Shown piece by piece: positions 1 to 32,000 of a stretch of 32,000 bases of DNA. This stretch comes from Geobacter metallireducens GS-15 (GTDB lineage Bacteria > Desulfobacterota > Desulfuromonadia > Geobacterales > Geobacteraceae): the NCBI RefSeq assembly GCF_000012925.1, contig NC_007517.1, forward strand, positions 2,220,001-2,252,000, given 5' to 3'. The notes under the pieces are model-generated. The model searched no databases and had not been told where the DNA came from. It was given only the letters and a program-made list of their open reading frames with translations. Every line of letters starts with the position of its first letter. Positions within the stretch are counted from its first letter, which is position 1. The translations under genes were made by a program, and so were the position numbers.

Positions 1-159
1 TTCCCCATCATGAGCATCTCTGTGGCCGTCGTTATCAGTCAACAGGGAGAGTTCACCTCGGCGGTGCAGATAGCAAAGGCGGCGGCCGACATCAAGGATC
101 TGCTGAAAAAATCTCCCGGCAGCAACTACCTGATCAACCGACGCAGGAATCCCCGATGA
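1..159 (+). CDS. 3' end of an unidentified CDS, truncated by the window edge
   Basis: Frame 1 is open from base 1 to TGA at 157-159 (...SISVAVVISQQGEFTSAVQIAKAAADIKDLLKKSPGSNYLINRRRNPR*). The stop overlaps the next start (ATGA at 156-159). The tail loosely resembles the end of a GGDEF-type domain, but there is too little sequence to call it. Confidence 0.4.
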   Translation, partial: FPIMSISVAVVISQQGEFTSAVQIAKAAADIKDLLKKSPGSNYLINRRRNPR

Positions 160-683
160 CTTCACGTACGATCATCATACTTATGGTTACGGCTTGCCTC
201 TCAGGCTGCACCACCGTCCAGAAGTCTCTGGAAAATCAGCGCCTGCGCACCACACAACAAGACAAGCTCGAGCAAGCGGTGAAACTCATTGAAAGGGGAA
301 ACACAGAAAAGGCCGAAACGCTCCTTGAGGAGGTCGTGGCGGCACAAGGAGTGCGGGGGATCACCGATGAAGCCCTGTTTCGTCTTGCTCTCCTGTCCAT
401 GCCGTCGGATCTGAATCGGGAAGATTTGGCCAATGCGGTAAAATATCTCGAACGACTTCAGAAAGAGTATCCGGTCAGCCCCTGGGCAACCCAGTCGTCA
501 TCACTTACCGACTTGCTCGCCGTCCTGCCGCGTCACCTTCAATCGACAACGGAACTCCGTCGTCAGATAAAAAGCCTTAGGGACCTGAACCTCTCTCTGA
601 CTCGGGAAAACAAGGAAATGAGGCTCAATATCGAGAAGATAAAAAACCTGGACCTGCAACTGGAGAAGAAAGTCAAACCCTAA
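156..683 (+). CDS. small lipoprotein with a helical/TPR-like N-half and a C-terminal coiled coil
   Basis: 175-aa ORF. Lipobox LSGC follows a hydrophobic segment (MTSRTIIILMVTACLSGC). The C-terminus is charged and heptad-like (TELRRQIKSLRDLNLSLTRENKEMRLNIEKIKNLDLQLEKK). It is translationally coupled to the upstream gene by an ATGA overlap. Confidence 0.65.
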   Translation: MTSRTIIILMVTACLSGCTTVQKSLENQRLRTTQQDKLEQAVKLIERGNTEKAETLLEEVVAAQGVRGITDEALFRLALLSMPSDLNREDLANAVKYLERLQKEYPVSPWATQSSSLTDLLAVLPRHLQSTTELRRQIKSLRDLNLSLTRENKEMRLNIEKIKNLDLQLEKKVKP

Positions 684-806
684 TACTTGTTAAATTAACC
701 GACACAATTACTGGCCAAAATTCAAAAAACTTTACAGAAAAGTCTCCACACCCACCCACAACAACAGAACCCCTTGAAAATACAATGAAATATTTACACT
801 AAATTC

Positions 807-821
807 TGGCACTCTTGTTGC
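807..821 (+). promoter_or_regulatory. sigma-54 (-24/-12) promoter, TGGCAC-N5-TTGC
   Basis: TGGCACTCTTGTTGC at 807-821 matches the RpoN consensus TGGCAC-N5-TTGC exactly. It lies about 75 nt upstream of the ATG at 896, in a 212-nt AT-rich intergenic region. Confidence 0.6.
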
Positions 822-895
822 GTACTATTACGTGACCCCGTTCTTCTTTCAGCGATGTTGAAAAAAGATACCCCATTGCGGGAGTAGGCGTTCAC

Positions 896-3163
896 ATGAC
901 CTCCGTACCAGACGACCTCCGGATGTTCGAAAAGAAGTTCTCCATACTACAGGAAATATCGAATGCCTTGGTGGTTACGGACAACCTGAGTGCAATCGCG
1001 AACCTCATGCTCGACCTGGCCATCAACTACACAAGGGCCGAGAAGGGGTCTCTCATGCTCGTCAACGAGCGGGATGAACTCTACATTCTTGCGGGACGCG
1101 GCATAGATCTCAACCTTGTGCGAACCTACCGGGCAAAGATCGGCGAAGGGATTGCCGGGGTTGTGGCAAAGAACCGCACTCCCGTGCTTGTGGAAGATCT
1201 GGCCAACGAGCCGCGGTTCAAGGGGATAACCCGCGACCGCTACCGGACCAACTCCTTCGCATCATGCCCCATCATAAGCAAGAACCGGCTCCTTGGTGTC
1301 CTCAACATCAACGACAAGGTTGACGGAGCCCCCTTCAACGAAGACGAGTTCTCCCTCATCAAAATCATTGCCAATCAGGCAGCTATTGCCATGGAGAATG
1401 CCATTCTCGTCGGACAACTCCGATTCAAAGCCGCAGAACAGGAAGGGATCAACCGCAAGCTCATCGAAAGTGACGTGGTAAAGACCGAATTCATCACCCG
1501 GGTATCCCACGAATTGCGTACCCCCCTCAACTCCATCAAGGGTTCCGTTTACTACCTGAGGCAGTCCGAACGCCTCTCGCGGCGCGAACAGGAAGAGTTT
1601 TACGACATCATCTCCGGCGAGACGGACAAACTGATCGGCATCGTGGAAAACCAGCTTGACTTCCTCCGCTTTGAAGACGAGACGATGCTCATAAACAAGA
1701 CCCTGGTAAGCCTCAGGGAGGTACTGAATGAAGTGTGCGGCTCAAAGAACATCAAAACCCTCTTTGCCCGCAAAGATATAAGCATTGATGTGGAGATAGG
1801 TGATGGACTTTCAGATGTAGTCGGCGACAGAATCAGGATAGTTCAGTTTTTCCTCAACATTCTTGAAGGGTTGAGCTACTTTCTGGAGCGGGGCGACGTG
1901 GTTCGCATTTCCGCCCGGGAGAACGATGACATTCACGTATCCATAGGACTTCCGCGCAGACTGCCCGAGAGCATCACCCCTTACCTTTTCAGTTCGAATC
2001 ATCTGTTTCAGACCGATTCCCCCGACGAAAAACTCAAACTCTACCTGGCCCGGAAGGTAGTGGACATTCATCGCTGGGATCTGGTCGCGGAAAACACCGC
2101 CACGGGTCTCCTAGTTTCGCTTATCATACCAAAGAGCGCCCGCCAGAAGGTAGACGCCGTCGTCAATACAACCCTCGATATGTTCCTGGAGTTCATTGCC
2201 GAGGTACTCGATGTGAACATGTGCTCGGTGATGCTCTGCGACGACATGACGGGCGATCTCATGATCAAGGGCGCGAGAGGCCTCGACGACCACATGATCA
2301 AGCAGACCCGCGTGCGGATGGGAGACCGGATCGCCGGGTGGGTCGCCCTTGAGGGTGAACCGCTCTTTATCGAGGATATCGAGCAGGATCCCCGTTTTGG
2401 GAGAAAGAGCGTTCCCCAGTACAACAGCAAATCGCTCATTTCGCTCCCCCTCAAGGTGGGCGGCAAGGTCATCGGCGTCCTGAACCTCAACAACAAGCGC
2501 TCAGCCAGTCCTTTCACCGGGCGGGACTTCGATCTGGCCCAGGCGATGTGCGAACGGGTTGCCTACTTCATGGGCCGGGTCCACGGGGGGGATCACCAGG
2601 GGGACGAATTTCGGCAGCTGATGACCTCGTTCGACAGCCTCATCACTGCCGAAAAGAAATACCACAAGAAGGATCCCCGCCTCCCCGACATTGCCATGGG
2701 CATCGCTGCTCAAATCGGAATCGGAGAAGATGAGCGAAGGTCAATACTCTTTGCGTCGGTTCTCTACGACCTGGGGCTTGTGCTCCTCGAAGAGAGCATC
2801 CTGAACAAGAAGGGGAAACTCCTCCCCTCGGAAGAAAACACCCTCAAGATTCACCCTTACACAACGGTGGGGCTCCTGGATTCATTCGAATTCTCCGAAG
2901 AGATCAAGCGGGGGATTCTCCACCACCATGAACGGTATGACGGGACCGGTTATCCCGACGGACTGAAGGGAGACGAGATTCCGCTCATCTCGCGGATCCT
3001 GTCGGTTGTGGACGCCTATTGCGCCATGACGTCGGAAAGGCCGTACCGTCCCCGAATGGACATGGCCGATGCCCTTGCAGAAGTTCACAAGCATACGGGG
3101 ACGCTCTACGACCCGAAGGTGGTGAAGGCGTTGGATTTCGTCGTTGGCGAGGGGGTGGAGTAG
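896..3163 (+). CDS. multidomain signalling protein: GAF, HisKA (DHp) with degenerate HATPase, GAF, HD-GYP-type domain with YD in place of HD
   Basis: 755-aa ORF. The H-box FITRVSHELRTPLNSIKG has His205 at 1508-1510. The following ~200 aa lack recognisable G1 (DxGxG) and G2 (GxGxG) boxes. Two GAF-like segments are present (ex. GIAGVVAKNRTPVLVEDL and RIAGWVALEGEPLFIEDI). The C-terminus carries HHHERYDGTGYPDGLKGDEIPL (2921-2956 region), the HD-GYP signature. The expected LHDIGK is LYDLGL (Y624-D625 at 2765-2770). Confidence 0.85.
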   Translation: MTSVPDDLRMFEKKFSILQEISNALVVTDNLSAIANLMLDLAINYTRAEKGSLMLVNERDELYILAGRGIDLNLVRTYRAKIGEGIAGVVAKNRTPVLVEDLANEPRFKGITRDRYRTNSFASCPIISKNRLLGVLNINDKVDGAPFNEDEFSLIKIIANQAAIAMENAILVGQLRFKAAEQEGINRKLIESDVVKTEFITRVSHELRTPLNSIKGSVYYLRQSERLSRREQEEFYDIISGETDKLIGIVENQLDFLRFEDETMLINKTLVSLREVLNEVCGSKNIKTLFARKDISIDVEIGDGLSDVVGDRIRIVQFFLNILEGLSYFLERGDVVRISARENDDIHVSIGLPRRLPESITPYLFSSNHLFQTDSPDEKLKLYLARKVVDIHRWDLVAENTATGLLVSLIIPKSARQKVDAVVNTTLDMFLEFIAEVLDVNMCSVMLCDDMTGDLMIKGARGLDDHMIKQTRVRMGDRIAGWVALEGEPLFIEDIEQDPRFGRKSVPQYNSKSLISLPLKVGGKVIGVLNLNNKRSASPFTGRDFDLAQAMCERVAYFMGRVHGGDHQGDEFRQLMTSFDSLITAEKKYHKKDPRLPDIAMGIAAQIGIGEDERRSILFASVLYDLGLVLLEESILNKKGKLLPSEENTLKIHPYTTVGLLDSFEFSEEIKRGILHHHERYDGTGYPDGLKGDEIPLISRILSVVDAYCAMTSERPYRPRMDMADALAEVHKHTGTLYDPKVVKALDFVVGEGVE

Positions 3164-3203
3164 CAAGACCAGCGGACGGCTGTTCCGCCGTGCCAGTCAC
3201 CAA

Positions 3204-4571
3204 TCATGCGTTAATGCCGTGCTTCCTCATGAGATCATAGAGTGTTGGCCTGCTGATTCCCAACTCTTCCGCAGCCTTGGCGATATTCCCCTTGCTATTG
3301 GTAATAGCCCCCCTGATCATCTCCCGCTCAACCTGTTCCCTGGCTTCACGCAGGGTCGTCACCTCACCGATGCCTGCTTTTCGTGCCGAGGGTCGCTCGG
3401 TGAAGCCCAGATCGTCGGGCTCGATTACTGCCCCCGATGCCATGAGCACTGCCCGCTGAACCTTGTTTTCCAATTCGCGCACGTTCCCCGGCCAACCATA
3501 ATTTTCGATGTATTCACGGGATGTTTCACTAAAACCTTTTATCTTCTTCTTGAACTCATTGACGCACCGCTTCAGGAAGAAATTGGCTAACAGCATAACA
3601 TCATCGCCGCGGTTCCTGAGGGGAGGAAGCGTGACGGTTACCACCCCGATCCGGTAATAGAGGTCTTCCCGAAACCTCCCCTCTTCCATGGCGCGAACGA
3701 TATCGACATTGGTGGCCGCTATGATCCGGGAGTCAATGGAGATATCCTCCCTCCCCCCAACCCGTTGAATGGCTTTTTCCTGCAGGAAACGAAGGAGCTT
3801 GACCTGGAGGTTGAGGGGAAGCTCACCGATTTCGTCCAGGAAGAGTGTCCCCTTGTGGGCATATTCCACCTTCCCCTGAACCCGGGCCATTGCTCCAGTG
3901 AACGCGCCCTTCTCATGCCCGAACAGCTCTGATTCAAGAAGATTTTCAGGGATAGCACCGCAGTTGATGGGGATGAACGGGCCGTCCTTGCGCAGACTCT
4001 GAGCGTGGATGGCGCGAGCCACAAGCTCCTTGCCGGTGCCACTCTCGCCGTGGATAAGAACAGAGATGTCAGAGGTGGCAACCTTCCTGATCGTCGAAAA
4101 TACCTGCTGCATCTCGGCACACTGGCCGATTATCCCTTTGACATCCGGGCCGCTCCCCCCAAGGGCGCTCTGCAGGCGACGGTTCTCATCCTCAAGGGTC
4201 TGCAGGTGAAAAGCCCGCTTGATTATAACCTTGAGCTCATTCAGATCGATGGGCTTCTGGTAAAAGTCATAGGCCCCCATCTGCACCGCCTTCACGGCGT
4301 TCTCCTTCCCCTCGTTACCGGTAATGACGATCACCTTTGCGTCGGGGGCAATGCGAAGCATCTCACCGAGGCAGCGAAACCCCTCTTCTGAACTGTCCTC
4401 ATGGGGAGGGAGCCCCAGGTCGAGAGTAACGACCTGGGGGCGGTGCTTGCGGAAGAGTTCCAGCGCCTCTGTGCCATCGGCGGCCAGATGAAGGGAATAC
4501 TCCTTCCCAATCCCCCATCGAAGCTGACGGCGGATATCCTCGTTGTCATCAACTATGAGCAGCTTTTCCAT
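3204..4571 (-). CDS. prsR: PEP-CTERM-box sigma-54-dependent response regulator PrsR (REC, AAA+ sigma-54 activator, Fis-type HTH)
   Basis: The N-terminus LLIVDDNEDIRRQLRWGIGKEY...VVTLDLGLPPHEDSSEEGF...KVIVITGNEGKENAVKAVQMGAYDFYQKPIDLNELKVIIKRAFHL fits the PrsR family pattern. Walker A is GESGTGKE and the GAFTGA motif is present. The C-terminal HTH is GNIAKAAEELGISRPTLYDLMRK. ATG at 4571 is preferred because GAGGTG lies 6 nt upstream; the ORF track starts 9 nt earlier at GTG 4580. Confidence 0.9.
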   Translation of the reverse strand: MEKLLIVDDNEDIRRQLRWGIGKEYSLHLAADGTEALELFRKHRPQVVTLDLGLPPHEDSSEEGFRCLGEMLRIAPDAKVIVITGNEGKENAVKAVQMGAYDFYQKPIDLNELKVIIKRAFHLQTLEDENRRLQSALGGSGPDVKGIIGQCAEMQQVFSTIRKVATSDISVLIHGESGTGKELVARAIHAQSLRKDGPFIPINCGAIPENLLESELFGHEKGAFTGAMARVQGKVEYAHKGTLFLDEIGELPLNLQVKLLRFLQEKAIQRVGGREDISIDSRIIAATNVDIVRAMEEGRFREDLYYRIGVVTVTLPPLRNRGDDVMLLANFFLKRCVNEFKKKIKGFSETSREYIENYGWPGNVRELENKVQRAVLMASGAVIEPDDLGFTERPSARKAGIGEVTTLREAREQVEREMIRGAITNSKGNIAKAAEELGISRPTLYDLMRKHGINA

Positions 4572-4581
4572 CAATTGCACC

Positions 4582-6672
4582 TCAGATGAATTCCGGTTCG
4601 GTTATCCCGATCCGACCCTGATCACCGCAGTTAAACCATACGGTGAAAACCGTACCAACCCCAACGGTACTTGCCACGTCTATTCGTCCGCCGTGGGCCT
4701 CGACGATCTGCCGACATTGATAGAGGCCAATGCCGAGCCCTTTTTTCTTGGTGGTCTTGAACGGCGAGAAGAGTTGCGTCCGAAGGAACTCTTCCGGTAT
4801 CCCGCAGCCGGAATCACTGACCCGGATGAATGGGGCGCTTCCGGCGCCGACCTCGACCATCACGGGCCCCTTGCCGTCCGTTGCCTCAAGGGCGTTCACC
4901 AGAAGATTCATCACCACTTTCTGAATCTCCTCTCGATCCACCTCCGCGGAAGTATCGCTACCGGTGACTGAAATCCCCCCGTTTCCCGGCACCATGGCCG
5001 CAGTGTCGACGGCGAGACGGTGGAGGTCGACCAGCTCAAGCTCCAGCGACCGTTTCTCCGGCAGGTTTTTTAGGCGCGAGATCAGCACCTTCATGCGGTT
5101 GACCGTGTTCGAAAGGGTGTCAAGCAAGTCGTCCTGAAACTCAGGGTCGGCAATATGCTCCCGACCGTTGTCCACTGTCAGCGACAGCGTGTAGACCAAA
5201 TTCTTGAGGTCGTGGATAATGAAGGCCGAAACCCGGCCCATGACTTCCAGTTCCCTCGAACGGGCCAGTTGTTCGGAAAGACGGTAGTTCATAAGCGCCG
5301 ACGCCGCCTGACGGGCAAGGGTCTTCATCAGGTCGTAGTCCTCGTAAAGATACTGTTCATTCTTGTTGACGGGCCTGCCGAGGACCAGCACGGCCTCCAA
5401 CCTGTCGGGGCCGAAAAGCGGCACCAGGAACTGAATGCCATTGGCGGCGAAATAGGTTTCCTGCTCGGGAAGGCAAACGGGCGAGTCCTCCCGCAGATTG
5501 ATAACCCATGACCGTTCGATCATGGGAGTCAGGACCGGATCATCCGGTCTCAGGACGGCGCCAGTGCTCGGGAGTTCGTGGCCGGCTGCCCAGTTGAACT
5601 CGTTGCTATCGGCATTGCGAACAAACAGTCCACCGCACCCCATGGCGAATATCGCGCAGTAGCCAGAAAGAATGGCCGCCATCAGTTCCTCCCCCTGCCG
5701 TGCCGAAGCCAGGCGATCGGTGAACTGAAGCCACTGGGTACGATAGTCGTACTTGCTCTGGTAGAAATTCTTGTGGATAAAGACCTTGACCTTGCGCTTT
5801 GCGCTCTCTGAAAGGAGCACCACCAGGAGGCAGATGCCGACGATAAACGCCCCCCCAAGTGCAAGTGTCTTCTGGTGTCCTTCCCCAAAATACCGGAGTC
5901 CCTCCCCCATAATCCCCAGAGCAACCAGGTAGAGACCCACCGCAAAGAGGACCACTGACTTGTACGCCATGCTTCTGGAGACGGCGATCCTGACCCCGTT
6001 GCCGCGAACCAGCAGGGAATAGAGCATCATCCCCAAGGCAAGGATGAAGACCAGGGACCGTAGCGGCATCAGGTTCATGTTTATAGTCCGGTAGAGGAGC
6101 CCCTGGCTGTAATAAAATATGAGCACGGCCAGGAAACTTCCCGCACCGATGAAGTCGAACTTGATCTTCCACCGCGACGAAAGCGAAGCGTTGCTGAACG
6201 TGGCCTCCAGATTGATAAGCGAGATCACAACGTAGACCAGGAGCCCGCAGTAGAAGACATATCCGGCGTTTGAGAGGAAAAGTATCCGCTCGGAATCAAA
6301 GTCGGGCGAGTAGAAAAACATTGAGCGCGGGAGTGCGAGGACAGCGGCGGGAAATATCAGGCTTGCCGTCAGGAAAATCCTCTGGACGATCGTGACGAAC
6401 CGAACAGCCACGGTGCGGGCATGGGTGAGGCTGAAGGCGAGCCATGCCGCCGGCACAACCCCTTCGGCAATGAGGCTGTAACGCTTCCAATCGAGAGGAT
6501 CACCGAAGTACCCTGCCACTGCGGCCAAATCGCAGAATTCAACGGACGCCGAGACCGCAATGGCCACCACGGACAGATAAGCGGCGATGGTGCGCCCGCT
6601 CCGCCAGAGCGTACACGAAACGTAGACCGCAGCCAGGAGCAGAGCTATCGATGAAAGGACGATCTGAATCAT
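4582..6672 (-). CDS. prsK: PEP-CTERM system histidine kinase PrsK (polytopic membrane N-half, GAF-like, HisKA, HATPase)
   Basis: 696-aa ORF with about 8 or more hydrophobic helices in the first ~300 aa. H-box is FIIHDLKNLVYTL. N-box is NLLVNALEA, G1 is SDSGCGIP and G2 is GLGIGLYQCRQIVEAHGG. The stop at 4582-4584 abuts prsR. Length and architecture fit the PrsK family. Confidence 0.85.
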   Translation of the reverse strand: MIQIVLSSIALLLAAVYVSCTLWRSGRTIAAYLSVVAIAVSASVEFCDLAAVAGYFGDPLDWKRYSLIAEGVVPAAWLAFSLTHARTVAVRFVTIVQRIFLTASLIFPAAVLALPRSMFFYSPDFDSERILFLSNAGYVFYCGLLVYVVISLINLEATFSNASLSSRWKIKFDFIGAGSFLAVLIFYYSQGLLYRTINMNLMPLRSLVFILALGMMLYSLLVRGNGVRIAVSRSMAYKSVVLFAVGLYLVALGIMGEGLRYFGEGHQKTLALGGAFIVGICLLVVLLSESAKRKVKVFIHKNFYQSKYDYRTQWLQFTDRLASARQGEELMAAILSGYCAIFAMGCGGLFVRNADSNEFNWAAGHELPSTGAVLRPDDPVLTPMIERSWVINLREDSPVCLPEQETYFAANGIQFLVPLFGPDRLEAVLVLGRPVNKNEQYLYEDYDLMKTLARQAASALMNYRLSEQLARSRELEVMGRVSAFIIHDLKNLVYTLSLTVDNGREHIADPEFQDDLLDTLSNTVNRMKVLISRLKNLPEKRSLELELVDLHRLAVDTAAMVPGNGGISVTGSDTSAEVDREEIQKVVMNLLVNALEATDGKGPVMVEVGAGSAPFIRVSDSGCGIPEEFLRTQLFSPFKTTKKKGLGIGLYQCRQIVEAHGGRIDVASTVGVGTVFTVWFNCGDQGRIGITEPEFI

Positions 6673-6687
6673 TCGTTACCCGTAACG

Positions 6688-7977
<1,290 letters not shown>

Positions 7978-8164
7978 GAATGCTCCTTGTCAGTTATTGT
8001 CAGAGACAGCGTTGCCGGCTGTCACGCTACAATGAATATATTTTTACCAGACTGCACTATATCCGTAAAGAATTTCGACACAAAAAAGAAACTGCGTGAC
8101 AAATGTAAACTGTTCCGACAGACAGACTCTGGTATACTCTGGGTCGAACCCAAGGAGAGACTCC

Positions 8165-10315
8165 ATGCCCCTCAATAAATTCCTCATCGTTGCCGTTTTC
8201 GTTGCCATTACCGCTGCAAGCGCCCTAGCCGGCGACAAGCTGAAGCCCTATGCTGCAACTCCAGACCGGGTTCTCGTCATCTACAACGCCGACTGGAAAA
8301 ACCGGAGTGAAGGGAGCGCCGCTGAACAGGATTCGCGGGAAGTGGCCGAGTACTTCGCGGCCATGCACGCCGACCCGAAATCCGGGAAGAAACCCTATCT
8401 CCTCGGCCTGAGTTGCCGTCACCCGGGCAAGAAACATCTGAATGACTGGGCCATCCGGGAAGCGAGCACCGATAACCGCAACGGCATCGCGTTCAGAGGC
8501 AAGGGCCCGGCCCCGGGCCGTGGTGAACTGATCCGTGATTCACGCAAGGTGGAAGTCCACATTTCAGAGCCGGACGCCGACTGGGAGACCCTCCGCATTT
8601 CCTGCCGTTCCGAGGTGACCGGAGAGGAAAAAGTCGTCCCCCCAATCTCAACGGCTTTGCAAATCAGCGGCATTCCGGCCAAACCGGGTAACGATGCCGT
8701 CTATCCTCCCCCTGCGGACGGCAAGGGCAGAAGCATCCGGCTCGACGCCACCAGGTTCTTTGCCGGAACCGTCACCGTTTCTATCACTTTGAAGAACCAT
8801 GCCGGCACGGTGCTTCGAGACCTCAAGCTCCGCTACCATGACATCCGGAACTTCATTTTCTCCCCCACCGGTCCCGATAACATTCCCGACGACAAAATCC
8901 TTGAGGAAGATCTGCTGACACCAGTGAGAACGTTCCTCGAAGACCCACGAAATGCCCTTCCCGACGGCACACGCCTCAAGGATCACATTCTCTATATCGT
9001 CGTGGTGCATGGCGTCCCCTATGCGGGAAACGGCATCTTCGGCGTCGACCACGGCGTCACCTCAAGCTGGGGCGAACACGGATCCCTCACCTCTGTCGAG
9101 CAGCGGCTGCAGACCATCTACTACCCTTGGGCAACCCTGCGGCCCCCCGTAATCTCTCTCTACAATTCCCGGGGAAAAGACTCCGACAAGGGGGTAATCA
9201 ATCACCTGATAACGACAGCCATGCGGAATCCCCTCGGGGGAGCCCGCTGGAATCCCTACATGCACCCCGACACCTACTCCTACCTGCAGAAAGGAGCGCC
9301 TCCCCCCACCTTCATCAACCTCCCTCCCTTTGAGCGGGAGCGTCGGGAAAAGAAAGGAGCCTTCTTCGCCTACGCCGTCTCACGCATTGACGGTAACACC
9401 CCCGAAGAGGCCAAGCGGCTGATTGACTACGCCGTCTACGCCTCGAAGTACCTTCGCTCCGAAATGGATGCCGAAGAGCGGGTCGACACCCTGAAACGCT
9501 TCTTGACGCCGAAGCTTTCTTCGCTCCTCGAATCGGCGGTCGTGGAGAAATCATCGGGGGGGAAAGAACTCGCTGCCCTCGGTTTCCCGATCCGAGAATC
9601 GGAGGGTGGCCAAGGGGTTCCCTTCATGGTCCGTCCCGCAAGCGACACAGCAAGCCCCGACAAATCCGGTACGAGAGACTGGCGGCGATCCGGATTCTAC
9701 CCAGGTGGGATTGAACGCTTTGTGAAAAGCTCCAACGGCCTCAACAAAAAAGACGCCGGCATCTGGCAGCTCATATCTCAGGGAGTCACCGTTACTGCGG
9801 CAGGCTCGCCAGCCGGCAGCGGCGGTCCCCACATTACCAACACAACCTTCTGGGATAACCGGGTTCTGCTGAAATATCTCTTGCGCGGCAGAGACCTTGG
9901 GGAATGCTTTCTCCGTTCCACCTATCACGTGAACTGGTCCACGTCGCTGATCGGCGATCCCCTCTTCCACCCCGACCTGAACCATACCATCGTGGACGAG
10001 ACCCCGCCGCGGGCGTCCAAGGGACTCGCTATCCAGTGGGCAGTCAGAGACGGCAAAGCCACTGCCATGGTCGGCACTGAGCTGGACTTCGATCCGAGCG
10101 CACCGGAAGTAGCCCTCATGAATGTCACCGTCACGGCAGCCGATACTCAGCCTTCCACAACCCGAACGGCTCTTTATTCGCGGAGGCCAACTATTGCCGT
10201 CACCGGCTTGAAACCCGGCAGCTCCTATCACTTCACCGCAGAACTGACCGATCCTTACGGAAATCGGTCCGTCCTGCGCGAGGTCGTCAGCGCAGCTCCC
10301 GGATCAGGGCAATAA
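8165..10315 (+). CDS. secreted protein of unknown function (possibly TIGR03790-like) with a C-terminal FN3-like domain
   Basis: Start chosen at ATG 8165 because AAGGAGAG lies 5-12 nt upstream. Sec signal is MPLNKFLIVAVFVAITAASALA/GD. Motifs VLVIYNADW...SREVAEYFAAMH, HILYIVVVHGVPY and SLIGDPLFHP resemble what I recall of the uncharacterised TIGR03790 family. The tail TIAVTGLKPGSSYHFTAELTDPYGNRS is FN3-like. Confidence 0.7.
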   Translation: MPLNKFLIVAVFVAITAASALAGDKLKPYAATPDRVLVIYNADWKNRSEGSAAEQDSREVAEYFAAMHADPKSGKKPYLLGLSCRHPGKKHLNDWAIREASTDNRNGIAFRGKGPAPGRGELIRDSRKVEVHISEPDADWETLRISCRSEVTGEEKVVPPISTALQISGIPAKPGNDAVYPPPADGKGRSIRLDATRFFAGTVTVSITLKNHAGTVLRDLKLRYHDIRNFIFSPTGPDNIPDDKILEEDLLTPVRTFLEDPRNALPDGTRLKDHILYIVVVHGVPYAGNGIFGVDHGVTSSWGEHGSLTSVEQRLQTIYYPWATLRPPVISLYNSRGKDSDKGVINHLITTAMRNPLGGARWNPYMHPDTYSYLQKGAPPPTFINLPPFERERREKKGAFFAYAVSRIDGNTPEEAKRLIDYAVYASKYLRSEMDAEERVDTLKRFLTPKLSSLLESAVVEKSSGGKELAALGFPIRESEGGQGVPFMVRPASDTASPDKSGTRDWRRSGFYPGGIERFVKSSNGLNKKDAGIWQLISQGVTVTAAGSPAGSGGPHITNTTFWDNRVLLKYLLRGRDLGECFLRSTYHVNWSTSLIGDPLFHPDLNHTIVDETPPRASKGLAIQWAVRDGKATAMVGTELDFDPSAPEVALMNVTVTAADTQPSTTRTALYSRRPTIAVTGLKPGSSYHFTAELTDPYGNRSVLREVVSAAPGSGQ

Positions 10316-12401
10316 TCCTGCCGCGAACCTCATCAAAGCTTCCAGGCGGCCATGCGCCGTAACTCCCTTCCGCTGCAGAGGGTCCGGCGCCAAGGCTTGC
10401 CCTGATGCGCTCCAGTTCCCGCTCGACGTGGACACCCCGCCCGTCGCCCCGCGACTTAGCCCTGTTAATCAGTTCACGAAGTGCCAGGATATAACGGTAG
10501 TCGTTAATGCCGTCCCGGATCGTCTCCCAGACTGGTGTAGAGATCGGACCGGCAGCGCCCGGATAGGCCACCATGACCTCGGGACCGTCCAGCACGGTGA
10601 AGGGGTTGCCATTGCTCCCCTGGCTCATCTGGTAGGTCCAGGGAACAACGCCGTTTACCCCCCAGCGCCACGCGCCGAAGCCGAAAACATAACGGGTATA
10701 GCTCAGATTCTGCCCTGTCAGTGCCCCGTTAGGATAGATCCACCACTCATGCGCTGTTTTCCTGAGTCTGTCGGCCTCAGCATCGTCATCCGGGTCGCCG
10801 GTACAGATTACATCCACTTGCGGCCAAGGGCGGGTAATCAGGGTTCTGAAACCCATCTCGCGCACGATTCGATGGAGCGTTTCGCCGACGTTAGTGCGCA
10901 CCTGGTCCCGACGGTCCGGCTCATCCACCACCTGGATCAACACCCGTTCCTTCGCAATTCCCCTTTCGCGGCACAGCCGTTCCAACTCGGAGAGAAGAGC
11001 CCGTAGACGCCGGACGGCCACCTCTTCGTCATACAACAGAATGCTCCCGGGATGTTGCGGCTTGGCTGTATGGAGCAGATGCCCGAGATACCAGACAAAG
11101 GGACCGGAAAATCCCTGACTGCGATATGACCCAAGGGCCGCCTTCAGCCCTTCGAGCACGGGTTGCCCCTTGTCGTCAGTGCGATAGAAGAAGTGGGAAT
11201 GGGGATAGGCAACGTTCATGCCGTGGGCGCGGAAATCCCGATAGATCTCCTCTCCCCGCTTGACGAGGGTTCGCCTCTCCTCAGCGCTCCATCCGGGATT
11301 ATCCAACTCGTAGAAGGCGTAATCCATCATCATGCCATAGCGGATGTCCGGATCCGGCAGCGTCAACGGCAGGACTTCAACCGTCAGTGGCAGTTCGGCA
11401 ACCGTCCCTGCATGGTTGCGAACCATCAAGGCCCCACGGTAAATGCCGGAAACCGCACCTACAGGAATGGCAACAGTGATCCAGAAACTCCGCGTCTCAT
11501 CATGACCGACCGTCACCGCGCCCTGTTCGATCAGCCGTGGTGCCCGACGCACCTGGAGCGCAGTCTGCTCCGCGTCCTCCCGAACCACTTCGTTCAAGTC
11601 TTTGACCACGCCACAGAGAACCGCCCCAGACAGTATCGAGCCACTGACGCTTCGCAGGGGCGTCACTTCAAGAGACACGACACCGAGATCCCGTTTCCCC
11701 CGCAGAGAAACCGCAACAGCCTGGGTCTCACCCCGTGCCAAGCAGATGCTCACCCCATTATCCACCGAACCCTTGCCAGGCACACTGTCACTGAAGACCC
11801 GCTCCTGGGGGCTATGGGCAAAGAGAATCCCGTCGTCGGTATCGACCCGAGCCGAGACCGAACGGATCGAATGGCTACCAGCCAGTGGTTGATCCGCAAC
11901 ACATCGGAACGGTTTGTACTCATACCCCTTTGCCACAAACCTCCGTCCAAGCTGGTTGCGTCGGAACTCGTGGAGGAGGTCGGCCACGACATGGCCGCCA
12001 GGGTCCATCACGCGTATCTGAACTGAATAAATGCCATCTGGAATGGAATAGGGACGTTCAGGATCAAGGAGGTCTGCCTGGTGGGGGATGTCGAAGCCGA
12101 AACTTCCCGTGGGGCCATCAAGCCGGCAGATAGTGTCCCGTCCGAGTGGCACCCCGTCACGGCGCAATTCCCCCTGCACTGTCAGCCGGTCATAGAGAAT
12201 GCCTCCCGCATCGACCTTGAATCCGACAATCAGGGACGAGCGCATCTGTGGCTGCCGGAGGGTAATTACACGGTCACGGAGCTGGTAGGAGACAATATGC
12301 ACTCCCGTTCGGGAACAACCCGAGACACCGGAAAAGAGGAGCACCAGAATCGCGCAGAGTGTACCGACTGCACAGAAACCAGTGCCCACATTTCTCTTCA
12401 C
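10287..12401 (-). CDS. exported lipoprotein, GH123/DUF4091-like putative glycoside hydrolase
   Basis: 704-aa ORF with a GTG start that overlaps the upstream stop (GTGA). Lipobox is LLFSGVSGC. Pattern ARGETQAVAVSL...ETRSFWITVAIPVGAVSGIYRGALMV...LPLTVEVLPLTLPDP is followed by WWIYPNG...YTRYVFGFGAWRWGVNGVVPWTYQ. This pattern is typical of GH123-N/DUF4091 proteins, by recollection only. Confidence 0.65.
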   Translation of the reverse strand: MKRNVGTGFCAVGTLCAILVLLFSGVSGCSRTGVHIVSYQLRDRVITLRQPQMRSSLIVGFKVDAGGILYDRLTVQGELRRDGVPLGRDTICRLDGPTGSFGFDIPHQADLLDPERPYSIPDGIYSVQIRVMDPGGHVVADLLHEFRRNQLGRRFVAKGYEYKPFRCVADQPLAGSHSIRSVSARVDTDDGILFAHSPQERVFSDSVPGKGSVDNGVSICLARGETQAVAVSLRGKRDLGVVSLEVTPLRSVSGSILSGAVLCGVVKDLNEVVREDAEQTALQVRRAPRLIEQGAVTVGHDETRSFWITVAIPVGAVSGIYRGALMVRNHAGTVAELPLTVEVLPLTLPDPDIRYGMMMDYAFYELDNPGWSAEERRTLVKRGEEIYRDFRAHGMNVAYPHSHFFYRTDDKGQPVLEGLKAALGSYRSQGFSGPFVWYLGHLLHTAKPQHPGSILLYDEEVAVRRLRALLSELERLCRERGIAKERVLIQVVDEPDRRDQVRTNVGETLHRIVREMGFRTLITRPWPQVDVICTGDPDDDAEADRLRKTAHEWWIYPNGALTGQNLSYTRYVFGFGAWRWGVNGVVPWTYQMSQGSNGNPFTVLDGPEVMVAYPGAAGPISTPVWETIRDGINDYRYILALRELINRAKSRGDGRGVHVERELERIRASLGAGPSAAEGSYGAWPPGSFDEVRGRIIALIRELR

Positions 12402-13102
12402 TTGGTCCCCCGCAACAGCCCCGTTCCGGCCTTGCGGTTTATCAACACACTGTCAGAGCCGGTCAAACCTTCACCATTTTCGGCAACGACACGTATTAAG
12501 TGGAGCCCTGGGGCCATCAAGCAGGTATCCACACTCGTCTCGAAGGGGGGCTTCGTCATCTTCTGCACCAAGGTTCCGTCCACCAAAACTGAAACCGCCA
12601 CTACGCCACCCGGGTTCCCTTTCCCCTTCGAGGCGATGAGTTCCACCTTGACCGGAAATGCCCCATCAACGGATGAACGGTCGGTTGGAGAGACGATACG
12701 AACGACTGGCTTGCTGTTGTCGATGGTGAAGTGCACCCGCTTCTCTGAAGCAGGCTTCGCCCCCCCCGTATAGCAATACAGAACTACCGAGGCGGGGCCG
12801 TCGGCAAAGAGCCGCGTATCGAGCTTGTACCCCTTGCCTCCCCACACGTAGGGCGGAAGTCCATACTCCCTCCAGGCGTAACGATCCTTCGCACCAGGCT
12901 CCTGGAGGTAAAACTCAACGAAATCCACAACGGAAGGGTTACTGACCCGCGCTTCGATGGAGATTTCCCCGTGAACTGTCGTCCCCTCCCTGGGCGAGAG
13001 GAATTCGATGGCAGGCGGAATGTCGGCGCCCCATGACACATCGGCCAAGGCAAGGCCTGCCAGAAGCATCCTCATTGTTAACTTCGCGGCCAACTTCGCC
13101 AT
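12398..13102 (-). CDS. secreted protein with two Ig-like (bacterial Ig fold) domains
   Basis: Signal peptide is MAKLAAKLTMRMLLAGLALADVSWG/AD. Two beta-rich repeats are present (EGTTVHGEISIEARVSNPSVVDFVEFYL and DRSSVDGAFPVKVELIA...VSVLVDGTLVQKMTKPPFETSVD). ATG 13102 is preferred; the ORF track starts at 13120, which would overlap the upstream gene. Confidence 0.6.
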   Translation of the reverse strand: MAKLAAKLTMRMLLAGLALADVSWGADIPPAIEFLSPREGTTVHGEISIEARVSNPSVVDFVEFYLQEPGAKDRYAWREYGLPPYVWGGKGYKLDTRLFADGPASVVLYCYTGGAKPASEKRVHFTIDNSKPVVRIVSPTDRSSVDGAFPVKVELIASKGKGNPGGVVAVSVLVDGTLVQKMTKPPFETSVDTCLMAPGLHLIRVVAENGEGLTGSDSVLINRKAGTGLLRGTK

Positions 13103-13104
13103 AA

Positions 13105-15276
13105 TTATATCCCCTTGCAACTGCGATACGCGTCAAGGTCAACCGGCACGGCCATGGCCGCCGGTGCCCGTTTTCCGGGTGCCCGAGTCAGATTGGCGGG
13201 AGGATGAACCTGCACGTACACCGTGTGAACACCCTTGAGCTGCGCAATGTCCCACTTCACCGAAACATTCCGGTGCTCCAGGGGAAGAAGCCGCGATATC
13301 GTCTCACGGCCGATTACTTTGCCACCTTTGGCAGGGTTGCCGTCATACACCGTCACCTCGACAGCTTCTCCTGTCCCGTGATCGTCCAGGAAAAGGCCAT
13401 AATCTGCTGAGTTGCTGAAATTGCGAACCGAAGCAACAACGGCAAGTGACTGTGAATGGTCCTTGGCCCTTTCAAAACGGATAAAGGATTCCGAGGGAAT
13501 CCGCACGTCCGGGGGATTCAACACCTTGACAATCCGCGAGAACACATTGTTGGCCTTGTCCGATTCAGCCACTCGGTTATCCGGATCCACAACGGCGTAC
13601 ACCGGCACGCCAGGATTAGCGGCCCTGCCCGCGAGCTTCCGTGTAGCCTTCCATTGCACACGGGCCAAACCGGTTCCCCCCACAGGTATACGCGATATCG
13701 TGTCTCTGCCGATTTCAACCCCGCCCTGTGCAGGATTGCCGAGATAGACAGCAACCGGCACGTTATGTGCCTCTGCTGCCCCCCGATTGGTCACCCGTGC
13801 GCTCACCGTAATCTCTTCACCCTCAAAAGGTGTTTCCTTGGAAAGCGTGATCGGCAGATCGTCGTGCCAGTTGTACGTTACCCTTACCGTTCGCCGGGCC
13901 TGAGACCCATCGGAGAAGGTTATACGGTTATCGCCCGGCCGCAGCGCCGGTAAACACCGAGGGTTATAGGCCAGCACCGATGCACTATCCAGGTGATAGG
14001 CGCCCACATCGCGGGGGGATTTCCCAGCGCGCATCCTCAGTCGCATCAGGTAAGAATATTTCCAGGGAACGTCCGTGGTCACCTGCTGGGTCTGGGCGGT
14101 TACTACCGAAGCCTTGACGGTCCCTGTCGCGTCGGCGCGCCAGAGGGAAACCCACCGCTTACCGTTGTCCGTTGAGATATCTATTGCCGCCGAATCTCCG
14201 GTCCCTTTGCGAAAAAACGACCCGGACAGTGTCGTCTCCGGTATGAAATAGGGGGTTTTGACCCGGTACACCAGCGAGGCTTCCTGCTTTGCATGTTGGG
14301 GGTGAAGGTAACCGGCTGCCGCATCCTGCCAGTCGATATTGGTAGAACTGACGAGCCCGCTCCGGCTTTGGGAGCGATCCTTGAAATCGCGGTGAAACGT
14401 GAACAGGCCGTTCCCGTAGAAAGGCGGCTCCCCAGCGGGTTCTTTTCCCCCCTCCTGGCCTCGATTGAGGCACCATTTCCCCCGGCTTTGCCAGTCAAGG
14501 GTCAGAACATCCCCCTTTGCCATGGTGAAGTCGTTCGTATAAACCGGCGAGCGGCCGTGCCCGTTCGGATGCATGGTCATGTAATAGTATTTCTTGCCGG
14601 CCTTGCGCGACGAACCGCGCCGCAGCATTGTCCAGAGCTCCACATTGTCGTTAAGCTCATCGAGGCTCGCAATGGTCCGGTTGTCCTTCAGGAGAAAATA
14701 GGTTCGCGTATCGGCGTCAATGTAGTGCCAGTCATTGTTGTAGTAGACTTCGGTCGCGGCATGGTTGCCGATATTGACGTGACGTGCTGTAAGCCCGGCG
14801 GTCCACCAGAGGGATTCCAGCACCGCCGCATAGGTTCCGCAGTAGCCGTAGCCGTACACATTCAGGTGTTCCAGCCCATCCAGGCTCGTCCCCCATCTGC
14901 CGTGGTAGCAGGAGTCCATGACAAACCTCCAGAGGGCCAGGGCCTTTTCCTCGGCAGTCATGCCGGGTGCCACCACGCCGGCAACGACTGACGCAAGACT
15001 TGAACAGTCAACCGAGCCACTGGAGCGGAGGCGGGGGGTGAGTGATTCACCTTCGTTCACTTCGATACGGATCGATGAGTTTTCAAGGGGAGCGTCGGAA
15101 GGCGTATGAATGGAGAAAGAATGCTGCTGCGCGGTGATAAGTTCTGAGTAGCTCCGATCACCACCTTCAAGGGTCAGGTCGGGCAGGACCGGCTTGCCTG
15201 AACAAGCCGCGCCCCCCATGATTACCAGGAACGCCGCCATGGCTGTCAACCGTATGCTCCGACACATAATTTTCAT
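13105..15276 (-). CDS. exported lipoprotein with a transglutaminase-like cysteine-protease core plus two CARDB domains
   Basis: Lipobox is IMGGAAC. The TGase-like core YGYGYCGTYAAVLESLWWTAGLTARHVNIGNHAATEVYYNNDWHYIDAD carries Cys146 (14839-14841), His172 (14761-14763) and Asp187 (14716-14718). The first CARDB-like repeat is EITVSARVTNRGAAEAHNVPVAVYLGNP...AVVDPDNRVAESDKANN and the second is ASVRNFSNS...VTVYDGNPAKGGKVIGRETI. Confidence 0.8.
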   Translation of the reverse strand: MKIMCRSIRLTAMAAFLVIMGGAACSGKPVLPDLTLEGGDRSYSELITAQQHSFSIHTPSDAPLENSSIRIEVNEGESLTPRLRSSGSVDCSSLASVVAGVVAPGMTAEEKALALWRFVMDSCYHGRWGTSLDGLEHLNVYGYGYCGTYAAVLESLWWTAGLTARHVNIGNHAATEVYYNNDWHYIDADTRTYFLLKDNRTIASLDELNDNVELWTMLRRGSSRKAGKKYYYMTMHPNGHGRSPVYTNDFTMAKGDVLTLDWQSRGKWCLNRGQEGGKEPAGEPPFYGNGLFTFHRDFKDRSQSRSGLVSSTNIDWQDAAAGYLHPQHAKQEASLVYRVKTPYFIPETTLSGSFFRKGTGDSAAIDISTDNGKRWVSLWRADATGTVKASVVTAQTQQVTTDVPWKYSYLMRLRMRAGKSPRDVGAYHLDSASVLAYNPRCLPALRPGDNRITFSDGSQARRTVRVTYNWHDDLPITLSKETPFEGEEITVSARVTNRGAAEAHNVPVAVYLGNPAQGGVEIGRDTISRIPVGGTGLARVQWKATRKLAGRAANPGVPVYAVVDPDNRVAESDKANNVFSRIVKVLNPPDVRIPSESFIRFERAKDHSQSLAVVASVRNFSNSADYGLFLDDHGTGEAVEVTVYDGNPAKGGKVIGRETISRLLPLEHRNVSVKWDIAQLKGVHTVYVQVHPPANLTRAPGKRAPAAMAVPVDLDAYRSCKGI

Positions 15277-18122
15277 CTCCCCTTGCCCGTCACGACACTG
15301 AACTCAAACTGAGACTGTCGCCCTGCCAGCAGTGACTCAAACGTGAGGGTTCCCTGGGCACTCGCCGTGACCGTGGCAACCACCTTGCCGTCCTGCCGCA
15401 CCTGATAGTCACGGCCAGGCTTCAGGTCGCACAGAAGCTGCCAAACCTTGCCGTTTCCGGAAAGCGGGTAACTCCCCTTGGTCAGGAAATCGGCTCCCTT
15501 GGCAAAAAGAACAGCCCGGTTACCGATGAGCGCCCCATAAAGCGAATCGTCTCGAGACTCGATCAGTACGGCGTCACTCCCCCCACTCCCCTTAAGGGAT
15601 GGGTGAAGGACATGGAGGAAATTATCCAATTTGGCGTGCTTTTTCGGGCTCACCTCCACTCGCCAGAGGCCATACTGGTTGCCATCGCCATAGCTGTAGC
15701 CAAAGCCATAGCCCCATGGATAGTCGATGCGCCCGGCATCGTTATCCCGGTCAACGCCTTCAACTCCCATATGCCTGAACTCCTGGATAACCCGCGCACC
15801 GGCGGGAATATCAGCACCGGGGGACGACTTGATCGCCCTGACGCAATCCAGGAGCTTTGCCGGACTCTGTCCCAGTCTGGTCCTGCCGTCACAGAAGTAT
15901 GCGACCCGGTCACTGAACGACTTGCCCGAGGCGTGGGCCGCCTGGGGCCAGACCGAGTAGCGGTCGAACACCTCACGGTTCGGGTCAGGCGGTTGATTGG
16001 TAATGATAACCGTCGGATGTTCCGGTAAGCCCGCTGTCGAAGCAACCTCGATGTCAATGGGGCCGTTATCCGTTGATCTGAGCGGCTTTCTGAGGGTCGT
16101 GGCCATGGAACCTCCCAATCGCCTAACCACTCGGTTATCTTTTTTCGGCAGCAGTGTCGTGCTCCGCAACTGCGAGCGCTCCTGCCGGACCGTTATCCGG
16201 CTTGTGTTCTCCGACCGGTGTATACCGCCAGACTCGTTGCCCACGGTCACCTTGGCACTTCCGTCAAACTCGGGGCGCGCCCTGAGCTGCAACAGCCACA
16301 GCTTCTTGAAATCAGGCTTTACCGCATCGACCCGGTCGAACACTACGAAATAATCGTCATCCCCTCCCGGTGAACGGAGATAGACGAATTCGCGCTGCAC
16401 CAGGGAAACCTTCGCCTTGCTCTTTCCCGTGGTCACCGCAGTGGAGTTGTAGGCACGAGTGGCATCGGCGGCCGTGTAGACATAGCGGTCACTCCGCTCG
16501 AACCGGACCAGCCCCCCGATATCGCGGTAATTGCCGTTGGCAGTCCCGTTGTAGGTCCTCCCCCACTTGTCATCCCAATAGGTGGTAATGCGCTGGCCGC
16601 CGTCGTTGGCCCAGCCGCCGAAATCCTCATTCGGATCGTAGATCAGAAGGTTGTTGGTCGAAATGGTACGGGTGAAAAAATTGGCCGCCTGAGGCCACCC
16701 CGGATTTTTGTCCCGCAGGGGTCCCCCCTCGTACCAGCACATGTAATTTCCCGACCGTGCCAACGCCAGTTCCTCTCCCTTGGCGATCATGAACGCCAGG
16801 CTATCGTGGTGCATGTGTCCATGGTAGTAGAAAGGCTCTGCCTTGAAGAGGGCATACGTGGCATCGGGGTCATTCCAGGCACTCCGCATGGCCACCCACC
16901 CGATGCCGGCTTTCTTACCGAAACGATCCCGATCGATTTCTCCTGCACGTTCATCCCACCCCAGAGCTTCTGCCAGGGGCAACCCGACTTCCTTGGGACC
17001 AAGCGGGGGAATCGTTTCATCGAGGAGCACAAACGAGACGGGGTTTTCTGCTTGATAGGGTATTCCTCCAAAGGCCTCCTTAACCAGCCACATATAGAGG
17101 CTTGCCGTCTTTTCATCACCCTTGCGGCGGTATTCCGCAGCGGTGATTGCCATATTTGTCGCCATTCCTTTCCCAACAGAACCATAGTCTGTGGTGGTGG
17201 CAGTCCAGTTATCATGGAAGGTGGCAAAGTAACGGAAGGCCTTGCCGGTCTTGGCCCGCTCTATGGGAAAAGGGAGCAAGGCCTGGATAAGATGGTTGGG
17301 AAGCCGTGCAAAGACTTCCTGATCTAAAAAAAATGACGACCTTGTTGCCGTCGACAAGGCGAGGAACGGATTGAATGTCCCTCCCAACTGGAAAATATAA
17401 TAGGTCCCGTCGGCAAAGCCGCCATCCTTGCCGGCAACTTGCTCCATGGCCAAGTTGTCCCGTAATGTCTCTCGAATGGCCGTTACGAGGAGTTTTTCCG
17501 CGTAGGCGTCATCAATCCCGTCACCATAGAACGCCAAGGCAGCCACGATCCCCTCGGGTCGCGGAGAAGCCCGATAACCATAAGTTTTTTCATTGTGAAT
17601 TCTGATTTCCTTTCCGATCCTCTTTTTGCAGAAATCCACGAACGCCCGCTTTTCCTGCTGTGTAAGCGCCCCATGGGCCCAGTCGTACAGAACCGCAAGA
17701 TCATCGGGCGCTGCCTTGCTTCCCCCGCTTATGGCGTCCGTCAGAGCCTTGGCGGCCATTCGGCCATAATCGTTACGGGACATCTTCGCCCCGTGCTCGG
17801 GCCCGATCCCCATGGCGTAGAAGAGCGCCGCCTGCTTACCTCCCATTCTTTGGTGCATCAGGCTCCACTGCTTCGCCTTTGTCGTTAGCGCCTCTGTCTT
17901 CAGGGCGGGGATCCGCTCCGGCGTCAGATAGATCCGCGGATGCCCCTTGCGGATGGTGGCAACGACCTTTTTCGCCTCACTCTCAGCCCAGGAGCGGGTT
18001 GATCCTTCCGACTCCGAGGAGGCAGTTTCACGGCATGCAAACAGAAGCACGGTGAGAGACACCGTCAACAGTAGAGTGAGAAACCATCTCGCGGCAATGG
18101 ACTTAGGCGCCATTTTCATCAT
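15273..18122 (-). CDS. exported lipoprotein, heparinase II/III-like polysaccharide lyase family
   Basis: Start chosen at ATG 18122 because GGAGG lies 4 nt upstream and it makes an ATGA overlap with the upstream stop. Lipobox is LTVLLFAC. The N-terminal motif HPRIYLTPERIPALK is typical of alginate-lyase/heparinase N-domains. The core FYYHGHMHHDSLAFMIAKGEELALARSGNY...TNNLLIYD resembles the Hepar_II_III signature (H-x-H-x-D...HNT). Confidence 0.75.
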   Translation of the reverse strand: MMKMAPKSIAARWFLTLLLTVSLTVLLFACRETASSESEGSTRSWAESEAKKVVATIRKGHPRIYLTPERIPALKTEALTTKAKQWSLMHQRMGGKQAALFYAMGIGPEHGAKMSRNDYGRMAAKALTDAISGGSKAAPDDLAVLYDWAHGALTQQEKRAFVDFCKKRIGKEIRIHNEKTYGYRASPRPEGIVAALAFYGDGIDDAYAEKLLVTAIRETLRDNLAMEQVAGKDGGFADGTYYIFQLGGTFNPFLALSTATRSSFFLDQEVFARLPNHLIQALLPFPIERAKTGKAFRYFATFHDNWTATTTDYGSVGKGMATNMAITAAEYRRKGDEKTASLYMWLVKEAFGGIPYQAENPVSFVLLDETIPPLGPKEVGLPLAEALGWDERAGEIDRDRFGKKAGIGWVAMRSAWNDPDATYALFKAEPFYYHGHMHHDSLAFMIAKGEELALARSGNYMCWYEGGPLRDKNPGWPQAANFFTRTISTNNLLIYDPNEDFGGWANDGGQRITTYWDDKWGRTYNGTANGNYRDIGGLVRFERSDRYVYTAADATRAYNSTAVTTGKSKAKVSLVQREFVYLRSPGGDDDYFVVFDRVDAVKPDFKKLWLLQLRARPEFDGSAKVTVGNESGGIHRSENTSRITVRQERSQLRSTTLLPKKDNRVVRRLGGSMATTLRKPLRSTDNGPIDIEVASTAGLPEHPTVIITNQPPDPNREVFDRYSVWPQAAHASGKSFSDRVAYFCDGRTRLGQSPAKLLDCVRAIKSSPGADIPAGARVIQEFRHMGVEGVDRDNDAGRIDYPWGYGFGYSYGDGNQYGLWRVEVSPKKHAKLDNFLHVLHPSLKGSGGSDAVLIESRDDSLYGALIGNRAVLFAKGADFLTKGSYPLSGNGKVWQLLCDLKPGRDYQVRQDGKVVATVTASAQGTLTFESLLAGRQSQFEFSVVTGKGR

Positions 18123-19330
18123 GTACCTCCTGCGGCGGCCTGGTAGGTCCGCTCCTGCTCCTCGCACAGCCTGCCCCAATCGTAGGTAAGGGCGCATTCC
18201 CGCGCATTCCGCTCAAGTGCTTCACGCAAATCCCTGTTCGCAAGGACGGACATGACCTCATCTGCAAACGCTTCGGGGGTGTCGGCAACAAGTATATTCC
18301 TGCCATGCTCCACCGCAAGCCCCTCGCATCCCACCGAGGTTGAAACAATAGCCTTTCCCATCCCCATGGCATCAAGGATCTTGAGCCGCGTACCGCTGCC
18401 GATCCGGATCGGCACCACCACCACCCGTGCCTCGTCCACATAGGTGCGGATATCATCCACGAAGCCGGTCACCCTTACCCGCGGGTCGCTGGCTGCGGCC
18501 TCGGCAATCTCCCGGGGCGGTGCGGTTCCCACAAAGATCATGGTGGCGTCGGGCTGCCGCTGCCGGATCAGCGGACAAATCTCGCGCCAGAAATAGAGGA
18601 CTGCATCGCGATTGGTGTGGACATCCATGTGCCCTAGCCAGAGCACGGAATTTTCCACAGGTGGCCGTCCAATGGGCTTGAAGAACTCGGTATTCGTCCC
18701 GTTGGGCACCACGGAGATCGGAATGGTTATCCCCATGCCTACGAGAACATCACGGTCCAGCTCAGAAACGGCGATGCACCGGTCAAAACGGTTCACCATC
18801 TCCTTTTCAAACCGGCAGAGCCTCTGCCACTGGAGTTTCAAGAAAGCCCGCTTCAGCGTACTCGGGTCCGATTCCGCCCAGCGCTGCAGTCTGATCGATT
18901 CCACATTGTGATTGACCAGGATTTTGGGGAGATGGAAGAACTCACTCAGGTAAACCGACAGGGGGAGCAAGTCCACATGGACAAGGTCAATCTTGTTGTT
19001 CGCAATGATCTCCCTGATCTTGGCCCGCATCGCCGGGGAGTCGTATTTGGACGCCACAAAAGGGAGGTCGGAAAACAGGTTGCAGCCGAGCGAAAAGGCC
19101 AGTTTGGCGCGGGACTGATCGACCGGAATCGGGAACGTGTGCACTTCCTTGCAGAAACTCTTGAGGTGCTCGATGTGCTCAGGCTTCAGCTCGTGTTCCG
19201 GCTGCTGGATAAAGGTCACCAAGGTCACGTCATGGCGTCGCGCTGCATCCCGCAGCGTGTGATAGGTGCGCAGACTGTGGCCGTTGATGAGGGGATAGGG
19301 GCTCTTGGTGGAGAGGAACAAAACGTTCAT
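18119..19330 (-). CDS. GT4-family glycosyltransferase (possibly the PEP-CTERM/EpsH1-associated sugar transferase type)
   Basis: 403-aa ORF. The N-terminus is MNVLFLSTKSPYPLINGHSLRTYHTL. The C-half is a GT-B fold with the E-x7-E region VVVPIRIGSGTRLKILDAMGMGKAIVST. There are ATGA overlaps at both ends. Confidence 0.85.
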   Translation of the reverse strand: MNVLFLSTKSPYPLINGHSLRTYHTLRDAARRHDVTLVTFIQQPEHELKPEHIEHLKSFCKEVHTFPIPVDQSRAKLAFSLGCNLFSDLPFVASKYDSPAMRAKIREIIANNKIDLVHVDLLPLSVYLSEFFHLPKILVNHNVESIRLQRWAESDPSTLKRAFLKLQWQRLCRFEKEMVNRFDRCIAVSELDRDVLVGMGITIPISVVPNGTNTEFFKPIGRPPVENSVLWLGHMDVHTNRDAVLYFWREICPLIRQRQPDATMIFVGTAPPREIAEAAASDPRVRVTGFVDDIRTYVDEARVVVVPIRIGSGTRLKILDAMGMGKAIVSTSVGCEGLAVEHGRNILVADTPEAFADEVMSVLANRDLREALERNARECALTYDWGRLCEEQERTYQAAAGGT

Positions 19331-20463
19331 CCGATCGCTCCTCCTGCTCCGATCATACCCCGGTAGATTTCGATATAGCGCTGCGCCATGGTATCGGCAG
19401 AGTAATGCACTTTCACGCGTTCGTATCCTTTCAGGGCCATGCAGCGGGCCTTGTCCGCCTCGTCGTGGCTGCGGATTATGGCTTCGGCAAGGGCCGGGAC
19501 ATCACCCGGGGAGACAACAACACCGGTGACACCATTATTAATTACTGTGGCAATCGCCCCCACATTGGTGGCTATGGCTGGAACCTTTGCCGCCTGAGCC
19601 TCCAGAAGGGCCATGGGAAGACCTTCACTGAGGGACGGAAGAACAAAGAGATCGAAGCGGGGCAAAATGGACGGAACGTCATCCCGCTTCCCCGTAAAAA
19701 TAGCAGTTTGTTCAATCCCCTCTTCCCGAGCCAACTGCTCAAGGCGCCGCCTCTCAGGACCATCCCCCACCACAACACAGACGACATTCGGGATCGATTT
19801 GCGGACGCTCTTGACAGCCTGCAGCAAATGACGGTGCCCCTTTTCCTCCGTGAGCGCCCCCACTGTACCGATCACATAGGAACTACCGGCTACCCCCAGC
19901 ACATTTCCTGCATCTGCCTTGGTCGGCAGGCTTTCGAAACGGCTGAAATCGACCCCGTTGTCAATGACCGACAGCCCATCCCTACCGATTCCCAATACCG
20001 CAAGCCGATCGGCAATTTTCGGAGATACGGCAACCACTCGATCAGCCTTCCTCACCAGCATGGCATCGAGAAGAGCATAGAGAAACAGTTTAAAACCGGC
20101 CCTCCGCCCATGATTGGTGACGATCCAGCGGGCGCCTGACAGCTCCGCGGCCTGCCGAGCGTAGTAATTGCTCTTGTAATTGTGGGAATGGATGATCTGC
20201 GTCCCGCTCTTCCGGATCTCCTCCGTCAGGATGCCGACGACTCCTGCGTCGAAACGCCCTCCGCACGGGACAACCAAGGTTGGCAGCCCCGCCCCGCGGG
20301 CAGCCTCTGCCAATTCCGTATTCGGATTTCGGCTGTTCTTCAAAGCCGCCACGGTCACATGCATGCCGAGGGAACGGGATTGTGACGCCAGTTCGAGCAG
20401 CACCCTCTCGGCGCCGAAAAGGCCGGAGGTACTTATGAGGTGTAGTATATGGAGAGGCTCCAC
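19327..20463 (-). CDS. GT4-family glycosyltransferase
   Basis: Motifs are HILHLISTSGLFGAERVLLEL at the N-terminus and LFVLPSLSEGLPMALLEAQAAKVPAIATNVG. The ORF-track start (ATG 20637) would overlap epsI by about 150 nt. GTG 20463 or TTG 20469, just downstream of the epsI stop, is more plausible. The start is uncertain. Confidence 0.8.
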   Translation of the reverse strand: MEPLHILHLISTSGLFGAERVLLELASQSRSLGMHVTVAALKNSRNPNTELAEAARGAGLPTLVVPCGGRFDAGVVGILTEEIRKSGTQIIHSHNYKSNYYARQAAELSGARWIVTNHGRRAGFKLFLYALLDAMLVRKADRVVAVSPKIADRLAVLGIGRDGLSVIDNGVDFSRFESLPTKADAGNVLGVAGSSYVIGTVGALTEEKGHRHLLQAVKSVRKSIPNVVCVVVGDGPERRRLEQLAREEGIEQTAIFTGKRDDVPSILPRFDLFVLPSLSEGLPMALLEAQAAKVPAIATNVGAIATVINNGVTGVVVSPGDVPALAEAIIRSHDEADKARCMALKGYERVKVHYSADTMAQRYIEIYRGMIGAGGAIG

Positions 20464-20483
20464 TGTCAACAGCTCGGGCCGGT

Positions 20484-21107
20484 TCAGAAAAAAGAGGTGA
20501 GAGCCGGAGCCAGGGAATTCATGTAGCGCGTCGCCACATCCCGCGTTGCATCCACACTCCCCCGCACCGGAACATGCAGTTGTACCTGGGCGCCGCTCGG
20601 ACGCTTGAACTGCATCTGCTGTTGAAGCATCTCCCATCTGAAAGTCGAATACTTACCGGTCATCCGGTCGCCGGAGAGATAGAAATAGTAGATAACCCGT
20701 ACCGGCTCGGCATAGCCCAGCACCAGCCTGTTGAGGTCGATCTGCTCTTGCTTGCCACCCGCGAGCGTCACCGTAATCGGGACAATGCGCTCATCGAGCA
20801 CCTTCATGCCGACGCCGGTATTGCACGACTCGGGGTTGTGGAACCCGATCTTGTTGTCGGGATAGTACACGAGAGAGAGATACACATGCTCACCCTGGGG
20901 GCTCGAATAATCACGACTCAGGATGTACTCGGTCTCCAGGATGTCCTTCACCCGGTCCTCAACGGTGTAGGGGGTTCCCCGCCACTCCCCCACGGTGAAG
21001 GGGAAATCTTCGAGCTTGACCGTAACCGGCTTGTTGGCCAGGTGGTTGTCGAGGAAAACAAATCCCGACGTGGCCAGGAGCAGTAACAATAGTGTGATAG
21101 CTCTCAT
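20484..21107 (-). CDS. epsI: EpsI-family exosortase-associated protein
   Basis: 207-aa ORF with one N-terminal TM/signal anchor. LEDFPFTVGEWRGTPYTVED...ILSRDY...VYLSLVYYPDNKIGFHNPESCNTGVGM matches the EpsI pattern (fP..ig.W.g...Y......l.i.yY......HsPe.C). The start overlaps the exosortase stop (ATGA at 21104-21107). Confidence 0.85.
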   Translation of the reverse strand: MRAITLLLLLLATSGFVFLDNHLANKPVTVKLEDFPFTVGEWRGTPYTVEDRVKDILETEYILSRDYSSPQGEHVYLSLVYYPDNKIGFHNPESCNTGVGMKVLDERIVPITVTLAGGKQEQIDLNRLVLGYAEPVRVIYYFYLSGDRMTGKYSTFRWEMLQQQMQFKRPSGAQVQLHVPVRGSVDATRDVATRYMNSLAPALTSFF

Positions 21108-21961
21108 TCAGGACGCTCCAGCACTCGCATGATGCCGAACAGCACAGCCATGCTGATAAAGAAAACCGCCAGCCCCGATGTGGTGTGAAACCAGTGTTCC
21201 GGCGACGCCCATTCTCCCCCCAACGTGTCGGCCACGAAGATCAGGGTGCAGACCCTCAGCACGTTGGTTGCAATGGCCACCGGCACCGACAGGGAAAAAA
21301 GGAAAAGTTTTTTGCCGATGCCGGCCTGCAAAAGGTAGGCGAACAGGGCCCCCATGGCCATGAGCGCGATGAGGGAGCGAATGCCGCTGCAGGGGTCCCC
21401 CACCGAGAGAGTGGCGTTGGTCAGGTGGATCACCGCCCCTTCGCGGACAATGGGCATCCCGGAGCGCTCCATGATTGCCGTACCAATATTGGCAACCATC
21501 ATTTTGAGGGGAAATGAAACAGCAGAGATTACCCGCATCGGCAGCGGAAACATGAAGGCGAGGAACCCCAAAGGAAATGCAAGTTGCCTGGTGATCGCGG
21601 GGCCGTAGAAATAGAGGCAGAGGCCGACGGCCAGGGCCATGATCGAGAAGCCGGACGTAAAGAAGGTGTGGGTCCACACGCTCGCCACGTGGGTCAGCAG
21701 TGCAGCGATGATCAAACCCAATCCTAATCGTGAACTCGACCGGGGTAGTCCTGCCAGATCCTTGCGCTTCATCCAGACCAGATAACCGCAGATGAAGGGA
21801 ATCAGGTATCCGTGGGAATAATGGGAATCGGGATTGTCATAACGCTCCACGAGCCACAGGAAGGTATCGTGGTAGGCATAGATGAAAAGCCCCAGGCACA
21901 CAAGCCCCAGAATCATTCCTTTTCTGTCGGGCAATAAACTATTTTTTGCGGCGATTTCCAT
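21104..21961 (-). CDS. xrtA: exosortase (XrtA/EpsH-type transpeptidase)
   Basis: Polytopic membrane protein with the exosortase active-site motif VGDPCSGIRSLIALMAMG (Cys at 21389-21391) and a later conserved His region (EHWFHTTSG). It sits next to epsI, and prsK and prsR lie ~14.4 kb away (4582-6672 and 3204-4571). ATG 21961 is preferred because GAGAGG lies 7 nt upstream. The ORF track starts at TTG 21982. The subtype call XrtA is inferred from the PrsK/PrsR context. Confidence 0.88.
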   Translation of the reverse strand: MEIAAKNSLLPDRKGMILGLVCLGLFIYAYHDTFLWLVERYDNPDSHYSHGYLIPFICGYLVWMKRKDLAGLPRSSSRLGLGLIIAALLTHVASVWTHTFFTSGFSIMALAVGLCLYFYGPAITRQLAFPLGFLAFMFPLPMRVISAVSFPLKMMVANIGTAIMERSGMPIVREGAVIHLTNATLSVGDPCSGIRSLIALMAMGALFAYLLQAGIGKKLFLFSLSVPVAIATNVLRVCTLIFVADTLGGEWASPEHWFHTTSGLAVFFISMAVLFGIMRVLERPE

Positions 21962-21985
21962 TGAATTACCTCTCATACCCAATAG

Positions 21986-22100
21986 CTTTCACCACGAAAA
22001 CACGAAATTGGGAAAGCACGAAAGAAAACCCCTTAAATCTTCAAACTTCATTTGTTTTTAGACCTTTTTTCGTGCTTTCAACCTTTCGTGCTTTCGTGAG
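21986..22100 (-). repeat. intercistronic inverted-repeat element, copy A (long imperfect hairpin built from 8-nt xxxGAAAG units)
   Basis: The left arm CACGAAAACACGAAATTGGGAAAGCACGAAA pairs with the right arm TTTCGTGCTTTCAACCTTTCGTGCTTTCGTG. It lies between the GT4 stop (22114) and the xrtA start. It shares its arms with the copies at 24162-24274 and 26998-27096. Confidence 0.85.
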
Positions 22101-22113
22101 AAGGTTGTTTGGT

Positions 22114-23301
22114 TCAATTCTTCCCCGACCACAATCTGCAATACAGTTCCTCGTGCGCTTCAACCATGGCCCGCACCGAGAATCGTTCCTCCGCCACCCG
22201 TCGGGCTGCTGTCCCCATGGCCTGGGCGCGGGTCGGATCATCCAGAAGCGCCCCGACAGCCGCCGCAAGGAGGGCCGAATCGGCAGGGGGCACCACCAAG
22301 CCGGTCACGCCGTCCTGAACCAGTTCAGGGTTCCCCCCCACACACGTCGCCACGACCGGCTTGCCGGCAGCCATGGACTCCATGATGACATTGGAAAGCC
22401 CTTCGCTCGTGGAACAGAGCACCGAAACATCTAAGTGCGCCAGGATCGCCGGGACATCGCCCCGTTTTCCCAGAAAATGGATCCGCTCCGAGAGACCGAG
22501 ATCCCGTGCCTGCCGTTCACAGTCGGCCCGAAGCGCGCCGTCTCCCACCAGGATGAAGTGAACGGCGCTTTGTTTCCTCGCCACTCGATCCGCCGCCTCG
22601 ATGAAGTAACGATGTCCCTTGATCTCGAAATTCATATTTGCCACCATCCCCACCAAGGGACCAACAGCCGGCAGACCGAGATCAGACCGGGACGGCAGCG
22701 GAGACGTGGCACCTTCCAAAGTTCCTTCCTCCAGGGCATTGTAGATGACCTCGATCTTCCCGGCGGGAAATCCCTCCCTGGTGACGGTTTCATCTTTCGC
22801 TGCTTGGCAGACGGCCACAAGACCATCGCAGGATCGGGAGGATACCCGAAAAATCCGGTCATACACCGGCTTGCGCTTGAACCCCAAGTCCCGCCTCGAT
22901 GTCATCCAGACCGGCACTCCGGCAAGCCGTCGCGCCAGCCACCCCATCACCTCAGCCTTCTCGAAGAAGGTCTGGATAATATCGACCCGCTCTTCCCGCG
23001 CCAGGCGGGCAATACGGAGCATCTGCCCAAATCCTGAGGGGGAGTAGAACTTGCCCGTCGGAAAATGGAACACCCGCGCTGGACCAAGTTTCCCGTCCTT
23101 AAGAGGAACCGCGCCCCGTGGCGCAAGCTGAACAACCAGGGGTCTGAAACGGGACGGGTCGAGGGACGACGCCAGGATGCCGAGCTGCTTCTCCGCTCCT
23201 CCCTGCATCGGTGAACCGCACGGGGACAGGAAGGTGTCGATGATGTACATGACCGTAATCGGACGATCACAAGCTTTCTGCTGACCGGATGCATCACCCA
23301 T
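22114..23301 (-). CDS. GT4-family glycosyltransferase
   Basis: GT-B C-terminal motif is VSVLCSTSEGLSNVIMESMAAGKPVVATCVGGNPELV, and the N-terminus contains MYIIDTFLSP...GGAEKQL. ATG 23301 is preferred because it lies downstream of the deacetylase stop at 23312. ATG 23250 is also possible, and the ORF-track start 23379 would overlap the upstream gene. Confidence 0.8.
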   Translation of the reverse strand: MGDASGQQKACDRPITVMYIIDTFLSPCGSPMQGGAEKQLGILASSLDPSRFRPLVVQLAPRGAVPLKDGKLGPARVFHFPTGKFYSPSGFGQMLRIARLAREERVDIIQTFFEKAEVMGWLARRLAGVPVWMTSRRDLGFKRKPVYDRIFRVSSRSCDGLVAVCQAAKDETVTREGFPAGKIEVIYNALEEGTLEGATSPLPSRSDLGLPAVGPLVGMVANMNFEIKGHRYFIEAADRVARKQSAVHFILVGDGALRADCERQARDLGLSERIHFLGKRGDVPAILAHLDVSVLCSTSEGLSNVIMESMAAGKPVVATCVGGNPELVQDGVTGLVVPPADSALLAAAVGALLDDPTRAQAMGTAARRVAEERFSVRAMVEAHEELYCRLWSGKN

Positions 23302-23311
23302 GGGGATTCTG

Positions 23312-24154
23312 CTACGCCTCCGCAACCTTGCCGCCAACCCTTGCCACAAGCTCCCCCATCGCCCCGAACCTGAAATCACCCAGAAGGCGGTCCAGACGCC
23401 TGCCTGTCTTGCACAGGTTCACATAGTGCCTGAACCGGTAATCGTGCCGAATCGGAATTCGCGGCTGTTCCGGGTCCAACTCCCAGGGGTGGAGATAGAA
23501 CACAAGCGCCCTCCCCTCGCCGTTGATCCGTTTTGCCAGATAGCGGAAGAACGGATAGGGGAAGAGGCGGAAATAGCCCCCGCCGGCAGCGGGAATGTTC
23601 TTGCCGCCGAACCTTACCGTAGACAGGGGCACCTCCACCAACCCGTTGTCGAAGCGGAACGGAGAGAGCGATGAGCCGCTGAAGCCGTACCGGTCATGGA
23701 ACGAGGTGGGGAACACGCTGGAGTCGTAGGTGAACCCCTCGTCAACCAGCACGTCGAGAGCCCAGGGCGTTTCCGGATTAACGGAAAACGACGGCGCCCG
23801 GTACCCCCGCACTGCCATTCCTGTGAGCCCCTCAAGAATCTCCTTCGAGCGCCGAAGATCCCGGCGGAACTCCTCAGGGGTCTGGGTGTAGACCAGTTCA
23901 TGCCCATAGCCGTGGCTGGCGATCTCGTGCCCTGCATCGGCAATCTCCCGCACGAGATCGGGGCACCGCTCCGCAACCCATCCGAGAATGAAGAATGTTG
24001 CCCGGGTCTGGTGGCGCCGCAACAAGTCCAAAATTTTGCGGGTATTGTTCACCACCCGCAGGTCGCACGTATCCCAGCTGTCGGCGGCAATGGCCCCCTT
24101 AAGGTTCTCCACCTGGAACCAGTCCTCTATGTCGAAACTAAGGGCGTTTAGCAT
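23312..24154 (-). CDS. polysaccharide deacetylase (NodB/CE4 fold), PEP-CTERM/XrtA-locus subfamily type
   Basis: 280-aa ORF. NALSFDIEDWFQVENL...ATFFILGWVAERCPDLVREIADAGHEIASHGYGHELVY is the characteristic N-half of the exosortase-locus deacetylase family. The size also fits. Confidence 0.88.
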   Translation of the reverse strand: MLNALSFDIEDWFQVENLKGAIAADSWDTCDLRVVNNTRKILDLLRRHQTRATFFILGWVAERCPDLVREIADAGHEIASHGYGHELVYTQTPEEFRRDLRRSKEILEGLTGMAVRGYRAPSFSVNPETPWALDVLVDEGFTYDSSVFPTSFHDRYGFSGSSLSPFRFDNGLVEVPLSTVRFGGKNIPAAGGGYFRLFPYPFFRYLAKRINGEGRALVFYLHPWELDPEQPRIPIRHDYRFRHYVNLCKTGRRLDRLLGDFRFGAMGELVARVGGKVAEA

Positions 24155-24161
24155 TCAAATT

Positions 24162-24274
24162 CTTTCACCACGAAAACACGAAATTGAGAAAACACGAAAA
24201 TAAACCCCAAGACCTTTAGCCTCTTTGTGTTTTATGCCTCTTTTCGTACTTTCAACCTTTCGTGCTTTCGTGAG
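24162..24274 (-). repeat. intercistronic inverted-repeat element, copy B
   Basis: It has the same arms as copy A (CACGAAAACACGAAATTGAGAAAACACGAAAA ... TTTTCGTACTTTCAACCTTTCGTGCTTTCGTG) but a different central loop. It ends 7 nt from the deacetylase ATG at 24154. Confidence 0.85.
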
Positions 24275-24289
24275 ATGTTTGTTCTTGAT

Positions 24290-25477
24290 TCACATAAACT
24301 CCGCAATCTTCCCGAGAAGCTCCGCCGCAAGCTCGATCTCTTCAGGCGTATTGTAGATATAGAAGGACATCCGCGCCGTCGGCCCGATGCCGAGCCGGTC
24401 ATGGAGCGGTTGAGCGCAGTGGAAGCCCGAGCGGATCATGATGTTCTCCCGCAGGTTCAGCACCTTGGCCACGCCGTGGCACCCCATCCCCTTGACATTG
24501 AAGGTGATGACGGAGAGCCGGTCCGTGGGATCGAGGCTGCCGTATAGTTCTACATTGTCGATGGCCTTCATCCTCTCCAGGGCCAACGCCATCAAGGCCT
24601 TGTCGTGGGCCAGCACGTTGTCCATGCCGATGTCGTTCAGGTAGTCGATGGCGCTGGCCAGCGCAATAGCACCCTCGATGTTGGGCGTTCCCGCCTCATA
24701 GCAGGTGGGGGGTTCCTCAGGAACATAACTTCCCAGGTGGGCCTCCTTGATGGTGCTCCCCCCCATGAGATACGGTTCCATCCGCTCATAGAGCTCTTCC
24801 CGCACATAGAGGACGCCGATACCCGAGGGCGCCAGCATCTTGTGCCCGCTGAAAACCAGGAAATCGCATCCCATCGCCTTGACGTCGATCTCCATGTGCG
24901 GCGCCGACTGGGCCGCATCAACCAGTGTCAGCGCCCCGTTTTTCCGCGCCTCGGCTATCACCTCTTCCACCGGATTGACCAGACCAAGTACGTTGGAGAC
25001 GTGGGTCACCGCGACCAGGAGCGTCGGTTTCAGCAATTTTTCCTTCAGATCCGCCACATCTATCCGCCCCTGGGCGTCGATATCCACATAGTCTACCTTC
25101 CGTGAACGTCCCCACGGAAGGAGATTCGAGTGGTGCTCGGTAACGGTGGACAGAATCTGCCCCTCCCCCTTCAGGCAGGTGCTTACCAGATTGATCGCTT
25201 CGGTCGTGTTCCTGACAAAGACGATTTCCCGCTCGTCGGCATTGATGAAACGGGCAACGGTCCGGCGCGCTTCCTCATAGAGCTCCGACGACTCCTGGGA
25301 AAGGGTGTGCACCCCGCGGTGGATATTGGCGCAGTGGTTCGCGTAGTAGTTCGAAAGCGTATCGATCACCTGGCGAGGCTTCTGGGTCGTGGCGGCGCTG
25401 TCGAAATAGACTATCGGCTTCCCGTTGATGCGCCTCTCAAAGATGGGGAAATCTCCCCTGATTTTCTGAATGTCCAT
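24290..25477 (-). CDS. class V PLP enzyme, SufS/CsdA-like cysteine desulfurase
   Basis: 395-aa ORF. FPIFERRINGKPIVYFDSAATTQKPRQVI...ANIHRGVHTLS is the SufS N-terminal signature. The PLP lysine is in FSGHKMLAPSGIGVLY (Lys213, 24839-24841). The active-site cysteine is in IRSGFHCAQPL (Cys354, 24416-24418). AAGGAG lies upstream of the ATG. Confidence 0.85.
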   Translation of the reverse strand: MDIQKIRGDFPIFERRINGKPIVYFDSAATTQKPRQVIDTLSNYYANHCANIHRGVHTLSQESSELYEEARRTVARFINADEREIVFVRNTTEAINLVSTCLKGEGQILSTVTEHHSNLLPWGRSRKVDYVDIDAQGRIDVADLKEKLLKPTLLVAVTHVSNVLGLVNPVEEVIAEARKNGALTLVDAAQSAPHMEIDVKAMGCDFLVFSGHKMLAPSGIGVLYVREELYERMEPYLMGGSTIKEAHLGSYVPEEPPTCYEAGTPNIEGAIALASAIDYLNDIGMDNVLAHDKALMALALERMKAIDNVELYGSLDPTDRLSVITFNVKGMGCHGVAKVLNLRENIMIRSGFHCAQPLHDRLGIGPTARMSFYIYNTPEEIELAAELLGKIAEFM

Positions 25478-25504
25478 CGAAAAATCTCCTTCACTACTTC
25501 AGCA

Positions 25505-26968
25505 TTACAGCCTGTCGTGCCCCTTTGCCTTGATAAACCGGAACTTCCCGCCATCCTCGGCCTTGATGGTCTTTACCGCGTATGCCTTTACATTCGCCTC
25601 AGTATCGAAGAATTCCCGGAAATCCCTGGCAATCCCCTCCCGGTCGACCTCTTTACCTTCAACCGGAACACACAGCAGCTCATACCGGCCGGCCGATTTC
25701 TCCGTTAGCTGGAAGTTGTCGATCTCTTCACGCCGATGGAAAAAATCGAACACCTCGTCGCTGGTGAAAAACCTCCCCTGGGAGTTGACCAAGGTGTCCT
25801 GCACCCTTCCCTCCACTTCCAGCCGGATCCCTCTCCGGCCGCATCCGTGGTCATCCTCGAAGTAGCGGCCAACATCCCCGATCTCGTATCTGATCCACGG
25901 CATGGCCCTGTTTTCCAGATCAGTCACGTAGAACTTGCCCAGTTCCCCCGGTGCTGCGGCCCGATCACCATGACGGACCTCCACATGGTAGAGATCCATG
26001 AAGAGATGGACCCCTTCGTGCTTCGGACAATCAGCGGCCATGAAACCCAACTCGCTGCAGCCGTAAGTGTCATACACCTCGCACCCGAACGCCGTGGCGA
26101 TAATCTGTTTCATGTACGGGGTCAACGAACCGCCGAAGGGCTTGATGACACCGACGCGGGGAGCGGAAATCCCCTTGTCGAGAATGTACTTGGCAAACGT
26201 GTACAAATAGAGAGGAAGCCCCTCCAGCAGGTGTGGCTGATAGCTCCGGATAGAATCCAGATAGGAAACAATGTCGCTTTCCGGGATATTGGTCCCCTCC
26301 GGACCGAAGGAAGGGAGCGTCACCCGCTTGTACAGGTCATGACGCATGCTGTAGAGCCCCTCGTACACATGCCTCCCCGCACCGCCGAAATCACCTTCCT
26401 TAACCAGTGAAACCAGCTTCTTCGTGGAGAGTTTCTCACCCTTGGGCCCGTCATTGATCCCGCAGATGGTGGTGCACATGTGAGGAGGAATCTCCATCCA
26501 CTTCATCCCCATCCTGTGGTTGCCGGCAAGACGGTGGGCCCTGATCCCCGCGGCCCAGTTGAGGGTCGACTTGCGAAAATCGTGGATACCCATGATCTTG
26601 CGCGTCGTGCCTGAACTGGCCACATACTTCCAGCGGTTGCGGTCCATCCCCCCGGCCGTAATCCCCTCGGGGAAGTTGGCCATGATGTCGTCCTTGGTGG
26701 TCGGCGGAATCCGCTCGATGTCCTCAATGGACTTGATATCTTCGGGATGCAGCCCGATCGAATCGAACCGCTGCCGGTAAAACGGGACATTCTCGTAGGC
26801 ATGGCGGACAATCGTCTGAAGCTTCGTCAACTGCATCTGGCGCAGCTGTTCAAGGCTCAGCCGTTCCGATTTCAGCATCACCTTGTACTCGTCCCATATT
26901 TTGAGGTCCGTAAACCGCGATGCGGCCGGCATGACGAGCTTGTTCATGATCAGAGGGTATACCTGCAT
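25505..26968 (-). CDS. PaaK/CapK/F390-synthetase-family adenylate-forming enzyme
   Basis: 487-aa ORF. LTKLQTIVRHAYENVPFYRQRFDSIGLHPEDIKSIEDIERIPPTTKDD is the family N-terminal signature. The P-loop-like motif is ASSGTTRKIMG, followed by later YDTYGCSELG and YEIGD motifs. AAGGAG lies upstream of the ATG. Confidence 0.8.
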   Translation of the reverse strand: MQVYPLIMNKLVMPAASRFTDLKIWDEYKVMLKSERLSLEQLRQMQLTKLQTIVRHAYENVPFYRQRFDSIGLHPEDIKSIEDIERIPPTTKDDIMANFPEGITAGGMDRNRWKYVASSGTTRKIMGIHDFRKSTLNWAAGIRAHRLAGNHRMGMKWMEIPPHMCTTICGINDGPKGEKLSTKKLVSLVKEGDFGGAGRHVYEGLYSMRHDLYKRVTLPSFGPEGTNIPESDIVSYLDSIRSYQPHLLEGLPLYLYTFAKYILDKGISAPRVGVIKPFGGSLTPYMKQIIATAFGCEVYDTYGCSELGFMAADCPKHEGVHLFMDLYHVEVRHGDRAAAPGELGKFYVTDLENRAMPWIRYEIGDVGRYFEDDHGCGRRGIRLEVEGRVQDTLVNSQGRFFTSDEVFDFFHRREEIDNFQLTEKSAGRYELLCVPVEGKEVDREGIARDFREFFDTEANVKAYAVKTIKAEDGGKFRFIKAKGHDRL

Positions 26969-26997
26969 GGCTCTACTCCTTTTCTACTTCATAAAGG

Positions 26998-27096
26998 CTT
27001 TGATCACGAAAGCACGAAATTGAAACCCGAAAAACAAAGTAAGGTTCGGAGAGTTTGTGCCTTTTTTCGTGCTTTCGACCTTTCGTGCTTTCGTGA
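26998..27096 (-). repeat. intercistronic inverted-repeat element, copy C (shorter, inner arm partly eroded)
   Basis: The outer stem CACGAAAGCACGAAA / TTTCGTGCTTTCGTG is perfect over 15 of 15 positions. The right arm CTTTTTTCGTGCTTTCGACCTTTCGTGCTTTCGTGA is near-identical to copies A and B. It lies between the GT2 stop (27131) and the PaaK-like start (26968). Confidence 0.8.
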
Positions 27097-27130
27097 TTAG
27101 TTCTTATTTGCCTTTATTCGTGTGTTCAAG

Positions 27131-28270
27131 TCACTTGCGCACCGTCTCCCACGTAACCATCTTCTGCCCAGCAAGGGTTTTGAAAAAAGCAATAAGCGAC
27201 GCCGTATTCACGATGCAGAAATAGAGCGGCACCGCGGCGGGCTTGAACTTCTTACCCACCCGGTCAGCCCCGAGACCAAACAACGCCAGCAGATAGAACG
27301 CCACCTGAAGCACAAAGGTAATCACGTAGAACTGCCTATCGAGCAGAAATGCATTAGCGACCAGCAGCCCGATCAGGAAGAACGGAATCAGCCACCGGAG
27401 CACTTTGTGGGAAAAGAGCTGAAAGGCAACAAACGGAAAACGAAAAGGGTTCAGAAGCCCCCGGGCGAAGAGGATGCCCCGCATGGCCCGGGTGATGACC
27501 CGGATGCGCATCCGGAACTCCTCGTGGGACTTCTCGGTGGTCTCTTCGTAGGCCACTGCCTCCTGCTCGAAGACAACACGGTACCCGCCCCGGATCACCA
27601 TGAGGGGCTCCACCAGATCGCTGATGATGTCGCCGGGAAGCGGCACATAGGCCGCCTTGCGCACCGAGTAGATGCAACCGCAGCACCCCGAGATGGTCCT
27701 GATCCGGGTCTGCATGCTTTTGATGAAGTTCTCGTACTTCCAGAAAAGGATCGAGCCGGTCCCCACCGGTGCCCCCGTGGGGTTCACGTACTCGTAGCGG
27801 CCGCTCACGGCCCCCACTTCAGGGTCGTTGTAGTTGCGGACCAGCTTGCGGATGGCGTCCTTCTCGTAGACGGTCGTGGCGTCGGAGAAGATGATGACAT
27901 CGCCGGTGGCCGCCTTAACCGCCTCATTCTGGGTGGCGGTCTTCCCAACCCTCCCCTCGACCCGCTTCAGAACCACCCCCTGATCGCGGAACTCGCGCAC
28001 GATGTCGTCAGTGCGGTCGGTGGAGCCATCGGAAGCCACCATCACCTCAAGCTGTTCCCAGGGATAGTCGAGCGCAAGTACTTCCGTCAGCTTCTTGCGG
28101 ATATTCTTCTCCTCGTTGTAGGCGGTGATCAGGAAGGTTACACGAGGCGTTATGTCGCGCCGGTCCAGAGGCCGTTTCACAAACAGGCCGATGAGGGGGA
28201 TCAGCAGCGCGTAGCCGAAGTAGGTATAGAAAATCGTGACAACCAGCAACCAGAAAATCCATTCACTCAT
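27131..28270 (-). CDS. membrane-embedded GT2-family glycosyltransferase (synthase-like topology)
   Basis: 379-aa ORF with an N-terminal TM, then VTFLITAYNEEKNI...VASDGSTDRT...IIFSDATTV (GT-A with a DxD-type motif). C-terminal TM helices carry the HKVLRW motif. There is an ATGA overlap with the upstream gene. Confidence 0.85.
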   Translation of the reverse strand: MSEWIFWLLVVTIFYTYFGYALLIPLIGLFVKRPLDRRDITPRVTFLITAYNEEKNIRKKLTEVLALDYPWEQLEVMVASDGSTDRTDDIVREFRDQGVVLKRVEGRVGKTATQNEAVKAATGDVIIFSDATTVYEKDAIRKLVRNYNDPEVGAVSGRYEYVNPTGAPVGTGSILFWKYENFIKSMQTRIRTISGCCGCIYSVRKAAYVPLPGDIISDLVEPLMVIRGGYRVVFEQEAVAYEETTEKSHEEFRMRIRVITRAMRGILFARGLLNPFRFPFVAFQLFSHKVLRWLIPFFLIGLLVANAFLLDRQFYVITFVLQVAFYLLALFGLGADRVGKKFKPAAVPLYFCIVNTASLIAFFKTLAGQKMVTWETVRK

Positions 28271-29688
28271 GACGCAATCCTACTGTTCGGGAAATGGTCC
28301 ATTTCAGGGGCAGCGGGAACAGCCACGACGTCAGTCACAGAAGCCGCAATCCGAGCGTTGTGCTGGTCAACCAGTGCCCAGAGCACCCAGTAGATGCCGC
28401 CAAGTTGAAGATACGTCCATCGGTCGCCGAAAAAATTCGAGACAATCGATGCAATCACGGCACAGACGAAACCAAACCCGAATGCCTTTATGATCTCTTC
28501 ATCACCATTTTTGTAAAGCTTCCAGCCACTGCGAAGAGCAAGAACATACAGCCAGATATACAGAGAGAGGCCAATGACTCCCTCCTCTGCCATGAATTTA
28601 ATGTACACGTTATGGGTATCCCAACCGGTAAGATACTGGTATGTATTGTATCCTTTGCCGGTTATGGGGTTCTCGTAGAAATACCCCAAAGCCTTTTCCC
28701 AGATTTCGGTCCTCTTTGCCGTTTCGAGCTGCATGCCGCCGACCTCAACGACATCAGTACGAGCGCCGTCCTCAACGATGGTATTCTCAATCCTGTCCAC
28801 AACCGATGAAGGAAGGATCGCTTTCCAGGTTATGAGGAATGCGACAATGACAATGAGCAACCTGCGTTCCTTGACGAATGCGATAAAAATGGCGGTAAGG
28901 AGAATAGCTACGTAAGCCCCCCGTGAGTAAGAATAAAGAGCGCAATAAGTGCTCCCTATCATGAAGAACACATAGGCGATGCGGCGTTTGACATTCTTGT
29001 CGATGATAAAAAGGCCAAGGACAAAAAGCATATGAATAGCGTGGAAAGCTCCCATCTCATTGGGCCCAAGATTGGCAAGTCCGCTCACCCGGCTTTTGGA
29101 CCCTTGGTAACGGGTATGCTTCACCCACTTAAAGGATTGCTGGAAGCGGATGTCCGCCACTAGAAATGCCCCAAAAAGAAACGTGAACAACTTATTCTGC
29201 CACGCCCTCTCGCGCAAAGCGTAATAGGTAATCAGGTAGAGGAGCGGCATAATCATGTAGTTTTTCCAGTGAGCAAGCCTGAGAAGGTTTATCTCACCCG
29301 TCAAGCCGTCAAAACTCGCCGATCCTATCAACAGGCTGATAAAGGAATACCCTGCGAATATCGCAAGAGGTTTCAGGAGCGGACTTGGGCCAAGTGCCGG
29401 CACTTCGTCGTCACGCTTCTGAATACAAATACCCAAGAGCATTGCGATAATAGTGAAATCAATAACGTTGTTAGCCAGCGGCAGTTCCGACTTCAGAACC
29501 TTGTCGAGAATGACGTAGAGCGGTATTAGCGGCACCAGGAAGAGCAATCCTATTGCACTCCGATTAACGGCAGAAGCAATAATCACTGGGCCTGCCAGTC
29601 CATAGACCACATACGGAACTATTTCACTGAGACCTAAACCAAGCATGAAATACCTTTGTCTCTCTGAAACAAATACAGAAATCGGCAA
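28267..29688 (-). CDS. Wzy/O-antigen-ligase-like polytopic membrane protein (EPS polymerase or exosortase-system O-glycosylation ligase type)
   Basis: It has about 10 or more hydrophobic helices. The Wzy_C-like segment is YSYSRGAYVAILLTAIFIAF. The ORF-track start is TTG 29688, and ATG 29646 (MLGLGL...) is an alternative. Confidence 0.7.
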   Translation of the reverse strand: MPISVFVSERQRYFMLGLGLSEIVPYVVYGLAGPVIIASAVNRSAIGLLFLVPLIPLYVILDKVLKSELPLANNVIDFTIIAMLLGICIQKRDDEVPALGPSPLLKPLAIFAGYSFISLLIGSASFDGLTGEINLLRLAHWKNYMIMPLLYLITYYALRERAWQNKLFTFLFGAFLVADIRFQQSFKWVKHTRYQGSKSRVSGLANLGPNEMGAFHAIHMLFVLGLFIIDKNVKRRIAYVFFMIGSTYCALYSYSRGAYVAILLTAIFIAFVKERRLLIVIVAFLITWKAILPSSVVDRIENTIVEDGARTDVVEVGGMQLETAKRTEIWEKALGYFYENPITGKGYNTYQYLTGWDTHNVYIKFMAEEGVIGLSLYIWLYVLALRSGWKLYKNGDEEIIKAFGFGFVCAVIASIVSNFFGDRWTYLQLGGIYWVLWALVDQHNARIAASVTDVVAVPAAPEMDHFPNSRIAS

Positions 29689-29707
29689 TACTCAACAAGA
29701 TTTCGTT

Positions 29708-30625
29708 TCATTTCAAAAAATCATTCTTTAAAGCCTTCATATTGAGATAAGAAAGGCCAGGCACGCATGTAGAAAGATAATAAACAATACTCTTAACTGG
29801 TCTATACGGGACGGCCTTTCTGAAATAATTACGTGCGTCGCTGTACTTCTCTGAATTAAGATAGTAATAGGCCAATTCGTAGTAATCCCTGCGTAAGCCT
29901 TTGAAAAGTATTTTCTTTTGGTTATCCGAAAGAGCCCAACGGTTTAAGGCAGTTTCCTTGACTTTGATCCTTCCCAGTTGCGTTTTCTCATAATTCTTAC
30001 TGGTGTTGAACTGATGGCTTCTCCAGTGAGTCAAGACCCGGGGGTCATAATGAATGTCGTAACATCTGCTCAGGCGCAGATAAAAATCGTAATCATCAAC
30101 TATGGGAAGCGATTCGTCGAACAAACCGAGCTGGTCGAAACATGATCTCCGAACCATGATCTGTGAGGCTGTTGTTATATAATTTCTGTAAAGAAACTTT
30201 TCAAACATGCAGCCCCCCTCCCCTTGGCGATGAGGGTTGATCAAGCTGCCAGTCTGCTCATCGAGAATTTGAAAATTACAATAAGTCAGTCCACAGGATA
30301 GATTCCGATCCAAGGCCTCAACCTGGAGTGCAACTTTATCGGGCAACCAGATGTCGTCATGGTCCAGAAAAGCAATGTACTCTCCCGTTGAATTGGTGAT
30401 GCCGGTATTCCTAGCCGCCGCGGTTCCACCGTTTTTCCTCCGTATACAACGAATATTATCTGCTGTGATGTATGGCTTAATCAGTGTTGACACATCAACC
30501 GTTGAGCCGTCATCAACAATTAAAACCTCAATATTAGTAAAATTTTGCGTTCTTACAGATAACAGAGTATCAATTAGATGTTCTCTAGGGTTATAAGTTG
30601 GTATTATAATTGTAACTTTTACCAT
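29708..30625 (-). CDS. GT2-family glycosyltransferase (soluble, about 300 aa)
   Basis: VTIIIPTYNPREHLIDTLLSVRTQNFTNIEVLIVDDGSTVD...IAFLDHDDIW is a classic GT-A N-terminus with a DxD motif. The gene is markedly AT-rich. Confidence 0.85.
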   Translation of the reverse strand: MVKVTIIIPTYNPREHLIDTLLSVRTQNFTNIEVLIVDDGSTVDVSTLIKPYITADNIRCIRRKNGGTAAARNTGITNSTGEYIAFLDHDDIWLPDKVALQVEALDRNLSCGLTYCNFQILDEQTGSLINPHRQGEGGCMFEKFLYRNYITTASQIMVRRSCFDQLGLFDESLPIVDDYDFYLRLSRCYDIHYDPRVLTHWRSHQFNTSKNYEKTQLGRIKVKETALNRWALSDNQKKILFKGLRRDYYELAYYYLNSEKYSDARNYFRKAVPYRPVKSIVYYLSTCVPGLSYLNMKALKNDFLK

Positions 30626-30685
30626 AAAATCAAATGCCCAAGTTCGATTAGCCCGAGTTAGCTGTACACAAACAGAATAAACTAA

Positions 30686-31348
30686 CTAATCTTTTTGCAT
30701 CCCAACACACGCAAATTGCCTATATTTCATATCATCGAAAGTATTGCCCAACAGCTGATTTATCATCCTGAATTTCCACGGAAACTGGGTTTCGCCTATT
30801 CCTTTCATACTAATGATTTTATATCCACACATATCGAATAAATCTTTGATACTTTCGTTCGTAAAAAATCTTAGGTGAGTCTTGTCTAAAATGCCTTCGT
30901 CATTGTATTTCCACTGTTTGTATTTAATGAGTTGTTTTATGTTATCGTAATATCTCACGTTCGGAATAGAAGCGACAACGCGGCAATCTGGTTGCATGAA
31001 TGCCTTAATTCCAACCAAAATAGCCCACGGGTCAACCAAATGCTCGAGGACATCATTAAACACTATACAATCAAAATATAATTCCGGTAACGACAGAGGC
31101 CCAGCTTCAATGCTTCCCACAATTACTTTGTCCAATTTTGTTTGAGCTTCCTTAGCAGCTTCATGACTGAGTTCAACCCCCCAGACCTCAACCGGCCTTT
31201 GTGACTTTAGGGCGTGGCCAAACTCACCTGCTCCGCAACCAACATCAAGTATCTTATTGACGTTATCTGGCATGAACCTCAGCATTTCTAACCTACTGCT
31301 GTTATAGTAATTAGCTGGTTTATGATTAGAACCGAGTAAATTTTCCAT
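30686..31348 (-). CDS. class I SAM-dependent methyltransferase
   Basis: 220-aa ORF. Motif I is ILDVGCGAGEFG, followed by an acidic post-I residue and IVFNDVLEHL. AGGAG lies upstream of the ATG. The gene is AT-rich. Confidence 0.8.
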   Translation of the reverse strand: MENLLGSNHKPANYYNSSRLEMLRFMPDNVNKILDVGCGAGEFGHALKSQRPVEVWGVELSHEAAKEAQTKLDKVIVGSIEAGPLSLPELYFDCIVFNDVLEHLVDPWAILVGIKAFMQPDCRVVASIPNVRYYDNIKQLIKYKQWKYNDEGILDKTHLRFFTNESIKDLFDMCGYKIISMKGIGETQFPWKFRMINQLLGNTFDDMKYRQFACVGMQKD

Positions 31349-31372
31349 TAAAACTCCTAATATCGGTCAGCG

Positions 31373-32000
31373 TCACCTAACACCGAGTAGCATTTCACGC
31401 GCTTCACGAACCAACTTCCATTTATTAAGAAGACCATGGAGTACAAAATAAATAAATGCAATTACTATAACTTTTGCAACTACTCCCATCACCGACTCAG
31501 CAGAAAAATAATCTCTAAGAAATAAGGATAGCGCAATAATTACTGACGCCGAAAGGAATGCATCTTTCGTTGCTGATACAAATTCGCTAAATTGTATGTC
31601 TGTGGTTTTTTTAACTATCGGATAATAGATCCCATACTGCACAAGATAAGTAGCGGTTATTAGCAACGAAACACCCTCTATTCCATAAAATTTCAACATC
31701 GGATAGATAAGGACGACTTCAATGATTGCCGAAAGAGCCGTTGTTTTGAGAAGAACCTTGTTCATATCAAGGGCCATTAGTACGTTGCCCAACGGTTCGA
31801 GTAGAAAGCGAACAATGCCATAAGCGCACAATATTCTTAAACTCTGAAGCGCAGGTAACCATTTATCTGTTCCATGGCCCAGCACATGGACCAAAAAATC
31901 TCTCGAAATGAGAAGTAGGGTAACGTTAGCCAAAATACCTACAAAACTTACATACTCCAAAACTCTAAAATATGATCTTTTAATCCGCCCCCGATCCTGC
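31373..32000 (-). CDS. C-terminal part of a Wzx/MOP-type polysaccharide flippase, 5' end beyond the window
   Basis: The reading frame stays open from 31960 up to base 32000 (QDRGRIKRSYFRVLEYVSF...), so the gene is window-truncated. Five to six hydrophobic helices resemble the polysaccharide-biosynthesis C-terminal domain. The gene is AT-rich. Confidence 0.65.
   Translation of the reverse strand, partial: QDRGRIKRSYFRVLEYVSFVGILANVTLLLISRDFLVHVLGHGTDKWLPALQSLRILCAYGIVRFLLEPLGNVLMALDMNKVLLKTTALSAIIEVVLIYPMLKFYGIEGVSLLITATYLVQYGIYYPIVKKTTDIQFSEFVSATKDAFLSASVIIALSLFLRDYFSAESVMGVVAKVIVIAFIYFVLHGLLNKWKLVREAREMLLGVR

Follow-up and report, generated by a model that had tools for sequence, protein, structure and literature searches.

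Many bacteria of sediments and biofilms carry exosortase/PEP-CTERM systems. Several biosynthesis operons for exopolysaccharide (EPS) encode glycanases for the cell's own polymer, among them AlgL (alginate), PslG, PelA, BcsZ and PgaB. The described XrtA/PEP-CTERM EPS loci (Haft 2006, PMC1569441) combine an exosortase and EpsI with stp-like GT4 glycosyltransferases, a TIGR03006 deacetylase, PrsK/PrsR, and O-antigen-ligase-like and flippase genes. All of these are shared by the stretch of Geobacter metallireducens GS-15 DNA analysed here, 32,000 nucleotides in length (the window; positions 2,220,001 to 2,252,000 of NC_007517.1), which differs from those loci in that its exosortase falls below the XrtA cut-off and in that four extra genes, Gmet_1999-1996, match no curated exosortase-associated family. 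In the full-text literature on Gmet_199x/200x we found only Haft 2006, which treats the neighbouring exosortase/regulator genes and not Gmet_1999-1996, and no paper was found that combines an exosortase with a heparinase or with a transglutaminase.

The eight-gene unit and its surroundings

Gmet_1999-1996 are the distal four genes of a gap-free unit of eight minus-strand genes, in the order exosortase, EpsI, GT4, GT4, LYASE, TGASE, BIG7 and GH123L. The first gene, Gmet_2003 (21104..21982), matches Exosortase_EpsH (Pfam) with 225.8 bits and is given as EpsH in Haft 2006 (PMC1569441). An earlier reading of the letters without database searches (the sequence-only reading) had named it xrtA, a name that we did not retain: it missed the curated XrtA cut-off (TIGR03109, 179.8 vs 208 bits), scored 185.4 bits with XrtW, and passed only the generic exosortase model TIGR02602. 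EpsI (Gmet_2002, 20484..21107), whose 5′ end shares 4 nt with the 3′ end of the exosortase gene, matches DUF3485 (146 bits) and passes the cut-off of TIGR02914 (153 bits). The stp2-like GT4 gene (19327..20637) scored 168 bits with TIGR03088, below the cut-off, and 135 bits with Glycos_transf_1; its true start is probably near 20485, and its orthologue in L016, one of the loci surveyed below, encodes 385 aa and begins where EpsI stops. The stp1-like GT4 gene (18119..19330) overlaps the preceding GT4 gene by 4 nt and reached 236 bits with TIGR03087 vs a cut-off of 316.

The four extra genes encode LYASE (Gmet_1999, 15273..18122, 949 aa), a heparinase II (PL21)-like lipoprotein; TGASE (Gmet_1998, 13105..15276, 723 aa), a predicted transglutaminase-fold Cys-His-Asp enzyme; BIG7 (Gmet_1997, 12398..13102, 234 aa), a secreted protein with two Ig-like Big_7 domains; and GH123L (Gmet_1996, 10287..12401, 704 aa), a lipoprotein of the GH123/DUF4091 superfamily. 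These coordinates and ORF sizes agree with the sequence-only reading. In GenBank, LYASE starts at the next ATG, giving 948 aa vs the 949-aa ORF, and TGASE is annotated as 720 aa vs the 723-aa ORF. The claim that the four genes are chained behind exosortase-EpsI-GT-GT was borne out by three stop/start overlaps and one 2-nt spacing. The GT4 stop TGA (18121-18119) overlaps the LYASE start ATG at 18122 in an ATGA junction, and the LYASE stop (15275-15273) overlaps the TGASE ATG at 15276 in another; TGASE ends in TAA (13107-13105), followed after 2 nt by ATG 13102 of BIG7; and the BIG7 stop (12400-12398) overlaps the GH123L start GTG at 12401 in a GTGA junction. The start of BIG7 had been left undecided between 13102 and 13120, and a Shine-Dalgarno sequence, AAGGGGA, favours ATG 13102 over TTG 13120. 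Counts of sigma-54 (TGGCAC-N5-TTGC) and sigma-70 sites and of intrinsic terminators across 9500-24500 were not above shuffled expectation, so that nothing in this range points to an internal promoter or terminator. The arrangement suggests that the four genes are translationally coupled to the exosortase and GT genes in one eight-gene unit.

An imperfect-palindrome repeat element of ~130 nt (21975..22120, minus strand) lies directly upstream of the exosortase gene and marks the 5′ boundary of the unit; with respect to the unit, such a hairpin element is found only at this place. The window holds three copies with 70% mean identity on alignment, and GCACGAAA occurs 8 times vs 1.1 expected. The predicted hairpin has -48 kcal/mol (z -5.1), and neither the element nor the whole window gave an Rfam match.

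Markers of the XrtA system in the neighbourhood all pass their models, namely the polysaccharide deacetylase (23312..24154, minus strand; TIGR03006, 411 bits vs a cut-off of 276), whose orthologue in L015 is 70% identical, and the PEP-CTERM two-component regulators PrsK (4582-6672, minus strand; TIGR02916, 667 bits) and PrsR (3204-4580, minus strand; TIGR02915, 714 bits). Gmet_1994 (6688..7977, minus strand), a TviB-like UDP-N-acetylhexosamine 6-dehydrogenase, passes TIGR03026, misses the TviB cut-off (NF011729, 534.6 bits, cut-off 592), and is the probable source of N-acetylhexosaminuronate (HexNAc-uronate). Genes for a nucleotide-sugar dehydrogenase and a deacetylase are also found in L001, L015 and L016. 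Convergent with the unit is Gmet_1995 (8096..10315, plus strand), which encodes an exported protein of ~715-739 aa (TIGR03790, 40 bits vs a cut-off of 67), shares 29 nt with the 3′ end of GH123L, occupies the same position in L016 (73% identity) and is absent from more distant loci. Genes for a chain-length determinant, tyrosine kinase, FemAB and amidotransferase were not found within the window. A PEP-CTERM motif scan of all window ORFs returned none, and one was found in L006/L007. The four proteins matched no curated exosortase-associated NCBIfam model, which agrees with the earlier placement of their genes outside the canonical XrtA/PEP-CTERM neighbourhood.

Family assignment of the four exported proteins

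All four proteins carry an N-terminal hydrophobic h-region. By a rule of the PROSITE PS51257 type, lipoboxes were placed at LYASE Cys30, TGASE Cys25 and GH123L Cys29, and a plain signal peptide was predicted for BIG7, so that, by rule, each of the four has the export signal previously ascribed to it. Most homologues of LYASE and several of GH123L also have a lipobox, which is not conserved among those of TGASE.

At the sequence level, LYASE is homologous to HepB and not an equivalog: it scored 136.3 bits (E 9e-40) with NCBIfam NF045571 HepB and missed the equivalog cut-off of 600. The call of a heparinase II/III-like lyase was upheld by the family profile, which matches heparinase II at E 1.6e-57 with all three regions aligned, and by Foldseek with the LYASE model (pTM 0.79), which returned HepII (3e7j/2fuq) first (E 4e-29, TMt 0.63-0.66) and then PL15 and PL17 lyases. 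The model shows the three-domain fold of an alpha/alpha toroid, a beta-sandwich and a C-terminal beta domain, and H436/H438 align with H406/H408 of HepII. Y242, in the toroid, is invariant in 18 superfamily members, and its spacing from the YDW motif is as expected, which makes it a candidate counterpart of HepII Tyr257. At the HepII Zn site only H438 (=H408) is kept, while D425 is replaced by Ala and H451 by Thr. Sub-regions 40-400 and 630-815, scanned in isolation, gave no Pfam match. The family is small, with ~9 full-length representatives at 50% clustering vs 698 superfamily members at E<=1e-30. Compared with heparinase II of Pedobacter heparinus (HepB, PL21), LYASE shares the three-domain fold, H406/H408, the NDGGQR region and the C-terminal domain; it differs in an identity of only ~19%, in the loss of two Zn ligands, in an added family-specific insert of ~170 aa, and in being a lipoprotein within a biosynthetic operon.

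The lost zinc site and the position of the gene in a biosynthetic operon, right after the GTs, would also fit a polymer-level uronate C5-epimerase that abstracts the proton without elimination. The module would then tailor rather than cut the polymer, with epimerisation, side-residue trimming and amide chemistry as finishing steps. The structural matches of LYASE include human dermatan sulfate epimerase 1 (6hzn, TMt 0.45, E 1e-10), whose His/Tyr/His set is that of heparinase II. However, the true lyases given above lead the matches by far, homology at the sequence level is to HepII only, and lyases in EPS operons are well precedented, for example by AlgL. We therefore consider an epimerase unlikely, and a lyase remains our preferred assignment.

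GH123L missed the Pfam cut-offs of GH123_N_2 (23.9 bits, cut-off 27) and GH123_N (15 bits, cut-off 22). Within its family (n=14, E<=0.01), GH123_N_2 was matched in 10 sequences, GH123_N in 8 and GH123_cat in 1, the match to GH123_cat/DUF4091 coming only from homologues of GH123L. Searched against the PDB, the GH123L profile retrieved the GalNAc-ase 8k2j (E 4.9e-19), 8k2f (7.5e-14), 8k2l (1e-11) and 5l7v (1e-7). D493-E494 ('VVDEPD') is invariant in the 14 sequences and aligns with 'ADEPV' of 8k2j; G584 and W588 are also invariant. The profile match and the aligned DE motif sustain the earlier call of a GH123/DUF4091-like protein. Residues 30-200 and 540-704 gave no Pfam match in isolation. The DE motif is catalytic in DUF4091 beta-N-acetylgalactosaminidases, and GH123L shares with the GH123/DUF4091 enzymes NgaP, BvGH123 and NgaDssm an N-terminal beta-sandwich, a DE-bearing barrel and the G...W pair (PMC11087588). 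In contrast to these, it carries an extra N-terminal region of ~190 aa, and its context is EPS synthesis, whereas theirs is glycoconjugate catabolism.

TGASE comprises an N-terminal beta-sandwich, the core, a central beta domain, one CARDB domain and a further beta-sandwich. It scored 20.3 bits with PF01841 Transglut_core (E 7e-4), missing the gathering cut-off of 23; this model was matched by 10 of 13 family members (E<=0.01; best 1.9e-5) and CARDB by all 13. C146, H172 and D187, in the motifs YGYCG, GNHAATEVY and WHYIDA, are invariant in the 13 sequences at identities down to 34% and follow the canonical Cys-His-Asp order. CARDB (PF07705) covers residues 473-580 with 56.5 bits. Residues 471-588 correspond to the sequence of PDB 2KUT (GmR58A, NMR), with 99% identity over the Foldseek-aligned columns; the C-terminal residues of that entry differ from TGASE. 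The TGASE profile retrieved only CARDB structures from the PDB, and residues 245-470 and 585-723 had no Pfam match in isolation. A transglutaminase core with two CARDB domains had been proposed; the invariant triad and the family matches favour such a core, and only one CARDB domain is detectable, since 585-723, a beta-sandwich in the model, lacks a Pfam match. The Cys-His-Asp order is common to the transglutaminase-like protease/amidase superfamily (PF01841; PNGase, bacterial TGase-like proteases), and the triad spacings of 26 and 15 residues are close to those of yeast PNGase (C191/H218/D235); a unique domain architecture and the obligate Big_7 partner gene set TGASE apart within this superfamily.

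BIG7 matches Big_7 (PF17957) with 58.7 bits (cut-off 24.1) in two stretches, and conserved motifs are present in the alignment of its relatives, consistent with the Ig-like secreted protein first proposed. Its gene lies immediately 3′ of TGASE in 8/8 loci examined. TGASE and BIG7 form an obligate pair that is separable from LYASE/GH123L.

TGASE-BIG7 might be an extracellular transglutaminase that cross-links exosortase-processed PEP-CTERM proteins mutually or to the amines of deacetylated polysaccharide, in essence the cross-linking considered in the sequence-only reading. The Cys-His-Asp triad is intact, the locus always includes the polysaccharide deacetylase, from which amine acceptors would arise, and in L006 and L013 the module has PEP-CTERM genes nearby. 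Factor XIII and TG2 were also among the Foldseek matches after 2KUT (E 1e-8), but these involve a low-confidence core (pLDDT 51-77, against 76 for the whole model), with TM only 0.13-0.17 and rmsd >10 A. Moreover, most bacterial Transglut_core proteins are reportedly predicted hydrolases, TGASE homologues at 33% identity have a catabolic context of GH42, GH36, BNR, permease and racemase genes, and L013 lacks TGASE while containing an exosortase and a PEP-CTERM gene. Cross-linking is thus quite unlikely in our judgement. Given the catabolic contexts of the distant homologues, hydrolysis appears somewhat more likely than cross-linking as the activity of TGASE. In a further scheme, to which we give little credence, TGASE, positioned by BIG7, would join exosortase-cleaved PEP-CTERM proteins to deacetylase-made polysaccharide amines, or release them, while LYASE and GH123L would size the glycan scaffold. 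If this held, TGASE-BIG7 would be the missing downstream exosortase step and the four genes a protein-polysaccharide conjugation/remodelling machine.

Recurrence of the module in other genomes

Synteny was surveyed in 16 loci, which is not a census; a contig scan with narrow back-translated patterns gave 5 loci. The module recurs in Nitrospirota, Thermodesulfobacteriota and Moduliflexota MAGs, in the loci surveyed always within EPS loci, usually with PrsK/PrsR and often with an exosortase. The full set of four families is present in the window, L001 (Ca. Sulfobium), L015 and L016, and three of the four in L002, L003, L006 and L008. PrsK adjoins the module in 6/8 loci, and the TGASE and LYASE match lists have 18 contigs of equal size in common. 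Small ORFs between BIG7 and the exosortase gene in L001 were considered as PEP-CTERM proteins and rejected.

In some module loci PrsK/PrsR lie <10 kb away and there is no exosortase, and elsewhere the module also adjoins XrtW-like exosortases. Across phyla, the module proteins are 43-68% identical, whereas the neighbouring exosortases are only 29-33% identical. This contrast, together with the exosortase-free PrsK/PrsR loci, indicates that the exosortase is a poorer guide to linkage than the EPS locus and its chemistry. In L013, from a Geobacter relative, a different heparinase-like gene and GH123L occupy the equivalent slot and the TGASE+BIG7 pair is absent, so the four genes are not one indivisible unit; such a gene swap is the behaviour expected of polymer-specific processing enzymes. 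A 145-aa ORF in the TGASE/BIG7 position of L013 was considered as BIG7 and rejected as unrelated. Each module family is small (~50 clusters), and the only named Geobacter matches were G. metallireducens, G. grbiciae and a truncated G. hydrogenophilus copy, which suggests that the module is dispensable for exosortase systems in general. Among the outcomes that the sequence-only reading named as fatal to its proposal of an exosortase-coupled module, the two in-silico ones, failed domain calls and missing linkage in related genomes, did not occur. The calls hold by profile, structure and motif, and linkage is kept in distant genomes; the coupling itself was upheld only in part, as linkage follows the EPS locus more closely and TGASE+BIG7 can be separated.

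Catabolism is the classical role of heparinase II and GH123 enzymes, and distant TGASE homologues lie in catabolic clusters, so the four proteins might instead digest foreign glycosaminoglycan-like or glycoprotein material, their adjacency to EPS genes being an accident of insertion. Against nutrient scavenging of this kind, the genes form stop/start overlaps with GT genes, the window lacks genes for transporters, sugar kinases and uronate catabolism, and in at least four lineages the set is embedded in EPS loci whose other genes vary; we regard such scavenging as most improbable. On balance, with somewhat better than even confidence, we favour Gmet_1999-1996 as a conserved, horizontally shared accessory module that acts outside the cytoplasm on the matrix built by the locus.

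Proposed role and comparison with known self-glycanases

Most likely, as judged from the predicted families and gene context, the module serves to trim or remodel the exopolysaccharide matrix of the cell itself. The presence of a TviB-like dehydrogenase, a deacetylase and the GT4/GT2 set leads us to infer that the polymer contains N-acetylhexosamine (HexNAc) and HexNAc-uronate. LYASE would cleave HexN(Ac)-(1,4)-uronate bonds by beta-elimination via Tyr242 and His436, and GH123L would hydrolyse beta-HexNAc linkages by substrate-assisted catalysis via Asp493 and Glu494. The two enzymes may together trim, release or clear the polymer that the cell itself makes, by analogy with AlgL, PslG, PelA and BcsZ. 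TGASE, with BIG7, may act through Cys146-His172-Asp187 on a matrix component, either a protein or an amide-linked one, with PEP-CTERM proteins or peptide/amino-acid decorations as candidate targets.

The module offers four concrete, conserved and exported candidates in a genetically tractable Geobacter, with predicted catalytic residues that can be mutated (LYASE Y242/H436, TGASE C146, GH123L D493/E494), and part of TGASE is already solved as 2KUT. It also suggests a polymer chemistry of HexNAc and HexNAc-uronate, and it comprises four protein families not yet covered by the curated exosortase-associated model sets. If only the ordinary reading holds, it is another EPS operon with its own depolymerases.

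Taken together, the module is genuine and so far undescribed, while the theme of self-depolymerases in EPS operons is already known. Like AlgL, PslG, PelA, BcsZ and PgaB, its products are exported lyases or hydrolases encoded in one operon with GTs, with the product of that operon as their presumed substrate, and the pairing of a lyase with a uronate-forming dehydrogenase resembles the alginate system. In contrast, its families are PL21-like and GH123-like, whereas those of the known systems are PL5, GH39-like, GH166 and GH8. Moreover, the module differs from the known self-glycanases in combining two predicted glycan enzymes with a putative Cys-His-Asp enzyme and an Ig-like partner, and in its position within an exosortase/PrsK-PrsR locus.

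Layout of the EPS locus

We found a single long EPS locus on the minus strand of the window, from ~31960 to 10287. In the order of the strand, it encodes a flippase fragment, a methyltransferase, a GT2, an O-antigen-ligase-like protein, a second GT2, a CapK/PaaK-like ligase, a SufS-like enzyme, a TIGR03006 deacetylase, a GT4, an exosortase, EpsI and two GT4s, and then the four module proteins: LYASE (heparinase II-like lipoprotein, 15273-18122), TGASE (transglutaminase-fold protein, 13105-15276), BIG7 (secreted Big_7 protein, 12398-13102) and GH123L (GH123/DUF4091-like lipoprotein, 10287-12401). The list of Haft et al. 2006 (PMC1569441) gives Gmet_2003 as EpsH, Gmet_2002 as EpsI, Gmet_1993 as PrsK and Gmet_1992 as PrsR, the last two being PEP-CTERM two-component regulators, and from their position relative to these numbers the four genes were assigned as Gmet_1999, Gmet_1998, Gmet_1997 and Gmet_1996. 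The TGASE and LYASE proteins are 100% identical to G. metallireducens ABB32227 and ABB32228. The table in the same paper places a second exosortase, Gmet_1503, elsewhere in the genome. The exosortase of the locus had been read as XrtA, an assignment that the curated cut-off does not sustain.

There are no intergenic gaps among the last eight genes, exosortase through GH123L. Read directly, the junctions are ATGA at 18122/18119 (GT4/LYASE), ATGA at 15276/15273 (LYASE/TGASE), TAA at 13107-13105 followed by 2 bases and ATG 13102, with AAGGGGA ahead of that ATG (TGASE/BIG7), and GTGA at 12401/12398 (BIG7/GH123L). These junctions and the gapless run confirm the sequence-only reading that four exported-protein genes lie directly behind exosortase-EpsI-GT-GT. 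Scans for sigma-54, sigma-70 and terminator signals over 9500-24500 gave no excess over shuffles.

The sole intergenic space near the eight-gene unit, a 132-nt gap 5′ of the exosortase gene, is occupied by a repeated element, an imperfect palindrome of ~130 nt made of CACGAAAG/CTTTCGTG units. Its copies (21975-22120, 24150-24295 and 26965-27135, minus strand) lie in the gaps 5′ of the exosortase, deacetylase and CapK-like genes, respectively. The sequence GCACGAAA occurred 8 times against 1.1 expected, and the predicted hairpin had a folding energy of -48 kcal/mol (z -5.1). No Rfam family matched the element, and none of the 16 related loci contains it. It may be REP-like, or it may serve in mRNA processing or in regulator binding.

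A convergent gene (8096-10315, plus strand) lies downstream of GH123L and overlaps its 3′ end by 29 nt, and the genes of a TviB-like dehydrogenase, PrsK and PrsR follow it in turn. The convergent product is exported, ~715-739 aa long, and its sole match, TIGR03790, is sub-threshold (40 bits vs 67); the gene keeps its position in a Geobacter relative (L016, 73% identity) and was not seen there in other phyla. Adjoining PrsR, the GAF-HisKA-GAF-HD-GYP-type gene at 896-3163 is preceded by 75 nt by a perfect sigma-54 -24/-12 match (TGGCACTCTTGTTGC, 807-821, plus strand). Its homologues flank PrsR in L013 and L016, both from Geobacter relatives, and from the sigma-54 match and this adjacency it may be a PrsR target. 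Inside the EPS locus, a SufS-family cysteine desulfurase (478.7 bits, barely over cut-off) and a CapK/PaaK-like adenylate-forming enzyme are encoded at 24290-26968 (minus strand), and the pair adjoins GH123L-TGASE-BIG7 in L006 and L008 of Thermodesulfobacteriota (64% and 51% identity); one would not expect a polysaccharide locus to contain an enzyme that mobilises sulfur. Over 28000-32000, covering the O-antigen-ligase-like, GT2, methyltransferase and flippase genes, G+C drops from ~0.57 to 0.40-0.45, which suggests that this end was acquired separately.

The four exported proteins

All four module proteins carry N-terminal hydrophobic signals, and three match the lipobox pattern, in agreement with the predicted export. 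The heparinase II/III-like call for LYASE was upheld. A single-sequence PDB search returned heparinase II only (E 2e-26), and a 14-sequence family profile matched it at E 1.6e-57 with the N-terminal, central and C-terminal regions all aligned; NCBIfam HepB scored 136 bits, far under the equivalog cut-off of 600. Heparinase II was also the best structural match (E 4e-29, TM 0.63-0.66) of the AlphaFold model (pLDDT 74.9, pTM 0.79), followed by PL15 and PL17 alginate lyases, exoHep and other toroid-plus-sandwich lyases, with dermatan sulfate epimerase 1 also among the matches (TM 0.45). Aligning 'HGHMHHD' to HepII 'NHQHQD' makes H436/H438 the equivalents of H406/H408, while the HepII zinc ligands D425 and H451 are replaced by Ala and Thr. 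D147 and Y242 are among the toroid residues invariant in an 18-sequence superfamily-wide alignment (down to 22% identity), and Y242 is the candidate catalytic tyrosine because it sits in a DGGF..G..Y motif. An exhaustive search at E<=1e-30 gave 698 representatives. No more than about nine of them are full-length relatives with the ~170-residue insert, and LYASE thus stands in a small and divergent branch of a lyase superfamily that is itself large.

For GH123L, the GH123/DUF4091-like call held at the level of the family profile, which matched solved beta-N-acetylgalactosaminidases (8k2j, E 4.9e-19; also 8k2f, 8k2l and 5l7v), although the Pfam GH123_N_2 and GH123_N matches were sub-threshold. 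Its invariant D493-E494 ('VVDEPD') aligned onto the 'DEP' of these enzymes. This DE pair acts as 2-acetamido stabiliser and acid/base in substrate-assisted catalysis and is 94% conserved in DUF4091 proteins (Sumida et al. 2024, PMC11087588). Some GH123L homologues carry the DUF4091 annotation or match GH123_cat.

TGASE itself fell under the Transglut_core cut-off (20.3 bits vs 23), but 10 of 13 relatives matched, and C146, H172 and D187, arranged in the order of the classic motif, are invariant in the family down to 34% identity. In the model of TGASE (pLDDT 76), an N-terminal beta-sandwich is followed by the core, a beta domain in the centre, the CARDB domain and another beta-sandwich. Factor XIII and TG2 were statistically significant PDB matches but with poor geometry (TM 0.13-0.17). 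One CARDB domain is clear (56.5 bits), and the second one claimed earlier gives no Pfam match, so that only one is detectable. Residues 471-588 match PDB 2KUT, NESG target GmR58A, with 99% identity in the columns aligned by Foldseek and differences at the C-terminal residues of the entry; this is a structural-genomics structure of the CARDB domain of this very protein, deposited as 'uncharacterized protein'. BIG7 contains two Big_7 domains with strongly conserved motifs and no catalytic signature.

The module in relatives

When 5.8 billion proteins are clustered at 90% identity, each family forms only ~50 clusters, and the TGASE and LYASE match lists have 18 contig sizes in common. We fetched 16 loci and scored them by tblastn. 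In Ca. Sulfobium mesophilum (Nitrospirota; L001/L009) the order is LYASE, TGASE, BIG7, ..., exosortase, EpsI, GH123L, PrsK, ..., PrsR, and in the Logan read-archive assembly SRR29054603 (L015) it is LYASE, TGASE, BIG7, a small ORF, GH123L, exosortase, EpsI, PrsK, ..., a dehydrogenase, PrsR. The Geobacter relative L016 has the window's order plus four genes (FemAB-like, two GNATs, deacetylase) between the GT4s and LYASE. A Moduliflexota contig (L002) ends after LYASE, TGASE and BIG7, and the ENA metagenome assembly ERZ778604 (L003) carries TGASE, BIG7 and GH123L. Three Thermodesulfobacteriota loci (L006/L007/L008) show CapK-like, SufS-like, GH123L, TGASE, BIG7, PrsK and PrsR genes with LYASE farther on the same contig, and in L014 the genes exosortase, EpsI, ..., LYASE precede the same rSAM/phosphodiesterase genes as in those three.

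BIG7 is immediately 3′ of TGASE in 8/8 loci, and PrsK lies <=10 kb from the module in 6/8 and an exosortase in 4/8. The linkage of the module to the locus is far above chance. Across phyla, the module proteins are 43-68% identical and the adjacent exosortases only 29-33%, the latter scoring best on XrtW. In the Geobacter relative L013 (exosortase 60%, PrsR 66% identical) the order is exosortase, EpsI, GT, GT, ATP-grasp, a different heparinase-like protein (26% identical), a rhodanese-like ORF, GH123L, PrsK, PrsR; TGASE and BIG7 are absent from this locus.

In relatives, the module is followed by the small rhodanese-like ORF, whose product is exported (L001 13100-13564, L014 12838-13302, L013 9551-9988); the G. 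metallireducens window lacks this gene. In L001 and L014 an in-frame TGA stands directly after 'AFYC[M/A]' and homology runs on past it, while L013 is Ser-rich at this position with no stop; the TGA could encode selenocysteine (C-x-U motif) or mark a split gene.

Proposed roles of the module proteins

The observation itself is confirmed with three corrections: the exosortase falls short of XrtA at the curated cut-off, one CARDB domain rather than two is detectable, and some Pfam matches fall under threshold. The remodelling-module interpretation is partly supported. TGASE and BIG7 form a separable pair whose Cys-His-Asp triad is intact, and its target is more likely a protein or amide than a glycan. 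Distant TGASE homologues (~33% identity; an archaeon, Acidobacteriota, Glassbacteria) have GH42, GH36, BNR, HEAT, permease and racemase genes as neighbours instead of EPS genes. Because these homologues are catabolic, hydrolysis is slightly favoured over the alternative that the pair cross-links PEP-CTERM proteins. This transglutaminase-fold/Ig pair is the less ordinary part of the module, and its role could bear on events after exosortase cleavage.

Given the uronate-forming dehydrogenase and the deacetylase that the locus encodes, its polymer is expected to be acidic and to consist of amino sugars. PL21-like lyase and GH123-like hexosaminidase chemistries would require exactly a uronate at +1 and a 2-acetamido sugar at -1. 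As predicted lipoproteins encoded at the end of a GT operon, LYASE and GH123L would process the cell's self-polymer, which appears to be the simplest mechanism. The different heparinase-like gene in the L013 slot fits enzymes that track polymer structure. The operons for alginate, Psl, Pel and cellulose likewise encode enzymes that process the self-polymer. LYASE and GH123L would follow that pattern, as a variant on a known theme in which an EPS operon has its own remodelling enzymes.

Follow-up and report, generated by a model that had tools for sequence, protein, structure and literature searches.

Type II cysteine desulfurases require a dedicated acceptor, as in the SufS-SufE system of E. 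coli and the SufS-SufU system of B. subtilis. In the PP-loop thiolases ThiI and MnmA, a type I desulfurase (IscS) is the sulfur source; a nucleobase carbonyl is adenylated and attacked by a persulfide, after which a further cysteine resolves the intermediate through disulfide formation. Small-molecule carboxylates are adenylated and converted to thiocarboxylates by LarE, QbsL/QbsE, and PtmA3/PtmU4. LarE, the sulfur insertase for the lactate racemase cofactor, has a PP-loop fold and either gives up one of its own cysteines or relies on a 4Fe-4S cluster; QbsE belongs to the ThiS-like carriers, and PtmU4 resembles CoA transferases. To our knowledge, none of these is paired with SufS and none includes a PaaK-fold enzyme with a Cx3C loop. 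In DNA phosphorothioation, the IscS-like desulfurase DndA is coencoded with DndC, an ATP-dependent adenylating enzyme of the PP-loop 4Fe-4S type, and sulfur is placed in the DNA backbone.

The gene pair described here, Gmet_2006 and Gmet_2007 of Geobacter metallireducens, resembles SufS-SufE and SufS-SufU in its desulfurase family, catalytic residues, and short cysteine loop, and in setting the desulfurase beside one obligatory partner with conserved cysteines. However, that partner is a 487-amino-acid ANL-fold protein instead of a small SufE or SufU, SufBCD genes do not recur with the pair, and equivalog models of the E. coli type fail on Gmet_2006 (PRK09295, 356.9 versus 661; CsdA, 287.7 versus 607). 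With ThiI and MnmA, the pair would share the order of adenylation, persulfide attack, and disulfide resolution, as well as a cysteine desulfurase as the sulfur source, but it differs in fold (ANL/PaaK versus PP-loop), in target (a carboxylate versus a nucleobase carbonyl), and in desulfurase (type II SufS versus type I IscS). The likeness to LarE, QbsL/QbsE, and PtmA3/PtmU4 lies in the proposed outcome. The Dnd system likewise coencodes a desulfurase and an adenylating enzyme and puts sulfur into a polymer, although its proteins and target are of other kinds, and the DndA model TIGR03235 gives Gmet_2006 131 bits against a cutoff of 480. The fold of Gmet_2007 is ANL/PaaK (AlphaFold and Foldseek), not E1-like or PP-loop, which rules out membership in the ThiF/MoeB-ThiS/MoaD, ThiI, MnmA, TtuA, LarE, and DndC families, whatever its chemistry. 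The initial annotation had drawn an analogy with ThiS/MoaD and tRNA thiolation, which holds for the logic but not for the fold, those systems being E1-like or PP-loop. By analogy, we propose that the pair applies a known logic of adenylation plus sulfur transfer on a new scaffold.

Within its own superfamily, Gmet_2007 shares with the PaaK/CapK/F390-synthetase/LuxE branch the fold, the motifs, and a family-wide Cys314/His321/Cys-or-His374/Cys376 site. It differs from most of that branch in a Cx3C loop and an insert about 35 amino acids longer, a combination absent from 121 of 123 CapK-like genes outside the paired subfamily. We know of no biochemically characterized CapK-like enzyme of a glycan locus.

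The gene pair and its surroundings

The window is a 32,000-nucleotide stretch of G. metallireducens GS-15 (NC_007517.1, positions 2,220,001 to 2,252,000), and coordinates (Table 1) are counted from its first letter. Both open reading frames were recovered on the minus strand exactly where the initial annotation had placed them; the CapK-like gene is followed after 27 nucleotides, with a GGAG Shine-Dalgarno sequence, by the SufS gene. In its database record (ABB32236.1), Gmet_2007 is named "adenylyltransferase, putative." The two genes lie inside the XrtA/PEP-CTERM exopolysaccharide (EPS) operon and are flanked by two hairpin copies of about 125 nucleotides each. The exosortase and EpsI, the TIGR03006 deacetylase, and PrsK/PrsR are colocated in the window, which identifies it as an XrtA/PEP-CTERM locus, with the XrtA-specific exosortase model scoring below its cutoff. 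The "polymer synthase" previously assigned beside the pair is a generic GT2 (68 bits against a cutoff of 422 for PgaC/IcaA). The "uronic-acid-forming dehydrogenase" is TviB-like, that is, a UDP-GlcNAc C-6 dehydrogenase, but it falls short of the model cutoff and is distant from the pair. The GT4 proteins near the pair weakly resemble BshA and MshA. The Geobacter locus also encodes an exported rhodanese with a signal peptide and a conserved in-frame TGA, which is probably a selenoprotein; among the paired loci compared, the TGA-containing rhodanese is confined to Geobacter.

Table 1. Features of the window, in order of position
Feature	Coordinates	Strand	Remarks
PrsK and PrsR	3204-6672		PrsK, 667 versus 300 bits; PrsR, 714 versus 503 bits
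TviB-like dehydrogenase (UDP-GlcNAc C-6 dehydrogenase)	6688-7977		534.6 bits versus 592; 16 kb from the pair
EpsI	20484-21107		After the exosortase; exosortase and EpsI are markers of the locus type
Exosortase, EpsH family	21104-21982	-	XrtA model, 179.8 bits versus cutoff of 208 (below)
Hairpin copy A, Gmet_R0105	21981-22109	-	GT4/xrtA spacer; -45.6 kcal/mol, z = -5.1
XrtA-system polysaccharide deacetylase, TIGR03006 (Polysacc_deac_1 + DUF3473)	23312-24154	-	411.1 bits versus cutoff of 276.2
Hairpin copy B, Gmet_R0106	24157-24283	-	SufS/deacetylase spacer; -40.8 kcal/mol, z = -5.4
SufS-family (type II) cysteine desulfurase, Gmet_2006	24290-25477	-	395 aa; ABB32235.1
GFHCAQP loop with predicted persulfide Cys354 (codon 24416-24418)	24407-24427	-	Aligned to GHHCAQP (Cys361) of B. 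subtilis SufS
Codon of predicted PLP-binding Lys213, in SGHKM	24839-24841	-	Aligned to SSHKM of B. subtilis SufS
CapK/PaaK-fold (ANL superfamily) adenylating enzyme, Gmet_2007	25505-26968	-	487 aa; ABB32236.1
IPPHMCTTICG loop, Cys165 and Cys169	26459-26491	-	From translation; di-cysteine signature of the SufS-paired subfamily
Hairpin copy C, Gmet_R0107	26993-27106	-	GT2/CapK-like spacer; -40.5 kcal/mol, z = -4.8
GT2 glycosyltransferase, membrane-spanning C-terminal part	27131-28270	-	Upstream neighbor of the pair

The desulfurase and its adenylating partner

Judged by its sequence, Gmet_2006 is a complete SufS-type cysteine desulfurase, and the corresponding activity is predicted. It matches Aminotran_5 in Pfam (E value of 4.6e-130), marginally passes the NCBIfam model TIGR01979 for the SufS family (478.7 bits; cutoff, 475.1), and aligns over its full length with B. 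subtilis SufS (5j8q; E value of 1.4e-106). Across 33 paired SufS proteins, conservation reaches 97% or more at 11 residues (H115, H116, N162, D187, Q190, S210, H212, K213, R349, C354, and R369), and K213, H115/H116, R369 (which contacts the substrate carboxylate), and C354 all match their B. subtilis equivalents. The family models, the alignment, and the retention of these residues in paired homologues thus bear out the identities given to the genes in the initial annotation, together with Lys213 and Cys354. Gmet_2006 is not visibly specialized in sequence, since the housekeeping SufS of B. subtilis is nested among the paired desulfurases in a simple neighbor-joining tree.

The partner is a PaaK/CapK-fold enzyme with all adenylation motifs intact, and adenylation is its predicted activity. 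Gmet_2007 had no family match in the local copy of Pfam, the precomputed Pfam family of its relatives is PF27533 (CapK_C), and the NCBIfam PaaK, DVU_1553, and F390-synthetase models match it far below their cutoffs. The PaaK equivalog TIGR02155 reaches only 125.1 of the required 646.3 bits, in two separate stretches, which rules out phenylacetate-CoA ligase as its identity. In a profile search of the PDB, Gmet_2007 matched PaaK (4r1l; E value of 2.2e-46), but its acyl-pocket region (residues 140 to 234) failed to align. The AlphaFold model (pLDDT of 85.8, pTM of 0.87) has the two-domain PaaK-type fold; its best PDB matches by Foldseek are PaaK1, PaaK2, and BT_0428 (E values of about 1e-30), with PaaK1 (2y27) at the top (E value of 8e-31; TM scores of 0.68/0.77). 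The P-loop VASSGTTRKI is present. G120, T121, Y302, G303, E306, G364, D365, G387, R388, and K475, which represent the P-loop, A5 (YGxxE), A7 (GD), the A8 hinge (GR), and the A10 catalytic lysine (K475), are invariant in a 30-sequence alignment, and the same positions are largely kept across 107 tabulated CapK-like sequences.

What sets the paired ligases apart is a di-cysteine loop with the consensus IPPxxCxxxCG, behind which lies the longer insertion noted above. Motif and insertion together were found in 16 of 17 paired or near genes versus 1 of 85 unpaired genes. A SufS gene lies nearby in all 33 cases in which a CapK-like gene has the Cx3C loop versus 2 of 123 in which it does not (Fisher P = 8e-32, which ignores phylogeny); this table is not a count of independent events, because the motif and the pairing each characterize the same clade, and the paired ligases form a single pure clade of 16 in our tree. 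The two SufS-paired genes that lack the motif both carry, or probably carry, a Cx4C variant. In unpaired CapK-like proteins, the position of Cys169 is most often occupied by Trp. Of the best 150 clusters, defined at 50% identity, at least 54 have the motif. By threading, KWMEI-PPHMCTTICG falls on KVHVS-YGYGLFTGGLG of PaaK1 (loop SYGYGLFTGGLG), so that the Cx3C loop would take the place of the PaaK acyl-pocket loop, as located by the residues that we take to line the PaaK1 pocket; the AlphaFold model is poor here, with residues 167 to 178 at a pLDDT of <50. One relative, P0292, is a single fusion of GT4 and a Cx3C CapK-like protein, which adds to the linkage with EPS genes described below.

Conservation and genomic contexts

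The CapK-like and SufS genes constitute a two-gene module that is conserved and coinherited across phyla, a conservation that is newly described here. In the 24 loci whose CapK-like gene reaches 35% identity or more and whose sequence extends far enough downstream, SufS is adjacent in 22, within 6 kb in 2, and absent in none. A further 13 distant pairs were found (4 at 30 to 35% identity and 9 at <30%), and SufS relatives at only 55% identity (P0234 and P0236) also have a CapK-like gene upstream. The pair spans at least six phyla, with taxa including Thermodesulfobacteriota, Planctomycetota, Nitrospirales, Armatimonadota, Gemmatimonadales, and Pseudomonadales. Its genes run in the same direction, separated by a median of 27 nucleotides (37 pairs), and the pairwise identity matrices of the two proteins are correlated in a mirror-tree comparison (r = 0.96; Mantel, 0/2,000). 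The earlier view of the pair as a real functional unit is upheld by the short spacer with its Shine-Dalgarno sequence, by this cross-phylum adjacency, and by the correlation. No third gene family recurs with the pair, which alone recurs in 16 of 17 loci. The suf-operon setting of a housekeeping SufS was not encountered; in 17 loci, the CapK-like gene alone recurs beside SufS, and none of SufE, SufU, or SufBCD was recurrent within up to 10 kb per side in Pfam scans that covered part of the neighbors and a minority of the small open reading frames.

Linkage to EPS genes in relatives, on which the initial annotation had partly staked its hypothesis, is present: of roughly 30 informative paired loci, about 14 contain EPS marker genes, and xrtA is among these markers in 5. 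The XrtA/PEP-CTERM setting recurs around the pair in L008, L089, L091, L097, and L109. In XrtA loci, the TIGR03006 deacetylase is a recurrent downstream neighbor (L089, L094, L097, L100, and L109), and a GT2 homologue precedes the pair in L089, L094, L095, L098, and L100. Three paired loci lie among Cys/Met/thiamine genes, and the others have no nearby marker gene or are too short to judge. In L009, the pair is surrounded by MetY, a CysK-like PALP enzyme, MetX, MetW, NadA, and Thi4, and ThiF and a NifS-like gene are transcribed divergently; in L027, it follows Rrf2 and a CysE-like hexapeptide protein; and in L093, it adjoins a Met/Cys cluster with Rrf2. These three loci and L092, L088, L010, and L015 have no EPS genes around the pair, which rules out restriction of the module to XrtA/PEP-CTERM loci.

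Proposed mechanism and alternatives

As for ThiI or LarE, although with an ANL fold as the scaffold, SufS may hand a persulfide to the Cx3C pair of the ligase, which would thiolate an acyl-adenylate; we regard this as quite possible, if short of probable. SufS would convert L-cysteine to alanine and a persulfide on Cys354, and the acceptor would be the ligase itself, via Cys165 or Cys169. The ligase would adenylate a carboxylate, and the persulfide in the Cx3C loop, at the position of the PaaK acyl-pocket loop, would attack the acyl-adenylate to give an acyl-disulfide. The second cysteine would then resolve the acyl-disulfide, so that a thiocarboxylate is set free (or the sulfur is handed onward) and Cys165 and Cys169 are left as a disulfide to be re-reduced. 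Adenylation coupled to persulfide transfer was already suggested in the initial annotation, and the di-cysteine loop, whose presence follows SufS adjacency, lends that suggestion independent support. The weakest step is the substrate. Because the module lies in XrtA/PEP-CTERM EPS operons in Geobacter and many of the informative relatives and the TviB-like enzyme of the Geobacter locus would make UDP-GlcNAcA, the likeliest candidate in these operons is a glycan-building carboxylate, e.g., an aminouronic acid or a substituent of the acyl or amino-acid type. Counting against this, we know of no precedent in polysaccharides for a free thiocarboxylate on a sugar acid, which would be reactive. Furthermore, since the settings of the module include Cys/Met/thiamine genes and unrelated neighbors, the substrate need not be a glycan. 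That Cx3C CapK-like enzymes form a new class of ANL-fold sulfurtransferase, taking persulfide directly from SufS, without SufE, SufU, or a rhodanese as an intermediary, and turning an adenylated carboxylate into a thiocarboxylate or thio-derivative, is a claim that we consider rather doubtful. If it were true, XrtA/PEP-CTERM loci would provide the first polysaccharide with enzymatically inserted nonsulfate sulfur, or a thioacid-activated tailoring intermediate. The conserved pairing and a di-cysteine loop that is nearly confined to ligases with a SufS neighbor point to an undescribed route for placing sulfur on an activated acid.

An alternative that we find unlikely is that the pair forms an amide and puts no sulfur into the product. 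The CapK-like enzyme would adenylate an acid (L-cysteine, another amino acid, or the GlcNAcA carboxylate) and join it to an amine exposed by the deacetylase, a scheme resembling bacillithiol and mycothiol synthesis, in which a GT4 enzyme is followed by a deacetylase and then a cysteine ligase. The Cx3C loop might then bind a metal, recognize a thiol substrate, or carry an acyl thioester as in LuxE, and SufS might act as a C-S lyase or desulfurase on cysteine or an S-acyl-cysteine intermediate. The weakly BshA- and MshA-like GT4 proteins and the deacetylase as recurrent next gene in XrtA loci are consistent with this, as are the FemAB-like, formyltransferase, and AsnB-like tailoring genes that recur around the pair and the presence among the structural matches of NatL2, AjiA1, and ClxA, PaaK-family enzymes that make esters or amides independently of CoA. 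Generic CapK-like genes, moreover, have been tied to PEP-CTERM loci through phylogenetic profiling (Haft 2006, PMC1569441). However, amide formation leaves SufS, the one invariant partner, without a necessary role; the retention of Arg369 and Cys354 fits chemistry on free L-cysteine and a persulfide better than a lyase; and the module is also found with no deacetylase or glycosyltransferase nearby.

Somewhat more unlikely, in our view, is general sulfur mobilization, with the CapK-like protein as a SufE- or SufU-like acceptor, activator, or regulated gate, the sulfur destined for Fe-S clusters, cofactors, or Cys/Met metabolism, and the position in the EPS operon irrelevant to EPS chemistry. 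The settings of L009, L027, and L093 argue for it, as do the nesting of the housekeeping SufS among the paired enzymes and the lack of recurrent SufE, SufU, and SufBCD; against it, nearly half of the informative loci are polysaccharide loci, several sharing their gene order, the adenylation motifs, unneeded in a mere acceptor, are all invariant, and L009 has a separate NifS-like desulfurase 8 kb from the pair. In addition, G. sulfurreducens lacks an orthologue of Gmet_2007, and a NifU gene (Gmet_0991) is present elsewhere in the G. metallireducens genome, both of which we count as support for a nonhousekeeping role of the pair in Geobacter. SufS enzymes double as selenocysteine lyases, and the pair could handle selenium for a seleno-modified product instead. 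We consider this very improbable: the genome paper labels Gmet_2006 "sufS; selenocysteine lyase" and the probable selenoprotein rhodanese shares the locus, but that rhodanese is limited to Geobacter and has a signal peptide, the SufS sequence holds nothing that separates selenium from sulfur specificity, and neither selD nor another selenium gene was seen beside the pair in any locus.

Hairpin repeats

The repeats around the pair were catalogued already in 2009. Copies A, B, and C are 80 to 91% identical in register, and each folds as a long hairpin with imperfect pairing (-40 to -46 kcal/mol; z of about -5) that none of 200 shuffles matched. As had been noticed, copies B and C bracket the pair; they sit in its flanking spacers, B within the 135 nucleotides from the SufS stop to the deacetylase start and C within the 162 nucleotides from the GT2 stop to the CapK-like start. 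Copy A lies one segment beyond, between the GT4 gene and xrtA, which shows that the repeats are not peculiar to the pair. The further suggestion of an inserted cassette is not supported: the G+C content of the pair (56 to 58%) equals that of its neighbors, the arrangement GT2, pair, DUF3473 deacetylase, GT4, xrtA persists in the hairpin-free relatives L089, L097, and L100, and copy C is missing from G. hydrogenophilus. It is possible that the pair forms a discrete expression segment between the repeats. In G. hydrogenophilus, other repeat elements occupy the site of copy C and the gap between the two pair genes, and related repeat units lie in the SufS/deacetylase spacer there and in the metagenome loci L094 and L095.

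Results

The CapK-like ligase gene (Gmet_2007) and the SufS-like cysteine desulfurase gene (Gmet_2006) form a conserved module with obligatory co-inheritance. Using the SufS protein, we queried loci encoding CapK-like relatives, 80 of them genomic and 80 metagenomic. A SufS gene was found in 24 of the 24 loci with downstream room and a CapK-like gene at least 35% identical to ours. In 22 of these it lies next to the ligase gene in the same orientation, and in the other 2, which are a single Nitrospirales locus retrieved twice (L013 and L090), it lies within 6 kb. A further 13 distant CapK-like genes were paired (4 at 30 to 35% identity and 9 at <30%), and the taxa bearing the pair include Thermodesulfobacteriota, Planctomycetota, Nitrospirales, Armatimonadota, Gemmatimonadales, and Pseudomonadales. 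When the search was run from the SufS side, the CapK-like gene was directly upstream even in 55%-identical SufS relatives. The intergenic gap has a median of 27 nt (37 pairs), and the pairwise identity matrices of the CapK-like and SufS proteins run in parallel (r = 0.96; Mantel, 0/2000). Clustering of all neighbors in 17 paired loci yielded no recurrent third partner (SufE, SufU, rhodanese, thioredoxin, or carrier protein).

Family scores, alignment, and residues agree with the initial annotation in making the 395-aa desulfurase a complete SufS-type enzyme (Aminotran_5, E 4.6e-130; TIGR01979, 478.7 bits versus a cutoff of 475.1). Bacillus subtilis SufS aligns with it over the full length (E 1.4e-106), and it retains the HH motif, Lys213, the GFHCAQP cysteine Cys354, and the arginine that binds the carboxylate. 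The protein belongs to the SufS family but is encoded without a suf operon context.

The 487-aa ligase has a PaaK fold (AlphaFold model pLDDT, 85.8; Foldseek versus PaaK1, E 8e-31) and keeps all adenylation motifs, including the A10 lysine, in an alignment of 30 CapK-like sequences (A1). It is a member of the PaaK/CapK branch, yet it is not a PaaK; it clearly fails the PaaK equivalog model (125 bits versus a cutoff of 646), and its residues 140 to 234 cannot be aligned with PaaK. The genome paper lists Gmet_2007 as a "coenzyme F390 synthetase family protein" without a G. sulfurreducens orthologue (Aklujkar et al. 2009, PMC2700814).

Four cysteines are invariant in A1, and a larger alignment of 107 CapK-like proteins splits the conserved positions in two. 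One set, Cys314, His321, Cys/His374, and Cys376, is family-wide, irrespective of pairing, whereas Cys165 and Cys169, which form the Cx3C motif (E/D)IPPxxCxxxCG, occur in SufS-associated genes only, as does an insert longer by ca. 35 aa. Across all loci, SufS was adjacent to 31 motif-positive genes, within 6 kb of 2, and absent from 0, versus adjacent to 2 and absent from 121 of the motif-negative genes (Fisher p = 8e-32, uncorrected for phylogeny). The paired genes without the motif are those of L027, which has a Cx4C variant, and L142, whose SufS groups with that of L027. Because the paired ligases form a single pure clade of 16 in a neighbor-joining tree, the motif and the pairing are joint traits of one old subfamily. 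The motif is present in at least 54 of the best-matching 150 clusters at 50% identity. We also considered the invariant A1 cysteines as a pair-specific Fe-S site, which we reject in part, given that only two of them are pair specific.

Threading via an unpaired homologue places KWMEI-PPHMCTTICG onto KVHVS-YGYGLFTGGLG of PaaK1, a loop that is said in the 2y27 paper to contribute the aryl-pocket residues Tyr136, Phe141, and Ala147. Because the AlphaFold model of the ligase is unreliable at residues 167 to 178, we infer the position of the Cx3C loop, which would be that of the PaaK1 aryl-pocket loop. The gene annotations and the hairpins (see below) were already known, and in the literature that we searched we found no match for the conserved module or the Cx3C signature, nor any characterized CapK-like glycan enzymes.

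Both genes are part of a long operon on the minus strand, of the XrtA/PEP-CTERM exopolysaccharide (EPS) type; they are 27 nt apart, and a GGAG Shine-Dalgarno sequence precedes the SufS start. The window comes from Geobacter metallireducens; accessions ABB32235.1 and ABB32236.1 (strain GS-15) have the same two protein sequences, which are also encoded on contig AGJM01000012.1 of strain RCH3. A consensus scan of 21.5 to 27.6 kb gave zero promoter-like sites and no enrichment of terminator-like sites, with none of the latter at the hairpins.

Operon that contains the ligase-desulfurase pair and other features of its surroundings (window coordinates)
Feature	Position	Strand
PrsR	3204-4580	-
PrsK	4582-6672	-
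TviB-like UDP-GlcNAc 6-dehydrogenase	6688-7977	-
Two XrtA-system GT4 genes	same operon	-
723-aa protein	13105-15276	
974-aa protein	15273-18197	
EpsI	20484-21107	-
Exosortase	21104-21982	-
Hairpin copy A	21981-22109	
GT4 gene	22114-23379	-
TIGR03006 deacetylase	23312-24154	-
Hairpin copy B	24157-24283	
SufS-like gene	24290-25477	-
CapK-like gene	25505-26968	-
Hairpin copy C	26993-27106	
GT2 gene	27131-28270	-
Wzy, second GT2, methyltransferase, flippase fragment	after GT2 27131-28270 in gene list	-

The linkage to EPS genes on which the initial annotation relied recurs in relatives, with polysaccharide marker genes in ca. 14 of ca. 30 informative paired loci (L008, L012, L013, L016, L089, L094, L095, L097, L098, L100, L109, L111, L126, and L137) and xrtA in 5 (L008, L089, L097, L109, and L091). 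Earlier phylogenetic profiling tied generic CapK-like genes to PEP-CTERM systems (Haft et al. 2006, PMC1569441). The module is not restricted to polysaccharide loci. In L009 it sits amid MetY, a CysK-like enzyme, MetX, MetW, NadA, and Thi4, with ThiF and a NifS-like gene adjoining; in L027, Rrf2 and a CysE-like gene precede it; in L093, a Met/Cys cluster is directly next to it; and in L088, L092, L010, and L015 its neighbors are unrelated.

Three intergenic spacers in a row within the operon each contain a long imperfect hairpin built of CACGAAAG-type units. Copies B and C do flank the pair, as had been noted from the sequence, and copy A separates the GT4 gene from xrtA. Exactly the same positions are given in the supplement of the genome paper as Gmet_R0105 to R0107, "3 predicted short RNAs" (Aklujkar et al. 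2009, PMC2700814), and all three copies listed there fall in the pair's operon. Since a search of the whole window against Rfam returned zero families at gathering score, the hairpins stand outside the curated RNA families. The further proposal that the pair is an inserted cassette had to be abandoned: because the G+C content of the pair (56 to 58%) equals that of its neighbors and the gene order GT2, pair, deacetylase, GT4, xrtA is retained in hairpin-free relatives (L089, L097, and L100), the hairpins are not cassette borders. Related units recur in the 850-nt SufS-to-deacetylase spacer of the metagenomic loci L094 and L095, where the CapK-like protein is 65% identical, and so the hairpin element predates the species and is linked to the pair's operon position. 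An RNA-level role in this spacer, such as transcript stabilization or processing, is possible.

The G. hydrogenophilus locus (L008) has hairpins at positions A and B only, with different repeat elements upstream of the CapK-like gene (9432-10000) and in the 130-nt spacer between the CapK-like and SufS genes (11465-11593). These have GGGGTGAGGGG-type inverted ends, and the upstream spacer holds a short ORF which, by eye, we take to be DUF559-like. The operon's intergenic spacers appear to collect small mobile elements.

Discussion

The module described here unites a complete SufS with a complete adenylating enzyme that bears a pair-specific di-cysteine loop. A role in sulfur transfer is a well-delimited hypothesis suggested by these sequence features. 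A type II cysteine desulfurase is considered to depend on a dedicated acceptor protein, and the acceptor types known to us are few (SufE, SufU, and CsdE). We propose that SufS would load a persulfide onto the Cx3C loop, the loop acting as the acceptor in place of the SufE or SufU used elsewhere. The ligase would adenylate a carboxylate, the persulfide would then attack the acyl-adenylate, and the second cysteine would resolve the intermediate, so that a thiocarboxylate is released or the sulfur is handed on. By analogy, this would combine the two-cysteine chemistry of ThiI and MnmA with an outcome like that of LarE, on the scaffold of the adenylate-forming (ANL) superfamily, a reading that we advance tentatively and rate at slightly under an even chance. 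The ATP-dependent thiolation enzymes that we know of are PP-loop or E1-like; because the known adenylation-coupled thiolation families consist of such proteins, whereas the ligase has an ANL fold, the system lies outside them. The substrate in the Geobacter operon is most plausibly a glycan-related acid, perhaps with the TviB-like enzyme as the supplier of GlcNAcA; this is the weakest step of the proposal.

Instead of transferring sulfur, the two enzymes might be a tailoring pair that forms amides, with SufS as a lyase or in a side role, which we consider unlikely. Alternatively, the pair may serve general sulfur mobilization and lie inside the EPS operon by chance only. The gene contexts of L009, L027, and L093 favor this, as does the desulfurase phylogeny, in which monophyly of the paired SufS proteins versus housekeeping SufS was not recovered and B. 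subtilis SufS, the sole housekeeping reference, nests inside the paired set; however, the EPS synteny is recurrent, the adenylation motifs are invariant, the G. sulfurreducens orthologue is missing, and a NifU gene is located elsewhere in the G. metallireducens genome, and on balance we regard it as quite improbable. A role for the pair in selenium metabolism seems to us very improbable indeed.

If the sulfur-transfer proposal is true, an ANL-fold acceptor of SufS sulfur would be a third scaffold besides the PP-loop and E1-like ones, and a widespread unnamed subfamily would gain a function. Many of the informative examples come from EPS loci in environmental bacteria, so the module may be a sign that a sulfur-dependent modification of glycans has gone unrecognized in biofilm matrices, among them the matrices of metal-reducing Geobacter.

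Nearly all of the ca. 100 CapK-like homologues examined share the pattern C...H...CxC, whose CxC part is HxC in the closest clade (here, C314, H321, H374, and C376), and so does the PaaK-like protein BT_0428 (ECQEQNGMH...CPCGR). This conservation suggests a family-wide structural metal site, of which we know of no description. Variants of the ligase architecture also were seen. In an Armatimonadota genome (L014, 8313-11407), a single SufS is preceded by a tandem of two Cx3C CapK-like genes (491 and 540 aa), and in the 752-aa protein P0292 a CapK-like domain with the Cx3C motif (IPPDICTDVCG at residue 566) is fused to a complete GT4 glycosyltransferase; fusions of GT2 to CapK-like domains (P0093, P0117, and P0120) have no motif. 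An apparent CapK-like/SufS fusion, P0080, was rejected because many genes on its source contig (L091) are fragmented.

The longest ORF of the GT4 gene, with a GTG at 23379, shares 68 nt with the deacetylase gene, and database gene calls use a later start, giving a product of 395 to 403 aa; the real start is probably downstream of 23379. The G+C content drops from 56 to 60% to 38 to 48% at 28500-32000 (the Wzy, GT2, methyltransferase, and flippase genes), and some sequencing-run assemblies differ in this block, with a 166-aa ORF instead of the 305-aa GT2. This portion of the locus probably varies between strains through horizontal exchange. Two large proteins are encoded downstream of the glycosyltransferases: the 974-aa one has a HepB-like heparinase region (136 bits versus a cutoff of 600), and for the 723-aa one the precomputed Pfam annotation gives a CARDB domain; both may be matrix-processing proteins or PEP-CTERM cargo.

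A small "rhodanese" of the EPS locus lies ca. 3.1 to 3.4 kb past the window end (L002, 74-556; L008, 6494-6970). As a cytoplasmic relay it was rejected, given its signal peptide, its restriction to Geobacter, and an in-frame TGA just past the active-site region (..IIVYCS*AGEQAS.. and ..IIVYCD*AGESTS..). A short hairpin 17 nt 3′ of the TGA was not significant versus shuffles. The frame stays open beyond the TGA in both Geobacter species despite clear sequence divergence, and the protein is probably an exported selenocysteine (C-x-U) rhodanese.
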